A stretch of 64,000 nucleotides of DNA, from assembly GCA_046704885.1 (NCBI GenBank), contig JBJKRB010000111.1, forward strand, positions 15,003-79,002, in the 5' to 3' direction. The notes below the pieces were generated by a model. The model ran no database searches and was not told where the DNA came from. It saw only the letters and a list, made by a program, of their open reading frames with translations. The translations under genes and the position numbers were made by a program. Source of the stretch: Thermoanaerobaculia bacterium. GTDB taxonomy: Bacteria > Acidobacteriota > Thermoanaerobaculia > Multivoradales > JBJKRB01. Each line of letters starts with the position of its first letter. Within the stretch, counting starts at the first letter, position 1. Shown in pieces: positions 1 through 64,000 of this stretch.

Positions 1-1026
1 CGGAAAATCCTGACCCCGGTCGACCGGTTGCAGCCGGCCAGCCAGGGGCTGGCGATCGGCGAAAGCGCTGGCGATCGCTTCGTGCGGCAAATGGAGGGCT
101 TCGCCCACTCCCACCGCGGCGAGAAGATTCTCGAGGTTGTAGCGCCCGAGGAGCCGGGATTCGAAGTCCAGCACTCCCCGTGGGGTCACCAGCGAACCGC
201 GAATTCCCTCGAGGTCAAGGGCGACCTCGAGCGGCCGAACATCGGCCAAGCTGTCCAGCTCGGCGGAGAAGGTCACCGAAGCCGGCCACTCCTGCCGCAA
301 CCGCCGGCCGTAGGGATCGTCGACCCCAATCACTCCCCTGGCGCGTGGCTTGAGCTGCTTGAACAGGCGACGCTTGCTGAGAAAGTAGTTTTCCAAGTCG
401 TGATGAAAATCGAGGTGATCCCGCGTCAGATTGGTAAAGACGGCGACATCGAATCTCGCTTCCGCGACCCTGCCTAAGGCCAGCGAGTGCGAAGAGACCT
501 CCATGGCCACGGCTTCGGCACCCGCCGCCCGCATCGACCGCAGGATGGCGAAAAGCTCGCTCGCTTCCGGCGTCGTCCGGCCGCTCTCGAGCTCGAGCTC
601 GGCGAAGCTGTATCCCAGCGTCCCAATGATTCCCGCCGGATGCCCGGCGTGGTCGAGGATGTCCGCCGCGAGCGTCGAGACCGTCGACTTGCCGTTGGTC
701 CCTGTCACTCCCACCATCACAAGCTCGCGGTCAGGATGCTCATAGAGGCGAGCGGCAAGCGGTGCAAGCAGCGCGTGGGGATCGCTCGCCGTCAAGCAAG
801 GCAGTGGCGCACCTTCCGGAGCCGGCGCGGTCACCAACGCCGCGACCGCTCCCCGCTCCGCCGCCATCGCAAGGAAGTCGCGGCCGTCATAGCGCGCGCC
901 CTGCCATCCGACGAACAGGTCTCCAGGTCCAACGCGGCGCGAGTCGTGCGCCAGACCCCTGACCTCGATCTCGAGGTCGGCGTTCCCCTCGACCGCGAGG
1001 CCACGCAGGAGGTCTCTGAGCCGCAT
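1..1026 (-). CDS. murE: UDP-N-acetylmuramoyl-tripeptide synthetase MurE (N-terminal part; 3' end lies beyond the window start)
   Basis: Absent from the ORF track because it runs off the window. My minus-strand translation from ATG at 1026 gives MRLRDLLRGL...VGVTGTNGKST...GRTTPE...MEVSSHSL...FTNLTRDHLDFH, which are Mur-ligase motifs. It has an ATGA overlap with the ftsI stop and sits in dcw gene order. Confidence 0.9.
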   Translation of the reverse strand, partial: MRLRDLLRGLAVEGNADLEIEVRGLAHDSRRVGPGDLFVGWQGARYDGRDFLAMAAERGAVAALVTAPAPEGAPLPCLTASDPHALLAPLAARLYEHPDRELVMVGVTGTNGKSTVSTLAADILDHAGHPAGIIGTLGYSFAELELESGRTTPEASELFAILRSMRAAGAEAVAMEVSSHSLALGRVAEARFDVAVFTNLTRDHLDFHHDLENYFLSKRRLFKQLKPRARGVIGVDDPYGRRLRQEWPASVTFSAELDSLADVRPLEVALDLEGIRGSLVTPRGVLDFESRLLGRYNLENLLAAVGVGEALHLPHEAIASAFADRQPLAGRLQPVDRGQDFP

Positions 1027-2978
1027 CAGGAGGCCCCCTCGCGTCGGCTTCCGAGCCACAGTCGAAGCCGGCCGTCGATCGATTGGAGCGGCGTCCCGGC
1101 GATGGGAGACTGGCGGGTCACGAAACCGTCGCCCACCAGATCGACCTTGAGCCCTAGAGAGCTCGACCGAACGACCGCCTGGCGCGCGCTCAGTCCCGAG
1201 AAGTCCGGGAGGTCGCCGGCCGGGACAGGATGCGAAGCGGTTCCTGGAGCGGTCTCCGTTGCCGGGGAGGAAGACCGCAGCGCCGCGAGCCGCACCGGCT
1301 CCTGAGGAGCGCGGTCCATTTCCGGCGGCACTCCGAGGTAGAGGAGCGCTTGCTCGACGATGTTGCGAAAGGCCGGCGCCGCCACGGTTCCGCCGTAGAT
1401 CGAACCATGGGGCTCGTCGACGGTGACCAGGCAGACGATGCGAGGATGGCGGGCGGGAGCAAATCCCACGAAGCTCGCGACGAACTTGGTGGGCGAGTAT
1501 CCCTCGCCCGCTACCGCTTTTTGCGCCGTTCCCGTCTTGCCCGCGACCCGATAACCGGGGATGGCCGCCCGCGTGCCCGTTCCCTCCTCGACGACCGCTT
1601 CGAGGAGCCGCTCGAGAGAGCGAGCCGTCGCCGCATCGATCACCCGCCGCACCGGCTCGCGCGGCTCCCGTTTCATCCAATCTCCGTCGCGCCCTTCTTC
1701 GGCGACCACATAGGGTCGATAAAGCAGGCCGCCGTTGGCGACGGCGGCGTACGCCATGGTGAGCTGCAGGGGAGTCACCGAGATCGACTGACCGAAGGAG
1801 ATATAGGCCACGGTCAGCGGTTTCCATTCGCGCAAGGGGTGGACGATCCCCGGACTCTCCCCCGGTAGATCGACTCCGGTCGGAGCGCCAAACCCGAACG
1901 CCGAGACCTCGTCGAAGAGACGCTGCGCGCCGACGGTCAAGCCGATCTTGATCGCTCCGACGTTGCTCGACTTCGCGATCACCTGACGAAAGGTCAGCAT
2001 CCCGAACGGCTCGTGGTCCTTGATCCTCACGCTCGCCAGGGTGATTCCGCCCATCTCACAGTTGATGCGATCGCTGGGATCGAAGAGATTGGCGCCGAGC
2101 GCCGCCGCCGCGGTGACCATCTTGAAGGTCGAGCCCGGCTCGTAGGCGTCCATGATCGCCCGGTCGCGCCAGGCGGAAGGCGGATACTCGCTGAACCGGT
2201 TGGCATCGAATCCGGGGACGCTAGCCATCGCGAGAATGGCGCCATCGTTAGGATCGACGACCACGGCGGTCGCGGAACGCGCTCGATAGCGCTCGACGGT
2301 GGCCTCGAGCTCGCGTTCGGCCATGTGCTGAATTGAGGCGTCGATCGTCAGCCTGAGGTCGGCGCCCGGCTGCGCCTCGACGCTCGAGAGCTGCGGATCG
2401 ACCACGGTGCCGCTGCGCGCGTCGCGCAGAACCGTTCGATCGACGGACCGGCCGCTCAGGGCACGGTTATAGACGAGCTCGAGTCCAGCCAGACCTTGAT
2501 CGTCCGTACCCACGTAGCCCAGCACCTGGGCGGCCGAGTCTCGCATCGGGTAGTAGCGCTTGCTCTCGCGCAGGAAGTAGATGCCGGGAAGGTCCATGGC
2601 TCGAACCGCGGCGGTCTGGGGAGGGTCGAGCTTGCGCGCCACCCAGACGAACTCCCGATCGAGCTTCAGCCGCCGGGCCAGCGCGGTCGCGCTGCCCCCA
2701 ACGATGGCGGTCAATCGACGCGCGGTGCGACGCGGGTCTTTTACCTGGCTGGGAACCGCATAGGCTGAGTCGACGCCAACCGACACCGCCAAGGTGCGTC
2801 CGGCTGCATCGTAGATGGTGCCGCGCGGAGGCTCGATCTCGACGATGCGCTGTTGCTGGCGGTCGGCGCGCTTCAAATAAGCGCCGTGGTCGACCACCTG
2901 CAGCTGATAGAGACGGGCGACGATCAACCCCATCCAAAGCGCGATCGCGACGAGCACGACAAGCGCTCGTCCTTTCAT
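1026..2978 (-). CDS. ftsI: Class B penicillin-binding protein / peptidoglycan D,D-transpeptidase FtsI with C-terminal PASTA-like domain
   Basis: 650 aa with an N-terminal TM. Transpeptidase motifs STFK (GSTFKMV), SSN and KTGT are present. It lies between ftsL and murE. Confidence 0.9.
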   Translation of the reverse strand: MKGRALVVLVAIALWMGLIVARLYQLQVVDHGAYLKRADRQQQRIVEIEPPRGTIYDAAGRTLAVSVGVDSAYAVPSQVKDPRRTARRLTAIVGGSATALARRLKLDREFVWVARKLDPPQTAAVRAMDLPGIYFLRESKRYYPMRDSAAQVLGYVGTDDQGLAGLELVYNRALSGRSVDRTVLRDARSGTVVDPQLSSVEAQPGADLRLTIDASIQHMAERELEATVERYRARSATAVVVDPNDGAILAMASVPGFDANRFSEYPPSAWRDRAIMDAYEPGSTFKMVTAAAALGANLFDPSDRINCEMGGITLASVRIKDHEPFGMLTFRQVIAKSSNVGAIKIGLTVGAQRLFDEVSAFGFGAPTGVDLPGESPGIVHPLREWKPLTVAYISFGQSISVTPLQLTMAYAAVANGGLLYRPYVVAEEGRDGDWMKREPREPVRRVIDAATARSLERLLEAVVEEGTGTRAAIPGYRVAGKTGTAQKAVAGEGYSPTKFVASFVGFAPARHPRIVCLVTVDEPHGSIYGGTVAAPAFRNIVEQALLYLGVPPEMDRAPQEPVRLAALRSSSPATETAPGTASHPVPAGDLPDFSGLSARQAVVRSSSLGLKVDLVGDGFVTRQSPIAGTPLQSIDGRLRLWLGSRREGAS

Positions 2979-3319
2979 CGCAGCCCCGGTAGGAAAACGA
3001 TCTGGCGGGCGTCGGGTGGCCGCATTCCGAGCTCGCTCGTGGCGCGTTGCTCGATCCGCTGCGGGCTCGCCATGTACGCAGCCTCGAGCTGCAGCTGGCG
3101 CTCGCTGCGGGTGAGATCTTCCGATTGGCGCTCGAGCTGATGAATGCGATAGCCGGCCCGGTAGACCTGGACGTGAATCCAGATGTTCGCCAGGAGCCCC
3201 GCCGCCAGGGGGAGAAGAAGGACCACCACCCAGAGCAGCTCGCGCAGCCGGCGGCGATCACGCTCTCGTACTAGGTAGGCATTGTCGACCCGACGGCGGA
3301 TGGCATAAGCGCTGGGCAC
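2975..3319 (-). CDS. ftsL: Cell division protein FtsL-like (small bitopic coiled-coil protein)
   Basis: 114 aa with a single TM (LLWVVVLLLPLAAGLLANIWI) followed by a coiled-coil. It lies between rsmH and ftsI with a 4-nt overlap onto ftsI. Confidence 0.7.
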   Translation of the reverse strand: MPSAYAIRRRVDNAYLVRERDRRRLRELLWVVVLLLPLAAGLLANIWIHVQVYRAGYRIHQLERQSEDLTRSERQLQLEAAYMASPQRIEQRATSELGMRPPDARQIVFLPGLR

Positions 3320-3322
3320 GTC

Positions 3323-4249
3323 TCACAGTCTCCGGGCCGCCCGCAAGCGCGCCGAGCGGGCGCGTGGATTGGCCTCGATCTCGTCCTGGCCCGGCCTCAC
3401 CGGCTTGCCGGTCAGAAGCTCGATGGCGCGGGTCTCGGAACGTGTCCTGCCGGTCACCGGATCAACCTCTCCGCGCGCCAGATTGCGCAAAGTGTGCTTG
3501 ACCAGGCGATCCTCGAGGCTGTGATAGGAGATGACGACCAGACGCCCATCCTGGTCGAGAAGAGTCACCGCTTGGTCGAGAAGCTGTTCGAGGCCGGCGA
3601 GCTCCTGATTGACCTCGATGCGCAAGGCCTGAAAGACGCGCGTCGCGGGGTCGACACGACCCTCACGCCGCGATCGCCCGCCCTTGGCGGCGCGGATGAC
3701 CCGGCGCAACTCACCGGTCGTGACGATCGGAGCATTCCGTCTAGCGGCGACGATCGATCGCGCGACTCTGCGGGCCTGCCGCTCCTCTCCGTACTCTCTG
3801 AAGATCCTCTCCAACTGCTCCTCCGAGTATCCGTTCACCACATCCGCCGCGGTTATTCCCTCTGGGTTCATTCGCATATCGAGCGGTCCCTCCAGTCGAA
3901 AGCTGAAGCCCCTTTCTGGGCGGTCGAGTTGGAGGGAAGAGACCCCCAAATCGACCAGAATCCCAGCGACCCTTTGCTGGCCCCGCGCCGCAAGGATCGC
4001 GCCCAGCTCGGAAAAGTTCCCGGCCACGATCGCCACGCGATCGCCAAAGCGCGCCAAACGCTCGGCCGCGATCGCCCGAGCCTCCGGGTCGCGGTCGATC
4101 CCGACGAGCGTTGCGCTCGGTGCTGCCTCGAGCAACGCCTCCGCGTGTCCACCGAGGCCGAGTGTGGCGTCCACGAACACTCCCCCGCGCCGTGGATCGA
4201 GGTACTCGATCACTCGTGCCGCGAGGACGGGGAGGTGCCGAGTCTCCAA
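3323..4249 (-). CDS. rsmH: 16S rRNA (cytosine1402-N4)-methyltransferase RsmH
   Basis: 308 aa with HLPVL, DATLGLGGH, YHSLEDR and NPRARSA motifs typical of MraW/RsmH. It follows mraZ. Confidence 0.95.
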   Translation of the reverse strand: METRHLPVLAARVIEYLDPRRGGVFVDATLGLGGHAEALLEAAPSATLVGIDRDPEARAIAAERLARFGDRVAIVAGNFSELGAILAARGQQRVAGILVDLGVSSLQLDRPERGFSFRLEGPLDMRMNPEGITAADVVNGYSEEQLERIFREYGEERQARRVARSIVAARRNAPIVTTGELRRVIRAAKGGRSRREGRVDPATRVFQALRIEVNQELAGLEQLLDQAVTLLDQDGRLVVISYHSLEDRLVKHTLRNLARGEVDPVTGRTRSETRAIELLTGKPVRPGQDEIEANPRARSARLRAARRL

Positions 4250-4291
4250 CGATTCAAGGAACCTTCAACCAGCTGCGACGGCGCGTCATCA

Positions 4292-4732
4292 TCAAATGTC
4301 GTGCTCGCTCAGGTAGCGGAAGTCATCATTGGTAAACGGCTCATCGTCAAAGCGCTGCAGGAGCCGCTCGTGGTTCCACACTTCGAGATGGTCGAGGCGG
4401 CCGTTGACCACGACCTCCCCGTTCATCTCAGAGCTCTCACGCAGGATCTGAGGGACCAGGACCCTTCCCTGTCCGTCGACTTTGGCTTGCTGGCCGTAGT
4501 AGTTCACCCGTTCGAGGAAGCGCTGCTTCACGCGATCCGTTGACGGCATGGCCGCGAGCCGGTTTTCGATCTCTTCCCAGACGGACAGCGGATAGAGCAG
4601 CACCGAGGTCCCCAACACCGAGGTCAAGAAGACTTCCGGACCGTAGCGCTCAGCGAGGAGTCGCCGGAACTCCGTCGGGACTTTCAGACGCCCCTTCTCG
4701 TCGATCTTCGTCGCCGCGCTGCCTCGAAACAT
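4292..4732 (-). CDS. mraZ: Transcriptional regulator MraZ
   Basis: 146 aa starting MFRGS...KIDEKGRLKVP with a second DGQGRVLVP repeat, giving the two SpoVT/AbrB-like MraZ halves. It is the first gene of the dcw cluster, with an AAGGAG RBS upstream. Confidence 0.95.
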   Translation of the reverse strand: MFRGSAATKIDEKGRLKVPTEFRRLLAERYGPEVFLTSVLGTSVLLYPLSVWEEIENRLAAMPSTDRVKQRFLERVNYYGQQAKVDGQGRVLVPQILRESSEMNGEVVVNGRLDHLEVWNHERLLQRFDDEPFTNDDFRYLSEHDI

Positions 4733-4768
4733 GGTCCGACCCGCTCCTTACGGGATTCCTAAGGCCGA

Positions 4769-4808
4769 ACTGTAGCATTTGAATCCATTTTTGTCCACTT
4801 TTGTCCAC
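4769..4808 (-). promoter_or_regulatory. Putative dcw (Pmra) promoter overlapping three 10-bp-phased MraZ boxes
   Basis: The minus strand reads GTGGACAAAA GTGGACAAAA ATGGATTCAA (4808 to 4779). A -35-like TGGACA (4792-4797) is separated by a 17-nt spacer from a -10-like TACAGT (4769-4774), about 40 nt upstream of the mraZ ATG. This is the only AT-rich patch in the gap. Confidence 0.55.
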
Positions 4809-4869
4809 CATTGAGCGCTACGCGATGGACGCCAGCCTCAGGGCCGCGAATGCCGCCCTTCTCTAGCCC

Positions 4870-6045
4870 TTAGTGGACGGGAGGCGGGGCGTCGCTGGGT
4901 TTCTGGGGGACCGGCGGAATCGGTTTCGCCGCGGGTGGCGGTGTTGGTGTCGACGCCGGCTTTGAGCGATCCGATTTGACGGTGCTGGGAGCCGCGGTCG
5001 CGGCGGTTTCCTTGAGCGCCGAGGCATGCTCTTGAGAGGAATCCTCAAAAGCGTTGGTGCGGTATCCCGCCGCTTCGGCGGGAGGATCGGAATAGATATA
5101 GGACTCGGCCGCGAGCTTTCTGAGGTAGACATCCAACGCGTTGCTCGCAAGCCGGTTCCTCTCCAACATCTCGATCCGCGCCTGCACCTCCTTGAACGGC
5201 TTGAGCTTCTCGTCCTTGCGTTCAAGCATTTGGACGATGTGCAAACCCCCACGGCCCTTGACCGGCTGGCTGATCTCACCAGCCTTCAGGTCCTTGACCG
5301 CCTCGGCGATCGCCGGGTCGAGATCACCGGGCTTGACCCAACCGAGGTCGATTGCCTTGCTGGTCTCCCCCGCCTTCTCGTAGTCCGCGATCGCCGCATC
5401 CATCGCCCGCCCCTGCACCAGGCGATTGCGGATATCGGTCGCGATCTTTTCCTGCTGCTCCGGGGTCATGCCGTCGCCGCCGAGAACGACGACCTCGCGC
5501 AGATGCATCTCGGCGGGTTCGGTGAACTCAGCGTGATGCGCGTCATAGTAGCCGCGAACCTCTTGCGGCGTCACCTTGATCTTCGATCCGACCTCGCGCG
5601 CTACGACCTCGTGAATCACCAGGTTACGCGCCACCTGTTTGCGGAACTGGGCTTCGGTCATTCCGCTCTGGGCGAGCGCGGCGCGGAATTGCTGGTCATT
5701 GGTTATGCCGAAGTTCTTCCGTGTTTCCTCTACCGCCTGGTCGATCTGCGTCTGATTGGCGTGGATGTCCATCTGGTCTGCGCGGGAAAGGAGGAGCAGC
5801 TCCTGATAGATGTCGCGCATGGTGGCAACCGGCGTGTCCTCCGTGAGCTTTTCTCGCTGCTCATCGCTCAAGTTCGGGGCCCGGCGCAGGGCCGCGAGCC
5901 GGTCCGCCTTGCGCTGCTGATAGTCGAGCAGCGTCGCGATCCGATCATTCACGCGCAGGACGATCCGGTCGACATCGACGCTCGCAAAGAGCGGGAGCGC
6001 GGCGAGGCTCAAGAGGACAAATAGAGCAATCAGCTTACGATTCAT
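4870..6045 (-). CDS. SurA-like periplasmic chaperone / parvulin-type peptidyl-prolyl isomerase with Pro-rich C-terminal tail
   Basis: 391 aa with a signal peptide (LLSLAALPLFA) and a SurA_N-like region. A rotamase segment is present (IDLGWVKPGDL...GEISQPVKGRGGLHIVQ). The tail reads PTPPPAAKPIPPVPQKPSDAPPP. Confidence 0.8.
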   Translation of the reverse strand: MNRKLIALFVLLSLAALPLFASVDVDRIVLRVNDRIATLLDYQQRKADRLAALRRAPNLSDEQREKLTEDTPVATMRDIYQELLLLSRADQMDIHANQTQIDQAVEETRKNFGITNDQQFRAALAQSGMTEAQFRKQVARNLVIHEVVAREVGSKIKVTPQEVRGYYDAHHAEFTEPAEMHLREVVVLGGDGMTPEQQEKIATDIRNRLVQGRAMDAAIADYEKAGETSKAIDLGWVKPGDLDPAIAEAVKDLKAGEISQPVKGRGGLHIVQMLERKDEKLKPFKEVQARIEMLERNRLASNALDVYLRKLAAESYIYSDPPAEAAGYRTNAFEDSSQEHASALKETAATAAPSTVKSDRSKPASTPTPPPAAKPIPPVPQKPSDAPPPVH

Positions 6046-6067
6046 CGACCCTTCCTGTCTCTCTTAC

Positions 6068-6888
6068 TCAAAAGCTGCCGCGGTAGGTAAACGGTAGGTT
6101 CTTGCGAAACACCTGGACATTGTACCGGTGTTCCGCCTCGCTGAACAGCCTCGCCAGGGCCTTCTTGCTCTCCTGCCCGCGCAGAAGCGCCGCGATCTCC
6201 GGAGCAGCCTCGCTCATGGGCTCACGCCCCGCCGGCCATCTCTTGCTGACCTCAAACAGGTGGAAGCCGTACTCGGCGGGAACGACGGCGCTCACCTCAC
6301 CCACTTTCAGGGCGAAGATCACGGTAGCGAAGGCGGCGGGAAGGTCGCTCCTCGACAGGACGCCCTGGTCGCCGCCATAGGGCGCGCTCGGATCGCGCGA
6401 GATCCGCTTCGCCACGTCCTCGAACTTGCTGCCGGCGAGAATCTCCTTGCGGGCCTTTTCCGCAACCGCACGGTCGCTGGTGAGAATCTGGAAGAGATGG
6501 ACCCGCTCGGGGCGCTCGAAATCGCCCTCATGCTGCTTGTAGTAGGCCTCGATTCCGCCAGGCGAGGGGGCCCACCCCTTCTCCTGCGCTAGCAGGCTCT
6601 CGGCCGCCTTGCGCGCATCGCTGTCCGGAGCCACGAGATTCCGGTCCACCGCCAACCGCAGCAAGAGCTGTTCGCGTAAGAACTCATCGAAGAGCTCCGA
6701 CAGGAGCTCGTTCGACAGCGGCCCAGCGCCGCTCGCGTTGCGCGCCAGATAGACCTCGAAGCGAGCATAGGGCACCGCCTGCTCGCCGATCAGAGCCGCC
6801 ACCTCGGGTCCGGGAGGAACGCGCCGCCCGCATCCGCTCGCAATCAGGGCGAGCAACGCAACCCCGGATATCGCGAGCGCCAGCCTTC

Positions 6889-6892
<4 letters not shown>
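6068..6892 (-). CDS. Parvulin-type peptidyl-prolyl isomerase lipoprotein (PrsA/PpiC-like)
   Basis: 274 aa with a lipobox (LIASGC) and a rotamase segment (GGDQGVLSRSDLPAAF...GEVSAVVPAEYGFHLFEV). Confidence 0.8.
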
Positions 6893-10323
<3,431 letters not shown>

Positions 10324-10373
10324 TAGATCAGTCTAATCGAGCTCATACCGAAGCAGGCCCACGATGGTAGGAT

Positions 10374-11846
10374 TTGCGGATCTTGCGCCAAATGTCCAAG
10401 AGAACCATGCGCCCCCTTCACTTCGTATTCTTGGCCGTCATTGTGGGTTGCGCCCTTTGGGCGACAACCGGAATCGCAAACCCTGCACAGCAGCCGTCGA
10501 GTCACTCCGCGACTACGGCCACCGGTTCTCAGACGAAGAGCGCCGACGGCTCGTCCCCGTCGCACACCTCCGACCATCCCCCGGTGGGCCCGGTCCTCGT
10601 TGGGCTCGTGATCATTCTCGCGGCGGCGAAGGTTGGCGGCGAAGTTGCCGAGCGCTTCCGCCAGCCGGCGGTCCTCGGCGAGCTCATCATTGGCGTCGCG
10701 GTCGGCAATCTTGGCTTGATCGGCATCCATTCCCTGGGCTTCCTCGTTCACAACCCGTCCATCTACGTTCTCTCGGAGATCGGCGTCGTCATTCTCCTCT
10801 TCGAGGTCGGGCTGGAATCGAACGTCTCGGAGATGCTGTCGGTAGGGCCTTCGAGCTTCCTCGTCGCTACGCTGGGCGTTATCGCTCCGTTCTTCCTGGG
10901 CTGGTGGCTCTCCGCCTGGATGCTGCCATCCGAACCGACCCTCGCCCACATCTTCATCGGCGCAACATTGTGCGCGACGAGCGTCGGGATCACGGCGCGT
11001 GTCCTTACCGATCTGGGAAAGGTGGCGACGCGCGAGGCCAAGATCATTCTCGGCGCCGCCGTGATCGACGACGTCTTGGGATTGGTGATCCTGGCCGTCG
11101 TCGCCGGGCTGATAACCGCAGCCGACACCGGCAAGCACCTTCAGAGTCTCGACATCTTGTGGATCGTCGTGAAGGCAACGCTGTTCATGGTCGGGGCGAT
11201 CGGCATCGGCTCGTGGATATCGCCTCGTCTCTTCCACCTGGCGAGCCACCTGCGGATCAAGGGAATGCTTCTCACGGTTTCGCTTCTCTTCTGCTTCGCC
11301 CTCTCCTATCTCGCCAACGTCATCGGCCTTGCCCCCATCGTGGGCGCCTTCGCCGCGGGGATGATTCTCGACGAGGTGCACTACAAGGACTTCCTGGACC
11401 GCGGCGAGCATGAGCTCGGCGATTTGATCCATCCGATCGCGATCTTTCTCGTCCCCATATTCTTCATTCACATGGGCCTGCGAGTCGATCTCGCGACCTT
11501 CGGCCACAGCGAAGTGCTCGACTTCGCGCTCCTCCTCTCCCTCGCCGCGATGATCGGCAAGGGGATCTGCGCGGCTGGCGTCCTCGAGCGCGGAATCGAT
11601 CGGCTCTCCGTCGCGGTGGGGATGATCCCGAGGGGAGAGGTGGGGCTCATCTTCGCCGGTATCGGCTCCACCATGCTCATTCAAGGCGAAAGGGTCATCG
11701 TTCCCTCGGTCTATTCGGCCGTGGTCATCATGGTCATTCTGACCACCGTCATTACCCCGCCCATCTTGAAGGTGACTCTGGCTCGCGGCGACCGCAAGAA
11801 GGCGGCGCGGGCCCAACGGCAACTCGAGAAGGGCAATCAGTCGTGA
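10374..11846 (+). CDS. Cation:proton antiporter (CPA2/Kef-type Na+/H+ exchanger family)
   Basis: 490 aa, polytopic, with an LGELIIGVAVGNLG motif and about 12 hydrophobic segments. The start is uncertain, with alternative in-frame Met codons near the N-terminus. Confidence 0.85.
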   Translation: MRILRQMSKRTMRPLHFVFLAVIVGCALWATTGIANPAQQPSSHSATTATGSQTKSADGSSPSHTSDHPPVGPVLVGLVIILAAAKVGGEVAERFRQPAVLGELIIGVAVGNLGLIGIHSLGFLVHNPSIYVLSEIGVVILLFEVGLESNVSEMLSVGPSSFLVATLGVIAPFFLGWWLSAWMLPSEPTLAHIFIGATLCATSVGITARVLTDLGKVATREAKIILGAAVIDDVLGLVILAVVAGLITAADTGKHLQSLDILWIVVKATLFMVGAIGIGSWISPRLFHLASHLRIKGMLLTVSLLFCFALSYLANVIGLAPIVGAFAAGMILDEVHYKDFLDRGEHELGDLIHPIAIFLVPIFFIHMGLRVDLATFGHSEVLDFALLLSLAAMIGKGICAAGVLERGIDRLSVAVGMIPRGEVGLIFAGIGSTMLIQGERVIVPSVYSAVVIMVILTTVITPPILKVTLARGDRKKAARAQRQLEKGNQS

Positions 11847-12190
11847 GGGTGAGGCTGGGGTCGAGAGCCGCTTTCCGCGTGCGCTTGCGGGGCGGAGGAT
11901 ACCGGCGCGTCGACGGAGCTCTTCGCCCGTTCGGGAAGGATGATCACGACATCGCCGGATTTGACCAGCCCCAGCTCCTGGCGCGCTAGCCTTTCGAGCT
12001 CGGTCGGGTCGTCGCGCAACCTGCGGATACGATCGCTGAGCTCACCGATGTGCTCCTGCGTCTTGCCGATCCGCTCGCTGAGCGCTCGTTCCCGGCCACG
12101 GGCGGCGCGCAAATCCCCGTAGCTCTTCACAGCCGCGAGCGACAGGCCGGCCGATCCCAGGAGCACCGCCCACAGAACCCAGGTACGCAT
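11837..12190 (-). CDS. ftsB: Septum formation initiator FtsB/DivIC-like
   Basis: This is the internal Met of track ORF 11837..12688. It reads MRTWVLWAVLLGSAGLSLAAV (TM), then a coiled-coil, then ERLARQELGLVKSGDVV. It lies directly downstream of eno, the classical eno-ftsB pair. The longer ORF overlaps eno and is discounted. Confidence 0.7.
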   Translation of the reverse strand: MRTWVLWAVLLGSAGLSLAAVKSYGDLRAARGRERALSERIGKTQEHIGELSDRIRRLRDDPTELERLARQELGLVKSGDVVIILPERAKSSVDAPVSSAPQAHAESGSRPQPHPHD

Positions 12191-12222
12191 CCGCGACCGT
12201 GTTCCGGCCCTAGCTCGCTCGT

Positions 12223-13533
<1,311 letters not shown>

Positions 13534-13654
13534 TCACTTGGGAACGAGCGGTTGTCTGGATCGGAGCTAGCGCCGTGGCAAGCGTAAACGGAATTCACGG
13601 AACCCACAAGCCCCATCGCGGTTTGCACTACGAGGCGATGTTATCGTAGCCGCG

Positions 13655-14128
13655 ATGCCGAGGTTGGGGAAGTTGCTTGCCCCGGACGGGAAAGCGTCGA
13701 CCGCGGTCGTCTGGGTGCTCGCGACGTTGTCGCTCCTCTGCGTTGCGGCGATTCGCGGAGCACGGGCGGATCTGCCCTCGGCCGTGGTCGCTGGTGGTAA
13801 TCCCCTCAGCCGCACCGACCAAGCATCTGCCCAGTGGTGGAGCTTCCTCGAGCGGGTCGACCAGCGCCTGCCGTCTGGCGCCAGCGCCGTGGTCTACGCA
13901 CAAGACCCGGCCACCAGCATGAAGGCCTTCATGCTCGCTTTGGGCGCTCTGCCCCACCTCTCCCTGCGTCCCTATTGGTATTTTGGAGTCGAGCACCACG
14001 AAGCGGTCCTCAACAGCGACTTCCTCCTCAGCTACGGCTGCACCACACCACCAGGGCTCGCTCGACGGAGGATCCTGATTCAAGGCAAGGCCGGCTGCGT
14101 CTTCAAGCTCGGCAGGGGGAGACCGTGA
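13655..14128 (+). CDS. Hypothetical exported/anchored protein
   Basis: 157 aa with an N-terminal hydrophobic segment (VVWVLATLSLLCVAAI). I recognise no motif, and an antisense ORF of similar size exists, so coding status is uncertain. Confidence 0.35.
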   Translation: MPRLGKLLAPDGKASTAVVWVLATLSLLCVAAIRGARADLPSAVVAGGNPLSRTDQASAQWWSFLERVDQRLPSGASAVVYAQDPATSMKAFMLALGALPHLSLRPYWYFGVEHHEAVLNSDFLLSYGCTTPPGLARRRILIQGKAGCVFKLGRGRP

Positions 14129-14186
14129 AGCACGGCCGCGCCCAGCACCAGGGATCTCGGATCCGCCCCGGCAGAACGGCGCACAG

Positions 14187-15545
14187 ATGAGCTGGACGAC
14201 CTTGGCGTTCCTGCTCGCCTACGCCACTCCCGTCGTCGTGGGGCTGCCCCTCCTTTCACGAAGGTCCTTCCCCGGTCTCGGCAGCTCCGCGAGAGTGGCG
14301 GGCGGATTTGCCATCGGCTCGATTCTCATGACCTGGTGGGCGACGACCCTTTCCTTGCTTGGGGTTCGCTGGTCTCTACTAACGATTGGGCTCCCACTCC
14401 TCTTCGCTTCCCTCTTGTGGGCATGGAAGTCGAGGAATCGGGTCTTCTCATCTTCCCTAGCCACTGGTCACCCGATCTTGTCGGCCACCTCCCTTGCCAC
14501 CGTTGGTCTGGCGGGGCTCTACCTCGCCCTGGCGCTGCTCGCGGGCGGCGCGACGTCCGTCGACCTCTTCTATTTCTGGGGTACCAAGACAGTCTACTTC
14601 CTGGCCTTCCACGGTTTCGATGCGACCGCCCTTTCCTGGCGCTACGCGCTCCACGCTCACAGCAACTACCCGCCCCTGCTTCCCGCTACGTTCGTCTGGG
14701 CGGCCCTGCTCTGCGGTCGTTTCTCTTGGTGGGGATCGGTCCTGTCGAGCACGATTTGGTGGCTGGCGGCGATTCCCCTTATCGCGGCCTTGCTGCGCCC
14801 TCGCCTCGGCCGCTCACCGAGCCTCGCGGTCGCCGCTTTTTGGGCCATGGCATTGGCGCTGAGCCTGGCCGCGTCCCGATCTGGAGGTAACGCGGAGGCC
14901 CCGCTCCTCCTTTTTGTCACGGTAGCAGGCGCCGGTGTGTTGGGGGAGACCGAAGCGTCCTCTCCCGGGCGCCGCTGGCTCATCGCTCTCGCCCTGGCCG
15001 GAGCCGTGGTGAGCAAGAACGAGGGGATGATCGAGGCCGCCCTCTTGGTCGGGGTGGCTCTTGCCACCGATCTGCTCGGTAAGAAGGCCCACCCCTGGCG
15101 GCGGGCGGCTGTGTTGTCCATCCCGCCTCTTCTCGCCTACGCTCCCTGGCTCGCCTTCGAGTTGGCGCACGGCATGCCCCTCTCCGACCCGGCCCGAGAG
15201 CCCCTCTTGCCCATCCACCTCTCTCACTGGTCCGAAGTCGGGAGCGCCGGTCTGCGCAACCTGGGCGCCGGCAGTTGGGGGCTGGCTTGGCTTCTGCCTT
15301 TGGTGATCGTGATTCTCCTGGCGCGGCGACTGACGTGGAAGAGAGTGCGGGCGGTACTACCCGGTCTTCTCTTCGTGGCCGGCATGTTCGCCTTTTACGC
15401 TTTCTACTACCTGCACTTCTCCGCCGATCCGACGCGCTTGATCGATTGGACGTTGCCGCGCATCTCGCAGCCGGCACTCTCGATTTGGATCCTCACCGCG
15501 GCTTGTTTGAGCGTTCCCGACGTTGACACTTCCTGGCAGCTATGA
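14187..15545 (+). CDS. Polytopic inner-membrane protein of unknown function (possibly GT-C-like)
   Basis: 452 aa with at least 10 hydrophobic helices rich in W/L/A. No catalytic motif was recognised. Confidence 0.65.
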   Translation: MSWTTLAFLLAYATPVVVGLPLLSRRSFPGLGSSARVAGGFAIGSILMTWWATTLSLLGVRWSLLTIGLPLLFASLLWAWKSRNRVFSSSLATGHPILSATSLATVGLAGLYLALALLAGGATSVDLFYFWGTKTVYFLAFHGFDATALSWRYALHAHSNYPPLLPATFVWAALLCGRFSWWGSVLSSTIWWLAAIPLIAALLRPRLGRSPSLAVAAFWAMALALSLAASRSGGNAEAPLLLFVTVAGAGVLGETEASSPGRRWLIALALAGAVVSKNEGMIEAALLVGVALATDLLGKKAHPWRRAAVLSIPPLLAYAPWLAFELAHGMPLSDPAREPLLPIHLSHWSEVGSAGLRNLGAGSWGLAWLLPLVIVILLARRLTWKRVRAVLPGLLFVAGMFAFYAFYYLHFSADPTRLIDWTLPRISQPALSIWILTAACLSVPDVDTSWQL

Positions 15546-15589
15546 CAGCATCGGCAAGCGTTCCAGCAAGGAACGACACGGTTCTTTGA

Positions 15590-15667
<78 letters not shown>

Positions 15668-15682
15668 ATTTCGCAGTATTTC

Positions 15683-15706
15683 CGAGCCGCGCACTTGCGC
15701 GGCTCG
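15683..15706 (+). terminator. Perfect 10-bp GC-rich hairpin downstream of tRNA-fMet (possible terminator or processing signal)
   Basis: The sequence CGAGCCGCGC-ACTT-GCGCGGCTCG forms the hairpin. No T-tract follows, so intrinsic-terminator status is uncertain. Confidence 0.35.
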
Positions 15707-15785
15707 TGGCGTCTCTGCGCCCCGGCGAGAGCAAAGGAATGGAAAGCGGGCCTGATAGAATAAGGCCAATGCTTTCTGGGAGGTA

Positions 15786-16028
15786 ATGATCATGAGCGAC
15801 GAGCCCGCCGACCCCGGGGCGAATCCAGCCCCAACCCTTTCGTTTATCCGCCATGAGCTGATGACTCCACTCAACCAAATCATCGGCTACAGCGAAATGT
15901 TGAAAGAGGATGCCCAAGACCAGGGCCTCGAGGAGATGGTCGCCGATCTTGACAAGGTGCACCAGGCGGCGCGCGAGCTAGTCAAGATGGTGCAGACCTA
16001 CTTGGCTTCTCTGCCGGCTGCCGATTGA
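15786..16028 (+). CDS. Stand-alone HisKA (DHp) domain protein with no ATPase domain
   Basis: 80 aa with an H-box ([24 protein letters not shown]) followed by a second helix (DLDKVHQAARELVKMVQTYL). A GGGAGG RBS lies upstream. The true start may be the second ATG at 15792. Confidence 0.7.
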   Translation: MIMSDEPADPGANPAPTLSFIRHELMTPLNQIIGYSEMLKEDAQDQGLEEMVADLDKVHQAARELVKMVQTYLASLPAAD

Positions 16029-16035
16029 GGTCTCC

Positions 16036-16764
16036 TTGAGCCAGATCGTGCCAACTCCAGCGACCCCTGAGGAGCGTCGAAGGCGCGCGCCGGGTAGCCC
16101 CCTGGCTTTCTTCCCGGCGCTGGTTCTGCTCGTTCTCAGCCTGGTTTCCGCGCTCCCCGCCGCCGCGACTGGACAAGAGAATGCGCCGTACCCCAGCTCG
16201 GTGTCGCAATGGCGGGCCCGGCGTCAAGCAAACGGTGCTTTCTCCCAGGGCCAGCTCAAAGAAGCGGCACCGATCTATCGCGGGCTGCTCGCTTCCATGA
16301 GCAAGACCGACGAGCACCGAGCCGAGGTGCTCTACAAACTGGCGATCATCCATCTCGCCGCGAAACCACCGCTGCACGACTCCTCGGCCGCTCTTGCCGA
16401 GCTCAACGAGCTCGCCAAGAGCTTTCCTCACTCCGACTACCAGGCGGAAGCTTCCGTCATCCTCGCGACATTGGCTCAAGTCGCCGACCAACGGGAGAAG
16501 GTCGCCGGACTCGAGAGCCACAACCGAAGCCTCGAGGTAGAGATCGCCAAAGTCAAGCAGAAGAGCGCCAGTGAGCTCCAGAGCCGGCGCGTCGGCGCCG
16601 AGCAAACGGAACGCCAACTGCGCGGCGAGATCGGCGCCCTCAAGAGGAAGCTGTCGGCCCTCCAAGATCAGCTCAAGAAGGAGCAGGCGGACCTCGCCAA
16701 GGCGCGCGCGGCGCTCCGCAAGGTAAGCGAGACGCTCGTCGGTGGAAAGAAGGGCGGAAACTAG
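16036..16764 (+). CDS. Exported TPR-like / coiled-coil protein
   Basis: 242 aa with a TTG start and a signal peptide (LVLLVLSLVSALPAAATG). The C-terminal half is a heptad-rich coiled-coil (LEVEIAKVKQK...LKRKLSALQDQLKKEQADLAKA). Confidence 0.6.
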   Translation: MSQIVPTPATPEERRRRAPGSPLAFFPALVLLVLSLVSALPAAATGQENAPYPSSVSQWRARRQANGAFSQGQLKEAAPIYRGLLASMSKTDEHRAEVLYKLAIIHLAAKPPLHDSSAALAELNELAKSFPHSDYQAEASVILATLAQVADQREKVAGLESHNRSLEVEIAKVKQKSASELQSRRVGAEQTERQLRGEIGALKRKLSALQDQLKKEQADLAKARAALRKVSETLVGGKKGGN

Positions 16765-16888
16765 GATCGCCGCGACTTCGGCCCCGCTTCGAGCTGGGGT
16801 CTGAGGCGAGAGCTTCCCCCTAGCCTCGCGGGCGAAGGCGCGAGAGCGGCAGCTCGACCAGCGGCCCGAGCCTCCAATCCACCGGCTC

Positions 16889-17260
16889 TCAGCCGTTCTT
16901 GCTTAGCTGGTTTTGGATCTTCTCGAGCAAGCGCGGCAGCTCGACCGGCTTGGTGTCGTAGTCGTCGCACCCAGCCTCAAGGGTCTTCTGGCGATCGTCC
17001 GACATCGCGTGTGCGGTCAGGGCGATCACCGGAATCGAAGAGGTCGCCGGATCGTCCTTGATCTTGCGCGTCGCCTGCCATCCATCGAGCACCGGCAAGC
17101 TCATGTCCATGAGAATGAGGTCGGGCTTGTCGCTTGTCGCCTTGTCCACGCCCTCTTGTCCATCCACGGCGACAACGACTTCGAAGCCCTTGCGCTGGAG
17201 CCGGCGCGAGAGCATGTCACGGTTCATCTCGTTATCTTCTACGAGCAAGATTTTCGCCAT
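16889..17260 (-). CDS. Single-domain response regulator (CheY-like receiver)
   Basis: 123 aa with the receiver signature residues: ILLVEDNEMNR, LILMDMSLP (phospho-Asp), ALTAH and DYDTKP (Lys). Confidence 0.95.
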   Translation of the reverse strand: MAKILLVEDNEMNRDMLSRRLQRKGFEVVVAVDGQEGVDKATSDKPDLILMDMSLPVLDGWQATRKIKDDPATSSIPVIALTAHAMSDDRQKTLEAGCDDYDTKPVELPRLLEKIQNQLSKNG

Positions 17261-17278
17261 GCCTTCTTCTCCATTTCG

Positions 17279-19741
17279 TCATTGACTCGCGCGCTTGCCT
17301 GGCTTCCCGGCGCAGGCGCGAACGAGCTCCGTAATTTGTTTAACCATCTGCTCCGGACTGTAGGCGGTCTTCTGCACCACTCGCTCCACGTTGCCGTTGA
17401 GGCGAGCGCGGTCCTCCGGGGTCAGGTCCTTCGCGGTTACCACGACGACCGGTACTGCCTGTTGATGCTCGAGTTTGTGGAAACGCTCAAGGAACTCGAA
17501 TCCGTCCATCTCCGGCATCATCAAGTCTAGAAGAACGACGTCGGGATCCTTGTCCTTCAGCTTGTCGAGGGCGTCGCGGCCATTCACGGCTTCGACCGTC
17601 TCCCAACCGATCTGTTGGACCGCGCGGCACAGAAGGCCGCGGGCCGTTGGGTCATCTTCGACCACGAGCGCCAGACACCCGGCCCCGTCCTTGCTCAAGC
17701 GGGCGAGCAGGCTTGCCAGCCTCTTTCGGTCGATCGGCTTGGTCAGGTACTCGGTGGCTCCCAACGCAATTCCCATTTCCCGATCATCCATCATGGTTAC
17801 CATCACCACCGGAATCTCAGCCGTATCGGGATCCTTCTTCAGTGCCTCGAGAACCGCCCAGCCATCCATCCCGGGCATTACGACATCGAGCGTGATGGCG
17901 GCTGGATGCAGGGCCCGCGCCTTTTCCAGGCCTTCCTCTCCTCCCTCCGCCATCGCCACCCGGTACCCCTCTCGCACCAGAATCCTCTGACCGAGCTCGC
18001 GCGCCGCCGGATCGTCGTCGATGACGAGAATCAAGGGGCCCTCACCCGCGGTCACCGCCGCCTCGATGGCCTGCGCTACGGCTCCGGCGGAGTCTTCCTC
18101 GACCTCGGCGGGCAGCTCGACGGTGAACGTCGATCCTTTGCCCTCCTCGCTCGAGACCTGAATGTCCCCTCCCATCATGCGGCAGAAGCGACGCGAGATC
18201 GCCAGGCCCAACCCAGTCCCGCCAAAGCGCCTGGTGGTCGAGGCATCCGCCTGGGTGAACTCTTCGAAGACCTTGCCGACCTGCTCCGCAGTCATCCCGA
18301 TCCCGGTATCGGAAATCTCGAACACCAGCCAGGGTCTGTCGTCCCGCAGGAGCCGGTGCACCGAGAGCGACACAACGCCATGATCGGTGAACTTCGAGGC
18401 GTTGCTCAAGAGGTTGAACAGGGTTTGACGAACCTTGGTCTGGTCGGCGTGCATCTCGCCCAGACCGTCGGGCACGTCTGACTCGAGACGATTCTCGTTG
18501 CGGTCGATCAGGGGTTGAATGGTGGTGATCACCTCATCGACGAGCTCCCCAGCATCGAAGGTCTCGAGGAAGAGCGTCATCTTCCCCGCTTCGATCTTCG
18601 AGAGATCCAGAATGTCATTGATCAGGGACAGGAGGTGCTTGCCAGCGGCTCTAATCTTCTTGAGATCGCCGACGAAATCGTCGAGCCCCATATCTCCGGC
18701 ATCCTCGAGGAGCATCTCGCTGTAGCCGATGATCGCGTTCATCGGGGTGCGCAGCTCGTGGCTCATATTGGCCAGAAACGTGCTCTTCGCCCGATTTGCC
18801 TCCTCCGCGACCTGCCGAGCCGCTTGCGCCGCCGCCGTCGTCCGCGCCAGCTCCTCCTCATGACGCTCCAACGCCGCGTTGGTCGAGATCAGGCGACTGC
18901 GAGTGGCCCCCAGTCTCTCCGCCATTTCGTTGAAGGCCTTCCCCAGCTGGCCGAGCTCGTCGGCGCCATGGCTGGGCACCCGGTGGCTCAGATTGCCGGC
19001 GGAGATCTCCGCGGCGCCCTTGCGCAAGGCGCTCAGCCCCTGGTTGAGCTGGCGCGAGAAGAGGTACGCCAGGGCCAGGGCCAGGAGCGCGGAGAGAACG
19101 AAGATCAGCGTGCTCCAGCGCGCTGTGAACCGCGCCACCTCGTAGGATCGAGAGGTGGCGGCCGTGATCCTCTCCTGCTCTTCCTTTTCCAGGTGGGATA
19201 GCGCTTCGAGGACCCTCTGGCTCAGCACCGCCACGCGCTGCCCAGCGGTGGTGGGGGGGTGCTTGGCCGGCGGCGCCACTTCCGGGCCACTCGTCGCTCC
19301 AGCCGTGGCGGCGTTCTCGGCCGTGGTCTCCGTACCCGGCGCAAGAGGAGGTTCCGCTGCCGCTGCCGACCAAGCCTTTGCGAGGTCGTCATAGAGGTGC
19401 GCGAAGCTCTCGAGTCGCGGCCGGTCTTGCTTGGCCGCGTGACGTATGAGTTGAGTAATCTCCTCCCGCGTCGCCGCGACATGCGCGGCGAAGGCGGTCC
19501 TCTGGTCGGCGCTGACGCTCCCGGCGTTGGTCTTGAGCAGCGCGAGTACCGCGGCCTGTTTGATCCTCTTGTCGATCTGTTGCGCGATCCCGTTCAATCG
19601 CATTCGCTGATCGACCGCATGGGAGAGGTCGGAGATCGTCTGGTCGCGACGGGCCGAGCCCCAAAGAAAAAGGGCGAGATTTGCCGCGCAGAGAAACAGA
19701 ATGCCGGCCAGGGCAAGAGCCAGGCGCCGGCGGACCGTCAC
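17279..19741 (-). CDS. Hybrid sensor histidine kinase (TM sensor-HAMP-HisKA-HATPase_c-REC-REC)
   Basis: 820 aa with a GTG start and a GTGA overlap with the upstream gene stop. It has a HAMP domain ([16 protein letters not shown]), an H-box ([22 protein letters not shown]), N and G boxes ([24 protein letters not shown]) and two receiver domains. Confidence 0.95.
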
Positions 19742-21441
19742 GGCGCGGCCTCCGGCGGCTGCGCAGGCACGAGCTTCGCGATACGCGCTTCGACCTGCGG
19801 GGGCAAGGAAGTGAAGTGGATGATGGCGTTACCTTCCTCGGCCGCGCGACGGCCGAGAACCTTGGCATAGAAGTCGGCTCCCTCCGCGCCATCCGATTCC
19901 CCGTCACCGCTGAACCGCAAGCGCAGATTCGTCATCGCCGGCGGTAGGTTCGGGCCGGCAATCTCCGCCTCGCGGTGGGATAGGCGGGTGATCTCGCCCT
20001 TGTGAGCCTGCCCTGACGAATCCTTGCCACTGACGGTGAAGTACTCGACGGCCAGCCTCGGGGAGAGATCGCTCATCGAATCCTCGACTCGCCTCAGCTC
20101 GAGCCCCGCTTCTGGAATTCCGCCCACTTCATAGAGAGTGATCGGCGCCCCAACGCCCTTGGGCTGGACCTCGATCGTTCCGTCGACGCGGACCTTGTCA
20201 CCGACGGACTCGATGGTTTGCGCGGAGGCGAGAATCTGCCCGCCGACCGTATAGGACTCGATCCGCGAGGTGAGGTTGACGTTGCTCCCCACGACGCCGT
20301 ACTTGGTCCGCTTCTCCGACCCGATGTTGCCGACCACAACGTCGCCCGTGTTGATCCCGACGCCCATCTGCACCTCGGGCAATTCCGCCTCGCGATTCAT
20401 CCGATTGACGTCGGCGATGGCGAGCTCCATCTTCAGGGCGCACTCGAGCGCGGCGCGCGCATGATCGGGCCGGGGAACGGGAGCGCCGAAGAGGACCAGG
20501 ATGCCGTCGCCCTGGAACTCGTCGACCGTGCCCCCTGCCTCCCCGATGACGTCAGCCATCGTGCCGAGGTAGTTGTTAAGCATGGCGACAACCTGCTCAG
20601 GCCGCAGGCGTTCGGAGAGCGAGGTGAAGCCTCGGAGGTCGGCCATCAAGATGGAGATATTCCGCTTCTCTCCTCCGAGCTTGAGACCGTCTGGATTCTC
20701 CAACAGGCTGGCCACCACTTGATCGGTGATGTAGCGCCCGAAAATCTGCCGAATCATGCTATTGCGAAGCTCGAGCTGGCGCGCCAGCAAGGCGCTTTGG
20801 CCTATCGCCCGCTTGAGCGCGATCTGCGCTTCGCTGCGCGCTCGCACGATGGCGAAGTCGATCGGCTTCGTCACATAGTCGTTCGCCCCCTTCTCCAAGG
20901 CCTGAACGACATCCTCGCTCTCGCTCTTCGCGGTGACCATGATGACCGGGAGCTCGCCTCGGCTGCGCGTCTTGCGCACCGTCTCCAACACCTCGAGACC
21001 ACTCATCCCGGGCATCATGACGTCCAGCAGAACCAGGTCGATCGGCGGCTCATCGGCGTCGATCTTCTTGAGAGCCGAGGGTCCGTCGGCGGCCATCTCG
21101 ACTTCGTAACCTTGCCGCTTGAGCCGGCGGGAGAGTACGTCCCGATTCATCTCGTTGTCGTCGACAACCAAGATGGTGGCCGCTTTCTCTTCCTCTTCTT
21201 CGGCTCCCTCTTCCTCGCTCAGGGCATCCGGTGATTCGAGCAGGCGGTCGATGAGATCGAGGATGCGCCGAGCGGCGCTCTCAATCTTCCCTAGATCGGT
21301 TGCATAGTCCGTCTGTCCGTCGCTGGTGAGCTCCTCTTGGAGAAGCTCGCTGTAGCCGATGATCTGGCTGATAAGCGTGCGCAGGTCGTGGCGCAGGCGA
21401 ACAACCGTGCCGAGACTCACGCCCGCCGCTCCCTTCGGCAC
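19738..21441 (-). CDS. HisKA-like(DHp)-REC-class III nucleotidyl cyclase fusion with PilZ-like C-terminal region
   Basis: 567 aa. It has an N-terminal H-box-like helix ([22 protein letters not shown]) with no ATPase, and a receiver ([11 protein letters not shown]...LLDVMMP...YVTKP). The cyclase core motifs are [23 protein letters not shown] and [12 protein letters not shown]. The last ~110 aa form an uncertain beta-rich domain. Confidence 0.9.
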
Positions 21442-21559
21442 CGGCCGCTTTCCCGACGACAGATCTTCGCGCCCAGCTTATCCATCATGATGGGACCACT
21501 CTCGTGGCAAGCTATCATAGCCCGTTAGCGCTGGTCGGGGCTCGAAGACACCTACCACG

Positions 21560-23434
21560 ATGGCAAATCGAGACGATGGCGGACACGACGATACTAGGGG
21601 GCGCGACTGGCGCCAGCGAGCGGTCTCAGCGAGCCAAGCCGTGGCCCTCGTTCAGCCCGGCGACCGGGTCTTCCTAGGATCCGCCTGCGCCACGCCGCGC
21701 GTGCTCATACGGGCTCTCGAAGAGAGCGACGAACCGCTCGCCGACGTCGAGCTCGTTCACTTCCTCACCGACGGCGCCGTGCCAGTATACGATGCGGGGC
21801 CGATTACTCGTTTCCGCCATCGAACGTTCTTCGTGGGGAGCGACATGCGCCCGCTGGTCGCCTCCGGCCAGGCGGACTACGTGCCCGTCTCTGCGCGCAG
21901 CGCCACCCAGCTGATTCGCCAAGGGAAGCAACCAGTCGATGTCGCCTTTCTCCAGGTGACACCTCCCGATGAGAATGGCCGCGTCAGCCTGGGGATCTCG
22001 GTAGACATGGCGTTGGCCGCAGTCGCGGCGGCGCGAAACATCGTCGCCGAGATCAATCCCAACATGCCGCGAACGAGCGGGGAATCGAGCTTCGACCTCG
22101 CGGCGATCGACCGCTTCGTCGTCGTCGACGAGCCGCTCATCGAATACCTCCACCCCGCCGCCGAGGAAGTTGCCGAGAAAATTGCGCGTTACGTCGCTCG
22201 TCTCATCGACGACGGGGCGACGCTGGCAATCGGCCTGGGCAGGATTCCGAACGAGATGCTCAAGTATTTGACGAATCGCCACGACTTGGGCATTCACTCG
22301 GACGTCATCACCGAACCCTTGGTCGATCTGATCGAGGCGAAGGTGGTCAGTGGGAAGCGCAAGGCCCTGCATCCGGGCAAGGTAGTGGCGAGCTACGCGA
22401 TGGGAACCCGGCGTCTCTATGATCTGATGAACGACAATCCCCTCTTCGAGCTGCGGCCAATCGACGAAGTATCCGATCCTGAGGTGATTGCCAGCAACAA
22501 CGGGATGGTGGCCGTAACCCAGGCCTTTGCGATCGACCTCACGGGTCAGGTCTGCGCCGACCAGTTCGAGGGCGAGTTCTACAGTGGCGTTTCGACGCAG
22601 AACGAGTTCCTGCGCGGAGCCTCCGCTTCTCCGGGTGGCAAGGCCATCGTCTGTCTCACCTCGACAACCGACGACGGCAAGGTTTCGCGGATCCGGCCCT
22701 TGCTCAAGGAGGGTGAAGGGGTGGCGGTCGCGCGCTCCGACGTCCACTTCGTGGTGACTGAGTATGGAAGCGCATACTTGTTCGGCCGCTCGATTCGGGA
22801 CCGCGCCCTCGCTCTGATCGAGATCTCCCACCCGGAATTTCGCCAAGAGTTGCTCGAGGATGCACGGCGACTGGGATACGTGAGCGCCGAGCAAACGCTC
22901 AAGAGCCGCCAAGCCTACCCGCAAGAGGAAGAGCGCGACGTGGGCCTCTCCGACGGCCAGGTCCTTCGCCTCCGGCCAACCCGGGCAAGCGACGTGCGTG
23001 CGTTTCAGCAGCTCTTCCATGACCTGCGCCCGGAAGACATCTACACGCGCTTCTTCACGAATTTGCGGTCCCTGTCGGAGAACAAGGCCCAGCACCTATG
23101 CAACGTCGACTACGAGAACGAGATGGCTTACGCCGCGGTAACCGGGGACATGGACAAGGAGGAGATGCTCGGAAGCTGCTGCTATTTCGCCGACCCCTCG
23201 ACCCGACTTGCCGACGTAGCCTTCATGATTCACCCCGACTATCAGGGCAAGGGTTTGGGAACCGTGCTCGTCCAGCAGTTGATGGAGTACGCCCGCCGGC
23301 AGGGCCTGCGGGGCTTCACCGCGGACGTCCTCAGCGAGAACAAGCCCATGCTCAGGGTCTTCGAGAAGAGCGGCGCAAAAATTGAGACCAAGCTGGAGTC
23401 TGGAGTCTTTGAGGTAACCCTCCTCTTCCAATAG
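21560..23434 (+). CDS. Acetyl-CoA hydrolase/transferase family domain fused to a C-terminal GNAT acetyltransferase
   Basis: 624 aa. The N-terminal ~440 aa resemble 4-hydroxybutyrate/acetyl-CoA CoA-transferases (GSACATPR, EINPNMPRT, VVTEYG). The C-terminal ~170 aa show a GNAT signature (IHPDYQGKGLGTVLVQQLMEYARRQG). Confidence 0.85.
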   Translation: MANRDDGGHDDTRGRDWRQRAVSASQAVALVQPGDRVFLGSACATPRVLIRALEESDEPLADVELVHFLTDGAVPVYDAGPITRFRHRTFFVGSDMRPLVASGQADYVPVSARSATQLIRQGKQPVDVAFLQVTPPDENGRVSLGISVDMALAAVAAARNIVAEINPNMPRTSGESSFDLAAIDRFVVVDEPLIEYLHPAAEEVAEKIARYVARLIDDGATLAIGLGRIPNEMLKYLTNRHDLGIHSDVITEPLVDLIEAKVVSGKRKALHPGKVVASYAMGTRRLYDLMNDNPLFELRPIDEVSDPEVIASNNGMVAVTQAFAIDLTGQVCADQFEGEFYSGVSTQNEFLRGASASPGGKAIVCLTSTTDDGKVSRIRPLLKEGEGVAVARSDVHFVVTEYGSAYLFGRSIRDRALALIEISHPEFRQELLEDARRLGYVSAEQTLKSRQAYPQEEERDVGLSDGQVLRLRPTRASDVRAFQQLFHDLRPEDIYTRFFTNLRSLSENKAQHLCNVDYENEMAYAAVTGDMDKEEMLGSCCYFADPSTRLADVAFMIHPDYQGKGLGTVLVQQLMEYARRQGLRGFTADVLSENKPMLRVFEKSGAKIETKLESGVFEVTLLFQ

Positions 23435-23446
23435 CATCCCGCTGTC

Positions 23447-25711
23447 TTGACAACCACCGGACAAGAAGGGCACGCAAGGGCACAGGCCGCTCGGACTCTG
23501 CTACGCCGTCTCTTCGGCGAGCGGGTCGCCGACCTCGACAGCTCCACCGAAGAGCAGATCATCGCTGCGACCTCCGTGATTGATCTGGCGGCGGGCGAGA
23601 CCTTGGTGCGCAAAGGAGAGGACGCCGATCGGCTCTTCCTGGTGCAACAAGGCAAGCTCGAGGCAGTCATCGAGCGTCGCGACGGCGGTGATCAGTTTCT
23701 CGCGGCCATAGGCCCCGGAGACCTGATCGGAGAGGTCGCTCTGCTGGCTGGCGGAACTCGCTCCGCCACCGTTCGCGCCGCAACCCCCTGCCGTCTGACC
23801 GCCCTCGCTCGCAGCGCGTTCGCGGATCTCGTCGCCAGACATCCCGAGATCAGCGCTCCCTTTGTCTCGGCCATAACCGAACGCTTGCGGCATTCTCAGG
23901 TTACGACCTACCTGACTCGGCTCTTTGGCCCGATGAGCGCCGAAACAGTGGCCGACATGGAACGCGAGGTTCGGTGGCGCACTCTTACCAGCGGCGAGGT
24001 TCTGTGTCGCGAGGGAGACCCCGGAGACTGCGCCTACATCGTCATCAGCGGCAGGCTCCGAGTCACGGTCGCGCGGCCAGACGGCAGCGAACGCGTCGTC
24101 AACGAGGCCGGACGCGGCGAGATCATCGGGGAGATGGCGCTGCTCACTGGAGAGCCGCGCTCCGCGAGCCTCTACGCCATCCGAGATACCGACTTGGCCG
24201 AGGTCTCCCGCTCGGGTTTCGATCGGCTGATGAGGAGGTACCCGGAAGCGCTGGTGCAGATCGCGCGCCTCATCGTCAGTCGCTTGCAGCAACAGACCAA
24301 AGCCACTGGCGGCGAGCCCAACACTTTGATCACGCTCGCGGTCGCCCGCGCCGGCTCGCGAGTCTCGACGGGCCGTTTGGCGGAAGAGTTGGCCGCGGCC
24401 CTATCTGCCCACGGTGAAACGACGATCCTCACTTCGAGCTCCGTCGACCACGCCCTCGACCGTCAAGGGATCGCTCAAATTGGAGAGAGCGACCCCGGCA
24501 ACATTCGCCTGGTCCAATGGCTGAGCTCGATCGAGAACCGCTTCCGCTACATCATCTACCAGGCCGACGACGAGCTCAGCCCCTGGACGCAGCGCTGTTT
24601 GCGCCAGGCGGACCGCATCCTCTGGGCGGCGGAAAGCGGTGATGATCCGGCGCTGTCATCCCTTGAGGGCGGCGCTTCCGAAGCGTGGCAGGACCGACCC
24701 ATGCCCCCGTCGAGCCTGGTCTTGCTCCACCCGGACGATGGTAGCGAGCCGCGGGGAACAGCGCGTTGGCTCTCGTCCCGGAACGTCGAAAGCCACTTTC
24801 ACCTACGCCTTGGCTCAAAGCGGGACATCGAACGGCTCGCACGCACTCTCACCGGAAGAGCGGTCTCTCTGGTCCTAGGCGGCGGGGGCGCGCGCGCAGC
24901 CGCCGACCTTGGAGTCCTGAGAGCCCTTGAGGAAGCACAGGTGTCGGTCGACCTCGTGGGCGGCACCAGCATGGGGGCGATCATGGCGGCCTTTGTCGCG
25001 ATGCGCCTAAGCTCGCAAGAAGCGACGAGGACCTGTGAGCGCCGCTTCGCTTCGCTCTTCGACTACACCCTCCCCATCGTCGCGCTGCTCGCCGGGCGCA
25101 GGATCTACCGCCAACTGTCCGCCACCTTCGAGGATCGTTCCATCGAGGACCTCTGGCTTCCCTACTTCTGCGTATCCACGAGCCTGACCCGCGCCGAGCA
25201 GCACATTCACCGGAGCGGCGCTCTAGTCGAGGCGATTCGCGCCAGCATCTCGCTGCCTGGAGTAATGCCTCCGTACCACTGGCAAGACGAGCTCTTGATC
25301 GATGGGGGCCTCCTCAACAACCTCCCGATCGACGTGATGCGCTCCCACAATCATGGCGGCCAGGTGGTCGCCGTCGACGTGACACCCGAGGTCGACATCA
25401 TGGCGTCGGCGGATCTCCCGCACGCGGTGTCGGGCTGGAGCCTTCTGTGGCGCCGCCTCAATCCCTTCGCGCAAGCCGCGAGCGTTCCTCACATTCTGAA
25501 CTTGCTCACCCGGGCGACAGTGGTCCCGAGCATCCATTCGAGAGGCCAGGCACTCGAGAACTCGATGGCCGACCTCTATCTGCGAATCCCCGTCGAAGAC
25601 TGGAAGCTCCTCGATTTCTCGGCGCTTGGGGAGATCGCGCAACGCGGATTTGATGCCTCGTGGAAGGAGATTCGGGCGTGGCGGCAAGACCTCGCGAAGC
25701 AAGGGCTTTGA
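23447..25711 (+). CDS. Patatin-like phospholipase with two N-terminal cyclic-nucleotide-binding domains (NTE-like)
   Basis: 754 aa with two phosphate-binding cassettes (GEVALLAGGTRSATVRA and GEMALLTGEPRSASLYA). The patatin motifs are GGGGARAAA, GTSMGA (GxSxG) and IDGGLLNNLP (catalytic Asp). Confidence 0.9.
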   Translation: MTTTGQEGHARAQAARTLLRRLFGERVADLDSSTEEQIIAATSVIDLAAGETLVRKGEDADRLFLVQQGKLEAVIERRDGGDQFLAAIGPGDLIGEVALLAGGTRSATVRAATPCRLTALARSAFADLVARHPEISAPFVSAITERLRHSQVTTYLTRLFGPMSAETVADMEREVRWRTLTSGEVLCREGDPGDCAYIVISGRLRVTVARPDGSERVVNEAGRGEIIGEMALLTGEPRSASLYAIRDTDLAEVSRSGFDRLMRRYPEALVQIARLIVSRLQQQTKATGGEPNTLITLAVARAGSRVSTGRLAEELAAALSAHGETTILTSSSVDHALDRQGIAQIGESDPGNIRLVQWLSSIENRFRYIIYQADDELSPWTQRCLRQADRILWAAESGDDPALSSLEGGASEAWQDRPMPPSSLVLLHPDDGSEPRGTARWLSSRNVESHFHLRLGSKRDIERLARTLTGRAVSLVLGGGGARAAADLGVLRALEEAQVSVDLVGGTSMGAIMAAFVAMRLSSQEATRTCERRFASLFDYTLPIVALLAGRRIYRQLSATFEDRSIEDLWLPYFCVSTSLTRAEQHIHRSGALVEAIRASISLPGVMPPYHWQDELLIDGGLLNNLPIDVMRSHNHGGQVVAVDVTPEVDIMASADLPHAVSGWSLLWRRLNPFAQAASVPHILNLLTRATVVPSIHSRGQALENSMADLYLRIPVEDWKLLDFSALGEIAQRGFDASWKEIRAWRQDLAKQGL

Positions 25712-25770
25712 GGCGATCACTGGACCGGGAGTCTTCCTTTTGGCAGCAACTCGTGCTATCGTCCGCCACG

Positions 25771-27015
25771 ATGTCGTTTTCGGGTCGAGGGGGAGGGACA
25801 GTATCCATCGGGCGAGTCATCGCCCTCACGGTTCTTGTCGCCGCTCTTCTGGCGTTTCCCCTCTTCCCGCAGACCGATAGCGCGGCAAACGCGAGCTCCA
25901 CCAGCAAGACCCAAACCGAACAGAGCAAGAAGGACAAGAGCGCGAAGAGCAGCAAGCCCGCCTCGAGCGAAGAGCCGAAGCTGACGGCGGCGGACGAAGC
26001 GGCTCTCGCCGCCATGTTCCCGTCCTATCCCACGCTTCACGCTCTGTTCTTCGCTTCGGGGACGGTCGTCTCTGAGCACCACACCGGCACCAACGGGCGA
26101 AGCACGACGACCAGCGGCGGCGCCGACCTGGTCCTGACCTCACAGTTTTCGGACAACTGGTCGGCCCTCGGCCAGTTCTCGTTGCGCTCGACCGAGGGCG
26201 AGAGCACGCTCACCCGAATCGAGCAGCTACAACTCCGCTTCGCGCGCTCCGATGAGTTCCAGCTCCGCCTCGGCAAGTTCCACACTCCGGTCGGATACTG
26301 GAACGAGACGTTCCACGACATCGCCTGGCTTCGCACCTCGATCTTCCGTCCGGAGATGTTCCGCTATGAGCAGGACGGCGGCATCATGCCCGTCCACACG
26401 ATCGGCGTTCAGGCAGCCGGCAAGATCGGCTTCCGCCCCATGGAGTTCGGTTACAGCTTCACGTTCGGCAAGGGGCGCGGTCCGAAGATCACCGATGAGA
26501 CCAAGTTCAGCAACCTGAACAGCCCGCATGCCCTTACCGCCCAGTTCACCTTCTCGCCCAACCGCTTCCGTGGCTTCAAGCTGGGAGTCAACGGTTACGC
26601 GGACACGATTCCCGCGGATCCCACGACCCCGGGAAGGAACGGTACGATCGGCGAGCGGATCTACGGCGGTTTCGTCGCCTGGCACCTGCTCAATCTCGAG
26701 ATTCTGGCCGAATACGACGCCATAGAGCACCACGACTCCGTAACCAACCTGACCTTTAGGTCGGACGGGTATTACTGGCAGGTCGCTTCACAGTTCTACA
26801 ACTGGCGCATCTACGAGCGAACCGACGTCATCAACTTCGACCCCTTCGATCCTTACTTCCTGACCATCGACCATCGCGACTTGATCAAGTTCACGGTCGG
26901 CGTCCGCTGGGACGCCACACGTTGGCTGGGGATTAAGGGCGAATACAGCTATACGGACCGTAACCGCCAGCCGAATTCGAATGCCATCAACTTCCAAGCG
27001 GCGGTGTTCTTCTGA
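25771..27015 (+). CDS. Outer-membrane beta-barrel porin-like protein
   Basis: This uses an internal Met of track ORF 25660..27015, which avoids overlap with the upstream gene. It has a signal peptide (VIALTVLVAALLAFPLFPQ), a K/S-rich linker, alternating beta-strand pattern and a terminal aromatic (AAVFF). Confidence 0.7.
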   Translation: MSFSGRGGGTVSIGRVIALTVLVAALLAFPLFPQTDSAANASSTSKTQTEQSKKDKSAKSSKPASSEEPKLTAADEAALAAMFPSYPTLHALFFASGTVVSEHHTGTNGRSTTTSGGADLVLTSQFSDNWSALGQFSLRSTEGESTLTRIEQLQLRFARSDEFQLRLGKFHTPVGYWNETFHDIAWLRTSIFRPEMFRYEQDGGIMPVHTIGVQAAGKIGFRPMEFGYSFTFGKGRGPKITDETKFSNLNSPHALTAQFTFSPNRFRGFKLGVNGYADTIPADPTTPGRNGTIGERIYGGFVAWHLLNLEILAEYDAIEHHDSVTNLTFRSDGYYWQVASQFYNWRIYERTDVINFDPFDPYFLTIDHRDLIKFTVGVRWDATRWLGIKGEYSYTDRNRQPNSNAINFQAAVFF

Positions 27016-27509
27016 TGACGATGATGCGTAAGGGCGTCCTTCTCGTCATCCTTTCAGGCCTGCTCGTGACGTTGGCCTCCCCCTTGTTGGCGGCCGAGCG
27101 CGAGGTGGCGGTGATCGTCAATCCGAAGAATCCGGTCAGTGAGGTCTCGCTCAATGACCTGCGAAAGATCTTCCGACTGGACCAGACCTTCTGGCCCAAT
27201 GGCAAGAGAATCCGCCTCTTGATGCTCGAGCATGGGACCTCCGCAAAGGAGCTGATCTTGAAGCGGGTCTACAACATGACCGACAGCCAGCTGCGCCAGT
27301 TCTGGGTCCGCAAGATGACCGGCCTCGAAAGCGCGGACTTCCCTCGCGCTTGGAGCTCGGGGGCGGCGGTCAAGCTCGTGGTCCACCGTTATCCCACTGC
27401 GATCGGTTACATCGACGCCGATCAAGTGGACTCGAGCGTCAAGGTCCTAGCGATCGACGGCAAGAAGCCGGGGCAGTCGAATTACCCTCTGGCCTTACGC
27501 ACTCCCTAA
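27015..27509 (+). CDS. Small periplasmic PstS/PBP-like substrate-binding-domain protein
   Basis: 164 aa with a TGATG overlap onto the porin stop and a signal peptide. Motifs SLNDLRKIFRLDQTFWPNG and TAIGYIDADQV resemble the PBP_like_2 fold, but the protein is only about half the usual length. Confidence 0.65.
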   Translation: MTMMRKGVLLVILSGLLVTLASPLLAAEREVAVIVNPKNPVSEVSLNDLRKIFRLDQTFWPNGKRIRLLMLEHGTSAKELILKRVYNMTDSQLRQFWVRKMTGLESADFPRAWSSGAAVKLVVHRYPTAIGYIDADQVDSSVKVLAIDGKKPGQSNYPLALRTP

Positions 27510-27597
27510 CAGCCCCCTCCCCCTGGCCGGTCCCTCGATTGGCTGGATCCTCTCTCGTCTGCGGTAGGATGACTGACCGAAGCTACTGGGTCACCGG

Positions 27598-30162
27598 ATG
27601 AGGATCCGCACCAAGTTCTTGATTATCTTCTGGGCGCTCTCTCTCGCGCCCCTCTTTGCCTTGGGCCTGCTCGGCTATCTCAAGGGTGAAGAGCTCATCC
27701 GGCAACACCTCGGTTCTCTCTTCCAGCAGAAGGCGGAGGTCGCGACGCTCGACATCGATCGCGAGCTCTACACCCTGTTCCAGACGACTCAGGGTTGGGG
27801 AAGCCTGCAGGTTTTACAGCAGGGGGTGGCGAGTAATGACGTCGACCTCGGGATCCACCTCTTCTTGCACGCTCGTGGCCAAGAGTTTCCCGACCTCGCG
27901 AGCGCCGTGGTCACGGACGATCACGGCAAGTTCATCGCCGGCTTCGATCGCCACTCCAAAGCCCCGCCACTCGATCAAGCAGAGATCGAGAAGACTCTCA
28001 AGAGCGATACGGCGATCGCGCAAGACGCCCATTGGGACCCCGAGCTCCAGATGGCGATCGTCACCTTCTATGCGCCGATTCCCGATGTGTTGTTTCCCAA
28101 GAAGGTGGCCGGCGTCCTGCGTTGCGAGTGGTCCCTTGGCGACATCTTCGGCACCGTCCAGAGACGCTTCAAGGAGATGTCCAAGAGCGGCCGCTCCGAC
28201 TTGATGATCATCAACAAGAGCGGCTTGTTGCTCTCGGCCCCTTCCGATCTCGAGTACAAGCCGTTCCAGGCGAACCTCGTTTCGTTGGGCTTCACCGCGG
28301 CAAAGGAGGCTACCGAGGCTCCGCGCGGAGGATCCGGCTACACGGCAGAGCATCTCGTTGGTGGCAAGGATTACCTGGCTGGTTTCAGCAAGGAGATCGG
28401 TTACCGCCACTTCGCCGGTTTCGGTTGGGCGGCAGTGGTCATCCAGGACACCGCGACCGCCTTCGCACCGATCTATCAGCTGCAGCGGGCCGCCAGCCTC
28501 GTGGCTCTATTGGTCCTCCTCGTCGTCGGCTTCTTCTCCTTGGTGATCGCCCGCCGTATGAGCCTCCCGGTGGTAAGGGTCTCGAAGGCCGCGGAAAGGG
28601 TGGCGCAGGGCGACTTCGAAGTGGAGATCGCGGCGGGAAGCCACGACGAGATCGGCACCTTGATCGCGGCCTTCAACAAGATGGTACGCGACCTGCGCGG
28701 GCAACGTTCCCAGCTCGTCGACAAGGACTATGTGGACTCGATCATCGCCAACATGCTCGATGCCCTGATCGTCCTCACTCCGGAAGGCCAAATCAAGACC
28801 GTTAACAGCGCCACTCTGAAGATGCTGGATTACAGCGAGAACGAGCTGGTCGATCAACCCTTCCAGATCCTCGTCAAGGAACCCTGGGAGGAGGTCTCAA
28901 AGCTCGTGGTACGGCCGCCCGACGACGATGCCTCCGGTTCCACCGCCGAGGCATTTCTTGCTGACGTCCTCGGTCGCCAGGACGAGGACGACGGCGGGGA
29001 GACAAAGGCCGGCCCTTCGGAGGCGTTTCTCACCTTCATTCGGCACGACGGCAGTGAGCTTCCGGTCAGTTTTTCGGGGAGCACGCTCGTCGGTCCTGGA
29101 GGTCTTGTCGATGGGATCATCTGTATCGCCCGCGACATCACGCTGCGTAAGCAGACCGAGGAGGCCCTGCGGCAGGCGAAAGAAGCGGCGGAGGAAGCCA
29201 ACAAATCGAAGAGCCAGTTCCTGGCGAATATGAGCCATGAGCTGCGCACGCCGCTCAACGCCATCATCGGCTACAGCGAGATGCTGCGCGAGGACGCCGA
29301 GGACGCGGGCGAGGAGACGGCCGTCTCCGACCTCGACAAGGTGCTGGCGGCCGCCCGCCACCTCCTGGCGCTGATCAACGACATCCTCGACCTTTCGAAG
29401 ATCGAAGCCGGGCGTTTGGAGATCTACTGCGAGACCTTCGACCTGCAGCAGCTGGTTCGCGACGTCGTCTCCACCGTCCAGCCTCTGATCGAGAAGAACG
29501 CCAACGTCCTCGAGGTCAAGGTTGATCCCTCGATCACAGAGGTTTACGCCGACCTCACGCGCGTTCGGCAGGTCCTCTTCAACCTGCTGAGCAACGCTTC
29601 CAAGTTCACCAAGGAAGGCACGATCAATCTGGACGTCTGGCCCGAAAAGGTGGATGGGCTGGACTGGTTCTACATGCGCGTCAAGGACAGCGGCATCGGG
29701 ATGACGGAGGAGCAACTAGCCAAGCTGTTTCAAGAGTTCTCGCAAGCAGACGCATCGACCACCCGCAAGTATGGCGGAACCGGTCTGGGTCTCGCCATCA
29801 GCCGCAAGCTCTGCCACATGATGGGCGGCGATATCAAAGTGGCCAGCGAGTACGGCAAGGGCTCATCCTTTACCGTCCAGGTGCCCGCTCACGTGACGAC
29901 GGGCAAAGAAGAAACGAGCATCGAGGCCAGCAAGCCCCCGAGCCAAGGCGCGGGTTCGGTCGAGGCGACGCAAACCGTCGAAGATGAAGCCGCGAAGGTG
30001 AAAGCGGAAAGTGGTTCGAGCTCGTCGGCGGAGTCCGCGACCGACGACGACGGCAAAGAAGCGAAGGAAGAGAGCCCGGCCGAGAAAGACGCGACGCCGC
30101 AGGAAGCGGAGGAGCCGTCAGAAGCCAGCTCGGCCGCGGGCGGTAACCCGAGCTCGAGCTGA
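27598..30162 (+). CDS. Sensor histidine kinase (Cache-like periplasmic domain-HAMP-PAS-HisKA-HATPase_c, acidic disordered tail)
   Basis: 854 aa with two TMs flanking a ~270 aa periplasmic domain. It has a HAMP domain ([15 protein letters not shown]), an H-box ([25 protein letters not shown]) and [15 protein letters not shown] and GGTGLGLAI boxes. The last ~90 aa are rich in E/S/A. Confidence 0.95.
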
Positions 30163-30257
30163 ATCGCAGCAGCTCGCGAGCGTCACACCTCCTCGCTCCC
30201 AACAGAAGGGCGATCGCCAGCGCCTCCCCGGAGTCGTCCGGCGAACGAGGGGAGCGT

Positions 30258-31079
30258 TCATCGACTTCGCGGAAGAGCCTGGAGCGCAACTCGCCGACCC
30301 TGAGCGGCGCGCGAGTGACTCTGAACCCATCTGATGTAGGCCACGAGGGCATCGATATCCCCGTCCGAGAGCCTGCCCTTGAAGGCCGGCATCTTGATCA
30401 CCTCGTGCGAGAGCACGGCGTGAGCGAGCGGGTCGCGCTTGAATCGATTGCTCGCCCCATTGAGGATCCACTGGCGGAGCTCCTCATTGTTGTGCACCAA
30501 ATCGGCGAAATCCGAGCCGCTCCAGGGAGGAATATACCCCTTGAGTGACCCCGGATCCATGACTAGCCCTCGTCCCTCCGCCCCGTGGCAGCCAAAGCAA
30601 CCGGCACGCAAAGCGACATCCCGCCCCTTTTGCTCTTCCGAGCCGCTCGGGCCCCCGTACTGCTGCACCGTGAAAACGTAGGCCAGGAGATCGGCCAACT
30701 CCGCGCGCGAAATCGAGCCGCGGAAGGCGGGCATCGACAGGAGGGCCGAGGACGACGCCGTGCGGCCGGGCGGGTGGCCATCCAGGATCCATGCCGCGAC
30801 GTCGCCGGGAGAATTGTTGTACATCAACCAGGTACCTCCCGACCACGTTGGGACCGAACCGTCCTGGCTCCCCAGATTCGCGATCGGATGCACTCCACCG
30901 GGACCGTGACAGGCGAAGCAACCCAGCTGCTCCGCCACCCTGCGGCCGCGCTGCACCGGGGTGTTCAGCGCTTCTCTCGATGAGCTCCGTCGATAGTGAT
31001 GAAAGGTGAGAAGGGCCGTCTCGCCGGCGACCACTACCAGCAAGGCCGCAAGAAATCCGTAGAGCAGCTTGCGTGACAT
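30258..31079 (-). CDS. Membrane-anchored di-haem c-type cytochrome
   Basis: 273 aa with an N-terminal TM and two CxxCH motifs (CFACHG, CFGCHG), each followed by a distal Met region (LLSMPAF, VIKMPAF). Confidence 0.85.
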   Translation of the reverse strand: MSRKLLYGFLAALLVVVAGETALLTFHHYRRSSSREALNTPVQRGRRVAEQLGCFACHGPGGVHPIANLGSQDGSVPTWSGGTWLMYNNSPGDVAAWILDGHPPGRTASSSALLSMPAFRGSISRAELADLLAYVFTVQQYGGPSGSEEQKGRDVALRAGCFGCHGAEGRGLVMDPGSLKGYIPPWSGSDFADLVHNNEELRQWILNGASNRFKRDPLAHAVLSHEVIKMPAFKGRLSDGDIDALVAYIRWVQSHSRAAQGRRVALQALPRSR

Positions 31080-31142
31080 CAGCGGTTGATGTTGGAGAAA
31101 CAGAGAGCTGGACCGGATCGAACCGGTCCAGCCCTCGGCGTT

Positions 31143-31610
31143 CTACATCATCGAGGAACCGCCCGCGGCGGGCTTGACCGAGCTGATGAACAGAGCTTCC
31201 GTTCCTCCACGCTTGACCCAATGCCCCATGACGGTCACCGTCTTGGCAATGTAAGGCATGAGCATCGCGTTGGCGGAATGTCCTGGCTGACTCGATTCCA
31301 CCCAGACTACGCGATGGGTTCCCTTCTGGAGAATGGCGAGCGGAATCCCCGCCTTGGCGCACTTCTCGGCGCAAGCCTTGTGCCCGGCACCGGTGGCCGC
31401 GGAGCCATGCTCCAAATAGCAGCGAGAGCCGATCACCTCACCGGTAACCGACGCCTCCGCCGCCATCTCACCCTGTTTCATCTGGTGATGCATCATGCCG
31501 GGGTGCGCTGCGGTGCCATTCTGGCCGGTTGCGGCGAAGCTGGGCAGCGCGACCATAGCCAGCACCGCGGCTCCACCGAGAACGAGTGACATTCTCGACT
31601 TCAAGTTCAT
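31143..31610 (-). CDS. Exported His/Met-rich protein of unknown function
   Basis: 155 aa with a signal peptide (AVLAMVALPSFA), an HPGMMHHQMKQGEM stretch and three Cys (CYLEH...HKACAEKC). It is co-directional with the cytochrome. Confidence 0.6.
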   Translation of the reverse strand: MNLKSRMSLVLGGAAVLAMVALPSFAATGQNGTAAHPGMMHHQMKQGEMAAEASVTGEVIGSRCYLEHGSAATGAGHKACAEKCAKAGIPLAILQKGTHRVVWVESSQPGHSANAMLMPYIAKTVTVMGHWVKRGGTEALFISSVKPAAGGSSMM

Positions 31611-31909
31611 TCTTCCTTCCCCTTCCGGCCCGCTTGGCGGGCCCGTCCCGCGCGCGGCCTATTCCGCGCACGCGTGGATCCATCGACTCCGGACATTCGT
31701 GAGCTGGGAGGTGTCAAGATCCCTCTCGTTACCTCCTTCGACAGATGCATAGCCGATACCAAGATTCGAAAATCCTCTAGTGACGCGCGCGACCCGTGCC
31801 GTCAATGGCCGGCTTATCGACCCGCGCTCTCTTCCCTTTCGATACGCGACCGCCGCGCAAATGGATTGCCTCCCAGAGTGATTCCCGATGGTCACGATAA
31901 GATGCCCGC

Positions 31910-32521
31910 GTGATACCGGATCGTTCCTCGGACCTGCAGACTCCACTTCTGCTCTTAGCCATGCCTCAGGTTCAAGACCCGTTCTTTCACCACAGCGTCG
32001 TGCTTCTCCTACACCACTCCGAGGAAGGCAGCTTCGGCTTCATCGTGAACCGGCCAACCGGCATTCGAGTCGCGGATATCTTGCAGGGAATGGAGATATG
32101 CTGGCAAGGCGATCCCGAGGCCGTCGCGCTGTTCGGAGGACCGGTGCAGCCCCAGCTCGGGACGGTGCTCTTCGCCACGGACGAAGGCACGGCCATCGAC
32201 CAAGAGCCGCGCGAAGAGGAGGGGCAGCGCACCGAGGTGCTGCCTGGGCTCGAGCTCAGCCAGAACGTCTCCGATCTGGCTCAACTGGCCGCGGCACCAC
32301 CCGAACGATTCCGGCTACTGCTCGGCTATGCTGGCTGGTCCGAAGGGCAGCTGGTGGACGAGATCTTGCGGAACGACTGGCTCACCGCGCCTGTTGACCT
32401 CGCGTTCTTGTTTCCCACCAATGTCACCGACTCTTGGGGCAACGCGCTGCGCGCCGTCGGAATCAATCCCGACACGCTTCCATCCTGGACCGTGCGAGGC
32501 GATGATGAGGAGACCAATTGA
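31910..32521 (+). CDS. YqgE/AlgH family protein (UPF0301)
   Basis: 203 aa with LLLAMPQVQDPFFHHSVVLLLHHSEEGSFGFIVNRP and LLLGYAGWSEGQL, both typical of the family. Confidence 0.9.
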   Translation: MIPDRSSDLQTPLLLLAMPQVQDPFFHHSVVLLLHHSEEGSFGFIVNRPTGIRVADILQGMEICWQGDPEAVALFGGPVQPQLGTVLFATDEGTAIDQEPREEEGQRTEVLPGLELSQNVSDLAQLAAAPPERFRLLLGYAGWSEGQLVDEILRNDWLTAPVDLAFLFPTNVTDSWGNALRAVGINPDTLPSWTVRGDDEETN

Positions 32522-33117
32522 CTGCCACAGACGTCAATCCCGATCCCATGGCGCGCTTCGCGGAGGTCTTTGACGCTGCCCGCTCCACCGCTCCCGAGGG
32601 AGTCGACGCCACCGCGATGACCCTCGCGAGCGCCGATCGCCAGGGGCGTCCGTCGGCACGGGTTGTTCTGCTCAAAGGCATCGACGAGCGCGGATTCGTC
32701 TTCTACACGAACTACAACAGTCGTAAAGCGCGAGAGCTCGAGGAGAACCCGGTCGCCGCGCTCTGCTTTTTCTGGCCCCCCATCGACCAGCAGGTACGGG
32801 TCGAGGGCCGCATCGAACGGGTCTCCGCGGAGGAGTCCGACGCATATTTCGCCGAGAGACCTCGGGAAAGCCAGTTGGGAGCCTGGGCCTCGAAGCAGAG
32901 TGAGACCCTGCCATCCCGCCACGACCTCGAGGCTCGGCTTCGAGAAGTCGAGCTTCGTTTCTCCGGCTCGGCCGTAGCCCGCCCGAGCTTCTGGGGCGGG
33001 TATCGATTGCGACCCGACTGGCTCGAGTTCTGGCAACGGGGGGACTTCCGGTTGCACCACCGTACCGCCTATGTCCGGCAGGGGGACGAATGGCGAATCG
33101 AAACGCTCTACCCCTGA
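32518..33117 (+). CDS. pdxH: Pyridoxamine 5'-phosphate oxidase
   Basis: 199 aa with RVVLLKGIDERGFVFYTNYNSRKAREL, QVRVEG, RPRESQLGAWASKQS and FWGGYRLRPDWLEFWQ...RLHHR. Confidence 0.95.
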   Translation: MTATDVNPDPMARFAEVFDAARSTAPEGVDATAMTLASADRQGRPSARVVLLKGIDERGFVFYTNYNSRKARELEENPVAALCFFWPPIDQQVRVEGRIERVSAEESDAYFAERPRESQLGAWASKQSETLPSRHDLEARLREVELRFSGSAVARPSFWGGYRLRPDWLEFWQRGDFRLHHRTAYVRQGDEWRIETLYP

Positions 33118-33130
33118 GGAATCCGCGGAA

Positions 33131-33475
33131 ATGACGCGAGCCGTTGTCCAGGTCATCGCCAACAGCGCCGCGGTCGTGCTTGCCGCGCACTTCATCCCCG
33201 GCATCAGCTACCACGGGGGGCTGCTCTATCTGCTCCTCGTGGGCCTGGTCATCGGCCTCATCAATCTCCTGGTCAAACCGGTCGTGACCTTTCTCTCCTG
33301 CCCGTTGATCGTCTTGACCCTGGGCCTGTTCTATCTGGTCATCAACGGTTTGATGCTTGCTTTGGCGGCCTTTTTCCTCGAGGGATTGACGATCGCCGGA
33401 TTTCTGCCCGCGATCCTCGGGGGGATCGTTCTGGCCCTGGTTAACTGGCTCGCGCGGGCCTTGCTCCTCGATTGA
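33131..33475 (+). CDS. Small four-helix membrane protein (DUF360 / phage-holin-4-like family)
   Basis: This uses an internal Met of ORF 33071..33475, which avoids overlap with pdxH. It is 114 aa and very hydrophobic (LINLLVKPVVTFLSCPLIVLTLGLFYLVINGLML). Confidence 0.75.
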   Translation: MTRAVVQVIANSAAVVLAAHFIPGISYHGGLLYLLLVGLVIGLINLLVKPVVTFLSCPLIVLTLGLFYLVINGLMLALAAFFLEGLTIAGFLPAILGGIVLALVNWLARALLLD

Positions 33476-33517
33476 GTTAGGGTAGGACCAGAAGGAATTC
33501 GAGAAGAGGAACCAACC

Positions 33518-34267
33518 ATGGACGAGCAGCGATTTGCAGTCGTCACCGGAGCGAGCTCCGGTATCGGAGAGGCAACCGCCGTAGCCTTGTCGGCGGCGGG
33601 ATTCCAGGTATTCCTCGGCGCCCGTCGTACCGAGCGCATCGAAGAAATCGCCAGCTCGTGCGGCGGTACCGCGATCCACCTCGACGTGACCCAGGAGGAG
33701 AGTGTCGAGCATTTCGTCGAGAGTCTTCCGCCCCACCTTCATTTGTTGGTGAATAACGCCGGGGGGGCTCTTGGCCTCGATGCCATTGCCGACGCTCAGG
33801 ACGAAAGGTGGCGCACGATGTTCGAGGTCAACGTGCTCGGGACCATGCGCATGACGCGCGCTCTGCTCCCCAGATTGCTCGCCAGCGGAGATGGCCAGGT
33901 CATCAACGTCGGGTCGACCTCGGGTTTCGAGACCTACCCCGGAGGGGCGGGATACACGGCAGCCAAATTCGGCGAGCGGGCGCTCACCAAGACCTTGCGT
34001 CTCGAGATGCTGGGCAAACCGATCCGCGTAACCGAGATCTGTCCCGGTTTGGTGGAGACCGAATTCTCGCTCGTGCGCTTCGAGGGCGACCAGAAGCGAG
34101 CCGCCGGGGTCTACGAGGGAATGGAGCCGCTGCGCGCCGAGGACGTCGCCGAGGCGGTCGTCTTCGCCGCTACCCGACCCCCGCACGTCGACATCGACGA
34201 GATCGTGATCCGGCCGCGCGATCAGGCGACGGCGACGCAGGTTTTTCGCCAAAGGAGGGACTCCTGA
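33518..34267 (+). CDS. SDR family NADP-dependent oxidoreductase (YdfG-like)
   Basis: 249 aa with VVTGASSGIGEA, NNAG and YTAAKFG catalytic motifs. Confidence 0.9.
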   Translation: MDEQRFAVVTGASSGIGEATAVALSAAGFQVFLGARRTERIEEIASSCGGTAIHLDVTQEESVEHFVESLPPHLHLLVNNAGGALGLDAIADAQDERWRTMFEVNVLGTMRMTRALLPRLLASGDGQVINVGSTSGFETYPGGAGYTAAKFGERALTKTLRLEMLGKPIRVTEICPGLVETEFSLVRFEGDQKRAAGVYEGMEPLRAEDVAEAVVFAATRPPHVDIDEIVIRPRDQATATQVFRQRRDS

Positions 34268-34632
34268 GCGCGAGAGATCGGCTCCTAGGCGCCGCCTCCC
34301 TGGCCACCGTGGTCGCACTGGCTCTCGGTGCTCTGGGCTGCGGGCAACTCTTCAACCGCGGGCCTGAGGGTGAGCGGCTCTACCGACAGCGCTGTGCCAG
34401 CTGCCACGGCATCGACGGGCGCGGCAACACTCCGCAGTGGATGGGAGACCCGTATGCCGACCTGACCGACGACTCCTGGCGCTACGGTGGAGATCCGCCA
34501 TCGATCGAGAACACCATTCGTGATGGGATCTTCGCCAAGATGCCCTCGAACAAGGACCTCTCCCCCAAACAGCTTCAGGAGCTCACCAACTACGTTCTCG
34601 CGCTGGGCGGCAAGAGCAGCGGAGAGCCCTAG
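34264..34632 (+). CDS. Mono-haem c-type cytochrome lipoprotein (start codon uncertain, possibly CTG)
   Basis: In frame with track ORF 33808..34632, the coding-looking part begins after the SDR stop. It has a lipobox (LALGALGC), a CASCHG haem site and a distal Met (FAKMPS). An AAAGGAGG SD lies at 34251-34258, and no ATG/GTG/TTG is suitably placed. Confidence 0.7.
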   Translation: MSARDRLLGAASLATVVALALGALGCGQLFNRGPEGERLYRQRCASCHGIDGRGNTPQWMGDPYADLTDDSWRYGGDPPSIENTIRDGIFAKMPSNKDLSPKQLQELTNYVLALGGKSSGEP

Positions 34633-34677
34633 GAGCGAGGAGCGCGACAAGCCCATTCTCAAGGCGACCCGAAAACC

Positions 34678-34917
34678 ATGGATCCCCAACAACTCAAGTC
34701 CGTCTTTGCCCAGCTCGAGGCGCTCGATCAGCGACTGAGCTACAAGCTCAGGCAGGCGCGGCGCGGCTCGCTCGTCCAGCCCGGAATCGATCAGATAGCC
34801 AACCAGGTCGCCGAGCTCCAGGAATACACACTGGAGCTCAAAGAGATCCTCCGCTCGCTGATCATGGCGATCGCCGCGAAACCTTCGACCACTCCGCCAC
34901 TGCCGCCTCCATCCTGA
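34678..34917 (+). CDS. Hypothetical small coiled-coil protein
   Basis: 79 aa with amphipathic helices and a Pro-rich end. It has no clear RBS, and its 3' end overlaps the convergent GNAT gene by about 56 nt. Confidence 0.3.
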   Translation: MDPQQLKSVFAQLEALDQRLSYKLRQARRGSLVQPGIDQIANQVAELQEYTLELKEILRSLIMAIAAKPSTTPPLPPPS

Positions 34918-35401
34918 ACGCATCCTCTCCGACTCCGTAGTAGTGCGCTACACGGTCTCGCACCTCGAATCCGAACCTCCGGTAGAGGGCCAGGGCCGGG
35001 CGATTGTCGCTACGGACCTCGAGACGTAGCAGGGCGAGCCCGCGCCGCTTGCCAACGGCGAAAGCGTAGGCAAGCAAACGGCCCCCCACCCCCCGGCGTC
35101 GAGCACCGGGCTCGACCCCGATGGAATAGATGCGGAGGGTCGTTCCTCCCTCTCGGTACGACAGCACCAGGGCCCCCACCGCACGACCCTTCAGCTCCGC
35201 CACCATAGTCAATCCCGCGCCTCTATCGACCAGACGGCGCCACTGCCTGCGACGAATCCGCTCGCTCTCGTTGACGAATGCCTGCGCCTCGATGCGAACG
35301 AGCGCATCGACGTCCGTCTCTCGTGCCGTGCGAACGCGCACTCTCCGCTCTAAAGTGGTAGGCCGAACCGAGCTCTCCGACCGGCCCCTTTCAACGGTCA
35401 A
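34862..35401 (-). CDS. GNAT family N-acetyltransferase (RimI-like)
   Basis: 179 aa with the acetyl-CoA-binding motif IGVEPGARRRGVGGRLL and LEVRSDNRPALALYRRFGF. Confidence 0.85.
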   Translation of the reverse strand: MTVERGRSESSVRPTTLERRVRVRTARETDVDALVRIEAQAFVNESERIRRRQWRRLVDRGAGLTMVAELKGRAVGALVLSYREGGTTLRIYSIGVEPGARRRGVGGRLLAYAFAVGKRRGLALLRLEVRSDNRPALALYRRFGFEVRDRVAHYYGVGEDAFRMEAAVAEWSKVSRRSP

Positions 35402-35653
35402 ATCCGGACCTCCCCGGAAGCCAAAGCGCCCCCTCTCGCCGCCATCGAAATGTCACGCCAACACCTTTACGCGAGCGCCAACAGCGGGTAAAATAATGGC
35501 CTCGGCAGGCGTTTGAACGACGGGGGTTAAAGCCATCAAAACCGCAGCACACGCTACGGGCTCGCTCATGCTCCCTATCCGTTTTCCGTGTCACCTCGAG
35601 CGGCGCCATACCGCCCGGATGGATTATGAACCACTCTCCCTCGGAGGATACCC

Positions 35654-38600
35654 ATGAGAACCAGCTGTCGCCTCATGCTCGCTCTGGCGCTCGTCGCCAG
35701 TGTCGGGCTCGTGATGACACCCCGCGCCATGGCGCAGGAAACCACAACCGGTAGCATCAGCGGCCGCGTCACTCTGCACCAGGACGGCTCCCCGCTCGCG
35801 GGCGCCACCGTGATCGCGACGCATGTCCCGACGGGGACCCAGTACAAGACGGTGACCCGCGAGGACGGTCGCTACAGCATCTTCAACGTCCGCGTCGGAA
35901 GCCCCTATGAGATCACCGTACAGAAAGAGGGCTTCAAGACCGAGCATCAAGGCGGTCTTCGCGTGCGCTTGGGCGAGGATCTGAAGACCGACTTCTCGAT
36001 GCAGCTCCAGGCGGTCAGCGAGACGGTTACCGTCACCGGAGGTGCCTCGGCCATCATCAACCCGTCGCGTACCGGCGCCACCACGAACGTCTCCTCGGTC
36101 GAGCTCAAGACCCTGCCGACGATCGACCGTAGCCTGCTCGACTACGCCCGCACCTCCCCCTTCTTCAGCACTCTGGCGGACAGCGGGAACGGCGACACCA
36201 CGATCACGGTCGCGGGACGACCCAACCGCTACAACAACATCCAAATCGACGGCGCGGTCAACAACGACGTCTTCGGGCTCGCCGCGCAAGGAACCCCCGG
36301 CGGGCAGGCCGAAACCCAGCCGATCAGCCTCGATGCGATCCAAGAAGTCCAGCTCCTGGTCTCCCCTTACGACGTTCGCCAGGGCGGGTTCTCGGGCGGC
36401 GCCATCAACGCCATCACCAAGAGCGGCACCAACAAGTTCAAGGGCGGGGTCTTCTACTACACCCGCAACCAGAGCCTGGTCGGAAAGACCGCGACCAGCG
36501 GCCCGATCGGCAAGTTCAGCAACAAGCAGTACGGCTTCCACTTGGGCGGCCCGATCAAGCAGGACAAGGCGTTCTTCTTCGTCACCGCCGAGCTCGACCG
36601 GCGCGACACGCCGGCCGGCTATTCGATCGATGGCTCGGGACAGCATTTCGGGCATGTGGCCGACGTCAACGATTTCCTGAGCATCTTGAAGAACGAGTAT
36701 GGCTACAGTCCGGGCGGAACCAACGAGTTCACGCGCGGCACGAATAGCGACAACTTCTTCGGCCGTCTCGACTTCAACCTGAGCGACAGCACCCAGCTGA
36801 CCCTGCGGCACAACTATGTCAAGGCCAGCAACGACATCGGGTATCCGAGCTCCCGGGCCTACATCTTCCCGGACCACTTCTACCAGTTCAAGGACAAGAC
36901 GAACTCGTCGGTGGCTCAGCTCAACAGCGTCTTCAGCAATTCGCTCTACAACGAGGCGCGAGTCACTTACCAAACCATTCGTGACAACCGTGGCGGTCCG
37001 ACGCGGTTCCCCCAGGTTCGGGTCTACTTGAGCGACGGCTCGACCCTGACCGCGGGCACGGAGGAGTACTCGACCGCCAACAGTCTCGATCAGACGATCG
37101 TCGAGCTCACCGACGATTTGACCTGGTGGAAGGGCAACCACAAGTTCACCTTCGGCACCCACAACGAGTCGTTCAAGTTCGACAACCTGTTCATCCGCGA
37201 CAACTTCGGCGCTTACTGGTTCAACAGCCTGGCGGACTTCGCCGCGGGACGCGCCTACGAGTTCAGCTATAGCTTCTCGAACACGGGCAACCCGCAGCAG
37301 GCGGCCCAGTTCAGTGTCCGTCAGTATGGCTTCTACGCCGAGGACGAGTGGAGCCCGGGCCACAATGTGACCGTGACCTACGGGCTGCGCATGGATATGC
37401 CGACCTTCCCCGACACCCCGGGCGCCAACCCCGCGGTGGCGGCGGTCTACGGCAAGCGCACCAACGTGACCCCGAGCTCGAGCCCCCTGTGGTCGCCGCG
37501 CGTCGGCTTCAACTGGGACATCGGCGGGCAGGGCAATGAGCAGCTGCGTGGAGGTCTGGGAATCTTCACCGGCCGGACCCCATACGTCTGGCTCTCCAAC
37601 CAGTACTCGAACACCGGGCTCGACTTCACGCGGCTCTTCGCCTACATCCCGTACTACCTGGTGAGCCCGACCAACTACATCCCGTTCACCGCGGATCCGA
37701 ACAACCAACCGAAGTCGCTAGGGTCGGCCTCCACCAACGAGATCGACCTCGTCGATCCGAACTTCCAGTTCCCGCAGATCTTCCGCACCACCCTGGCGTA
37801 CGACCGGCAGCTCCCCTGGTGGGGCATGGTGGGGACGGTCGAGGCCATCTACTCGAAGACCCAGAAGGACATCCTCTACCAGGACCTCAATGTGGTCCCG
37901 ACCGGTCAGCACCTCTTCGACGGACGACCGCTCTTCACCAACAAGGATCGCAACTTCAGCAACGTGATCTACCTCACCAACACCAGCAAGGGCGATCAGG
38001 TCAACGCCAGCATCAAGATCGAGAAGCCCTACTCGCACGGGCTGACCTGGAGCGTCTCCTACGTCTACGGCAAGGCCCGGTCGATCAATGACGGAAGCTC
38101 GAGCCAGGCGGTGTCGAACTGGCGGTATCTGCCGATCCAGGGCGATCCCAACCATCCGGGGCTCTCGAACTCCGACTTCGACGTCCGCGACCGGTTCATG
38201 GGGTATCTCTCCTACCACTTCAAGCTCTTCGGTGGGCTCCAGAACACGGTCTCGTTCTACTACAACGCCCAGTCGGGCCGGCCGTACTCGACGCTCTTCT
38301 ACAACGACGTCAACGGTGACCGGCAATACAGCGACCTGCTGTACGTTCCGGCCAACGTCAACGACGTGATCGTCACCGGCGGAACGGCGGCGCAGCTCCA
38401 GGAGTACATCAACGCCGACAAGGGGTTGAGCGCCGCCAAGGGGCACATCGTGCAGCGCAACGCCAGCTTCGCCCCCTGGACCCATCAGCTCGACTTCCAC
38501 TACTCGCTCGAGCTGCCGATCCAGCGCTTCAACGCGCAGATCACCTTCGACGTGTTCAACTTCCTCAATCTGCTCGACAAGAGCTGGGGCTTGGTGCGCT

Positions 38601-38764
38601 ACGTCCCGTTCGGCACCGTCTCGCCGATCCGCTACGACGGCATCGACAAGGCGACCGGCAAGCCGATCTACCACATGCTGTTCACCAATCCTGACCAGCG
38701 GTGGAGCGTCGACGACCTGCGTTCGCGCTATCAGGCGAAGATCGGGCTCCGCTTGAGCTTCTGA
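35654..38764 (+). CDS. TonB-dependent receptor-like outer-membrane protein with N-terminal carboxypeptidase-regulatory-like domain
   Basis: 1036 aa with a signal peptide, a CarboxypepD_reg pattern (GSISGRVT...GATVIATHVPTGTQYKTVTREDGRYSIFNVRVGSPYEI), a plug-like region, a long barrel and a terminal LRLSF. Confidence 0.9.
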   Translation: MRTSCRLMLALALVASVGLVMTPRAMAQETTTGSISGRVTLHQDGSPLAGATVIATHVPTGTQYKTVTREDGRYSIFNVRVGSPYEITVQKEGFKTEHQGGLRVRLGEDLKTDFSMQLQAVSETVTVTGGASAIINPSRTGATTNVSSVELKTLPTIDRSLLDYARTSPFFSTLADSGNGDTTITVAGRPNRYNNIQIDGAVNNDVFGLAAQGTPGGQAETQPISLDAIQEVQLLVSPYDVRQGGFSGGAINAITKSGTNKFKGGVFYYTRNQSLVGKTATSGPIGKFSNKQYGFHLGGPIKQDKAFFFVTAELDRRDTPAGYSIDGSGQHFGHVADVNDFLSILKNEYGYSPGGTNEFTRGTNSDNFFGRLDFNLSDSTQLTLRHNYVKASNDIGYPSSRAYIFPDHFYQFKDKTNSSVAQLNSVFSNSLYNEARVTYQTIRDNRGGPTRFPQVRVYLSDGSTLTAGTEEYSTANSLDQTIVELTDDLTWWKGNHKFTFGTHNESFKFDNLFIRDNFGAYWFNSLADFAAGRAYEFSYSFSNTGNPQQAAQFSVRQYGFYAEDEWSPGHNVTVTYGLRMDMPTFPDTPGANPAVAAVYGKRTNVTPSSSPLWSPRVGFNWDIGGQGNEQLRGGLGIFTGRTPYVWLSNQYSNTGLDFTRLFAYIPYYLVSPTNYIPFTADPNNQPKSLGSASTNEIDLVDPNFQFPQIFRTTLAYDRQLPWWGMVGTVEAIYSKTQKDILYQDLNVVPTGQHLFDGRPLFTNKDRNFSNVIYLTNTSKGDQVNASIKIEKPYSHGLTWSVSYVYGKARSINDGSSSQAVSNWRYLPIQGDPNHPGLSNSDFDVRDRFMGYLSYHFKLFGGLQNTVSFYYNAQSGRPYSTLFYNDVNGDRQYSDLLYVPANVNDVIVTGGTAAQLQEYINADKGLSAAKGHIVQRNASFAPWTHQLDFHYSLELPIQRFNAQITFDVFNFLNLLDKSWGLVRYVPFGTVSPIRYDGIDKATGKPIYHMLFTNPDQRWSVDDLRSRYQAKIGLRLSF

Positions 38765-38798
38765 GCGGACTTCCAGCAACTCGGCTTCAACCGAGAGA

Positions 38799-38835
38799 GA
38801 ACGGGGACCGGGAAACCGGTCCCCGTTCTTCTTAT
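38799..38835 (+). terminator. Rho-independent terminator (possibly bidirectional, between the TonB receptor and dut)
   Basis: GAACGGGGACCGG-GAAA-CCGGTCCCCGTTC is a perfect 13-bp stem with a GNRA loop. It is followed by TTCTTATAAAG. Confidence 0.7.
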
Positions 38836-38888
38836 AAAGACAAAGCGAATCTCGGCTTTGCGATTACAAAGAGATCGTGTTGCTGGCG

Positions 38889-39347
38889 CTAGTCGCTGCC
38901 GCTGGAGCCGAATCCCCCGTCTCCCCGCCCGCTCGGCGGCAGCTCCTCGACCTCGCGCAAGCTGACGACCGGGACCCGCGAGAAGAGCAGCTGGCCGATC
39001 CGCATTCCCGGCTCGATCGTGAACGGCTGATCGCCGAGATTGACGAGAATGACCTTGACCTCGCCTCGATAGTCGCTGTCGATCGTTCCCGGGGCGTTGG
39101 CCAGGGTGACGCCGGAGCTGAGGGCCAGGCCGCTGCGGGGCCGCAGTTGCCCTTCCCAGCCCGGTGGAATCGCGAGCGCCAGACCGGTTGGCACTGCACG
39201 TCTTTCCCCGGGAGCGAGCGTTTCCTCCGCGCGCAACGCCGCGCGGAGGTCAAGCCCGGCACTTCCCGCGGTCGCCAACTCCGGCAAAGGGAGCTCCAGC
39301 CCATGGGCCAGCCTCTTCACCAAGACCGTGAGGTCCCGTTTGTCCAC
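38889..39347 (-). CDS. dut: dUTP diphosphatase
   Basis: This is the C-terminal 152 codons of track ORF 38889..39803, with a GTG start at 39347 (VDKRDLTVLVKRL). Motifs are TAGSAGLDL, RSGLA and GTIDSDYRGEV. The longer ORF overlaps the upstream pseudopilin gene. Confidence 0.9.
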   Translation of the reverse strand: MDKRDLTVLVKRLAHGLELPLPELATAGSAGLDLRAALRAEETLAPGERRAVPTGLALAIPPGWEGQLRPRSGLALSSGVTLANAPGTIDSDYRGEVKVILVNLGDQPFTIEPGMRIGQLLFSRVPVVSLREVEELPPSGRGDGGFGSSGSD

Positions 39348-39352
39348 GGCTC

Positions 39353-40057
39353 TCAAGGGACGGCCTGGTTGTGGGCGGTCGGGGTCGTCCCGGGTATAAC
39401 TTGACCGCGGAAGGGGCGCCAAAAGGCCCCCGTCGAAAGCCGCGGCAACGGTCCGTTGTGCGGACCGAGTCTGATCCCGACCGCGGTTTGCGCAAGTTTG
39501 ACGGTGAAAAGCCACTGATCGTACTGTCGCTTGCCGAAAAAGGAAATGAGCGAATGACCGGTGCTCTTGCTGTGCACGCCGAGGATCGGTCGCAGGGTTT
39601 GCGTCGTTCCATCCCCCTGGTCTTGCCCCTGGGTGCCCTGCTCCTCGCCGAAGCCATTCTCCTGCCCATTCTGTGGATAGACCTGGCCGCCGGGCTGCAT
39701 CGACTGGCCGCTCCCCTGCCCCGGCCTCAAGCCGGGACTGGGCATCGGACTGCCCGCGTAGATCAAGGCCCACTCCCCATTCTTGGTCATCGGGTCCTTC
39801 CACAAGCGGCGGATGGATCGCGGCTTGACGTCGAGCAGCTCTTGCAGACGGACCGGATAGCGGCCGAACCGTTCATGAAACACGCGGATGGCCTCGGCGT
39901 ACTGGAGACCCCGGAAGATCAGCTCATGCTCCTTCTCCCGCTGCATCCGCTGGCTCCAGATCGGGATCAGCACCGCCAGCATCACGTTCATCACCGCGAT
40001 CAGAACGATCAAGGTAATGAGAGTGAAACCGGCCTCCGGTTGGCTGCGGCCCTGCAT
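39353..40057 (-). CDS. Prepilin-type N-terminal domain protein lacking Glu5, with Gln/Gly-rich insert (minor pseudopilin candidate)
   Basis: The internal Met at 40057 forms an ATGA overlap with the upstream stop. The protein starts MQGRSQPEAG/FTLITLIVLIAVMNVMLAVLI and contains a low-complexity stretch (GQGSGQSMQPGGQVYPQNGQENGFGEEQGTQGQDQGDG). Confidence 0.75.
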   Translation of the reverse strand: MQGRSQPEAGFTLITLIVLIAVMNVMLAVLIPIWSQRMQREKEHELIFRGLQYAEAIRVFHERFGRYPVRLQELLDVKPRSIRRLWKDPMTKNGEWALIYAGSPMPSPGLRPGQGSGQSMQPGGQVYPQNGQENGFGEEQGTQGQDQGDGTTQTLRPILGVHSKSTGHSLISFFGKRQYDQWLFTVKLAQTAVGIRLGPHNGPLPRLSTGAFWRPFRGQVIPGTTPTAHNQAVP

Positions 40058-40509
40058 CACCAGTCCTTGTAGAACGAGCCGTCCAGGCTCTTGAGCGGTG
40101 AGCCCGAATGCACGTCGATGATGCCCGGTTGCTGATCCACAGAAGAGCTCGACTGGCTCCCTTCGTCCGGGTTCTGCTCCTCGTAGACGACCGTCCACGT
40201 CTGGTTGCTCTTGGTGATGGGATCTACCGGGATCGCCCGTAGATACTTTTCTGTCACCAGGGCATCGAGCGACGGCGGGTAGACCCCTTTATCGGCATAG
40301 TACTGATCGATCGCCTCTCGGAACGCGCGCAGGTCCGTCTTGAGCGCGGTTTCCGCGGCCTTGCGCGGGACGTTCTTGAGCTGTGGCATGACGATCGCGG
40401 CGAGAATCCCGATGATGGCGATGACGATGATCATCTCAAGCAGGGTAAACCCAGCCTGGCGCGCGCCTTGCCGCCATTGTCGTACGGAGTTTCGATCGCT
40501 TTCTACCAT
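40057..40509 (-). CDS. GspG-like type II secretion pseudopilin
   Basis: The internal Met at 40509 gives leader MVESDRNSVRQWRQGARQAG/FTLLEMIIVIAIIGILAAIV. A GspG-like core is present (IDQYYADKGVYPPSLDALV...AIPVDP). Confidence 0.85.
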   Translation of the reverse strand: MVESDRNSVRQWRQGARQAGFTLLEMIIVIAIIGILAAIVMPQLKNVPRKAAETALKTDLRAFREAIDQYYADKGVYPPSLDALVTEKYLRAIPVDPITKSNQTWTVVYEEQNPDEGSQSSSSVDQQPGIIDVHSGSPLKSLDGSFYKDW

Positions 40510-41021
40510 TTGCTGTATTTGATGCCGTCGAGTCCAGTTCCAGTGCTGAGCGAGTAGACGTCGTAAACGTCTTCGCCTCCCCAAGTCGTCGAGTCGGGCT
40601 CGTCCTGATAGCTCCGCAGGCCCCATTTTGCCTCCCCCGTCATCGGATCGACGGGAATGCGGCGCAAGAACTTCACCTTTTGGTCGACCTTGCCGACCAG
40701 CTTGACCCCATCCACTAGGACCTGAAGATTCTTCGGATAGCCGTCACTGCCGAGCTCGACCGGAATCAAGCCGGCATCACTGTAGCGCTTGTACTCGTCA
40801 ATCGCGTTCCGCATCTCTCGGAGGTCCTGCCTGAGGTCGAGCTCCCTGGTCCTCTTGGCCGTGTAGTGCGCCATCGGCAAGACCGTGGCGGCGAGAATCG
40901 CGAGGATCGCGGTTACGATGACCAGCTCCATCAGGGTAAACCCCGCCTCCCGGCGCTGCGCGATTCGCGCCGAGCGCGCAGGATTGATGGAGAGTGAAGC
41001 GCGTTTCATCGAGAGGGTCAA
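40503..41021 (-). CDS. GspG-like type II secretion pseudopilin (paralog)
   Basis: 172 aa with leader ...RIAQRREAG/FTLMELVIVTAILAILAATV and core IDEYKRYSDAGLIP...RIPVDPMTG. The C-terminus (YSKW) parallels that of its neighbour (YKDW). Confidence 0.85.
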   Translation of the reverse strand: MTLSMKRASLSINPARSARIAQRREAGFTLMELVIVTAILAILAATVLPMAHYTAKRTRELDLRQDLREMRNAIDEYKRYSDAGLIPVELGSDGYPKNLQVLVDGVKLVGKVDQKVKFLRRIPVDPMTGEAKWGLRSYQDEPDSTTWGGEDVYDVYSLSTGTGLDGIKYSKW

Positions 41022-43612
41022 ACGTCCGAAGCACCGGGTTGCAGTGCATGCTGATGCAAGACGTGAGGGAGACTGGGTGCGATCGGCAGCGACAATGGAG
41101 GCGCAAAGACACCCGCCAGGGGACGGAGATCCGGTCCCAGCGCCTTGACCGTCTGAAAGCGAATGGAGGTCGGACCGGAAGCGAGCGCCTTGAATGTGAT
41201 TCGCAGGAGCTCGCCGCGACCGGTGACTCCCGGTATTCCCCCCAGACGGCTTGCGCCCACCACCAGTCGCCCGGGAACGGACGAGTCCGTCATCAGCGAC
41301 GAGCTCGCCGGGCCGCCGAAGAACGCTCCGCGCTCGACACCCACCACCGCCAAGTGCTGAGGATCGTAAGTCAAGGTCGCGGGCAGGTGTGAAATCGGCT
41401 CATGGGCGTCGACGGTCAAGGGAACCGAAAACGTCGATCCGACCTTGACCCCGTTCGCGGGGGACCCGAGCGTGACACTAATCGGCGCGAGCGGTGCGAC
41501 AGCCGGCTCGTAACTCGCCAAGACGATCCGGCCCGAATTGTTGCCAGGGAAATGCTCGCCACCGGTCGGGGCTCCCAGAAACGCCACCGGTTCCGGCCCT
41601 GGAGGCGGAGCTTCTTGATCTTGCTGATCGGGTGGAGTCGCCGGCTTCTCCGGCTTGGGCTCGGTGTTCCCTTCGAAGAGGTTCGACGGCGTCGAAGGAT
41701 TCGCGAGGTCCTTCCCTTTGGGGGCCTCCGGCTGGGCCTTCTCCTGGCTCTGGGTGTTCGCTCTATTGTTCCGCCTTGCCCGCGCGCCCGCCCGGCCACG
41801 GCGCACGCCTCTCGGCAGCTCCTCGAGACGACGACGAATCATCTGCTGGATCTGTTGGCGCTCGCCTCCCCCGAAGGGTCCCTCTTGGGGTGAGCCGACC
41901 TCGGGGCTTCCCCCGCGCAGGGAGAAGTTGGTCGCCGTTCCCACCCAGATCGGAAGCAGGTCCTGCTCGGTAATGTTGGCCGTGCGGATGATGTGTGGAG
42001 TAAGGGTGAGCACGAGATCCGTACGATGCCGGTCGGCATGAGTCTTCGAGAACAGGCGGCCGAGAACCGGGATGTCGCTGAGCCCTGGAATACCGTTCTC
42101 GGTGTCGGAATCATCGGTACGGATAAGACCGGCAAGGAGGTTGGTCTCACCGTCCTTGAGGCGAATGGTCGACGAGATGGCCCGCGTCCCGATGATCGGT
42201 TGCTGTTGTCCACCCGATCCCTGAACGTAACCCGAGAGGTTCGAGACGTCGATCTTCAGCTTCAGCGTGATCTCCTGGTTGTGGTGGATCCGGGGAGTGA
42301 TCTCGATCTGGATGCCCGTGTCCTTGTACTGGAACGAGGTGATGGGAACGATGTTCCCGCCCACCGTTTGCGCGGTGTTGAAGGTCGTGACGGGGATCGG
42401 AATGCTGTCGCCAATATGCAGGGTGGCCTTTTCGCCGTCGCTGATCCGGATGCGGGGATGAGCCAGAAGCTGGGCGTCGGAGCTGTTCTTGATGAAACTG
42501 TAGACGAAGCTCGGAATGCTCAGGACCCAGTCGTTCTGGTTGAGCGAGGAGAGATCGGAGAGCCGCACTCCGGAGCTGCCACTCCCGGTATCGAGCGTCT
42601 GCGTAACCTGATAGTTGCTCAAGGCGAGCCCAAGGTCGCGCAGCTTGCTCGTGTCGACCTGCAAGAGCTCCACATCGACAACCACTTCGCCGCGCGACTT
42701 GTCGTTAGCCTCGATGATTCTCTGCGCCACCCGTACCTTGTCGGCGGTGTCACGCACGATGATCGCATTCTGCTGCTCGTTGGCCGCGATATTGCGGGCG
42801 TCGATCAAGCTCCGCAGCATCGTCATTACGTCTTTGACGTCGGCATTGGACAAGAAGAACGTCTGGATTTCAAGATCCTCGTAGTTGCGGCGGTTTTGCG
42901 GCGTATCGGCTGCGATCAGGATGGTATGCGGGTCGATCACCTTGTAAAAATGCTGCGCCGCTCGCATCAACGTCTCGAGCGCCTTCTTCGCGGTCATGTC
43001 CTTCAACGTGATCGCGATTTTCTCGTCTTTGAGGTTCGGATCGAAAACGATGTTGATTCCAAAGGCCTTTCCCAAGGCGCGATAGATGTCGAAGATCGGC
43101 ACCGGCTTCGGGAAGGAAAGCGAGATGGGCTCTTTGGAGCGTGGATTGAGCACCGGTGGCTGGCTGTCCAGCTCCGCCTTCTTCTTGAGCTGATCGAGGG
43201 TCATCTGCCCATCCTCTTTGGCCCGCCGCGCGATGTCGGCGCGGACCTTCGCGAGCTCGACCATGGCGTACTGATTGGTGGGATCGAGCTGCACCGCTTG
43301 CTTGTACTCCACCATCGCGCGTTCGAGAACGCCTGCGTCCTGGTACGCCTTGCCCCTCTTGAAATGCTCCTCGGAGGCCTTGGTCCTGGCCTCGAGAAGC
43401 GCCGTTCGGTAGCGCACGTTCGTCGGGTCCTGCTCCAGCGCCTTCATGTAGGCAAAGACGGCGTCGTCCCAGTTACCGCTTTGCTCCGCGACCTGTGCCT
43501 TACGCTGGGTGCGGAGCGTTGCGCAACCAGCGAGCGACAGGGCCGCGAGCAAGACGATGAGCAGCGATCTCGAAGTTCTCTGCATGGCGGTGACCTCTAT
43601 CTTGAAATTCAT
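41018..43612 (-). CDS. Secretin (GspD/PilQ family) lipoprotein with N-terminal TPR region and C-terminal cohesin-like domain
   Basis: 864 aa with a lipobox (LSLAGC) and TPR-like helices (AVFAYMKALEQDPTNVRYR...). Secretin_N repeats are present (NAIIVRDTADKVRVAQRIIEANDK), as is the secretin core (LLAHPRIRISDGEKATLHIG...LVLTLTPHII). A Pro/Gln-rich linker leads to the cohesin-like end (GSTFSVPLTVDAHEPISHLPATLTYDPQHLAVVGVERG). Confidence 0.9.
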   Translation of the reverse strand: MNFKIEVTAMQRTSRSLLIVLLAALSLAGCATLRTQRKAQVAEQSGNWDDAVFAYMKALEQDPTNVRYRTALLEARTKASEEHFKRGKAYQDAGVLERAMVEYKQAVQLDPTNQYAMVELAKVRADIARRAKEDGQMTLDQLKKKAELDSQPPVLNPRSKEPISLSFPKPVPIFDIYRALGKAFGINIVFDPNLKDEKIAITLKDMTAKKALETLMRAAQHFYKVIDPHTILIAADTPQNRRNYEDLEIQTFFLSNADVKDVMTMLRSLIDARNIAANEQQNAIIVRDTADKVRVAQRIIEANDKSRGEVVVDVELLQVDTSKLRDLGLALSNYQVTQTLDTGSGSSGVRLSDLSSLNQNDWVLSIPSFVYSFIKNSSDAQLLAHPRIRISDGEKATLHIGDSIPIPVTTFNTAQTVGGNIVPITSFQYKDTGIQIEITPRIHHNQEITLKLKIDVSNLSGYVQGSGGQQQPIIGTRAISSTIRLKDGETNLLAGLIRTDDSDTENGIPGLSDIPVLGRLFSKTHADRHRTDLVLTLTPHIIRTANITEQDLLPIWVGTATNFSLRGGSPEVGSPQEGPFGGGERQQIQQMIRRRLEELPRGVRRGRAGARARRNNRANTQSQEKAQPEAPKGKDLANPSTPSNLFEGNTEPKPEKPATPPDQQDQEAPPPGPEPVAFLGAPTGGEHFPGNNSGRIVLASYEPAVAPLAPISVTLGSPANGVKVGSTFSVPLTVDAHEPISHLPATLTYDPQHLAVVGVERGAFFGGPASSSLMTDSSVPGRLVVGASRLGGIPGVTGRGELLRITFKALASGPTSIRFQTVKALGPDLRPLAGVFAPPLSLPIAPSLPHVLHQHALQPGASDV

Positions 43613-43627
43613 GACTCCCGGCCTTCA

Positions 43628-44179
43628 TCAGCCCCCAATTGGCAACCGCTGGGGAGGAGCGTCGGGAAAGCCGACGAACGCGATATCAACGGATTCGTAC
43701 CCGATCTTGGCGACGATGAACTTGCCCTCCAGGACGTCTCCTTCGAAGGCGTTGTAAATGTTCTTCCCATCTGTAAACACGGCGATCTGACGATCGTCCG
43801 GACCGAAGCTGCCGAGATAGCTGAGATCGATCTCCGGCGGGCGCGGTTTGGCGGGCGCTGTCTCGACCGGTGGTGGTGGCGGCGGCGTCTTGGCCGCCAC
43901 CTTCGGAGGAGGGGGCGGCGCGGGCTCGGGCGCGTAGCGAAACAGATCGCGTCCACCGCGGTATACCGCGGGTTGATGCTCGAGCGCGGCCAAGGCGAGA
44001 GTATCGGCGTGGGTTACCAACTTGCTGGATCTCTTGCCCGTCCGGCTGCTCGCGGTAACCACGCTCGCTACCGCGGGTCCCCCGGAGGATAGCCACCCAC
44101 GCAGCAGCCGCCAGCCTCCAAACAGCGCCACGATCACCAGGACGGCGAGCAGGACCCGCCGGCGTTCAGCCCCGCTCAC
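43628..44179 (-). CDS. PilP-like pilus/secretin-coupling protein (TM, Pro-rich linker, beta-domain)
   Basis: A GTG start at 44179 follows a GGAGGG SD and forms a GTGA overlap with the upstream stop. It has a TM (VLLAVLVIVALFGGW), a PPPPPKVAAKTPPPPPP linker and a C-terminal segment (IAVFTDGKNIYNAFEGDVLEGKFIVAKIGYESVDI). Confidence 0.6.
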   Translation of the reverse strand: MSGAERRRVLLAVLVIVALFGGWRLLRGWLSSGGPAVASVVTASSRTGKRSSKLVTHADTLALAALEHQPAVYRGGRDLFRYAPEPAPPPPPKVAAKTPPPPPPVETAPAKPRPPEIDLSYLGSFGPDDRQIAVFTDGKNIYNAFEGDVLEGKFIVAKIGYESVDIAFVGFPDAPPQRLPIGG

Positions 44180-44787
44180 GCGTTCCCTCCGGCGTGTTTC
44201 AGCGGGTGGTGGGGCGCGGGGCCCTCGGCAAACCAAGTCGAGATGCGCAAGTTGATCTGCAACTGATCTCCTTGGCGCGCCATTCCGCCGGACTCGCTCA
44301 AGCTCACCTCCTCCAAGATCAAGAAGGAGTTCGAGAGCTCGAGCAGATTGACAAGTTGTCTCAAATCGTCGTACGTTCCGCGCACGCCAAAAACGATCGA
44401 TCTCTTGGCAAGACCGTAGTCCTCGAAGGCTTGCTCGGGGTAGCTGATCGCCGTCGGCTCCAAGCCAGCTCGCTTCGCCAGTCCCTTGACCTCGGCGATG
44501 ATCTTGGTCAGACGCTCACTCTCCGTCCCGAGCCGCTTCGAGTAGAAATCGTCCACCTCCTGCTCGGTGCGTTTGGCATCACTCTGGGCTTTGCGCAGTT
44601 CCGCTTCTTGCTTCTCGATGTGCGCAAGCTCCAACTGGCTCGCTTCGAGCCGCTGCTGGACTGCGCTCACCCGACCGGCGAAGACGAGCTGGTAGGTCCC
44701 CAGGAAAACGAGGTTCAAGACCAGAAAGGCAAGCGCTGGCACCCAGAGACGGGTCCGCTCGCGGAAGGCTTCGCCCAACGGCCTCAC
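44176..44787 (-). CDS. PilO-like assembly protein
   Basis: 203 aa with one TM, a coiled-coil and a C-terminal ferredoxin-like region. It lies between the PilN-like and PilP-like genes with 4-nt overlaps. Confidence 0.65.
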   Translation of the reverse strand: MRPLGEAFRERTRLWVPALAFLVLNLVFLGTYQLVFAGRVSAVQQRLEASQLELAHIEKQEAELRKAQSDAKRTEQEVDDFYSKRLGTESERLTKIIAEVKGLAKRAGLEPTAISYPEQAFEDYGLAKRSIVFGVRGTYDDLRQLVNLLELSNSFLILEEVSLSESGGMARQGDQLQINLRISTWFAEGPAPHHPLKHAGGNA

Positions 44788-45470
44788 GACTTGGTCCCCT
44801 CTTTAGATTGCGGCTTCTCCGCCGCCTTGTGAGCCGCCGGAGCGGCCGGCGCCTTGGCGCTCGGCGCCTCCGCGCCCGGCTGGTACTTGACCGTCATGCT
44901 GAAGCGTAGGTCCCCGCTCCGCTCTCTCGACTCATGGGAAGGGTTGGGATCGTCAAAAGCCTTGTTGTGGAAGAGCGCATCGATGAAGTCGAGCATGTCC
45001 TTCCCGGACTTGGCCTCGCCTTCCACCGCGAGCTGAATTTGGTTCGTCTTCCGACGGGCGCTCTCGGCCTCATCGCGTATCCCTCCTACCGGAAAGTGCG
45101 GTGCCAGGCGCAGAAGGCGAGCGTCCCGCGGCAGAGCCTCGCTCAGGCGATCGAAGAGGAAGCTCCACGAAAAGGCGCGCTGGTCGATCTGATCGTTGAG
45201 AAACTCGACCTGTTTGTTCTGCCACCCGAGATCCGATGATCGCAACACAGCCTCCGTTCGGGCTACTCGCGCCTGACCCTCGGTGACTTGCGACTTGACG
45301 CGCGCCAGCGCCTCGCTCTTGTTGCCAAAACCGGAGAAGTAGCCCCAGTAGAGGTATCCATTCCCCAGCGCCAGGAGGCCTCCGAGCACCCAGAAAAGAA
45401 TCGCCGCTCGCACTACCGGGCGCTGGTTGATGAACGGCCGTCGCGCCAAGTTGAGACCGACGTGCTTCAC
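44784..45470 (-). CDS. PilN-like assembly protein
   Basis: 228 aa with an N-terminus (HVGLNLARRPFINQRP) and a TM matching the conserved PilN INLLP-type start. Confidence 0.7.
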   Translation of the reverse strand: MKHVGLNLARRPFINQRPVVRAAILFWVLGGLLALGNGYLYWGYFSGFGNKSEALARVKSQVTEGQARVARTEAVLRSSDLGWQNKQVEFLNDQIDQRAFSWSFLFDRLSEALPRDARLLRLAPHFPVGGIRDEAESARRKTNQIQLAVEGEAKSGKDMLDFIDALFHNKAFDDPNPSHESRERSGDLRFSMTVKYQPGAEAPSAKAPAAPAAHKAAEKPQSKEGTKS

Positions 45471-46447
45471 ATCACCTCCTGCGCCGCGGCGCCCAACAAG
45501 GGCGCGACCTCCATGAGACTGACCGATGGCAGCTCGCCGGCTAGCGGTAGCTCGCTGGCACGCAGAGGCTCCACGACCGCACCAAAGGCGGCGCTCAGGA
45601 GCTCTTGCCAGGCAGGCTCGTCGCCCGGCGACCCGAGCAGCCAGACGCGCCCAAGCGACTTGTCCTCGAAATGATTCTCGATAAAGGTCGTAGTCAACCG
45701 CAAATCCTGTTCCACCGCTGCCTTCTGGCGGGGCTCGCCGAGCGTGCCAAGCAGAGTTTTCACGCGATAGAGGAGCAGCCCGCGCTCGTCACTCAACAAG
45801 AGGGTGTACGAATCTGGGCGCACGATCATCACTGCGGTCAGGCTCTGTTCCTCCTCGCGTGGCAGAGCCGGTAAGAGAGCGAGGCTCTCGTTCGCGATCC
45901 AACCGATTCTCACACCTCGTCTGGCGAACGCCGCTTCGAGCTGTCCGAGAAGGTTCTCGATCGCGAAGCCGAGAAGAATCCTCAGCGGCTCTTCCTGTCC
46001 GGGCAAGGGGGGCGCCTCGGCCGCCCCGATTCGCAGATCATCGACCCGAAAAGGTACCAGCCTTCGCAGTTTCCAGCGCAACACCTCGTTGCGCTCGCTT
46101 TGCTTCCTGGGAAGGGCGTTTATCTCGGTAAAAACCGTCCGCAGCCACGCCTCGGGCAAGACCAGAGAAGCCTCCGGGACCGCAACCGAGACCTTTGAGA
46201 GCAGCTCATCGAGCGACAAGTCGAACGAGTCACGATCGCGCAAGGGACCGCCCAAGGGTCCGGGAAGAAAATTCTCCGGCTTGAGCTCGACGCGGCGGAA
46301 CTCGTTGAAGCGGAACTTCGAATCGGTCGCCTCGAAGCGGGCGTACGAGATCGTGGCGCCATCGACCGCAAAGACATGCGGCGGAGCGGAGACCGCACCG
46401 ACCCCGGTCAAGCGCTTAATCCACGAAGGTGACTTTATTGATCTCAC
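45467..46447 (-). CDS. PilM/GspL-like cytoplasmic actin-fold assembly protein
   Basis: 326 aa and soluble, sitting directly upstream of the PilN-like gene. I saw no clear nucleotide-binding motifs. The start is uncertain because it overlaps the ATPase gene by 32 nt. Confidence 0.6.
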   Translation of the reverse strand: MRSIKSPSWIKRLTGVGAVSAPPHVFAVDGATISYARFEATDSKFRFNEFRRVELKPENFLPGPLGGPLRDRDSFDLSLDELLSKVSVAVPEASLVLPEAWLRTVFTEINALPRKQSERNEVLRWKLRRLVPFRVDDLRIGAAEAPPLPGQEEPLRILLGFAIENLLGQLEAAFARRGVRIGWIANESLALLPALPREEEQSLTAVMIVRPDSYTLLLSDERGLLLYRVKTLLGTLGEPRQKAAVEQDLRLTTTFIENHFEDKSLGRVWLLGSPGDEPAWQELLSAAFGAVVEPLRASELPLAGELPSVSLMEVAPLLGAAAQEVM

Positions 46448-48056
46448 GAAGCGTGGTTACCCCCTGAAAGACCTTCTCAAGCGCCGATTCGCGCAGAAAT
46501 ACCATCCCCTCTTCCTTGGCGGCTCGTTTGATTTCGGACGCCGGCCGGCGAGCCAGAATGAGCTCGCGAATGCGATCCGAAAGATCGAGGAGCTCGGAGA
46601 TCGCCAAGCGGCCGTGGAACCCGGCGCCATTGCACTCGATGCACCCCGCGCCCTCGTAGAAGGTGTACCCGCCATAGACCTCGGGATCCAGACCGCTCAC
46701 CTCGAGCAGCTCCGGAGATACCTTGGCGGGACGCCGGCAATGGTCGCAGATCCTGCGCACCAGACGCTGGGCCAGGACGCAGTTGAGCGCCGAGACGAAG
46801 TTGTAGGGATCGACCTTCATGTGGAGAAATCGTCCCAGAACGTCGACGACGTTGTTGGCGTGCACTGTGGTAAAGACCAGGTGCCCGGTCAGTGCCGCTT
46901 GAATGGCGATCTGCGCCGTCTCCTCGTCGCGGATCTCCCCCACCATCACCTTGTCCGGGTCATGGCGCAGAATCGAACGCAGCCCGCGGGCGAAGGTCAG
47001 CCCCTTCTTTTCGTTGACGGGGATCTGAGTGATCCCGCCGAGCTGATACTCGACGGGGTCCTCGATGGTGATGATCTTGTCCTCCGACGATTGGATCTCG
47101 GCCAGACAGGCGTAGAGCGTGGTGGTCTTTCCTGAGCCTGTGGGCCCGGTCACCAGCACCATGCCGTACGGCTCACGAATGAACTTGCGCAACTTGCGCA
47201 TCGTGTCCTCGTCGAAACCAAGGACATCCAGGCGCAGGTTCTTGAACTCCTTGTTCATCGACTCTTTGTCGAGAATCCGGATTACGCAGTCCTCGCCATG
47301 AACCGAGGGCATGATGGAGACGCGAAAGTCGATGGTGCGCCCCTTCAGGCGTAGCTTGAAGCGGCCATCCTGCGGCACCCGCTTCTCGGCGATGTCGAGC
47401 TCCGACATCACCTTGATTCGGCTGATGATCGCCTGGTGATAACGCTTGTCGATAGGCTCCATCGCGTGGTACAGGACCCCGTCGATCCGATACTTGATCA
47501 GCACCTCGTTTTCGCCGGTCTCGATATGGATATCGCTTGCCCGGCGCTGGATCGCGTTGAAGAGAGTCGAATCGACGAGCTTGATGATCGGGCTCGTGTC
47601 CGAGGTAATGCTGTCGATGGACAGAACCTCGTCGCCGTCCTCGCCCTCCTGCACGAGCTGGATCCGGAAGTCCTCGGTCGCTTCGTCGAGCACTCGCTGC
47701 GTACTCTCGGACTTCTGAAGAATTTCCTCGATCGCGGTGCGCGCGCCGACCTTGACCTCGAGTGACTGACCGAGGAGAAGCTCGAGCTCGTCGAGCTTGG
47801 TCACATCGGAGGGGTCGGCCATCACTACCGCCAGCCGACCGTCGTGGCGCTCCTCGGGAATGAAGGTGTAGCGCAGCATGAGGTCGATGGGTATCGAGCG
47901 AAAGAGATTGCTGTTGATCCGGAACTTCCCCACGTCCACGAGCTCGAGACCAAGGGCGCGCGCGATCTCAGAAGCTTCCTGCTCCTCCTTTGCCCGGCGC
48001 TCCTGTTGGTCTTCCAGGCTCTGGACGATGGTGTCCGGATCGTTGATGTCCGTCAT
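46416..48056 (-). CDS. Type II secretion / type IV pilus assembly ATPase (GspE/PilB family)
   Basis: 546 aa with a T2SSE_N-type N-domain, Walker A (VTGPTGSGKTTT), Asp box, Walker B (MVGEIRD), His box and a tetracysteine site (CDHC...CIEC). Confidence 0.95.
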   Translation of the reverse strand: MTDINDPDTIVQSLEDQQERRAKEEQEASEIARALGLELVDVGKFRINSNLFRSIPIDLMLRYTFIPEERHDGRLAVVMADPSDVTKLDELELLLGQSLEVKVGARTAIEEILQKSESTQRVLDEATEDFRIQLVQEGEDGDEVLSIDSITSDTSPIIKLVDSTLFNAIQRRASDIHIETGENEVLIKYRIDGVLYHAMEPIDKRYHQAIISRIKVMSELDIAEKRVPQDGRFKLRLKGRTIDFRVSIMPSVHGEDCVIRILDKESMNKEFKNLRLDVLGFDEDTMRKLRKFIREPYGMVLVTGPTGSGKTTTLYACLAEIQSSEDKIITIEDPVEYQLGGITQIPVNEKKGLTFARGLRSILRHDPDKVMVGEIRDEETAQIAIQAALTGHLVFTTVHANNVVDVLGRFLHMKVDPYNFVSALNCVLAQRLVRRICDHCRRPAKVSPELLEVSGLDPEVYGGYTFYEGAGCIECNGAGFHGRLAISELLDLSDRIRELILARRPASEIKRAAKEEGMVFLRESALEKVFQGVTTLREINKVTFVD

Positions 48057-48122
48057 GAGTCCATCCCTCGCCTCGCTGTCGTCTTCACCACCGCCGTCAA
48101 CGCTAAATCCTCACGCACCGGA

Positions 48123-49340
48123 TCAGAAGCTCCCCTGGCCGAGCACGCTGTACATCGGCAGATAAACGGAAATAAGCAACGTGGCGACGATGATACCCAT
48201 CAGCACCAGCATGATCGGCTCGATCAGGGTCAACAGGCGCTGCAACTTGGTCTCGACCTCTTCGTCGATGAATTCAGAGAGGTCAGAAAGCATGGTCGCG
48301 AGGGCGCCGGTCGCCTCGCCCACTTTCACCATGTCGACGGCGATCGGAGAGAAGACCCCGCTGTCTTCCAGGGCTTGGTTCAAAGGTTCGCCTTCCTTCA
48401 CCGCCTGAATCGACGGGACGAGCTTCTGCCTGACGAAGCTGTTTCCGACCGCTCCGATCGAAGTCTCGAGCGACGGTACGAGCGGGATTCCTCCCGCCAA
48501 CAAGGTAGACAGAGCGCGCGTCATCTCGGACAGGGCAAAGCGATGGTAGATCCCTCCCAGCACAGGCAGCGAGAGCTTCCAACGATCCACCGCCTGGCGC
48601 CCGGTCGCGGTCTTCGTCCAACGCTGAATGGAGAACGTCAGCACAACGACCACGACCAAGAAGAAAGGCCAATTCTGCCGCAGAAATGCGGAGATCGCCA
48701 GAGTGGCGGTGGTGAGCATGGGCAGGTGGGCATTCATGTCCCTGTAGAGCATCCTGAACTTCGGAACCACGTAGATCATCATGATGACGATCATGATCGT
48801 CGATACCGTCAAAAGGACGGCCGGATAAACCAGGGCGGAGGTGACCCGCTTGCGGGCATCGAGCAGCAGCTCCTGGTAGCGCACGAAACGTCGAATCACG
48901 AGCTCGAGCTCACCGCTTCTCTCCCCGGCTTTCAGGCTCGAAGAGTAGAGTGGCGGAAAGACGTGCCCGAACTTGCCCACGGCGTCGGAGAGCTCTTCTC
49001 CCGTTCTCACGCCGTCACGAATCTCGGTAAGAACGTTGCGAAAGAAAGGATCACGCTGACGCTCGAGCATCAAGTCCAGCGCTTGTAGGAGCGGCAGGCC
49101 GGCCTTGAGCAGCGTCGCCAGCTCCTTGTTGAAGATCAGCAGCGTCCGCGCCGGAATATGGCGACGATGACGCAGAAGCTTGGGCAGGGCGAGATGCGGC
49201 GCCAAGCTGCGGGCGCGAAGGTCGAATACGTGATACCCCTCGCGCTCGAGCTCCCGTCGCAACAGGTCCTCGTCGCGCGCTTCGCGCACCTCCTCGCGCA
49301 CCCTTCCATCTGGAGTTCCCAATCGGCAGACGAACTCCAT
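48123..49340 (-). CDS. Type II secretion / type IV pilus platform protein (GspF/PilC family)
   Basis: The internal Met at 49340 is preceded by an AAGGAGAA RBS. The protein is 405 aa with two T2SSF repeats, three TMs and a C-terminal IVATLLISVYLPMYSV segment. Confidence 0.92.
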   Translation of the reverse strand: MEFVCRLGTPDGRVREEVREARDEDLLRRELEREGYHVFDLRARSLAPHLALPKLLRHRRHIPARTLLIFNKELATLLKAGLPLLQALDLMLERQRDPFFRNVLTEIRDGVRTGEELSDAVGKFGHVFPPLYSSSLKAGERSGELELVIRRFVRYQELLLDARKRVTSALVYPAVLLTVSTIMIVIMMIYVVPKFRMLYRDMNAHLPMLTTATLAISAFLRQNWPFFLVVVVVLTFSIQRWTKTATGRQAVDRWKLSLPVLGGIYHRFALSEMTRALSTLLAGGIPLVPSLETSIGAVGNSFVRQKLVPSIQAVKEGEPLNQALEDSGVFSPIAVDMVKVGEATGALATMLSDLSEFIDEEVETKLQRLLTLIEPIMLVLMGIIVATLLISVYLPMYSVLGQGSF

Positions 49341-49434
49341 CAGTTCTCCTTGCCTCGCGCCACGTCGGCGGTGGGCGCGGACGGGTGGCGCTCCCATAGA
49401 AGCGCTGGGGTCATCGGATTCCAGCCCTCTCTTC

Positions 49435-50244
49435 TCACCTTTTCTTCCCCTCCAGCGTGCCGTTGACAACGACCATGAGCGCGTGTTTGCTCGCCTCGTC
49501 TCGGGTCAATCCCAGAATCAGCGGCTCGGAGAGCCAGAGATTGAGGTCGGCGTGGACCAACGGTTTGCTCTCCTTGCCGTTCCTCCTCGCTCCGCGCTCG
49601 ATGGTGAACCCCCGTAGCTTGAGGCGCTGGCGAATCGCCGTGCCCAAGCGGAAGCGGACACGATAGACCGGACCGAGATCGTAGCTTACGCTTTCTCCCT
49701 CTCGCGTATGAAGCGTCGCTTGGGCCAGTACCCGATAGGCATCGAAGCGCAGAAGCTCATGGAGCTGCCGCATGAGCGCCGGTGCGAGGGCGGGCGACAT
49801 CGCTGTCGGTAAGCCACGTGGCCCAGCCTCGATCATCTGAAGCTCCAAGCGGATCGGCCTCGGTGGATGATCGAAGGCCATCAGAACCGAAATGATCCGG
49901 TGCAGGGCGTCCGCTCGATCCCGTATCACCAAGGTGTTTGTTTCAGGCTGCAGCTCCACCGTACCCCGCACACTCAAGAGCGGATACACCAAGGGAAGCG
50001 CATCGCGTGCCGTCTGATAGCGAAAGCTGTATGCATGAAGCACGACCGCCGGAGGGCGCCGAGGAGTGAGCGCGGGCGAGACTCGCGCCTGCTCGGCGGC
50101 TTCCCCGGCTACCGGCAGCACGAGAATCAGAGCGACGAGAGACGCGGAGCGAAGGAACCCCGAGCTGCGCAACCGCGCAGGTGAGAGCGCGGCCCTGGAG
50201 GCGACAAGCATAGAATTTGCTGGACGGAGCTGCCTAGACGTCAA
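49435..50244 (-). CDS. Short secretin-like protein (one Secretin_N/NolW-like domain plus a truncated secretin-core-like region)
   Basis: 269 aa with a signal/anchor segment (LVALILVLPVAGEA). The Secretin_N pattern is YSFRYQTARDALPLVYPLL...ETNTLVIRDRADALHRIISVLMAFD. This is followed by IRLELQMIEA and YRVLAQATLHTREGESVSY, which resemble the start of the secretin core. Confidence 0.6.
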   Translation of the reverse strand: MTSRQLRPANSMLVASRAALSPARLRSSGFLRSASLVALILVLPVAGEAAEQARVSPALTPRRPPAVVLHAYSFRYQTARDALPLVYPLLSVRGTVELQPETNTLVIRDRADALHRIISVLMAFDHPPRPIRLELQMIEAGPRGLPTAMSPALAPALMRQLHELLRFDAYRVLAQATLHTREGESVSYDLGPVYRVRFRLGTAIRQRLKLRGFTIERGARRNGKESKPLVHADLNLWLSEPLILGLTRDEASKHALMVVVNGTLEGKKR

Positions 50245-50800
50245 TGTGGCGGTCGACGATCATGACGACCGCCATCCCCTTGCCCCGAAGCTGGTAGATT
50301 CGCACCCCCCGTTCCTCCATCTTATCGATCAGCGGCGCCTCGTCGGTTGAAGCCGCCGCCACATGTTGGTTGGGCTGGTGATCCACCGCGTCCGCGGAGA
50401 ATGGAGACTCCGGCGCCGCCGCCGCGACCGCGGAGACTGCGGGACCCACCGCCGCACCATTCGCGCTCACACCCGTCCTTGCCTCTGGGGAAAACGCGAT
50501 CGAAGCCGCCAGCAGAAGCGCCGCAGCTAGGCCCCAGCCGGCCCGGGCCTTGCTCGACTGGCGCCCCTCGAAGCTCCGGCTTCGCCGCAACACCTCGACG
50601 CCAGCCCGCACCTGCTCGACCCCCTCCGCATCCATCTCGGGCTCGGGAAGGCGCCGAAACACCAGCGTGGGATCGACCCGCAGCGCCGCCGGCCAGCAGC
50701 GCTCGCAATGATCGAGGTGAGCCAAGGCGAGCTCCCAAGCCGCCTCTTCCTCACCATCCCTCGGCTCGTGGATGAAACGGGCCCAATCAGGGCAGCTCAT
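50234..50800 (-). CDS. Anti-sigma factor (zf-HC2 type, single TM)
   Basis: 188 aa with an N-terminal H-x3-C-x2-C motif (HLDHCERC) and a TM (GWGLAAALLLAASIAF). It overlaps the sigma gene by 4 nt. Confidence 0.75.
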   Translation of the reverse strand: MSCPDWARFIHEPRDGEEEAAWELALAHLDHCERCWPAALRVDPTLVFRRLPEPEMDAEGVEQVRAGVEVLRRSRSFEGRQSSKARAGWGLAAALLLAASIAFSPEARTGVSANGAAVGPAVSAVAAAAPESPFSADAVDHQPNQHVAAASTDEAPLIDKMEERGVRIYQLRGKGMAVVMIVDRHIDV

Positions 50801-51432
50801 GGCTCTCCCTCGGCGTAACGCCCGGCGTACTCAGGATAGAGGCGCAACAGCTCCCGGCGCAGGGTTCTCCGCGCGTTGAAGAGGTGGTTGCGGACCGTCG
50901 ACTGGCGACAACCCATGATGCGAGCCACCTCCGGCGTCGATAGCCCCTCGAGCTCCCGTAGGGTGAAGGCGATCCTCTGTTTCTCGCTCAGCTCGCGGGC
51001 GAGGCGCTGGAAGACGACCGTGATCTCTTTCTCTTGCAGCTGCTCCAGATTCTCGGAGCGCCGTCCCTCGCTCACCCGCTGAAGATGATGGCGGAAGGGC
51101 TCGTGCGTTCGCTCCCGGCTTCGCCGCGAGCGAAGATGATCGATGGCCAAGTTCGTGGCGATCCGGTAGATCCAGGTATTGGGGCTGTAGTGATCGTCGA
51201 ATCGGCTCCGATTTTCCCATACCCGTAAGAACGTGAGCTGCGCCACATCGCGGGCGTCCTCTTGATTGCCGACGATGCGCAAGGCCAGCCGCAGGATCGG
51301 CGGAGTCTTCCGCCGGATCAACTGATCCAGGGCCGCTTCATCGTCCTTGGCTAGGGCGAGAAGCAGCTCTCGATCGCTGGTCTCGGCCAGCTCTTGGCGG
51401 TGGCGGTTCTCGGAATAGACGAGTTCGGGCAC
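50797..51432 (-). CDS. ECF-type RNA polymerase sigma-70 family factor
   Basis: 211 aa with region 2 (DVAQLTFLRVWENRSRFD...WIYRIATNLAIDHLR) and a region 4 HTH (LSTPEVARIMGCRQSTVRNHLFNARRTL). Confidence 0.92.
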   Translation of the reverse strand: MPELVYSENRHRQELAETSDRELLLALAKDDEAALDQLIRRKTPPILRLALRIVGNQEDARDVAQLTFLRVWENRSRFDDHYSPNTWIYRIATNLAIDHLRSRRSRERTHEPFRHHLQRVSEGRRSENLEQLQEKEITVVFQRLARELSEKQRIAFTLRELEGLSTPEVARIMGCRQSTVRNHLFNARRTLRRELLRLYPEYAGRYAEGEP

Positions 51433-51540
51433 AATTCGACCTCAAAAGGGGTCTACGGCCAGGAGGACCAAAGTGTCTAACCTTTTCGATGCTCAGCCCC
51501 GAAGTGGGAGGGGGCGCTCGAGTCCTCCGAGGCTCGTGCC

Positions 51541-51569
51541 ATTATACTTTCACCGTCTCGGTGCGCCCA
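51541..51569 (-). promoter_or_regulatory. Candidate sigma-70-type promoter for the ECF sigma operon
   Basis: A perfect TATAAT lies on the minus strand (51546 to 51541). A weak -35 (TGGGCG) sits 17 nt upstream, about 110 nt before the sigma start codon. This is sequence resemblance only. Confidence 0.25.
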
Positions 51570-51581
51570 TCCATCGAACTC

Positions 51582-52871
51582 ATGTGGATCCTCTACCAAT
51601 TTGCCCTTTCCGCGGTCTCTCTTCTCGCCGCGCCCTTCCTGCTCATCGCGCGCGGCCGCCACTATCTGCCAACTCTCCCCGGACGACTGGGCCTTCGTTG
51701 CCCGCCCGGCGCCCATGGTGCCCTCTGGTTGCATGCCGTGTCGGTCGGAGAGGTCGGCGTCGCGACGATCCTCGCCCGCTCCCTGCCTCCTGAGCTGCCG
51801 CTTCTGGTCACCACGGTGACTCCTACCGGGCAAGCCCGAGCACGCGAGGCGTTGGCTGGCCGCGCCATCGTGACCTACTTGCCTTTCGACCTGAGATGGA
51901 TCGTCGAGAAATTTCTTCGCCGGTTCGAGCCCCGGGCGCTCGTTCTATGCGAAGGTGACCTTTGGCCGCTCGCTCTCCACTCGGCCAAGCGCCGGGGACT
52001 TCCCATCGTGGTCGTCAACGGGCGGGTCAGCGATCGTGGCTTCCGCCGCCTCCGCCGGCTCGGACGCTTGCGCGCACCGCTGCTCGCGCCAGTCGATCAC
52101 TTCGCGGTTCAATCGCATGAGGACGCCAGGCGCCTCGAGAGCCTGGGAGTCGAGAAGCGGCGGCTAAGCGAAACCGGCAACCTGAAATTCGAAGCTGCTC
52201 CCGCCAACCTCGACAAAGATCTCGATGAGCAGATTTGCCGCGCGGCCGCGGGTCGGCCAATCCTGGTGGCGGGATCGACCATGGAGGGCGAGGAACAGGC
52301 GGTCCTCGAAGCTTTCGCCGCCATTGGCGGCGGCGAACGGGCCCTTCTCATTCTGGCTCCGCGTCATCCGGAGCGCTGGCCCCAGGTTTCCGCCCTGCTC
52401 GACGGGAGGGGGCTCTCCTGGGCACCGAGGAGCGCTCTCGCGAGTGCCCGTGAGAACCTCGCGGTGATCCTTCTCGACAGTCTCGGCGAGCTCGCCGGGA
52501 TCTACAGCAAAGCCACGGCCGCTTTTATCGGTGGGACCCTGGTGCCAACCGGAGGTCACAACCCGCTGGAGGCGGCGATCTGGGGAGTACCGGTCGCGAT
52601 CGGGCCCTCGATGGAGAACTTCCGCGACCTCGCGGCGCAGTTCGATGCCGCCGAAGCCTGGGAGCGCGTGACCGACGGGCGCTCGCTCGCTTCCGCGTGG
52701 ACTCATTGGATCGATGACGAGAGCGCGGCGCGCACGGTCGGGGAGCGAGGCTTGGCGCTCTTGACCGCCAACCGTGGCGCCCTTCAGCGAACGCTGAGCT
52801 TGCTCAGGGAGACCCTACCGCTCGAGCCCGCGGCGCAAGGCGCCGAGCAATCCTCGGCTGGCGAGCCATGA
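51582..52871 (+). CDS. waaA: 3-deoxy-D-manno-octulosonic acid (Kdo) transferase
   Basis: The internal Met at 51582 is used. An N-terminal anchor and the hallmark LWLHAVSVGE are present, with a GT30 C-terminal half (FIGGTLVPTGGHNPLEAA). Confidence 0.9.
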   Translation: MWILYQFALSAVSLLAAPFLLIARGRHYLPTLPGRLGLRCPPGAHGALWLHAVSVGEVGVATILARSLPPELPLLVTTVTPTGQARAREALAGRAIVTYLPFDLRWIVEKFLRRFEPRALVLCEGDLWPLALHSAKRRGLPIVVVNGRVSDRGFRRLRRLGRLRAPLLAPVDHFAVQSHEDARRLESLGVEKRRLSETGNLKFEAAPANLDKDLDEQICRAAAGRPILVAGSTMEGEEQAVLEAFAAIGGGERALLILAPRHPERWPQVSALLDGRGLSWAPRSALASARENLAVILLDSLGELAGIYSKATAAFIGGTLVPTGGHNPLEAAIWGVPVAIGPSMENFRDLAAQFDAAEAWERVTDGRSLASAWTHWIDDESAARTVGERGLALLTANRGALQRTLSLLRETLPLEPAAQGAEQSSAGEP

Positions 52872-53899
52872 GCATTCTCGAGGGCGTGCCCAAGAAGCCT
52901 CGCTCCCCGTGGCAGCTGCTCTACGGGAAGGCCCACGAGCTTCGTCAGCGCTGGTACCGTAGTCGGGCCGAACGCTTGCCGCGCCCGGTCATCAGCCTCG
53001 GCAACCTGCACTGGGGAGGAACGGGCAAGACGCCGATTGCGGCGGCCATGGCCATTCACTTCCATCAAGGCGGTTTGCGCGTGGCCATACTCACTCGCGG
53101 TTACCGGCGCCGCGGCCGCGGAGTGAGCGTGGTGAGCCGGGGCGGCGGGCCGATGGTCGACCCCTGGATCGGTGGTGACGAGCCGGTGCTGCTGGCGGAA
53201 AAGGCGCTGGGAGCGGCGGTCGTCGTGGGAGAACGGCGCGCCGCCGCGGGTCGTCGCGCCCTCGAGGTCCTCCAGCCGGTACCCGATCTCTTCTTGCTCG
53301 ACGATGGCTTCTCTCACCTCGCCCTCGTCCGCGACATCGACCTGCTCGTGCTGCCGCGTGAGGACCCCTTCGGCGGTGGCCGCCTCGCTCCCAGCGGCCG
53401 GCTGCGCGAGCCCCTGGCGAGCGTGGCACGGGCGGACGCGCTCTTGGTTCCTGGTGCCACCGCCGGCGAAGCCACCTCCGTGGCGAGCTCGCTTGCGAGC
53501 TACGGATTCCTCGGACCGGGATTCGCCGTGAAAATGGTGACCTTGCCGCCGCGCTTGATCTCGGGTCCTCTTCTTCCCGAGGGCGCGCGCGTGTTCGCGG
53601 TCAGCGGCATCGCGCGGCCCCAGCGTTTCCTCGACTCGGCGACGCGCGCCGGGGTCGAGATCCTCGGCCACCTCTCCTTCCGGGACCACTACCGCTACCC
53701 CGACTCATCCCTTCAGCTGATCGAGAAGGGAGCGCGGGCGGCGGGTGCCGACGTTATCTTGACCACGGCCAAGGACCGTACCAAGTTGGCGGGCCGGCTG
53801 AAGATACCGCTCGCCGAGCTCGATCTCGAAGCGCATCCCGACGCCTCGTTCTTTTCTTGGATCGACGAGCGCCTGAGCAGGCTTCGGAGCGAATCTTGA
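52868..53899 (+). CDS. lpxK: Tetraacyldisaccharide 4'-kinase
   Basis: 343 aa with a P-loop (GNLHWGGTGKTP) and DDGFSHL. It has an ATGA overlap with waaA. Confidence 0.9.
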   Translation: MSILEGVPKKPRSPWQLLYGKAHELRQRWYRSRAERLPRPVISLGNLHWGGTGKTPIAAAMAIHFHQGGLRVAILTRGYRRRGRGVSVVSRGGGPMVDPWIGGDEPVLLAEKALGAAVVVGERRAAAGRRALEVLQPVPDLFLLDDGFSHLALVRDIDLLVLPREDPFGGGRLAPSGRLREPLASVARADALLVPGATAGEATSVASSLASYGFLGPGFAVKMVTLPPRLISGPLLPEGARVFAVSGIARPQRFLDSATRAGVEILGHLSFRDHYRYPDSSLQLIEKGARAAGADVILTTAKDRTKLAGRLKIPLAELDLEAHPDASFFSWIDERLSRLRSES

Positions 53900-54591
53900 G
53901 AGGCGACTGGTTCCCCCGCGCCACGAGCTGGGTTCTCTTGCTCTTGGACCGGCGCCGGATCTATCGCGGCCGGCGCAACCTGCGTCAGGTCTTCCCTCGT
54001 CTTCCCGCCCGCGCTCGACGACGGATCGTCCGTGGCGCCTACGTCGCGTTTCGTCGCCATCAGCTCGCGCTCCCCGTTCTCAACCGCATGTCGGCCGTCA
54101 CCTTGTGCGAGCGTTTGACCCTCGAGGGTTGGCGGGAGGTTGATCGGGCGGCCGCCGCTCAGCCCGGGCGAGGACTCATCTTCCTCGGTTTGGCGTTGGG
54201 GTTCTCCCCCCTCCTCGAAAGAGCTCTCGAGCTCTACTGTGGACCGCTGGTCACTCTGGGTGGACCGTGGCCGCTCGATTCAGAAGCCGGAACCCGGGTC
54301 CTCGGCCACCTCGCCGCAGGCGGGCACGTCCTTGCCCCCTGCGGCTTTCCGACCATGTCCGAGAGCGCGGCGGCATTCGCGATCGCCGCGCGCGCCCAAA
54401 GCGTCCCGGTGATCGCCTCCGGCACGAGCCAGCGATTCCGGATCGTCGTGCGTCCGGCTCTCGATCCCTCACCCGATCTCGCCAGCCGCTACCGCGCGCT
54501 CTTGGCCGAAGAGGTCGACCGCGACCCGGAATCCTGGCCCTGGCATCTCGCCTCCCCCGATCTTCCTGCCCCAGCGTTGGAGACGCCTTGA
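53896..54591 (+). CDS. LpxL/HtrB-family lipid A acyltransferase-like protein, short and apparently lacking the catalytic His
   Basis: A TTG start at 53896 (TTGA overlap with the lpxK stop) is likely; the track start is 53857. An RRNLRQVFP motif is present. The region GLIFLGLALGFSPLLE aligns by eye to LpxL GILLVGIHFLTLELG but has Ala in place of His. Confidence 0.6.
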   Translation: MRGDWFPRATSWVLLLLDRRRIYRGRRNLRQVFPRLPARARRRIVRGAYVAFRRHQLALPVLNRMSAVTLCERLTLEGWREVDRAAAAQPGRGLIFLGLALGFSPLLERALELYCGPLVTLGGPWPLDSEAGTRVLGHLAAGGHVLAPCGFPTMSESAAAFAIAARAQSVPVIASGTSQRFRIVVRPALDPSPDLASRYRALLAEEVDRDPESWPWHLASPDLPAPALETP

Positions 54592-55607
54592 GAACGCTCG
54601 TCGTCGCGCCGAACTGGGTAGGAGACGTGGTGATGGCAATCCCGGTCTTGAGCGCTCTGGCGGAGAGTGAGCGCGAGCTAGCGGTCCTTGCGCGGCCTCA
54701 CCTCGAGCCCCTGCTGCGGCTCGTCCCCGCGGTCAAGGAGGTTGTGCATCATGCGGCCACGGATGCCGAGACGATCGCGCAGATCAGGGAAGCCGACTGC
54801 CAGGAGGCCGTGATCCTCCCCAACTCGTTTCGCTCCGCATGGCTCCCTTATCGCGCCGGCATCCCCTACCGGTGGGGCTACCGCGGGGAGTTGCGTTCTA
54901 CCATTCTCTATCCGCCCGTGCGCCGACCGTCCGCTCGCCGGCGGCGCCGGCAGCCCCAGATCGAGGACTACGGCGAGCTCTTGAGCGCCATGGGAGTCGA
55001 GCCGCCGGCAACCTGGGTCCCCAAGCTCGCCCTCTCGGCTGGACAGCTGAAGATAGGCCGCGAGCGACTCGCCCGGGCAGGGATCGAGGTCGGCCGCCGG
55101 CCCCTCGTGGGGCTCTTCCCGGGCGCCGAATTCGGCCCCTCCAAGCGCTGGCCCTGGCGTTACTACGCCGATCTCGCGCGGCAGATGCGGAGCTCCGGCC
55201 AGGAGCTCGACCAGATCATCCTCGCCGGTCCCAAAGAGGTGTGGCTCGCCGTCAGGGTGTTCGAAGAGAGCGGCAAGATTCATCCCGTCATCGGCCCCGA
55301 CCTCGACCTCGCGCAGCTGGCCGCGGTTCTGGCTCATCTCGACCTTCTGGTGACCAACGACTCGGGTCCGATGCACCTGGCGGCGGCGTTGGAAGTGCCG
55401 TGTCTCGCTCTGTTCGGACCTACCAACCCCCACCGTACCGCGCCGGCGGGCGAGGAGCACCGGGTGCTCTATACCGGCCGCTGGTGCTCGCCTTGCTTCC
55501 GGCGCCACTGCCCGCTGCTCCATCACGGCTGCCTGCGAGAGATCGGCGTCGCAGAGGTCCGTGAGGCGGCTTCCGGCATGCTGAATCGAGCCGGCAAGGG
55601 CACCTGA
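54588..55607 (+). CDS. Glycosyltransferase family 9 (ADP-heptose:LPS heptosyltransferase, WaaF/WaaC-like)
   Basis: A TTG start at 54588 forms a TTGA overlap with the upstream stop. Motifs are LRTLVVAPNWVGDVVMAIPVL, LVTNDSGPMHLAAAL and a C-terminal CSPC. Confidence 0.85.
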   Translation: MRTLVVAPNWVGDVVMAIPVLSALAESERELAVLARPHLEPLLRLVPAVKEVVHHAATDAETIAQIREADCQEAVILPNSFRSAWLPYRAGIPYRWGYRGELRSTILYPPVRRPSARRRRRQPQIEDYGELLSAMGVEPPATWVPKLALSAGQLKIGRERLARAGIEVGRRPLVGLFPGAEFGPSKRWPWRYYADLARQMRSSGQELDQIILAGPKEVWLAVRVFEESGKIHPVIGPDLDLAQLAAVLAHLDLLVTNDSGPMHLAAALEVPCLALFGPTNPHRTAPAGEEHRVLYTGRWCSPCFRRHCPLLHHGCLREIGVAEVREAASGMLNRAGKGT

Positions 55608-55695
55608 CCCCCTCCGATCCGCCCGCTCCATCGTCGTGCTACCCTGGTCGCAGGCGACGGCCCTCGAGGCTGGCTCGCCAATCGAAGGAGCAAGG

Positions 55696-56478
55696 ATGAA
55701 CATAGATCTAAAAGGCAAGAGAGCGCTGGTTACCGGCGCCAATTCAGGAATCGGACGAGAGATCGCGCTCGCCCTGGGCAAGAACGGGGCGCGGGTAGTG
55801 GTCAACTACGTTACCCGGCCTGAGGATGCGGAGCAGGTGGTCGCCGACCTCAAGAGGGAAGGCAACGACGCCCTGGCGATTCAAGCGGATGTCTCCGACG
55901 CCGCAGCAGTCGCTTCGATGTTCGAGCGGATGGACGAGAGCTGGGGAGGGATCGACCTCCTGGTCAACAACGCCGGCATCGATGGGAAACGGGCCATGGG
56001 CTGGGAGATCGACCCTGGCGATTTCGCCAAGGTGATCGAGATCAACCTTCTAGGAGCATTTCACTGCGCCCAGCAAGCTCTGCGCCGCATGACCAAGGAA
56101 GGCTCGGGAGTGGTACTCAACTTGACGTCGGTTCACGAAGAGATCCCATGGTCAGGGTACGCCGCCTACACCGCCAGCAAAGCGGGGCTCAGCATGCTCA
56201 CGAAGTCCCTGTCACAGGAGGCGGCGCCGCACGGCGTCAGGGTCCTCGCCCTGGCGCCCGGCGCGGTCAAGACCCCAATCAACAAGAGCGTCTGGTCCGA
56301 CCCCGCGAGTTACAAAGATCTGCTCGCCAAGATCCCGCTCGGCCGCATGGCCGAGGCGCGCGAGATCGCGGAGATGGCGGTGCTGCTTCTCTCGAGCGCC
56401 GCGGGTTACGTCACCGGAACGACCGTCTTCGTCGACGGCGGAATGACGGATTACCCGAGCTTCGAGCACGGGGGTTGA
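55696..56478 (+). CDS. SDR family oxidoreductase (glucose 1-dehydrogenase-like)
   Basis: An internal Met follows a GAAGGAG RBS. Motifs are TGANSGIGREIA, NNAG, YTASKAG and VFVDGGM. Confidence 0.92.
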   Translation: MNIDLKGKRALVTGANSGIGREIALALGKNGARVVVNYVTRPEDAEQVVADLKREGNDALAIQADVSDAAAVASMFERMDESWGGIDLLVNNAGIDGKRAMGWEIDPGDFAKVIEINLLGAFHCAQQALRRMTKEGSGVVLNLTSVHEEIPWSGYAAYTASKAGLSMLTKSLSQEAAPHGVRVLALAPGAVKTPINKSVWSDPASYKDLLAKIPLGRMAEAREIAEMAVLLLSSAAGYVTGTTVFVDGGMTDYPSFEHGG

Positions 56479-56542
56479 GCCCTGGGGGCGGTCTGTCCGC
56501 CGAACGTCTTCGTTGTTGAATTCGAGCCGGCGTGGAGAGAGG

Positions 56543-57058
56543 TCAGCCGAGCTCACAGAGGGCCTGTCCGCCCTCCACGGGCTCTCCCGCCTCCACCATG
56601 ATTCGATGGACGGTCCCCGCGTACTCGGCCTGGATCTCGTTTTCCATCTTCATCGCTTCGAGCACCAGGAGACCCTGCCCCGCTTCGACCTCCTGGCCCT
56701 CCTCCACCAGCAAGGCCACGACTCGCCCCGGCATATAAGCGCGCACGACTTGCGCCCCCTCTCTTTCCAGAGCGGAGTGCGCCGCCCGCGCCAGATCGGC
56801 GAGTGGATCCAGGACCTCTACCTCAGCTTCGCTACCGCCGGAAGCGACACGGTAGCTGCTTTCGCCGGTAGCGCGAACCGACACCTCGAACTGGTCCCCG
56901 CCGATCAGCAAGCTGGAGCTGGTGGGGGTGATCACCCGCCGATCCACGCTCACGCGCCGCTCTCCCAAGGTCACGACCAGGGTCGGACCCGAACCATCGT
57001 CGGCAGAGTCGACGAGCACCCTCTCCCGCCGTTCTCCGATGCGGACGATCAGTTCCAT
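56543..57058 (-). CDS. Biotin/lipoyl-attachment carrier protein (BCCP-like, with BT-like N-terminal region)
   Basis: The internal Met at 57058 gives 171 aa. The biotinylation motif EAMKMENEI is present near the C-terminus. It overlaps the accC-like stop by 10 nt. Confidence 0.85.
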   Translation of the reverse strand: MELIVRIGERRERVLVDSADDGSGPTLVVTLGERRVSVDRRVITPTSSSLLIGGDQFEVSVRATGESSYRVASGGSEAEVEVLDPLADLARAAHSALEREGAQVVRAYMPGRVVALLVEEGQEVEAGQGLLVLEAMKMENEIQAEYAGTVHRIMVEAGEPVEGGQALCELG

Positions 57059-58611
57059 CGTGCCCCCCGCAAGGCTTCCTCGCGGCCGGCGAGACGCCAC
57101 CTCTGGCGCCGCCCCCCGGCGGCCGGCGCCAAGCTCGCGGCACGTCGTTCCTGGCGCTCGAAGTGAGTCAGCGCCGCGGCGACGATCAGTGCATCCTCGC
57201 GTGCCGCCAGGCGCTCCGGAGAATAGACCGGGGGGGCGAGCTCGCCAGACTTGAGCTTGCGATCGAGCATGCCGATATCGAGGTGGCCGGCGCGAAAGTC
57301 AGGATCGGTGAGTAGCGCTTGAAAGAGCGGCTTGGAGGTGGCGATGCCTTCCACCACGAGCTCGGCCAAGGCCCGCCCCAGCCGTCGCATGGCCTCCTCC
57401 CGGTCCCGCCCCCACACCGAAATCTTGGCCAGCATCGGGTCGTAGTGGATGGTCACTTCCCATCCCTCGTAGACCCCGCAATCGTTACGCACTCCCGGAC
57501 CTTCCGGCCACCGCAAGCGCGCGATCTTGCCGGGAGACGGCGTAAAGCGGCGAAATGGATCCTCGGCGTAGAGCCGCACTTCGATCGCGTGCCCGTGCGG
57601 CTCGACGTCGTCGAACTCCGAGCCGAGGGGCTCTCCCTGCGCCACCTTGAGCTGCGCGATCACGAGATCGAGTCCGGTGACCAGCTCGGTTACCGGGTGC
57701 TCGACCTGCAGTCGCGTGTTCATCTCGAGGAAGTAGAACTGGCCGTCACTGTCGAGCAGAAACTCGACGGTGCCGGCATTCGTGTAGCCGACAGCCTGCG
57801 CGGCAAGCACGGCGGCCTCGCCCATGCGGCGGCGCAGGTCGGGCGTTACGACCGGCGATGGAGCCTCCTCCACGACCTTCTGATGCCTTCTCTGCAACGA
57901 GCACTCGCGCTCTCCGAGCGAGACCAGCTTCCCGTGCTCGTCGCCCATCACTTGGATCTCGACGTGGCGTGGCTGGTGGATGTACTTCTCGAGATACACC
58001 GAGTCGTCGCCAAAGCTCGCCGCCGCCTCGGACTTGGCGCTGCGAAAGGCCCCTTCGAGGTCTTCGGGCCGGTCTACCATCCGCATGCCCTTGCCGCCAC
58101 CGCCGGCCGCCGCCTTGAGCATCACCGGATAGCCGATCTCCGCCGCCATCTTCTTCGCCGCCGCGAAATCGCTGAGCGCCTCGTGGCCACCTGGAACGAC
58201 CGGCACGCCCGCTTCCATCATCAGCTTTCGGCTCTCGGTCTTCGACCCCATGGCCGCGATCGCCTCGGTCGGCGGACCGACGAAGACGAGACCGGCGGCG
58301 CGGGCTCGTCCAGCGAACTCCGCATTCTCGGCAAGGAAGCCATAGCCCGGGTGGATGGCGTCAGCCCCGATCTCTCGGGCGAGATCGACGATCTTTTCGC
58401 TCTCGAGATAGCTCTCGCGAGATGGGGGTGGGCCAATCCGGTAGGCCTCATCCGCCAAGAGCACCGGCAGGGAACCGCGATCGGCGTCCGAGTAGATGAC
58501 CGCCGCCTCGATTCCGAGCTCGTGGGCGGCGCGCAGGATGCGGACCGCGATCTCGCCGCGGTTCGCGATCAGCAACTTGTGAATGGAGCGATCAGGAGGA
58601 GTTCTTGCCAT
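57049..58611 (-). CDS. accC: Biotin carboxylase (AccC-like / acyl-CoA carboxylase alpha N-terminal module) with a ~70 aa C-terminal extension
   Basis: The internal Met at 58611 gives 520 aa. Motifs are KLLIANRGEIAVRI, GYPVMLKAAAGGGGKGMR and EMNTRLQVEHPVTE. The long track ORF start overlaps the upstream gene. Confidence 0.92.
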   Translation of the reverse strand: MARTPPDRSIHKLLIANRGEIAVRILRAAHELGIEAAVIYSDADRGSLPVLLADEAYRIGPPPSRESYLESEKIVDLAREIGADAIHPGYGFLAENAEFAGRARAAGLVFVGPPTEAIAAMGSKTESRKLMMEAGVPVVPGGHEALSDFAAAKKMAAEIGYPVMLKAAAGGGGKGMRMVDRPEDLEGAFRSAKSEAAASFGDDSVYLEKYIHQPRHVEIQVMGDEHGKLVSLGERECSLQRRHQKVVEEAPSPVVTPDLRRRMGEAAVLAAQAVGYTNAGTVEFLLDSDGQFYFLEMNTRLQVEHPVTELVTGLDLVIAQLKVAQGEPLGSEFDDVEPHGHAIEVRLYAEDPFRRFTPSPGKIARLRWPEGPGVRNDCGVYEGWEVTIHYDPMLAKISVWGRDREEAMRRLGRALAELVVEGIATSKPLFQALLTDPDFRAGHLDIGMLDRKLKSGELAPPVYSPERLAAREDALIVAAALTHFERQERRAASLAPAAGGRRQRWRLAGREEALRGARWN

Positions 58612-61027
58612 CGTCGCCGGGCCCCGCGGAGTCCGCGCCGATCTTAGCAGTCCCCGGACGTCTTCCTCGCCCCCGGAGCGGAGCCGATCCCCGCCACTCC
58701 GCAAGAACGACCAGGACCAGTGCCCCGAGCAGGGCGAGAGCAGCCTCCCACCCCAGCGGCCGGCGATCCGTGGCAACGCGAAGCCGATGATGGCCCGCTG
58801 GCACCCGCACGGCCATGCGGTCGAGGTTCGCGACCTCGATGGGCACCCGTCTTCCGTCCAGCCAAGCCCGATAGAAGGCCTGATAAGCACGTTGGATGAG
58901 AACCGCGCCGGAACCGGTCGAATCGACGATCACCGACAGAGACTCCGGAGTCGAGCGCTCCAGGCGTAACGTCCCGCGTCCGTCGTCCGAGGGTTTTCCC
59001 ACTCCGGCGAGGACCGCCGAGCTCCTGGGGTCGAATTCGGGAGCGACCAAGCGATCGTAAGTGCTACCGATGTCGCCGGAGTAGCGCAGGTGACCGGCGA
59101 AAGCGACCTGAGGGGCGGATCGCTCCACTCGGTAGACATAGACCGGCTGACCGATGAGGGTGCCGCTCCATACGAGGGAGACCTGACTCGCGACGAAGGC
59201 GCTCAGAGGAGCGTCCACGATCAGGCGATCCACCCCCCAGGCCGCCAGCAGACGCAGACGGTCGCCATCGCTGCGCGCGTTCTGCATCACTCGCACCGCC
59301 GTCTGGCTGAGAAAAGAGTCGAGCCCCTCGGGTGAGGGCGCCAGATCGAATCGCCGCCGCCAGATAGGGCCGCCCATGGGATAGAGCGTGGCGAACGCCC
59401 GGCGCTCGAGCCAGTAGGCCCGGTTCGAAGGAAAAGGACCTTGGCTCAGTTTCGAAGGGCCCATGACCTGCCCGTAAGCGCCCCGGACCGTCAGGCCGGC
59501 AGCGGGGACCTGGGCGAGCAGCGCGGGTGGATGGAGATAGGGGGCGACGCGATCCGTCGGCATCAGGGGCCGGAGGAAGAACAGTTGCGTCGCGGCATGC
59601 AGGGCAAGCAGAACCGCGCCGGCAACCAAGGGCCAGCGGCGGGCGAAGCGAAAGGCTAGCGCGAAAAGCGCCAGCACCAGGAGTGAGAGCAGACACAGTC
59701 CCGCCCAGCGCAGACGCTCGAAGGAGACGAAGCTGCTCGCAAAGCTCGAAGGGATGAGCCGACGGAGCATGGCAGAGCCGGCTTGGGGAGTGAGAACAAG
59801 GACCGTCCACAAGGCCAGGAGAACCGCCGCCAAGGCGATCAGGGCGACGGTGAGTCGGCGGCGCGCTCGCTTCTCTCCCTTGTTCACCGCACGCTCGAAT
59901 CCGATCGCCGCGAGCAACGTCCCGCCGATCGCCACCGGCAGCCAGAACTTCACCGGATAGCGGAAGCTGCGCCCAATTCCGGCATCCCAGAACCACCCCA
60001 GCAGAGGATTGAAACGCCCGAGGGCAAAGAAGACGCCACCCCCCGCAATGCTCCACGCCCAGATCCGCTCCCGGCCCCGCGGCAAACCGGAGGCCGCCAC
60101 CAGTCCCAGAACGAGAAGCCCCGGGTAGAGGGAAAAGTAGTAAGGGGGATTTCCGGTGAAGAACCGCCGTCCCCAGAAGCTCGCGGTCGCCAAGCGATCG
60201 GGTCGGCCGAATAGAAAGGGCAAAAGCCATCCCGCCGCCTGCCGCGGATCCCAGCTCGCCACGGTGGTCGCGGTCGGCGAATATCCCCAGTAGCCACGAA
60301 ACGACAACGGCAGGATCCGCCACATCTCGATCAACTGCGATGAGGCAACGAGGGTTCCCGCCGCGAGGGAAGCCGCGATCATGACGGCGGGACGGAGCAG
60401 GCGCCGGGACCAGCCCCGGTCGAACAGCATGGCCACCAATGCCAGGAGCAGAGCGAGCGCCGCGGTAAACGGGTCGCCCGCCAATAGCATGAGGGCCCAA
60501 AGCCCCCCTACCGCCGCGAGCCGCCAACCCGCCGGCCGGCGAGCGCTAGCGAGAGTGGCCGCGATCAAGGCCGGAGCGAGTGCCACCCCGGCAATGAGGT
60601 TGTAGAAGTTGAGGTTCGACAGAAAGAATCCGGAGACCGCGTAGATCACCCCGGCTGTCCACGCCGCGGTCCGTTCGAGGCCCCACTCGCGAGCCAGCCA
60701 GAACATCGCCCAGGGCGCAATTAGAAGATGGAGCCAAAAGTGAGCGTTGAGCGCCCACAGAGCGGACGCCAACAGATAGAGGATGTTGTCCGGATAGAAC
60801 GGCACGGAATTTGGGTTGCCGGCGAGCGGCTGCCCACCCCCCCGGTAGGCATCGATCAAGGGCACGTACCCGGCCCGCAACGCTTGCGCCTCTGCGCTCT
60901 TCATCTCGAAGTGCGCGTTGAGAACGTCCCGTAGATAGAGCGTGCGCGCGCCGGTAATCAACGGGAATACCGACACGGCGATAAGCACCATGGTGGGAAG
61001 GACGTAGAGAAACAGAAAGCGTTTCAA
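58592..61027 (-). CDS. YfhO-like large polytopic membrane protein (putative GT-C glycosyltransferase)
   Basis: 811 aa with about 14 TMs, a soluble C-terminal domain and a final TM. The loop GGGQPLAGNPNSVPFYPDNILYLL resembles the YfhO-family signature. Confidence 0.8.
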   Translation of the reverse strand: MKRFLFLYVLPTMVLIAVSVFPLITGARTLYLRDVLNAHFEMKSAEAQALRAGYVPLIDAYRGGGQPLAGNPNSVPFYPDNILYLLASALWALNAHFWLHLLIAPWAMFWLAREWGLERTAAWTAGVIYAVSGFFLSNLNFYNLIAGVALAPALIAATLASARRPAGWRLAAVGGLWALMLLAGDPFTAALALLLALVAMLFDRGWSRRLLRPAVMIAASLAAGTLVASSQLIEMWRILPLSFRGYWGYSPTATTVASWDPRQAAGWLLPFLFGRPDRLATASFWGRRFFTGNPPYYFSLYPGLLVLGLVAASGLPRGRERIWAWSIAGGGVFFALGRFNPLLGWFWDAGIGRSFRYPVKFWLPVAIGGTLLAAIGFERAVNKGEKRARRRLTVALIALAAVLLALWTVLVLTPQAGSAMLRRLIPSSFASSFVSFERLRWAGLCLLSLLVLALFALAFRFARRWPLVAGAVLLALHAATQLFFLRPLMPTDRVAPYLHPPALLAQVPAAGLTVRGAYGQVMGPSKLSQGPFPSNRAYWLERRAFATLYPMGGPIWRRRFDLAPSPEGLDSFLSQTAVRVMQNARSDGDRLRLLAAWGVDRLIVDAPLSAFVASQVSLVWSGTLIGQPVYVYRVERSAPQVAFAGHLRYSGDIGSTYDRLVAPEFDPRSSAVLAGVGKPSDDGRGTLRLERSTPESLSVIVDSTGSGAVLIQRAYQAFYRAWLDGRRVPIEVANLDRMAVRVPAGHHRLRVATDRRPLGWEAALALLGALVLVVLAEWRGSAPLRGRGRRPGTAKIGADSAGPGDDGKNSS

Positions 61028-63402
61028 GGAGCGCTCGGTTCAGCGGGTTCGGATTGCTCTCGCCGGATCGGCGCGAGTGCGATCCCGAGGAGGAGCATGA
61101 AGGCGAGGAGCGCGGCGCCACCCGCGACAGCGACCGGCCGGCCCGGCACCCACACCTCGACGCGGTAGTGTCCCGCCGGCACGACCACGCCAAGCAGATC
61201 GAGGTCAACGGGCATCGTTTCGAGCGCCATTCCGCTCTCGGTCCGGGCATCGTAGAGCTGTTGGTAGGCCCGGCGTATCGCCACCACGCCACCTTCGCTC
61301 TCGACGCTGAAGACCACCCGGTCGGGCTTCTCCTCGAGAATGGAGACTCGCCCGCCGGGGGACTGGTCGAGAGCATGGCTCACGATAAGCCGCGCGACCG
61401 GGTCGGGAGAGAAGCTGACCTCCTTGAGAGCCTCGATGGGATTCGCTCCCACTTCGACGCTCTGCGGCCACCAGATTGCGGGGGCCGGCGCCGGGACCCG
61501 GGCCAGCCAGACTCGAGTTCCCGCGAGGACCTTGCTGTCGATCACGGTCAGTCGCGGATCGGGAGGCGGCTCGAACAAGATGACCCCCGAAACGCCGTGG
61601 ACCCGTAGCCAGTTGATGCGAGCCGGCCAATCGAGCTTCGCCAAGTTGAACAACATCAGGCTGGTCAAAGGGGAGAAGAGACCTTCGACGTCTGGTTGCA
61701 TCGGATACGAGAGGCCATCGAGGAGACCCGGTGTCGCGCCGAGAGTGGCCGCTCGGATCCTCTCGAGCGAGTAGCGGGGTCCGGGCGCAAGGTCGAACTG
61801 AGGATTCCTGAAGAACGGTGGGTTGGTGCTCGTCTCGTCGAAGACCGCTTTAGGCGGCGGCACCTTGTTCACCCACTCGGGGGTGGCCCGGTAGGGGCGA
61901 GTCGAATCGGTCAGGTTGAGGGGCGCGAGCTGCGCCAGCGCCAAGACCTGAACCAGAATCACCCAACTTGGACGTCGTGTTCTGACCGCCCAGGCAGTCA
62001 CTAGCAGGACTCCGGCCAGGAGCAGAAGTGCGACGACCCATTGCTCGAGGTTGACGGCGAGGATCTCGCGGCCATGGCCGGAGAGCTCCGAAGCTCCATG
62101 CGCCGCGAGGGCGCGGCCGACGTCGCGTTCAAGAACGGGACGGACGAGTAGGAGAGCCCCGGCAAAAAACAAGGCCAACACCGCCAGCGCCAATGGAGCT
62201 CGCGGGAACCTGCTCTTTCCCCTCGGCGGTCTTCGCTCGAGCCAAGCGTCGAGCCCCCAACCGGCGAGTAATGGAATCGCCAACACGGCCCAGAAAAAGA
62301 ACTTGACCGGAAAGCGAAAGAGTCCGAACGACAGAATCCCCAACAGATCTCCGGAAAAACCGAAGATGATGGACAACGCCAGGCCGCAAAGACCGAGTAG
62401 CGCCCACGCTTTCGCCGTTCGCGAGGTGCGCACGCCTCGAATGCAGAGCCACAACGCCCCGGCACCGAAGTAAAGACTCAGGATGTACGGGATAGAGTGG
62501 AGCACTCCTCGAGCCCACACCGCATGGGGTCCGACGTAGCCCGGCCAGCCCCAGGGCAACGGAATGAGGAACTCGAGCAGGCGCGCCGGCGTCAGCGCGA
62601 AGTCCGAGGCTTGGCTCGCCAGAACCCCGTGGCCACCGCGAAATGTAAAGTGGATGATCCGCAGGGAGGCTACGATCTGGGGCAGAGCCACCACGAGCCC
62701 CGCCGCTCCGATCACAAAGGCGGTAAGGAGCCCTTTCTTCCATCCCCACTTCCCAACCGCCACCAGCGCCAGGGGCACGATCCCCAGTGCCGCCAGCATC
62801 GGCGCCCCTGAGAGCAGGGCGAGCCCACAGGCGATCCCCCCCAGAGCGATGCCGCGGCGTCCGCCGAGGGCGGTGCCGGCGAGAACCAGCGGCCACCAGG
62901 CGGTGAAAGTCACGATGTTGTAGAAGGTCAGCGCCGAGAACATCCATCCACAGCCGGCATAGGTCAGCGCTGCCAAGAGGGCCGCCCAGGGCTTCAATCC
63001 CAGTGCCCGTGCCAGGACTCCCATCGCCAGTAATGCCAGGAGCCAGTGGAGAACGTAATGGAGATTGAACGCCGACCAGAAGGGCAGGACTAGATACAGC
63101 AGATTGTCCGGATAGAACGGCAGGGTGTCGGGATTGCCACGGAACGGCTGACCAAGACCCCAGGTGGGATTGAACGCCGGAATGCTCCCCGACTCGAGCG
63201 CCTTGGTACCGAATGCTTTATATGGAAGATGGACAGTGAAAACGTCGCGAAAAAAGAACGTCCGGCTTCCCAGGGCGAGAGGCAGAGAGACGCAAAGCCA
63301 GAGCAGCACGATCAGGGCGAGCACCAGAAGCGGGCCCCTGTCGCGACCGGATGAAATCCTCCAGTGCCGCCATCCTCGGCGCCCTTTCTCGCCGCTTCTC
63401 AC
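61024..63402 (-). CDS. YfhO-like large polytopic membrane protein, tandem paralog
   Basis: Collinear with the neighbour: RTFFFRDV / RTLYLRDV, GQPFRGNPDTLPFYPDNLLYL, and C-terminal VPAGHYRVEV / VPAGHHRLRV. The track ORF extends to 63561 but would overlap the divergent UbiA gene start. GTG at 63402 is my preferred start and is uncertain. Confidence 0.78.
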   Translation of the reverse strand: MRSGEKGRRGWRHWRISSGRDRGPLLVLALIVLLWLCVSLPLALGSRTFFFRDVFTVHLPYKAFGTKALESGSIPAFNPTWGLGQPFRGNPDTLPFYPDNLLYLVLPFWSAFNLHYVLHWLLALLAMGVLARALGLKPWAALLAALTYAGCGWMFSALTFYNIVTFTAWWPLVLAGTALGGRRGIALGGIACGLALLSGAPMLAALGIVPLALVAVGKWGWKKGLLTAFVIGAAGLVVALPQIVASLRIIHFTFRGGHGVLASQASDFALTPARLLEFLIPLPWGWPGYVGPHAVWARGVLHSIPYILSLYFGAGALWLCIRGVRTSRTAKAWALLGLCGLALSIIFGFSGDLLGILSFGLFRFPVKFFFWAVLAIPLLAGWGLDAWLERRPPRGKSRFPRAPLALAVLALFFAGALLLVRPVLERDVGRALAAHGASELSGHGREILAVNLEQWVVALLLLAGVLLVTAWAVRTRRPSWVILVQVLALAQLAPLNLTDSTRPYRATPEWVNKVPPPKAVFDETSTNPPFFRNPQFDLAPGPRYSLERIRAATLGATPGLLDGLSYPMQPDVEGLFSPLTSLMLFNLAKLDWPARINWLRVHGVSGVILFEPPPDPRLTVIDSKVLAGTRVWLARVPAPAPAIWWPQSVEVGANPIEALKEVSFSPDPVARLIVSHALDQSPGGRVSILEEKPDRVVFSVESEGGVVAIRRAYQQLYDARTESGMALETMPVDLDLLGVVVPAGHYRVEVWVPGRPVAVAGGAALLAFMLLLGIALAPIRREQSEPAEPSAP

Positions 63403-63514
63403 CGTGGGATCGTCGCTTCCTCTCTCGGGCAACAACGGCCAGTTTATACCCCCGGCGATCCGCTCCCGGAGCCCGACTCTCCTCTCTAGCGAGCGCAAAC
63501 CATAGAATGAGGTG

Positions 63515-64000
63515 ATGCTCTTCGCCCTGGTCCGCGCTTTGCGGCCTGCCCAGTGGGCCAAGAATCTCTTCGTCTTGGCACCGATCGTCTTCGCCCAGAA
63601 GTTGCTCGACCCCCACGCGGCGGCGAGAGCGCTGCTCGCATTCCTGGCTTTCAGCGCCGCCTCGAGCGCAATCTATCTGCTCAACGATCTGCGCGATCGC
63701 GAAGAGGATCGCCGGCACCCGATCAAGAAGCTGCGACCGATCGCGTCGGGCGCGCTCCCCACCAGCGTCGCCGCCGCCAGCGCGCTCGTCCTGGCGGTCG
63801 CCGCCGTCAGCCTTTGCGCGTGGATTGGCACGCCGGTCTTGATCCTCGTGCTCCTCTACCTGGTGCTCAATCTCGCCTACTCCTTCGGGCTCAAGCAGGT
63901 GGCGATTCTCGACGTGCTCATCGTCTCCATCGGCTTCGTGCTACGAGTGATGGTCGGGGCCGATGCCATCGCGGTCAGGATCTCGAGCTGGCTGCTGCTC
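63515..64000 (+). CDS. UbiA-family prenyltransferase, decaprenyl-phosphate phosphoribosyltransferase (DPPR synthase)-like; 3' end beyond the window
   Basis: Absent from the track because it runs off the end. My translation is MLFALVRALRPAQWAKNLFVLAPIVFA...IYLLNDLRDREEDRRHPIKKLRPIASGAL. This carries the NDxxDxxxD and HPxK(K/R)xRPIASG pattern typical of the Rv3806c-type subfamily. Confidence 0.85.
   Translation, partial: MLFALVRALRPAQWAKNLFVLAPIVFAQKLLDPHAAARALLAFLAFSAASSAIYLLNDLRDREEDRRHPIKKLRPIASGALPTSVAAASALVLAVAAVSLCAWIGTPVLILVLLYLVLNLAYSFGLKQVAILDVLIVSIGFVLRVMVGADAIAVRISSWLLL

Follow-up and report, generated by a model that had tools for sequence, protein, structure and literature searches.

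The gene cluster at positions 16889 to 30162 of the 64-kb window (the whole stretch of DNA analyzed here), carried by a soil or mangrove acidobacterium, is probably a recurrent, optional cassette. In it, a Cya2-type cyclase would be under the control of a phosphorelay and is linked genetically to two cytoplasmic effector enzymes. Taken singly, the components come from large, ordinary families, and it is their combination alone that is unusual. A literature search turned up no account of this cassette, in line with the initial annotation, which knew of no characterized system of the same composition.

Organization of the gene cluster

All eight ORFs and their expected domains were confirmed where the initial annotation had placed them, using the ORF list, Pfam and NCBIfam (Table 1). 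Within the window, the sole cyclase, the sole cNMP-binding protein and every receiver domain lie in this cluster. On the minus strand, the cyclase fusion and hybrid kinase genes overlap by 4 bp, and 18 bp separate the latter from the receiver (REC) gene; the plus-strand genes from the GNAT fusion to the second kinase are spaced by gaps of 12 and about 56 bp, a 1-bp overlap and an 88-bp gap. This spacing fits the two operons originally proposed. The 118-bp divergent region between them is real when the longest ORFs are used, and database gene calls (cyclase start at 21420, GNAT fusion start at 21641) would widen it to as much as about 220 bp. A promoter scan of positions 21442 to 21559 gave nothing over shuffle expectation, and the region is kept at about 80% DNA identity in two of the closest relatives (L010 and L012).

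Table 1. Features of the cassette and its neighbors, with window coordinates
Feature	Coordinates	Strand	Domain matches and remarks
Single-domain CheY-like REC	16889..17260	-	Pfam Response_reg (E 9e-28)
Hybrid sensor kinase	17279..19741	-	Pfam HAMP-HisKA-HATPase-REC-REC
Cyclase fusion	19738..21441	-	Pfam DHp-only HisKA-REC-Guanylate_cyc
Divergent intergenic region	21442..21559	none	118 bp by longest ORFs
CoAT-like/GNAT fusion	21560..23434	+	Pfam/NCBIfam AcetylCoA_hydro N and C domains plus GNAT
NTE-like patatin	23447..25711	+	Pfam 2x cNMP_binding-NTE_Ploop-Patatin
OMP, beta-barrel-like	25768..27015 (longest ORF from 25660)	+	Weak BBP2 match (E 1.4e-3, below cut-off); signal peptide
Mini-PBP, PstS-like, periplasmic, 164 aa	27015..27509	+	PBP_like_2 (E 1e-5), TIGR02136 (E 1e-6); signal peptide
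Second sensor kinase	27598..30162	+	Pfam HAMP-PAS-HisKA-HATPase; weak dCache match

Both kinases have the periplasmic sensors attributed to them. In the hybrid kinase, transmembrane (TM) segments at residues 5 to 30 and 205 to 232 flank a 175-aa periplasmic domain and are followed by HAMP, DHp, CA and two REC domains. In the second kinase, segments at residues 5 to 28 and 292 to 326 flank a 265-aa domain, followed by HAMP, PAS, DHp and CA with no receiver of its own. A Pfam domain search found no HPt domain in the hybrid kinase or among the cassette genes.

The OMP most likely starts at Met37, the residue after which its signal peptide is found and from which relatives show homology. The OMP and the PBP had been described as a dedicated entry route of the module, a role that does not hold: both lie outside the conserved core and look like a separate sensory accessory pair, with the mini-PBP probably an accessory of the kinase downstream of it. 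The OMP is 87% identical in L011, one of the closest relatives, and was not found at the cassettes of the distant relatives L094 and L095. It has weak collinear similarity (E 0.005) to the Burkholderia gene that precedes the mini-PBP, and porin-paired mini-PBP homologues adjoin an MCP or EAL protein in Pseudoalteromonas and Burkholderia.

Two candidate effector enzymes

The N-terminal part of the GNAT fusion resembles 4-hydroxybutyrate CoA-transferases, with Asp248 in place of the catalytic Glu and STQ in place of GGQ. In a PDB alignment, Asp248 matches Glu249, the catalytic residue of RipA (PMC3180442), and it is invariant in 26 family members. The GNAT domain has the motif QGKGLG at residue 562 and matches NF058543 (E 2e-22) and PDB entries 4AVA and 4OLL; its closest counterparts in PDB and NCBIfam are lysine acetyltransferases of the Pat type. 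The initial CoA-transferase/GNAT assignment stands for the domains themselves, qualified by the Asp replacing the catalytic Glu and by the Pat type of the GNAT. The fusion is probably an acyl-CoA-sensing protein acyltransferase, judging from these residues and matches.

In the patatin, the phosphate-binding cassettes contain Arg105 and Arg238, and the GGGGAR motif is accompanied by Ser508 and Asp619. The window protein and its L094 and L095 orthologues retain both phosphate-binding cassettes and the GGGGAR, GTSMG and DGG motifs in intact form. No TM segment is predicted, so the protein would be a soluble (lyso)phospholipase and is a candidate receptor of the messenger.

Recurrence of the cassette and the position of the patatin

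Gene-neighborhood conservation, proposed in the initial annotation as a check, was found for a five-gene core. The hybrid kinase, DHp-REC-cyclase, CheY-like REC, CoAT-like/GNAT fusion and 2x cNMP patatin are clustered, at 47 to 75% amino acid identity, in L094 and L095, distant metagenomic relatives that were picked on hints of co-location and give no measure of frequency. There the order is divergent hybrid kinase, DHp-REC-cyclase, REC, CoAT-like/GNAT and cNMP-NTE-patatin, and both order and orientation differ from those in the window. Identity to the window proteins is 72 to 75% for the CheY, whose gene in L094 and L095 sits between those for the cyclase and the GNAT fusion, 55 to 61% for the kinase core (residues 319 to 814), 49 to 52% for the cyclase, 63 to 65% for the GNAT fusion and 47.5% for the patatin. 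Unlike the window kinase, the hybrid kinase of L094 and L095 has a MASE2-GAF sensor part. In L095 a membrane-PAS-HisKA gene lies downstream of the patatin, and in L094 an acetyl-CoA synthetase adjoins the cassette. Cyclase homologues in two further loci, L096 and L097, are also flanked by one single REC.

Among 80 metagenome loci fetched with the GNAT fusion, which has more than 4400 homologues, the commonest real neighbor was a cNMP-patatin (5 of 80; with a density of 0.5 genes per Mb, chance would give about 0.2, Poisson P about 5e-6), adjacent or within a few kb and in mixed orientations. Cyclases stood near the fusion in 6 of the 80, most of them of a different Lys/Thr STAND type, an enrichment that is not significant if the host genomes are cyclase-dense. 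No other gene accompanies the cyclase and the patatin as constantly as the GNAT fusion. Cassette partners were absent at five of five other patatin homologues and at both unbiased cyclase homologues; the linkage is optional and recurrent.

The patatin itself is dispensable, since a sister lineage lost it yet kept the cyclase, GNAT fusion and OMP. In the closest relatives (L010 to L012, about 80% DNA identity), where these three genes remain in synteny with the cyclase divergent, codons 1 to 706 of the patatin are missing with identical boundaries on three contigs from two sublineages, an old deletion of 2.1 kb. In L013, the patatin lies about 220 kb, on the same contig, from a stand-alone Cya2-like cyclase that overlaps the GNAT fusion start by 4 bp. 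The module had been called self-contained, which these two cases do not bear out; the module reading is partly supported, by a core that recurs rearranged, with the patatin dispensable and the OMP and PBP outside it.

An alternative hypothesis, possible though rather doubtful, is that the functional unit consists of the phosphorelay, cyclase and GNAT fusion, with the patatin a passenger, and that the receptor lies elsewhere in the genome or the cyclase reaches the GNAT fusion or its target by another route. The sister lineage keeps the three remaining genes under constraint (82 to 87% amino acid identity, compared with 67 to 73% for the faster-evolving 48-codon patatin remnant) and is the more abundant form, 3 to 20 times deeper in the same mangrove samples, and the translational coupling of cyclase to GNAT fusion in L013 points the same way. 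However, Pfam and NCBIfam recognized no cNMP-binding domain in the GNAT fusion, cNMP-patatins are its commonest specific neighbor in divergent loci, often without a nearby cyclase, and the intact phosphate-binding cassettes in L094, L095 and the window suggest a working receptor. The preferred reading keeps the patatin as a candidate effector.

The cyclase and its messenger

The cyclase fusion carries His18 in its HisKA segment, Asp140 in its receiver, the pair Glu308/Gly382 in its cyclase domain and FGRY in the CTE. With Synechocystis Cya2 (2w01; E 1e-69), the cyclase domain shares 59% identity and the motifs DEF and YGVVG. All of the best 120 homologues have the catalytic residues, 118 have the Glu and 119 have the Gly; the receiver Asp and H-box His are likewise conserved across the family. 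The C-terminal tail (about residues 446 to 567) has a PilZ fold in the structural model (pLDDT 81), for which the top Foldseek hits are all PilZ. Cya2 is a guanylyl cyclase that an E488K change turns into an adenylyl cyclase (PMC5995499). The fusion is probably a guanylyl cyclase controlled by phosphorylation, and cGMP is its likelier product because of the identity to Cya2 and the shared Glu/Gly specificity pair. The initial annotation had the cyclase as source of an unspecified cNMP; cGMP is now the more probable identity.

We regard it as unlikely that the same cassette relies on cAMP, alone or in a mixture, on the pattern of most bacterial class III cyclases and of the mycobacterial cAMP-Pat paradigm. 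The Arg-Ser-Ala of the patatin phosphate-binding cassette also occurs in the cAMP-binding CRP, and the Arg-Ser/Thr of the patatin fits cGMP binders as well as CRP. In NCBIfam, the cNMP domains match CRP and mycobacterial Pat best, and other cyclases beside GNAT-fusion homologues have adenylyl-type Lys/Thr residues. According to PMC4215837, specificity residues alone are not always predictive of the substrate. Against this stand the Cya2-like domain and the near-invariance of its Glu/Gly pair, the Glu of which decides between GTP and ATP in Cya2 (PMC5995499).

A chance neighborhood of signaling genes abundant in Acidobacteriota is disfavored and very improbable: the component families are very large (>1200, >4400 and >6800 matches) and most homologues examined are unlinked, but the same five orthologues come together again after rearrangement, cNMP-patatins are significantly enriched beside the GNAT fusion, and translational coupling is evident from how the genes are spaced. 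Least probable of all is an anti-phage system like Pycsar or CBASS, in which a cyclase alarm nucleotide would cause a nucleotide-gated patatin to wreck the membrane, for although PADLOC matched PycC (cyclase domain) and PycTIR or a phospholipase effector (patatin), and the patatin comes and goes among close relatives as is common in defense genes, those matches are generic (E 1e-23 versus 1e-69 for Cya2), the cyclase would be subject to two-component control and has purine-type Glu/Gly residues, the cassette with its kinases and acyltransferase is kept at 47 to 75% amino acid identity over deep divergence, patatin homologues stand among ribosomal and other housekeeping genes, and no mobile-element or defense-island context was seen.

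Proposed mechanism

In the cassette as we favor it, both envelope sensors probably phosphorylate the same receivers, as proposed from the 60% identity of their transmitter cores, and the OMP and mini-PBP pair probably serves the Cache/PAS kinase. Phosphoryl groups could pass from the kinase receivers or the free CheY, for which we propose a role as Spo0F-like phosphoryl shuttle or phosphate sink, to His18 of the DHp-only segment. This segment might then act as a Spo0B/ChpT-like phosphotransferase to Asp140 of the cyclase's own receiver, a relay that we infer from the domain architecture and the constant cyclase-CheY pairing. The phosphorylated receiver would turn the cyclase on via the FGRY transducer element, with cGMP as most likely product. 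Binding of the nucleotide to both cNMP domains of the patatin could change its (lyso)phospholipase activity and thereby alter membrane lipid turnover. A protein target is probably acylated by the Pat-type GNAT according to the acyl-CoA status, the weakest step of the scheme; the acetyl-CoA synthetase beside the L094 cassette is a candidate target. The cassette offers a testable bacterial model for the control of neuropathy-target-esterase-type lipases.

Comparison with known systems

The window cyclase shares with Cya2 (PDB 2W01; PMC5995499) the class III domain, Glu/Gly pair, FGRY element and a C-terminal extension. Cya2 is a CHASE2-regulated membrane protein, whereas the window cyclase receives its input through a DHp-only segment and receiver and ends in a PilZ-fold tail. 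We know of no cNMP effector linked to Cya2. The mycobacterial cAMP-Pat (Rv0998/MSMEG_5458), which acetylates acetyl-CoA synthetase, likewise couples a cyclic nucleotide to a Pat-type GNAT, but its cNMP domain is fused to the GNAT, whereas here the cNMP domains are on a separate patatin lipase and the GNAT is joined to a CoA-transferase-like domain whose catalytic Glu is replaced by Asp.

Eukaryotic NTE/PNPLA6, PNPLA7 and Drosophila SWS have the same order of cNMP domains, NTE P-loop-like domain and patatin esterase, with the GxSxG/DGG dyad intact. Proteins of the NTE/PNPLA6 group have three cNMP domains, an N-terminal membrane anchor and about 1300 aa, compared with two, none and about 750 aa in the window patatin, and only the bacterial cassette places a dedicated cyclase gene beside the lipase. 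In the bacterial cGMP circuits of Rhodospirillum centenum (Gcy/CgrA) and Xanthomonas campestris (XC_0250/XC_0249), a class III guanylyl cyclase lies near a cNMP-domain effector, a CRP-type transcription factor and a cNMP-GGDEF enzyme, respectively. In contrast, the cassette would use a lipase as effector, has an acyltransferase as constant partner and would take its input from a phosphorelay. Finally, receiver-regulated class III cyclases and the Spo0F-Spo0B-Spo0A and ChpT relays share with the cassette a hybrid kinase, a free receiver, an ATPase-less DHp-like His module and a terminal output receiver; unlike in the Spo0 and ChpT relays, the putative His-transfer module and the terminal receiver-cyclase here form a single polypeptide.

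Layout of the divergent gene cluster

All genes named in the initial annotation were recovered where it had placed them, by ORF listing and Pfam/NCBIfam scans. They are closely packed, with one 4-bp overlap, one 1-bp overlap and gaps of 12 to 88 bp, a spacing that would fit two divergent operons; a promoter and terminator scan gave no signal above shuffle expectation, and no RNA run was found to contain the locus. The cluster contains the sole cyclase, the sole cNMP-binding protein and every receiver domain of the 64-kb window. Both kinases carry a periplasmic domain between two transmembrane segments, and their transmitters are 60% identical, which suggests shared receivers. Relay-type domains comprise the hybrid kinase with its two REC domains, a DHp-only HisKA segment with His18, and the REC-cyclase; no HPt domain was found in the cassette.

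Features of the cluster and adjoining genes in the window
Feature	Coordinates	Strand	Basis
80-aa HisKA ORF	15786-16028	+	ORF + Pfam
CheY	16889-17260	-	ORF + Pfam
Hybrid kinase HAMP-HisKA-HATPase-REC-REC	17279-19741	-	ORF + Pfam
HisKA-REC-Guanylate_cyc protein	19738-21441	-	ORF + Pfam
C-terminal tail of cyclase	19738-20103	-	AF2, Foldseek
AcetylCoA_hydro/GNAT fusion	21560-23434	+	ORF + Pfam/NCBIfam
2x cNMP-NTE_Ploop-Patatin protein	23447-25711	+	ORF + Pfam
OMP-like protein	likely start at Met37 (25768)	+	
PBP_like_2 protein, 164 aa, signal peptide	27015-27509	+	
HAMP-PAS-HisKA-HATPase kinase	27598-30162	+	ORF + Pfam
Di-haem cytochrome c and 155-aa protein	30258-31610	-	

Two further features border the cluster. 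The 80-aa ORF amounts to little more than a HisKA hairpin of the DHp-only kind (Pfam E = 2e-9), with 48% identity to the hybrid-kinase DHp and 35% to the cyclase N terminus, and may act as a free-standing module for phosphotransfer or as a decoy. The genes directly downstream of the second kinase encode a di-haem cytochrome c of 273 aa and a protein without a Pfam match; relatives gave no sign of a link between these and the cassette.

Recurrence of a five-gene core

The initial annotation had described a self-contained cyclic-nucleotide module, and a check of neighborhood conservation upheld this in part: a core of five genes recurs in rearranged form in two distant metagenomic relatives (L094 and L095), but the linkage is optional and the patatin dispensable. 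Both loci, which were picked because a cyclase homologue and a GNAT-fusion homologue lay on contigs of equal length, a hint of co-location, have a divergent hybrid kinase followed by the DHp-REC-cyclase, REC, GNAT fusion and cNMP-NTE-patatin, with an acetyl-CoA synthetase next in L094 and a membrane-PAS-HisKA kinase next in L095. Identity to the window is 72 to 75% for CheY, 63 to 65% for the GNAT fusion, 55 to 61% for the kinase transmitter plus two REC domains, 49 to 52% for the full-length cyclase and 47.5% for the patatin, the last equal to the closest patatins in the database. Because gene order and orientation differ from those of the window, proximity has outlived rearrangement.

The component families are large (protein searches gave more than 1200 matches for the patatin, 4400 for the GNAT fusion and 6800 for the cyclase), and their neighborhoods bound the generality of the cassette. 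Five patatin homologues (44 to 47% identity) have no neighbor in common with the window, and a contig scan with the patatin as query returned four loci, all distant and uninformative. At the loci of two further cyclase homologues, sampled without bias (L096 and L097), a single REC is the only cassette partner. A metagenome scan with the GNAT-fusion alignment as query yielded 80 loci, in five of which (L021, L032, L039, L045 and L056) a cNMP-patatin lies adjacent to or within a few kilobases of the fusion, in mixed orientations. This count admits tblastn-confirmed loci only, as ORF clustering had pulled antisense ORFs into the patatin cluster, and compares with an expectation of about 0.2 loci over the 471 kb of DNA that flanks the fusions (P of about 5e-6 at a density of 0.5 genes per Mb). 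Two-component genes rank next among the neighbors. Class III cyclases, mostly Guanylate_cyc-AAA_16-TPR proteins, occur at 6 of the 80 loci, an excess that is not secure should cyclases be dense in those genomes. In another relative (L013), the first 4 bp of the GNAT fusion are shared with a stand-alone Cya2-like cyclase, and a patatin homologue lies about 220 kb off on the same contig. A tblastn search of the fusion against plasmids found stand-alone CoA-transferases only. The cassette is thus a recurrent, rearrangement-resistant, yet optional five-gene core, in which cyclase and CheY, and likewise GNAT fusion and patatin, are most tightly linked.

Other nucleotide-linked genes were observed around the homologues. 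STAND-type Guanylate_cyc-AAA_16-TPR cyclases with adenylyl-type Lys/Thr flank GNAT-fusion homologues (L015, 1-7582; L022, 5056-8427; L051, 1-1467), and a 3073-aa cyclase-AAA_16 protein lies 6 kb from a patatin homologue in L008. In L039, the GNAT-fusion homologue and the cNMP-patatin are separated by a SulP-STAS transporter whose C terminus carries a cNMP-binding domain (9592-11805). In L005, a gene with cNMP_binding and FeeM/Acetyltransf_5 domains (OlsB-like N-acyltransferase; 12244-13422) adjoins patatin homologue P0007, and from its domains this pair appears to be another NTE-like patatin joined with a nucleotide-linked acyltransferase.

The OMP and PBP-like protein, initially taken as the module's envelope entry route, do not belong to this core: neither L094 nor L095 has them. 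Such a pair, with a porin-like protein first and a PstS-like mini-PBP with a signal peptide (about 140 to 165 aa) next, spans 25768-27509 in the window and recurs in L098 (3858-5351) and L099 (3911-5372); it adjoins an MCP in Pseudoalteromonas xiamenensis and a 1092-aa EAL protein in Burkholderia sp. PAMC 26561. Its siting beside an MCP or EAL protein, together with its absence from L094 and L095, points to a separate sensory accessory pair that seems to travel with, and serve, different signaling outputs. In L007, a gene located upstream of the patatin homologue resembles the OMP in length (451 aa) but proved unrelated to it.

Predicted activities of the core proteins

The cyclase is probably of Cya2 type and a putative guanylyl cyclase. 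Its Guanylate_cyc domain (PF00211, E = 3e-26) matches Cya2 (2w01) at E = 1e-69 with 59% identity and the same FGRY transducer element, and its metal-binding and transition-state residues (Asp268, Asp312, Asn389 and Arg393) are kept in 120 of 120 homologues. The specificity pair, Glu308 (GGTVDEF) and Gly382 (KYGVVG), aligns with the DEF and YGVVG motifs of Cya2, which is a guanylyl cyclase that the E488K substitution turns into an adenylyl cyclase (PMC5995499). Among the top 120 homologues, Glu is found in 118 and Gly in 119, the catalytic residues and receiver Asp show no variation, and 103 have the H-box His. DHp-REC-cyclases with guanylyl-type residues appear to form a very large receiver-controlled family. 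The C-terminal tail (120 aa, residues about 446 to 567), found in most of these homologues at a median length of 122 aa, was modeled as a PilZ fold (AF2 pLDDT 81); its top 38 Foldseek matches are all PilZ, with weak Pfam PilZ matches in 11 of 19 family tails. The RxxxR motif is missing, so c-di-GMP binding is doubtful.

The NTE-type patatin lipase is a candidate effector for the nucleotide. Two PF00027 stretches (E = 2e-49) and an NTE P-loop-like domain (PF24179, E = 5e-28) precede a patatin domain (PF01734, E = 5e-31) with GGGGAR at 478, Ser508 in GTSMG and Asp619 in DGG. Both phosphate-binding cassettes (Glu96/Arg105 and Glu229/Arg238) are intact and, like GGGGAR and the Ser508 and Asp619 positions, remain so in linked orthologues. 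A hydropathy scan found no transmembrane segment and hence no N-terminal membrane anchor. In a small sample, the first of the two phosphate-binding cassettes is degenerate (GVG...HSA) in two patatin homologues amid ribosomal and housekeeping genes (P0018 and P0021; L006 and L007).

The GNAT half of the fusion is closest to Pat-type lysine acetyltransferases (NF058543, E = 2e-22; PDB 9it0, 4nxy and 4ava, E = 8e-21 to 3e-11), with an acetyl-CoA loop, QGKGLG, at 562. Residues 17-439 resemble 4-hydroxybutyrate CoA-transferase (E = 7e-112 to 9vag) and are family I in sequence and fold. In such enzymes, a catalytic glutamate forms the CoA thioester (Glu249 in RipA; PMC3180442). PDB alignments place Asp248 of the fusion in this column, with GGQ changed to STQ. 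Asp248 is invariant among 26 family members; of eleven solved homologues, the five seen residue by residue have HTE in four cases and HTD, an Asp, in 4n8l. For a family of more than 4400 members, the recurrent siting by cNMP-patatins, cyclases and two-component genes is a first functional lead.

Loss of the patatin in close relatives

The closest relatives (L010, L011 and L012; about 80% DNA identity to the window) retain the divergent cyclase, GNAT fusion and OMP, and about 36 bp stand in place of window 23434-25564, leaving the last 48 codons of the patatin. Because this remnant aligns to the C termini of all patatin homologues, the change was a deletion in the relatives rather than an insertion in the window, and because its boundaries are identical in two sublineages (GNAT fusions 86% identical), the deletion is old. 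The remnant is 67 to 73% identical to the window, versus 82 to 87% for the flanking genes. DNA matching the window came from mangrove metagenomes, and within the same runs (X1 to X3) the patatin-less relative (about 80% identity) is 3 to 20 times deeper than the patatin-bearing strain: the deletion joint (23391>25566) has depths of 39, 98 and 8, and window-strain contigs 4 to 12. The remaining cassette genes thus work, or at any rate survive, in the absence of this lipase. A functional unit made up of the cyclase and GNAT fusion, to which the patatin is an optional addition, would suit both this deletion and the overlapping pair of L013; set beside the five-gene cores of L094 and L095 and the pairing of fusion with patatin, we find it conceivable but doubtful. 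The sister population also offers a ready-made natural control.

Proposed pathway and alternatives

The evidence for the cassette is so far purely comparative. On it, we consider the cassette to be probably one functional unit, with lower confidence in the individual steps; domain content, conservation and residues are observed directly, and we infer each step of transfer, binding and activity. Two envelope sensors would feed a phosphorelay in which free CheY acts like Spo0F and the DHp-only His18 segment like Spo0B, passing phosphate to Asp140. The activated cyclase would make cGMP, the nucleotide would gate the soluble NTE-like lipase, and the Pat-type acyltransferase, possibly via acetyl-CoA synthetase, could tie the response to acyl-CoA status. 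A more far-reaching reading, which we hold to be less likely than not, is a hitherto undescribed bacterial cGMP pathway in which a phosphorelay-gated Cya2-type guanylyl cyclase directly controls an NTE-family lysophospholipase via tandem cNMP domains, together with a very widespread and as yet unclassified group of Pat-type acyltransferases carrying a degenerate CoA-transferase sensor domain. If true, the outcome would be remodeling of membrane lipids and acyl-CoA under nucleotide control, and the more than 6800 Glu/Gly DHp-REC-cyclases would make cGMP signaling common in Acidobacteriota and their neighbors.

The messenger might instead be cAMP: PDB matches of the patatin cNMP domains comprise PKA, PKG and CRP alike and do not discriminate between cGMP and cAMP, and with the Glu/Gly pair conserved in the cyclase we hold cAMP to be unlikely. 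Chance neighborhood, with which the unlinked patatin and cyclase homologues would agree, is highly improbable beside the rearranged cores and the excess of patatins around the GNAT fusion. We rejected an anti-phage defense system of the Pycsar/CBASS type as scarcely credible: PADLOC gave generic domain matches only, the cyclase is receiver controlled and closest to Cya2, there is no compact operon of a dedicated PycC or CD-NTase cyclase and a nucleotide-gated killing effector, and the cassette is deeply conserved and includes kinases and the GNAT.

Comparison with known systems

Taken singly, the pieces of the cassette all come from known families, and the coupling of a sensor through a cyclase to a cNMP effector is a classical arrangement. 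Known cGMP circuits in bacteria are few, and the cassette names a candidate effector for bacterial cGMP. The initial impression that no characterized system has this composition agrees with literature searches on bacterial cNMP-patatins, CoA-transferase-GNAT fusions and receiver-controlled guanylyl cyclases, which found no description of the cassette in the papers covered. In animals, cyclic-nucleotide control of NTE/PNPLA6 lipases is only "suggested," though disease mutations hit the cNMP sites (PMC9025805). PNPLA6 has three cNMP domains (PMC9025805), whereas the window patatin has two; with a soluble, 750-aa bacterial NTE homologue encoded next to its own cyclase, ligand identity and gating could be studied in simple form, and the control of this lipase family by nucleotides becomes open to direct test in a small bacterial system. 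Cya2 has a CHASE2 membrane sensor architecture, in contrast to the window cyclase, which has no transmembrane segment and an N terminus of HisKA and Response_reg. Among Pat enzymes, types I and II have NDP-forming acyl-CoA-synthetase-like domains and type III a small domain that binds cAMP, NADP or amino acids as effectors (PMC11254643); the AcetylCoA_hydro/4-hydroxybutyrate-CoA-transferase-like regulatory half of the window fusion falls outside this scheme of types I to V. The novelty appears to lie in how three parts are conserved together: a Cya2-type cyclase under receiver control, an NTE-type lipase as candidate effector and a Pat-type GNAT whose CoA-transferase domain is degenerate.

Follow-up and report, generated by a model that had tools for sequence, protein, structure and literature searches.

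An ORF on the minus strand of the window, the 64,000 nt stretch of contig JBJKRB010000111.1 (Thermoanaerobaculia bacterium) that was analysed, encodes a soluble protein in which a HisKA hairpin with no ATP-binding domain (CA) precedes a receiver, a cyclase predicted to make cGMP and a tail with a predicted PilZ fold. We propose, in a judgement that we regard as evenly balanced, that this hairpin works in His-phosphotransfer as Spo0B does and has become joined to its target receiver in a terminal cGMP-making regulator. The parts of the protein, numbered by position in the window and by residue of the whole ORF, are as follows.

19738..21441, minus strand: whole ORF, 567 aa; DHp-linker-REC-helix/cyclase transducer element (CTE)-guanylate cyclase-PilZ-fold tail
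21235..21414, minus strand: HisKA/DHp helical hairpin, aa 10-69 (Pfam, structure model)
21178..21234, minus strand: acidic disordered tether, aa 70-88 (structure model)
20857..21177, minus strand: receiver domain, aa 89-195 (Pfam Response_reg)
20671..20856, minus strand: long signalling helix, aa 196-232, plus transducer element (model, conservation)
20116..20670, minus strand: class III cyclase catalytic domain, Cya2 type, aa 258-442 (Pfam, Cya2 alignment)
19741..20115, minus strand: C-terminal PilZ-fold domain, aa 443-567 (model, Foldseek, homologous tails)

The probable start of translation is the second GTG, at 21420, with an AAGGGAG Shine-Dalgarno sequence 8 nt upstream; this gives a protein of 560 aa, the length also assigned in the public gene call. 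HisKA, Response_reg and Guanylate_cyc matches are present together in all 120 relatives listed. The fusion, considered unusual in an earlier note made from the sequence alone, is therefore a common rather than a rare architecture in environmental bacteria. NCBIfam profiles gave only generic receiver matches, all below cut-off, and a promoter and terminator scan of the region from 15.5 to 21.8 kb returned nothing exceeding the shuffled background.

The Pfam HisKA match extends over residues 16-69 and, at 36.3 bits, clears the gathering cut-off of 26.9; Pfam gave no match to HATPase_c anywhere in the protein. An H-box-like DHp segment with no ATP-binding domain, as the earlier note had described it, is therefore present. 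In the structure model, helices 10-40 and 44-69 form the hairpin (pLDDT >90) and are followed by a disordered linker and then directly by the receiver. With no HATPase_c domain, and with the hairpin leading straight to linker and receiver, the protein is not a kinase. Residues 70-83 of the linker, its acidic character already recognized, have pLDDT values <50 and are predicted to be disordered; the corresponding tethers in relatives are low-complexity sequences of variable length, 20-60 aa. Because the hairpin lies at the very start of the protein, where no sensor domain precedes it, and because its tether to the receiver is so variable, it does not qualify as an in-line signal helix. The H-box sequence is RHDLRT, with His18 encoded at 21388-21390. 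This His is retained in ~117 of the 120 relatives listed, the residue that follows it is acidic or Gln, and a Thr at H+4 (T22, invariant) is retained in 119 of the 120. Conservation of the His and of the Thr at H+4 suggests that the H-box His is functional, and we infer for it a role in phosphotransfer. A receiver phosphatase, however, would depend on the same conserved His/Asp/Thr motif.

Several apparent exceptions and parallels were discarded. The H-box His was seemingly missing from 17 of the 120 aligned relatives, an alignment artefact caused by a subfamily with two tandem hairpins. Loci L071, L076, L078, L081 and L083, with partial HisKA and REC matches, encode complete hybrid kinases and not CA-less proteins. 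A search for free-standing relatives of an 80-aa HisKA ORF returned only itself and one 88% relative, and so gives no evidence that mini-DHp proteins form a wide family.

The receiver is matched by Response_reg (PF00072) at residues 90-197 (E 2e-30). It is intact, as claimed earlier, with D94, D95, D140, T170, K192 and the aromatic switch Y189 all invariant in 78 relatives; the codon of the phospho-acceptor, D140, is at 21022-21024. A helix spanning residues 196-232 in the model leads to a cyclase transducer element, a concept described in PMC5995499, with an FGRY motif at aa 234-237 in which F234, G235, R236 and Y237 are invariant in the 78 relatives. The α1 helix of the receiver is almost identical to that of the CheY encoded nearby, and the two receivers of the intervening kinase differ. 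Judged by sequence, the likeness of the CheY and the cyclase receiver is what one would expect if both docked on a single DHp.

Guanylate_cyc (PF00211) matches residues 259-417 with 92.4 bits (cut-off 21.9; E 3e-26), and the catalytic domain aligns without gaps over 193 aa with that of Synechocystis Cya2 (PDB 2W01), with 59% identity. D268, R270, E308, D312, G382, N389, R393 and K428 correspond to Cya2 D448, R450, E488, D492, G562, N569, R573 and K608, and all eight Cya2 catalytic residues, the Glu/Gly pair included, are thus present. The metal-binding residues D268 and D312 of the class III core that the earlier note had proposed, and the transition-state residues N389 and R393, are invariant in the 78 relatives. 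The specificity residues are E308, within TVDEFQGDG (codon 20518-20520), and G382, within KYGVVG (codon 20296-20298). The Glu-Gly pair that specifies the nucleobase, in place of Lys-Asp/Thr, was defined in PMC6005667; the preferred substrate of Cya2 is GTP, and cAMP is the product of the E488K variant (PMC6005667, PMC5995499). Given the Cya2-type catalytic set with its Glu/Gly pair, cGMP is the predicted product and the enzyme is classified, from its specificity residues, as a Cya2-type guanylate cyclase, a type that the earlier note had not specified.

Consistent with the earlier description of a β-rich C-terminal region, residues ~443-567 are modelled (pLDDT 85) as a six-stranded β-barrel followed by a C-terminal helix. 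Almost all of the top 39 Foldseek matches are PilZ-domain proteins, most with probability 1.0; the best, 4XRN, 4RT0, 7MIE and 4I86, are PilZ domains with probability 1.0 and E 2e-4, and TM-scores to PilZ structures are 0.5-0.65. Pfam PilZ (PF07238) has no match at E≤1 in the window's own tail and matches 19 of 32 homologous tails weakly (best 1.3e-6), the assignment being based on these homologous tails and on the fold. The tail has neither an N-terminal RxxxR nor a [DN]xSxxG motif; the sole RxxxR in the protein is RLSHR, at aa 486-490, within the barrel. RxxxR is present in 10, [DN]xSxxG in 2 and both in none of the 120 relatives listed, so that what had been suggested for this one protein, a PilZ-like tail without the c-di-GMP motifs, applies family-wide. 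Five tail residues, K473, Y525, K527, F543 and T544, are invariant. A tail of this type follows the cyclase domain in 50 of 50 cases, with the sensor domain varying, and is a constant partner of Cya2-type cyclases and not peculiar to the window protein. By analogy it probably matches the C-terminal extension of Cya2, an equivalence based on CHASE2-cyclase-tail relatives and not on direct alignment with Cya2 residues 639-756. The Cya2 extension, 118 aa in length, strongly stimulates activity and has been called structurally uncharacterised (PMC5995499).

Four further genes in the window are relevant to the input and output of the cyclase.

17279..19741, minus strand: hybrid sensor kinase, 2 TM-HAMP-HisKA-HATPase_c-REC-REC, no HPt (Pfam)
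16889..17260, minus strand: single-domain CheY-like receiver, last of the three-gene unit (Pfam)
23447..25711, plus strand: two cNMP-binding domains, NTE P-loop and patatin phospholipase (Pfam)
27598-30162: second complete kinase, dCache-HAMP-PAS

As noted previously and confirmed here, the start of the two-receiver hybrid kinase gene overlaps the cyclase stop codon (GTGA) and a CheY gene, beginning 18 nt after the kinase gene, completes the unit. The CheY is a candidate for a Spo0F-like intermediate or a phosphate sink. A hybrid kinase and CheY are syntenic with the cyclase at 6 of the 18 loci compared (the window, L005, L006, L011, L014 and L016), and a hybrid kinase plus a single-domain receiver flank relatives at loci in both Acidobacteriota and Gammaproteobacteria. 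A hybrid kinase without CheY is present at L013 and L053 and flanks the Sorangium relatives, and at L003 there is a lone receiver near the cyclase. In roughly half of the relatives examined, the adjacent gene is not a kinase but encodes a metallo-β-lactamase fold (L001, L002, L004 and L008). A scan of window genes from 4.9 to 43.6 kb returned no HPt domain, and the clusters annotated at L005 and L006 likewise encode none. The DHp sequences of kinase and cyclase belong to the same subfamily, with very similar α1 helices, and both complete kinases in the window have an identical IIGYSEML H-box helix. The patatin gene belongs to a divergent operon; a cNMP-binding patatin gene is near the cyclase in the window and at L006, L011 and L016, and its product is the likely reader of the cyclic nucleotide. 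An Arg-Ser pair in the phosphate-binding cassette of the patatin's cNMP-binding domains was considered as a discriminator of cGMP from cAMP and dropped because cAMP-specific CRP carries the same pair.

Two sister proteins bear directly on the role of the hairpin. P0249 has the architecture Hpt-REC-cyclase-tail and P0227 is HisKA-HATPase-REC-REC-Hpt-REC-cyclase-tail, so that a canonical HPt fills the exact slot of the CA-less HisKA. Both share with the window protein the receiver-helix-Cya2-type cyclase-tail effector and a His-bearing module directly N-terminal of the receiver. They differ in that this module is a four-helix HPt (PF01627), detected only by Pfam and phmmer with a regular-expression motif search giving none, rather than a HisKA hairpin, and in the α1 helix of the receiver, which reads NEMNRDMLSRRL in one type and Y(P/L)VNRQKL in the other. 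A relative with only a REC in this region, P0126, has the same receiver α1 helix as the window protein.

In the mechanism that we propose, the membrane hybrid kinase encoded directly downstream would autophosphorylate and pass phosphate to a receiver, which could be either of the two in the kinase itself or, in the manner of Spo0F, the adjacent CheY. The CA-less HisKA dimer would take over this phosphate on His18 for transfer to Asp140 in the receiver tethered to it, and by doing so the hairpin would act as a phosphotransferase of the Spo0B/ChpT/HPt type fused to its target. The dimer would also hold two chains together, as a class III cyclase requires. Once the receiver is phosphorylated, the long helix and then the transducer element would carry the signal to the dimeric cyclase, which would make cGMP. 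The PilZ-fold tail, predicted to lack canonical c-di-GMP binding, would be an in-cis activity-promoting or regulatory cap, like the Cya2 extension, and the cyclic nucleotide would be read by the neighbouring patatin phospholipase through its two cNMP-binding domains. The positions of domains and catalytic residues were computed; the direction and route of the phosphate we infer. As a whole, a four-step relay from kinase through receiver or CheY to HisKA-His18 and Asp140, with cGMP acting on an NTE-type cNMP-gated patatin and with a PilZ fold used beyond c-di-GMP, as in-cis activator or sensor of another nucleotide, is plausible but tentative. The earlier suggestion of a multistep relay ending in second-messenger synthesis is consistent with these results: the synteny at 6 of 18 loci, the lack of an HPt in the regions scanned and the Hpt-REC sisters all fit, with phosphotransfer by the His presumed.

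A hairpin serving instead as a dimerisation scaffold for the cyclase, and possibly as a phosphatase that resets the receiver, is the main alternative, though a doubtful one. Class III cyclases need dimers, and the phosphatase motif (acidic H+1, Thr H+4) is the best-conserved part of the hairpin. The receiver would then obtain its phosphate straight from the DHp of a complete kinase, which could be either the hybrid kinase next to the cyclase or the dCache-HAMP-PAS kinase. With the same IIGYSEML helix, these two kinases could dock the same receivers, and given the α1 likeness of its DHp to that of the cyclase, the hybrid kinase could phosphorylate both the cyclase receiver and the CheY and so make the hairpin superfluous; the retention of the same receiver α1 in REC-only relatives (P0126) points the same way. 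Dictyostelium ACR cannot do without its HisKA subdomain, yet needs it for nothing but dimerisation (PMC3009899); ACR, however, has lost the His that is kept in almost all relatives here. The flexible tether of variable length speaks against this reading, the canonical HPt that replaces the hairpin in the sisters is neither such a four-helix-bundle dimeriser nor a phosphatase, and a permanently tethered phosphatase would oppose activation unless itself regulated. It is very unlikely that the protein is one half of a split kinase, with the ATP-binding domain of the hybrid kinase phosphorylating His18 in trans, by transient docking or in a DHp heterodimer, and His18 then the protein's own receiver. 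Translational coupling through the GTGA would favour co-assembly and the two DHp sequences are of one subfamily, but many relatives have no adjacent kinase gene, the scheme is impossible for the Hpt-containing sister architectures and no precedent came up in the literature searched.

The product and the tail also allow other readings. Most relatives are named "adenylate cyclase" or "class 3 adenylate cyclase" at source, and some bacterial cyclases are promiscuous; these names are, however, automatic, and an adenylate cyclase is unlikely given that Glu/Gly stands where such enzymes have a Lys/Asp(Thr) pair, a feature shared with the GTP-specific Cya2, that cAMP production by Cya2 is confined to the E488K mutant and that E308 is retained in 118 of the 120 relatives listed. 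That the tail is a ligand sensor, gating the cyclase allosterically in response to c-di-GMP bound non-canonically, cGMP, GTP or another nucleotide, is less probable still. Such a sensor would connect two second-messenger systems or serve for feedback, and the PilZ fold, the modulation of activity by the tail in Cya2 and the five invariant residues, which could line a pocket, are compatible with it. These residues could equally be a contact surface for the cyclase, the two c-di-GMP motifs are jointly absent from all 120 relatives listed, and PilZ-fold proteins that do not bind nucleotides are known, namely the Xanthomonas and Pseudomonas PilZ proper.

To our knowledge, there are few worked examples of bacterial cGMP signalling. 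The locus is a complete predicted circuit, with sensor kinase, relay, Cya2-type cyclase and cNMP-gated lipase, and its parts are found together in further phyla. If phosphotransfer by the hairpin is correct, a plain HisKA hairpin substitutes for an HPt domain, with consequences for the signal output of hybrid kinases that lack an HPt partner and for annotation of "incomplete" kinases. The PilZ-fold assignment provides a structural handle on the Cya2 extension, an activity booster in optogenetic cyclases.

Cya2 (sll0646) is the closest counterpart in catalysis, with the gapless alignment, the eight matching residues, an FGRY before the core and a C-terminal extension of ~120 aa after it. Cya2 is, however, located in the membrane and senses through an extracellular CHASE2 domain, whereas the window protein would be controlled by a receiver and a CA-less HisKA, and the homologue of the uncharacterised Cya2 extension here has a predicted PilZ fold. 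CyaC of Spirulina and Anabaena (receiver-GAF-histidine kinase-receiver-adenylate cyclase) likewise has kinase module, receiver and cyclase in one polypeptide, but its kinase is complete, with an ATP-binding domain, autophosphorylates and the enzyme makes cAMP; HATPase_c is absent from the window protein, whose specificity residues are Glu/Gly. Spo0B of Bacillus and ChpT of Caulobacter are, similarly, kinase-inactive dimeric helical hairpins with a His that relays phosphate between two receivers, and the set of kinase, single-domain receiver, DHp and terminal regulator parallels KinA-Spo0F-Spo0B-Spo0A. Both are free-standing and retain a degenerate CA-like domain, whereas the window hairpin, a true HisKA by Pfam, has kept nothing of a CA domain and forms part of the terminal regulator itself; it would share their phosphotransfer by analogy. 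ACR, too, has a HisKA that precedes its receiver(s) and class III cyclase and that cyclase activity requires, through dimerisation (PMC3009899), but its receivers are dispensable and its His is lost, whereas the window protein has a conserved His and a full set of conserved receiver residues. With the PilZ domains of Alg44, YcgR and BcsA (PF07238), the tail shares the predicted fold (Foldseek probability 1.0); it differs in having neither the RxxxR arm nor D/NxSxxG, in a sequence that falls below Pfam PilZ detection, and in being fused to a predicted cGMP synthase rather than to an effector controlled by c-di-GMP.

The 567-codon ORF 19738..21441 (-) is real, and the GTG at 21420, which has AAGGGAG 8 nt upstream and agrees with the public gene call of 560 aa, is the likely start codon judging from the sequence. 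The full-length product, designated the cyclase protein, was modelled with AlphaFold2 from an alignment of 78 relatives (mean pLDDT 85), and no HATPase_c domain was detected in it by the Pfam scan. In the sequence GTGA, the stop codon shares bases with the GTG at which the next gene starts.

Domains of the cyclase protein (567-aa numbering) and the genes that follow
Residues 16-69: HisKA (Pfam, 36.3 bits; gathering cut-off 26.9); modelled as a DHp hairpin of two long helices, 10-40 and 44-69, with pLDDT above 90
Residues 70-83: acidic stretch, disordered in the model
Residues 90-197: Response_reg (Pfam); modelled as a canonical receiver between the acidic stretch and a long helix
Residues 196-232: 37-residue helix leading into the FGRY cyclase transducer element (model)
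Residues 259-417: Guanylate_cyc (Pfam); modelled as a cyclase domain between the FGRY transducer element and the C-terminal domain
Residues 457-557: beta-rich C-terminal domain with a helix as its final element (model)
Directly after the cyclase gene: hybrid kinase, HAMP-HisKA-HATPase_c-REC-REC (Pfam)
18 nt past the hybrid kinase gene: CheY-like receiver of 123 aa

The ORF, Pfam, AlphaFold2 and gene order data, including the GTGA overlap, therefore bear out in every detail the earlier note's structural description of a kinase-less HisKA helix fused to a receiver, a class III cyclase and a beta-rich tail. The observation is confirmed as a whole; the interpretation placed on it was largely right, undersold in part and oversold in part.

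The closest solved relatives of the cyclase domain are the Synechocystis guanylate cyclase Cya2 (2W01) and a phytochrome-Cya2 fusion (6FHT). The alignment with Cya2 covers 193 residues at 59% identity and has zero gaps; with an offset of +180, residues D268, R270, E308, D312, G382, N389, R393 and K428 correspond to Cya2 D448, R450, E488, D492, G562, N569, R573 and K608, respectively. Cya2 strongly prefers GTP as a result of a Glu-Gly pair (PMC6005667), and the E488K substitution alone converts it to an adenylate cyclase (PMC5995499). The cyclase protein has the wild-type Glu at position 308, where 6FHT has the E488K-type Lys, and E308 and G382 are present in 118 and 119, respectively, of the 120 listed relatives. 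By sequence, the domain is a Cya2-type guanylate cyclase, with cGMP as its predicted product. Some CHASE2 or HAMP Cya2-like cyclases at loci from cyanobacteria and Thioploca (L033, L034, L043, L047) read TINEF/TINQF and (Q/H)Y(T/S)(V/A)IG, with Glu or Gln at the specificity Glu position and Thr or Ser at the Gly position, and may be variants with an altered nucleotide preference.

A divergent region of 118 bp separates the cyclase gene from the next two genes.

Genes across the 118-bp region (Pfam)
21560-25711 (+): acetyl-CoA hydrolase/transferase-GNAT fusion gene, then a patatin gene
Second of the two (23447-25711): patatin protein, which combines a patatin domain with an NTE P-loop domain and two cNMP-binding domains

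This gene pair also follows a 53% identical relative in locus L006 (5677-9841); L011 and L016 have the patatin gene, without the fusion partner, close to the relative, and in L004 a cNMP-binding protein kinase is encoded nearby. Because linkage to cyclase genes recurs, it is likely that the patatin lipase reads the cyclic nucleotide.

Relatives in L005, L006, L011, L014 and L016 are adjoined by both a two-receiver hybrid kinase and a highly conserved single-domain receiver, those in L013 and L053 by the hybrid kinase without the lone receiver, and that in L003 by the lone receiver. The window genes that were scanned (4.9 to 43.6 kb) encode no HPt domain, and the same holds for the clusters annotated at L005 and L006. 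In about half of the relatives examined, the neighbourhood is kinase-free and has an overlapping upstream Lactamase_B_2 gene (metallo-beta-lactamase fold) instead.

Lactamase_B_2 genes overlapping the cyclase start, in a separate branch of the family
L001, 7102-7998
L002, 7093-8004
L004, 7036-8004
L008, 7984-8952

In one related protein, P0129, Lactamase_B_2 is fused N-terminally to HisKA-REC-cyclase-tail; one possibility is that the Lactamase_B_2 protein of this branch is a nucleotide phosphodiesterase. A second sensor kinase in the window (27598-30162 (+), dCache-HAMP-PAS-HisKA-HATPase_c), with no receiver domain and no adjoining regulator gene, belongs to the same H-box subfamily and may feed the same receivers. 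A tRNA-Met (CAT) gene (15590-15666 (+)) lies at the margin of the signalling gene cluster.

About 117 of 120 relatives, as counted after proper alignment of the tandem-hairpin subfamily, keep the H-box His of the kinase-less hairpin; this His is followed by Asp, Glu or Gln at H+1 and, in 119 of 120, by Thr at H+4. The hairpin is at the extreme N-terminus, with a median of 19 residues ahead of the His and no sensor, and is joined to the receiver in relatives by a low-complexity tether of 20-60 residues. Through such a tether the hairpin cannot relay a conformational change to the rest of the protein, but the receiver is free to swing onto the hairpin. Together, the His conservation, N-terminal position and flexible tether suggest that the His is functional. 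The receiver of the cyclase protein has an alpha1 helix that closely matches the one in the neighbouring CheY (NEMNRDMLSRRLQRKGFEV), nearly residue for residue, and is unlike those of both hybrid kinase receivers. Spo0B docks both Spo0F and Spo0A, and by analogy this pattern of alpha1 helices is what docking of the cyclase receiver and CheY on a single DHp would predict.

Most telling are two sister proteins in which an Hpt domain fills the slot of the hairpin: P0249 (623 aa), Hpt-REC-Cya2-type cyclase-tail, and P0227 (1494 aa), HisKA-HATPase-REC-REC-Hpt-REC-cyclase-tail, a complete relay in one chain. The receiver alpha1 helix is altered correspondingly in these Hpt-type proteins. That the hairpin might be trans-phosphorylated by the ATP-binding domain of the neighbouring kinase, as in a split kinase, is a poor fit to these Hpt analogues. 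Because an IIGYSE(L/M)L helix is common to the kinase and cyclase DHps, direct transfer from kinase to receiver is plausible, in which case the hairpin would serve as a dimeriser and could act as a receiver phosphatase too. From work on EnvZ and CrdS, the key residue for such phosphatase activity would be the hairpin's invariant Thr. As a precedent for the dimeriser, the His-less HisKA of Dictyostelium ACR has been shown to have that role (PMC3009899). The His conservation, relay context, docking surface and Hpt replacement therefore favour a phosphotransferase; that the hairpin would serve as a phosphotransferase (H2) fused to its own target receiver (D2), while also supplying dimerisation, we judge to have an even chance of being correct.

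In a Polyangiaceae MAG (L074, 9437-11770), a kinase-less HisKA hairpin and receiver (RHDLRTPLNQILGYSEML ... DDLPANRDMISRRL) are fused to a Ser/Thr protein kinase, with no cyclase, so hairpin and receiver together make up a portable input module. An 80-aa ORF in the window (15786-16028 (+)) encodes a HisKA hairpin and nothing more (Pfam 37.5 bits, over the cut-off); the His is present, and the H-box helix is closer to the cyclase-family consensus than to the kinase consensus. Besides the ORF itself, the search found a single relative (78 aa, 88% identical), from the same lineage as the cyclase's 88-89% relatives. This ORF may represent the cyclase protein's phosphotransfer module in free-standing form.

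When modelled separately (residues 440-567, pLDDT 85), the tail had Foldseek matches that were nearly all PilZ domains, including those of Alg44, PlzA, cellulose synthase, YcgR and MotI (probability 1.0, best E 2e-4, TM-scores 0.5-0.65). Pfam PilZ did not match the window protein's own tail and matched 19 of 32 homologous tails (best 1.3e-6). The cyclase protein's tail has neither an N-terminal RxxxR nor [DN]xSxxG, and the two motifs occur together in none of the 120 relatives, so the description of the tail as PilZ-like without c-di-GMP motifs holds. Five tail residues are invariant (K473, Y525, K527, F543, T544). At E<=0.001, a tail profile searched against 1.84 billion representatives detected 1,741 clusters (50% identity level), many of the shorter matches resembling fragments; in longer, apparently full-length proteins the tail is at, or a few residues from, the C-terminus. 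All 50 long representatives scanned have Guanylate_cyc beside the tail, and their N-termini differ: CHASE2 (8), GAF (9), HAMP (8), PAS (6), receiver (9), dCache, FHA or protein kinase. CHASE2-cyclase proteins of cyanobacteria, about 745 aa long, also have this tail. Cya2, at 756 aa, has a "structurally uncharacterized" C-terminal extension of 118 aa that influences the linker/CTE region and without which activity is nearly abolished (PMC5995499). Through the CHASE2-cyclase relatives, we infer that the tail is homologous to this extension (residues 639-756) and acts in cis on the cyclase.

Described earlier as unusual, the fusion is common: HisKA, Response_reg and Guanylate_cyc are present in 120 of 120 listed relatives, and it is therefore not rare. 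Relatives with an organism named by the source are from Acidobacteriota, Vicinamibacteria and Tectomicrobia/Entotheonellia metagenome assemblies, and the full architecture is also encoded at loci of Sorangium, Byssovorax and Gammaproteobacteria. Proteins of about 690 aa (P0004, P0005, P0013, P0021 and others), some named Tectomicrobia/Entotheonellia, have two tandem HisKA hairpins ahead of the receiver, with the His kept in hairpin 1 and often lost in hairpin 2 (Q, L, P or S there). The source names are just 'adenylate cyclase' or 'response regulator', and literature searches found no study of any member of the HisKA-receiver-cyclase family. The cyclase protein falls among the receiver-controlled class III cyclases, a known kind, in which its HisKA hairpin is most likely a substitute for HPt and its PilZ-like tail is a constant component of a Cya2-type effector, not a c-di-GMP receiver.

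What the first reader, a model, noticed from the sequence alone, without database searches (positions are those of the whole stretch)
39353..51432. ECF-sigma-headed 12-kb operon encoding a hybrid T2SS / type IV filament machine
Thirteen co-directional genes lie on the minus strand, many with 4-nt overlaps. In order they encode ECF sigma, zf-HC2 anti-sigma, a mini-secretin, a GspF/PilC platform and a GspE/PilB ATPase. They continue with PilM-like, PilN-like, PilO-like and PilP-like proteins, the secretin, two GspG-like pseudopilins, one Glu5-less prepilin and dut. T2SS-type fibre subunits are combined with a T4P-type PilMNOP alignment complex instead of GspC/L/M. I see no prepilin peptidase, retraction ATPase or recognisable GspH/I/J set in the window. 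A dedicated ECF/anti-sigma pair at the head implies induction by an envelope or extracellular cue, which is not how canonical T2SS or T4aP loci are organised.
Basis: partly seen in the sequence, partly recalled or inferred. Interest (0 to 1): 0.7.

Follow-up and report, generated by a model that had tools for sequence, protein, structure and literature searches.

The report
ECF-sigma-headed unorthodox type II secretion operon
A soil Acidobacterium (class Thermoanaerobaculia) carries a tightly packed 14-gene operon for a secretion or pilus machine of a little-studied kind, also found in the plant pathogen Ralstonia, and here it has gained its own three-gene regulatory head: a sigma factor, an anti-sigma factor and a miniature secretin.

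Summary
Thirteen co-directional minus-strand genes lie at 39353-51432, and dut sits just outside at 38889-39347. The order is ECF sigma, anti-sigma, mini-secretin, GspF, GspE, PilM-, PilN-, PilO/GspM- and PilP/GspC-HR-like proteins, secretin, then three GspG-like prepilins.

The whole locus is syntenic in 44 species-level Thermoanaerobaculia genomes, including its flanks (lpxK-waaA and dut).

The "hybrid" is not a one-off. The ten-gene core (F-E-M-N-O-P-secretin-3 pilins) matches, gene for gene, the "unorthodox T2SS" on Ralstonia and Paraburkholderia megaplasmids (ATPase 50%, pilin-1 52% identity). That system is known but functionally uncharacterised.

What is particular here:
- **A three-gene head.** ECF sigma, ZAS-motif anti-sigma and a secretin-fold mini-protein are present or absent together.
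- **Two conserved promoters.** An upstream GTATAAT element is followed by an ECF-type TAGAC-N17-CGTA motif, which occurs once per locus, directly before the sigma gene.
- **An elaborated secretin.** It is a lipoprotein with a TPR N-terminus and a cohesin C-terminus.

I found no prepilin peptidase, PilT or GspH-K set in the window.

ECF control of a T2SS has a precedent (VreI-Hxc in Pseudomonas aeruginosa). Verdict: a new variant of a known kind, of moderate interest.

The parts
51541..51546 (-). Sigma-70-type -10 element TATAAT, within the conserved motif GCAGTATAATGG.
   Evidence: GTATAAT is present upstream of sigma in 36 of 37 loci. It occurs only 39 times on that strand in 751,671 nt of loci. 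In the head-less relative L052 the same motif lies 13 nt before the gspF ATG.
51452..51479 (-). ECF-type promoter: TAGACA, 16 nt, CGTAGA (class consensus TAGACG-N16-CGTATA).
   Evidence: This is the only exact match to TAGAC-N17-CGTA in the 64-kb window. The pattern occurs exactly once per locus in 34 loci, always on the operon strand just before sigma. It ends 9-14 nt before the start codon in 32 of 33 loci.
50797..51432 (-). ECF sigma factor, 211 aa, with sigma-2 and sigma-4 regions only.
   Evidence: Pfam Sigma70_r2 (4.6e-19), Sigma70_r4_2 (2.1e-16) and Sigma70_ECF. The nearest solved structures are AlgU/RpoE/SigE/SigW-type sigmas.
50234..50800 (-). Single-pass anti-sigma-like protein, 188 aa, with a ZAS-type motif.
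   Evidence: It overlaps the sigma gene by 4 nt. C3 and H28-x3-C32-x2-C35 are invariant. It has a transmembrane segment, a variable linker and a conserved C-terminal stretch of about 25 aa. Pfam zf-HC2 matches only weakly (4 of 15 orthologs, best E 0.066), and there is no PDB match.
49435..50211 (-). Mini-secretin: signal peptide, one Secretin_N domain and a reduced secretin-like beta domain.
   Evidence: Pfam Secretin_N matches in 15 of 15 orthologs. The AF2 model has pLDDT 80.8. The top 35 Foldseek PDB hits are all secretins, at E 2e-8 to 1e-4. It is usually not a lipoprotein: a lipobox-like motif was flagged in 5 of 41 orthologs, and only 2 look genuine. It was found only in Thermoanaerobaculia.
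48123..49340 (-). Inner-membrane platform GspF/PilC.
   Evidence: Pfam T2SSF, 5.7e-54. NCBIfam scores: GspF 317 bits, Thermus PilC 297 bits, both below cutoff.
46416..48056 (-). Assembly ATPase GspE/PilB.
   Evidence: Pfam T2SSE 1e-130 plus MshEN. NCBIfam scores: GspE 551 bits and PilB 548 bits, both below cutoff. Against the PDB: Geobacter PilB 443 bits, Vibrio GspE 382 bits. It is 50% identical to the Ralstonia unorthodox-T2SS GspE.
45467..46411 (-). PilM-like cytoplasmic protein.
   Evidence: The ortholog profile hits Thermus PilM 2ych (E 2.3e-5) and Myxococcus PilM (E 0.03). No Pfam hit.
44784..45470 (-). PilN-like bitopic protein.
   Evidence: The top profile hit is Thermus PilN 4bhq (E 0.013). 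The precomputed Pfam annotation of the orthologs in L001 and L048 is PilN. The N-terminus reads LNLARRPF. tblastn to the Ralstonia cluster gives E 7e-4.
44176..44787 (-). PilO/GspM-like bitopic protein.
   Evidence: 13 of 17 orthologs hit Pfam PilO (best 1e-5) and 11 of 17 hit T2SSM_b (best 4e-7). NCBIfam GspM_XpsM scores 36 bits, below cutoff.
43628..44179 (-). PilP/GspC-HR-like protein: N-terminal transmembrane helix, Pro-rich linker, C-terminal beta domain.
   Evidence: The AF2 model has pLDDT 80.9. The top 13 Foldseek hits are GspC-HR (3oss_C, TM 0.81, rmsd 1.9), PilP and GspB. hhalign to the fourth hypothetical gene of the Ralstonia cluster gives 97% probability.
41018..43612 (-). Liposecretin: lipobox, TPR, N0-like region, Secretin_N, Secretin, Pro-rich linker, Cohesin.
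   Evidence: Pfam domains. NCBIfam scores: GspD 182 bits, PilQ 135 bits. Against the PDB: XcpQ 79 bits, PilQ 58 bits. The lipobox Cys and the TPR are conserved in 30 of 30 orthologs, and the cohesin in 29 of 30.
40503..41009 (-). Prepilin 1, GspG-like, with a long basic leader and G|FTLME.
   Evidence: Pfam N_methyl and NCBIfam GspG at 35 bits. The leader and Glu5 are conserved. It is 52% identical to the first pseudopilin of the Ralstonia cluster.
40057..40509 (-). Prepilin 2, GspG-like, G|FTLLE. It is probably the major subunit.
   Evidence: Pfam N_methyl and T2SSG. NCBIfam GspG at 59.6 bits, below cutoff. Its profile aligns to PulG 5wda over residues 1-93.
39353..40057 (-). Prepilin 3, 234 aa, G|FTLIT (no Glu5).
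   Evidence: Sequence. NCBIfam GspG matches weakly. It is 26-32% identical to the third pseudopilin of the Ralstonia and Paraburkholderia clusters.
38889..39347 (-). dut (dUTPase), the last gene of the co-directional run.
   Evidence: NCBIfam dUTP diphosphatase at 184 bits, above the cutoff of 103. It lies directly after pilin 3 in every relative whose fetched DNA reaches that far: L001, L002, L050, L051 and L052, as it does in the window (on the identical contig L003).

Best explanation
The locus is one operon, inherited vertically throughout the class. It encodes a type II-secretion-like member of the type IV filament superfamily.

**The machine.** The ten-gene core is:
- the GspF platform and the GspE ATPase;
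- a split PilM/PilN pair, PilO/GspM, and a membrane-anchored protein with a GspC-HR/PilP-fold domain;
- a self-piloting TPR lipoprotein secretin;
- three GspG-like pseudopilins.

This core belongs to the same family as the "unorthodox T2SS" of Ralstonia solanacearum.

The inferred mechanism runs as follows. A prepilin peptidase encoded elsewhere cleaves the long leader peptides. The ATPase and platform polymerise a short pseudopilus. The M-N-O-P complex links it to the N0 region of the secretin. Periplasmic cargo, or the fibre itself, then passes through the secretin.

**The regulatory head.** In Thermoanaerobaculia a three-gene module has been placed between the ancestral sigma-70-type promoter and gspF. 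It consists of an ECF sigma, a ZAS-motif single-pass anti-sigma and a mini-secretin, and it brings its own ECF-type promoter.

The inferred logic is two-tiered. The TATAAT promoter gives basal transcription, which also serves dut. When an envelope signal releases the sigma from the anti-sigma, the autoregulated ECF promoter boosts the whole operon. The mini-secretin is most likely the periplasmic or outer-membrane partner of this signalling module.

**What is shown.** Gene content, homologies, folds, synteny, the two conserved promoter-like motifs, and the joint presence or absence of the three head genes.

**What is inferred.** Co-transcription, which sigma reads which promoter, secretion rather than piliation, and the role of the mini-secretin.
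For: **Anatomy and family assignments:**

**Synteny:** 44 GTDB species genomes, all Thermoanaerobaculia or Acidobacteriota, share the order. The ATPase is about 81-86% identical across them and M about 45%.

**Tight junctions:** intergenic gaps are short across the class. Terminator-like sites are not in excess (11 found against 10 expected).

**Promoters:**
- GTATAAT is present upstream of sigma in 36 of 37 loci.
- TAGAC-N17-CGTA is present in 33 of 37 loci, once per locus, and ends 9-14 nt before the start codon in 32 of those 33.
- The -10 part, CGTATA, resembles the sigma-W/RpoE type (promoter consensus from my own knowledge). The sigma itself is closest to AlgU/RpoE/SigW among solved structures.

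**The head as a unit:**
- L050 (M 31% identical) keeps sigma, anti-sigma and mini-secretin.
- L052 has the same flanks (lpxK-waaA and dut) but lacks all three, and GCAGTATAAT abuts gspF.
- L048, L049, L053 and L054 also lack all three.

**Cross-phylum core:**
- Identities to the Ralstonia and Paraburkholderia clusters: E 50-51%, secretin 30-31% starting at residues 14-15 (so the TPR is included), pilins 47-52%, 36-38% and 26-32%, N 23-24%.
- hhalign against the Ralstonia (L054) genes: P 97% probability, O 75%.
- Literature: PMC5080846.

**Secretin:** the lipobox Cys and TPR are conserved in 30 of 30 orthologs and the cohesin in 29 of 30.

**Precedent:** an ECF sigma controlling an adjacent T2SS, VreI with hxc (PMC2729926).
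Against: - There is no expression or secretion data for any member of this family.
- All four core proteins score below the NCBIfam equivalog cutoffs for both the T2SS and the T4aP models.
- The ATPase is slightly closer to PilB than to GspE among solved structures.
- The pilin N-termini match T4a pilins best.
- No GspH/I/J/K tip set, no substrate gene and no prepilin peptidase lies in cis.
- The anti-sigma assignment rests on position and the H-x3-C-x2-C motif. Pfam zf-HC2 is not significant and there is no PDB match.
- The mini-secretin's Foldseek matches have low TM-scores (about 0.3) and Pfam sees no Secretin domain in it.
- The deep-branching L050 lacks the exact ECF motif.
Confidence: 0.6

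Rival explanations
1. The machine builds a real surface pilus, for adhesion, DNA uptake or motility, and is not a secretion piston. On this view it is a divergent type IV pilus.
For: - PilM and PilN are split, as in T4aP.
- The ATPase scores 443 bits against Geobacter PilB and 382 against GspE.
- The pilin alpha-1 helices match Geobacter and T4a pilins best.
- The prepilin leaders are long.
- The TPR N-terminus of the secretin resembles the T4P pilotins PilW and Tgl (weak NCBIfam hits).
Against: - There is no PilT/PilU in the window.
- The pilins have GspG-type C-terminal regions. They contain no Cys and so no D-region disulfide (sequences).
- The secretin and platform score higher on the GspD and GspF models.
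- Only three pilins are present, and no PilVWX-type minor pilins.
- The Ralstonia homologues are annotated as T2SS.
Confidence: 0.25
2. The ECF pair does not control the machine genes. The cassette runs constitutively from the sigma-70-type promoter. The sigma/anti-sigma pair, with or without the mini-secretin, is a separate stress module that happens to sit at the head and regulates itself or distant genes.
For: - The TATAAT element is conserved, and it alone precedes gspF in the head-less L052.
- dut, a housekeeping gene, sits at the operon's tail.
- Relatives work without the head.
Against: - The ECF motif occurs only here in each locus of about 20 kb, and once in the 64-kb window.
- No terminator or conserved internal promoter lies between the head and gspF. 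In most species the gap is 6-50 nt.
- The three head genes lie inside the operon, downstream of its promoter, across the class.
Confidence: 0.15
3. The mini-secretin is a structural part of the conduit, not a signalling partner of the anti-sigma. It could be a second ring, or a co-assembling subunit that lengthens the short N0-N1 vestibule of the large secretin.
For: - It has a ring-building Secretin_N domain and a secretin-like beta domain.
- The large secretin has only one Secretin_N domain, whereas a classical GspD has N0-N3 (for this protein; GspD architecture from my own knowledge).
Against: - It is absent from every relative that lacks the sigma/anti-sigma pair, although those relatives keep a comparable secretin.
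- Its gene sits with the regulators, upstream of gspF, not beside the secretin.
Confidence: 0.3

Closest known systems
"Unorthodox" T2SS clusters of the Ralstonia solanacearum species complex, and the matching Paraburkholderia megaplasmid cluster
   Same: The gene order is the same: F-E, four small genes (M, N, O, P), a TPR-secretin and three pseudopilins.

Identities to the window:
- ATPase 50-51%
- secretin 30-31%, including the TPR
- pilin-1 47-52%
- P: hhalign probability 97% (Ralstonia cluster)

Sources; PMC5080846.
   Different: - These clusters have no ECF sigma, anti-sigma or mini-secretin.
- Their secretins carry no cohesin domain.
- They have an extra gspG, upstream of gspF in Ralstonia and downstream on the opposite strand in Paraburkholderia.
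- They sit on megaplasmids, not between LPS genes and dut.

Their function is equally unknown.
Canonical T2SS (Gsp/Xcp/Pul)
   Same: The GspD, E, F and G homologues each score best on the T2SS models, though only marginally for E. The pseudopilin C-terminal regions are GspG-like. P has an HR-fold domain on a transmembrane anchor, as GspC does.
   Different: - M and N are split rather than fused as GspL.
- P has no PDZ or coiled-coil domain.
- There are no GspH/I/J/K and no GspO in cis.
- The secretin has TPR + N0 + a single N domain, not N0-N3 plus an S domain.
Type IVa pilus machine (PilBCMNOPQ)
   Same: The PilM/N/O/P-type alignment complex is encoded directly upstream of the secretin. The ATPase is highly similar to PilB.
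   Different: - There is no PilT.
- There are no AMIN domains on the secretin.
- The pilins are GspG-like and lack a disulfide.
- P is not a lipoprotein.
- Everything lies in one locus, together with the ATPase and platform.
PUMA3 (VreA-VreI-VreR) beside the Hxc T2SS of Pseudomonas aeruginosa
   Same: An ECF sigma and an anti-sigma are encoded next to a T2SS whose genes the sigma induces. A third, periplasmic, "receptor-like" protein is built from a domain shared with secretins and TonB-dependent receptors (PMC2729926). HxcQ is also a lipoprotein secretin (my own knowledge, not checked here).
   Different: - VreR is FecR-type, whereas this anti-sigma has a ZAS motif.
- VreA has an STN domain plus a TolA/TonB-like domain, not Secretin_N plus a secretin-like beta domain.
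- Hxc is a canonical T2SS with GspC/L/M.
- The gene order differs (vreA-vreI-vreR).
TPR lipoprotein pilotins (PilF/PilW/Tgl)
   Same: The N-terminus of the secretin is a lipobox followed by TPR repeats. It gives weak NCBIfam hits to PilW and Tgl and a stronger one to Myxococcus TraC.
   Different: Here the TPR lipoprotein is fused to the secretin itself, not encoded as a separate protein.

Membership tests
Canonical T2SS | GspD, GspE, GspF and GspG homologues encoded together. | tested here: met
   The best NCBIfam model for each is the T2SS one: GspE 551, GspF 317, GspD 182, GspG 60 bits. All four are below the equivalog cutoffs.
Canonical T2SS | A fused GspL (cytoplasmic actin-like domain plus periplasmic domain) together with GspM and GspC. 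| tested here: not met
   There are separate PilM-like and PilN-like genes. O is PilO/GspM-like. P has only the HR fold, without PDZ.
Canonical T2SS | Minor pseudopilins GspH/I/J/K. | tested here: not met
   Only three prepilins are present, and each scores best on GspG. The GspH and GspJ hits are confined to the N-terminal helix.
Canonical T2SS | Secretion of folded periplasmic proteins. | not testable with these tools
   There is no substrate gene in cis and no experimental data.
Type IVa pilus | PilM, PilN, PilO, PilP and PilQ encoded together. | tested here: met
   The secretin follows directly.
Type IVa pilus | Retraction ATPase PilT. | tested here: not met
   None in the 64-kb window.
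Type IVa pilus | A major pilin with a disulfide-bonded D-region, plus PilVWX/FimU minor pilins. | tested here: not met
   No Cys occurs in the mature part of the three prepilins, read from their refined starts (sequences). Their C-termini are GspG-like.
Ralstonia-type "unorthodox T2SS" cassette | The order F-E-four small genes-secretin-three pseudopilins, with pairwise homology. | tested here: met
   tblastn and hhalign detect E, F, N, O, P, Q and all three pilins. M was not detected at the sequence level.
ECF sigma / anti-sigma pair | A sigma with only regions 2 and 4. | tested here: met
   Pfam Sigma70_r2, Sigma70_r4_2 and Sigma70_ECF in a protein of 211 aa.
ECF sigma / anti-sigma pair | A co-transcribed membrane anti-sigma with a ZAS motif (H-x3-C-x2-C). 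| tested here: inconclusive
   The motif and an upstream Cys are invariant in 15 orthologs, and there is one transmembrane segment. However, Pfam zf-HC2 reaches only E 0.066 in 4 of 15, and there is no PDB match.
ECF sigma / anti-sigma pair | An autoregulatory ECF-type promoter upstream of the sigma gene. | tested here: met
   As a sequence motif only: TAGAC-N17-CGTA occurs once per locus, always before sigma. Recognition by this sigma was not tested.
Secretin family (for the mini-secretin) | A Secretin_N ring-building domain. | tested here: met
   PF03958 matches in 15 of 15 orthologs.
Secretin family (for the mini-secretin) | A C-terminal secretin beta-barrel domain (PF00263). | tested here: inconclusive
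   There is no Pfam hit. The AF2 model's top 35 Foldseek hits are all secretins at probability 1.0, but with TM-scores of about 0.3.
TonB-dependent cell-surface signalling (FecA/FecR/FecI type) | A FecR-type anti-sigma and a receptor carrying an STN domain. | tested here: not met
   The anti-sigma has no FecR domain. The mini-secretin has Secretin_N, not STN.

The most novel reading that the evidence does not exclude
The ECF sigma, the ZAS-motif anti-sigma and the mini-secretin form a previously undescribed secretin-coupled envelope signalling module.

On this reading a miniature secretin in the outer membrane or periplasm reports the state of the secretion pore, or the presence of cargo or an external cue. 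It passes the signal to the short conserved C-terminal peptide of the anti-sigma. The sigma is released and the machine's own operon is amplified.

This would be a secretion-system analogue of TonB-dependent cell-surface signalling and of VreA/VreR/VreI.
Probability: 0.25. Interest if true: 0.75.

Novelty: new variant of a known kind. Interest (0 to 1): 0.5.

Why it matters
**A family, not a curiosity.** The "four hypothetical genes" of the uncharacterised Ralstonia unorthodox T2SS can now be read as a PilM/N/O/P-type alignment complex. That cassette is an old, cross-phylum branch of the type IV filament superfamily, intermediate in make-up between T2SS and T4aP. It bears on how GspL/M/C and PilMNOP diverged.

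**A natural experiment in regulation.** The Thermoanaerobaculia version offers the same cassette with and without a three-gene ECF head, sitting between the same flanking genes. The two conserved promoter motifs give directly testable predictions.

**The mini-secretin.** It may be the smallest secretin-fold protein seen so far (my impression, not a survey). If it is a signalling component, that would be a new use of the secretin fold.

**Ecology.** For an abundant, barely cultured soil lineage, this locus is a universal envelope machine of unknown cargo.

Tried and rejected
**Look-ups and searches that failed or added nothing**
- An exact look-up of the window ATPase found nothing on record.
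It was rerun with 8 sequences.
- Profiles of O and P against PDB sequences gave nothing. P orthologs against Pfam gave only low-complexity noise. The fold search was what resolved P.
- hhalign of the M profile against the first Ralstonia hypothetical gene was not significant.
- The anti-sigma profile had no PDB match.
- Rfam found only a tRNA in the window, and nothing in the promoter region.
- Literature searches found no description of this system in Acidobacteria or Thermoanaerobaculia, and the main text of the ECF reclassification paper lists no ECF group associated with a T2SS or T4P context.

**Readings considered and rejected**
- A recent horizontally acquired island. GC content is like the surroundings, and synteny with the LPS genes and dut holds class-wide.
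- An MSH pilus. There are no MshM/N/F-type genes, and MshL scores below both GspD and PilQ.
- Internal promoters or terminators splitting the operon.
- c-di-GMP control through the ATPase N-terminus. By eye, residues 1-34 lack the RLGxxLLxxG-type motif (motif recalled from memory). This is inference only.

Full report
**1. What is there**

The window has about 63% GC, with no compositional break at the locus. ORF listing and translation show an uninterrupted minus-strand run from 51432 down to 38889.

Pfam and NCBIfam assign the genes as follows:
- **Sigma:** an ECF sigma with regions 2 and 4 only.
- **Anti-sigma:** a 188-aa protein with no family match.
- **Mini-secretin:** a 258-269-aa protein (depending on which start is used) with a single Secretin_N domain.
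- **Platform:** a T2SSF protein.
- **ATPase:** T2SSE plus MshEN.
- **M, N, O, P:** four small proteins with no matches or only weak ones.
- **Secretin:** 864 aa with TPR, an N0-like region, Secretin_N, Secretin, a Pro-rich linker and Cohesin.
- **Prepilins:** two proteins carrying N_methyl, then a third prepilin-like protein.
- **dut.**

Gene calls on an identical public contig and ortholog alignments refine several starts. GspF begins at 49340, M at 46411 and P at 44179. The pilins begin at 41009, 40509 and 40057.

Four junctions overlap by 4 nt: sigma/anti-sigma, M/N, N/O and O/P. The rest are gaps of 5-94 nt or overlaps of 1-7 nt. Terminator-like hairpins are not enriched (11 found against 10.0 expected).

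dut lies just outside the finding's coordinates.

Pfam scans of 47 further likely ORFs across the window found no prepilin peptidase, PilT or other pilus gene. The neighbours are LPS-core genes (waaA, lpxK, a heptosyltransferase) on one side and a TonB-receptor-like outer-membrane protein on the other.

**2. The locus is real and conserved**

The secretin has thousands of relatives. The nearest are all from Thermoanaerobaculia or Acidobacteriota metagenome-assembled genomes and share the same TPR-secretin-cohesin architecture.

I scanned one genome per GTDB species with a mini-secretin alignment. This returned 44 loci, all Thermoanaerobaculia or Acidobacteriota. In every locus long enough, tblastn finds the same order (gene calls):

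lpxK-waaA (divergent) | sigma - anti-sigma - mini-secretin - F - E - M - N - O - P - Q - pilin1 - pilin2 - pilin3 (- dut)

Typical identities to the window are about 81-86% for the ATPase, 51-66% for the secretin, about 45% for M and about 30-45% for the anti-sigma. This is a vertically inherited, class-wide operon.

**3. The four small genes**

- **M.** An ortholog profile hits Thermus PilM (2ych, E 2.3e-5) and Myxococcus PilM.
- **N.** The top profile hit is Thermus PilN (4bhq, E 0.013). Two orthologs carry a precomputed Pfam PilN annotation. The N-terminus, LNLARRPF, resembles the INLLP motif through which PilN binds PilM (motif from my own knowledge).
- **O.** Thirteen of 17 orthologs hit Pfam PilO and 11 of 17 hit T2SSM_b. 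PilO and GspM are homologous families.
- **P.** No sequence match was found. Its AlphaFold model (pLDDT 80.9) has an N-terminal transmembrane helix, a Pro-rich linker and a small beta domain. The top 13 Foldseek hits to that domain are GspC-HR (3oss_C, TM 0.81, rmsd 1.9 A), PilP and GspB.

So the alignment complex is split in the PilM/PilN manner, which is T4P-like. Its fourth member is membrane-anchored like GspC, not lipidated like Pseudomonas PilP.

**4. T2SS or T4P?**

The signals are mixed.
- **NCBIfam bit scores:** GspE 551 and PilB 548; GspF 317 and PilC 297; GspD 182 and PilQ 135; GspG is the best model for all three pilins. Every score is below the equivalog cutoff.
- **Solved structures:** the ATPase is nearer to Geobacter and Myxococcus PilB (443 and 423 bits) than to Vibrio GspE (382). 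The secretin is nearer to XcpQ/GspD (79) than to PilQ (58).
- **Pilins:** the N-terminal helices match T4a pilins and geopilins. Beyond the helix, only PulG/GspG aligns. The pilins have no cysteines. Their C-termini carry the GspG-like pattern IPxDP...W...S.G.DG..Y..W (read directly from the sequences).

Denise et al. 2019 keep a "generic" class for systems of this kind, including chimeric ones, and 884 systems remained in it (PMC6668835). I could not run their models.

**5. The core is a known but uncharacterised family**

phmmer of M against 1.84 billion cluster representatives gives 488 clusters at E <= 1e-3 and 103 at E <= 1e-30.

Distant members (27-33% identity) sit in the same F-E-M-N-O-P-TPR-secretin-pilins cassette.

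tblastn of the ATPase against plasmids finds about 50% identity to "GspE/PulE family" genes on Ralstonia solanacearum and Paraburkholderia megaplasmids. Their context is F - E - four hypothetical genes - a secretin annotated "tetratricopeptide repeat protein" or "PilQ" - three pseudopilins, with an extra gspG nearby (upstream of gspF in Ralstonia, downstream on the opposite strand in Paraburkholderia).

Compared with the window:
- The secretin aligns from residues 14-15, so the TPR is included, at 30-31% identity.
- The three pilins are 47-52%, 36-38% and 26-32% identical, in the same order.
- N is 23-24% identical.
- P is homologous to the fourth Ralstonia hypothetical gene (hhalign 97% probability) and O to the third (75%).
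- M was not significant.

This is the "unorthodox T2SS" of the R. solanacearum species complex, described as seven core genes with four hypothetical genes between gspE and gspD (PMC5080846; PMC6428702). I found no functional study of it.

**6. What is specific to Thermoanaerobaculia**

*(a) The head.* A deep-branching relative, L050 (M 31% identical), keeps sigma, anti-sigma and mini-secretin. L052 has the same lpxK-waaA and dut flanks but lacks all three. So do L048, L049 and the betaproteobacterial clusters. The three genes therefore behave as one module.

*(b) The anti-sigma.* C3 and H28-x3-C32-x2-C35 are invariant, which is the ZAS motif. The protein has one transmembrane segment, a variable linker and a conserved C-terminal peptide of about 25 residues, consensus RPxARVYQMxGExLSVVMIVDESLDV. 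Pfam zf-HC2 is not significant and there is no PDB match. The assignment is therefore probable, not proven.

*(c) The mini-secretin.* It has a signal peptide and is usually not a lipoprotein. Secretin_N matches in all orthologs. The AlphaFold model (pLDDT 80.8) has an eight-strand beta domain. Its top 35 Foldseek hits are all secretins, including InvG, GspD, PilQ and pIV, at E 2e-8 to 1e-4. The TM-scores are low (about 0.3), which may reflect comparing a monomer model with subunits of assembled rings. The family was found only in this class.

*(d) The secretin.* The lipobox Cys and the TPR are conserved in 30 of 30 orthologs, and the C-terminal cohesin in 29 of 30. The residue after the Cys is never Asp in the orthologs inspected, which fits outer-membrane sorting (Lol rule from my own knowledge). 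The TPR lipoprotein part resembles a fused pilotin (weak PilW and Tgl hits).

**7. Promoters**

I aligned the 160 nt upstream of sigma from 38 genomes. Two islands of conservation stand out in otherwise variable sequence.

- **GCAGTATAATGG.** GTATAAT is present in 36 of 37 loci. It occurs only 39 times on that strand in 751,671 nt of loci.
- **TAGACG-N16-CGTATA.** This lies 16-169 nt downstream of the first element. The exact pattern TAGAC-N17-CGTA occurs once per locus in 34 loci, always at this position, and once in the 64-kb window, at 51454-51479.

The second motif ends 9-14 nt before the start codon in 32 of 33 loci. Transcripts from it would therefore be leaderless or nearly so. In the window the spacing is 19 nt from the end of the CGTAGA hexamer to the GTG, with a GAGG Shine-Dalgarno sequence in between.

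The CGTA-type -10 element is typical of RpoE/SigW-like ECF promoters (my own knowledge). The sigma's nearest solved relatives are AlgU, SigE, RpoE and SigW.

In the head-less L052 the TATAAT motif lies 13 nt before the gspF ATG and no ECF motif is present.

The simplest reading is this. An ancestral sigma-A promoter drives the cassette. In Thermoanaerobaculia, the sigma, anti-sigma and mini-secretin, with an autoregulated ECF promoter, lie between that promoter and gspF. Whether the head was gained or lost cannot be told from these data.

dut is housekeeping and is always the last gene, so some constitutive read-through is likely.

**8. Mechanism, known systems and verdict**

The best-supported mechanism, its rivals and their refutation tests are given in the fields above.

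The closest regulatory precedent is PUMA3. VreI (an ECF sigma), VreR and the periplasmic receptor-like VreA lie next to the hxc T2SS genes and induce them (PMC2729926).

The main text of the ECF reclassification paper mentions a secretion-system context only for ECF32, with a T3SS (PMC7826278). No paper in the searchable library describes this locus.

This is a new variant of a known kind. The core machine belongs to a known but unstudied family. The ECF, anti-sigma and mini-secretin head and the TPR-secretin-cohesin fusion appear to be undescribed.

Noticed in passing
window 38889-39347 (-): dut (dUTPase) is the last gene of the pilus/secretion operon, 5 nt after pilin 3. The same placement is seen in every relative whose fetched DNA reaches that far (L001, L002, L050, L051, L052). 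It is odd for a housekeeping gene to depend on this operon's promoters.
   Followed up: partly
window 51489-51600 (+): The longest waaA ORF, starting at 51489, runs across both conserved promoter motifs. Comparison with orthologs of 422-425 aa puts the real start near 51600. That leaves a divergent intergenic region of about 165 nt.
   Followed up: partly
loci L014, L026, L027, L033, L038 and others, gspF-gspE intergenic region: Many genomes share the sequence CACTCTGCTG directly after the gspF stop codon, followed by a GC-rich hairpin. It could be an mRNA-stability or attenuation element. It is absent from the window.
   Followed up: no
L032, between P and the secretin (142 nt): A tandem repeat of about 30 nt (GACGCGGATGCTTTCGCGCCGGGCCGTAAT) is inserted in the P-Q intergenic region of one genome.
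   Followed up: no
window 58592-61027 (-) and 61024-63561 (-): Two adjacent large ORFs (811 and 845 aa) have gene-like codon bias but no Pfam match at E <= 1e-4.
   Followed up: no
L001 15231-17147 and L002 14647-16560: In two relatives a 637-638-aa Phosphodiest (PF01663) enzyme follows dut, directly in L002 and after two small ORFs in L001. L001 also has an alkaline phosphatase nearby. These are conceivable cargo, recalling Hxc and its alkaline phosphatase. Neither gene is present at this position in the window.
   Followed up: no
L048 275-6808: A distant head-less relative of the cassette carries extra prepilin-like genes upstream, including a 977-aa N_methyl protein and an 812-aa protein. 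They may be a tip or minor-pilin set that this window lacks.
   Followed up: no
window 17279-25711: This is a signalling cluster: a hybrid histidine kinase, a response-regulator adenylate/guanylate cyclase, and a patatin-like phospholipase with two cNMP-binding domains. It appears unrelated to the finding.
   Followed up: no
window 15590-15663 (+): A single tRNA gene, the only Rfam match in the window.
   Followed up: no
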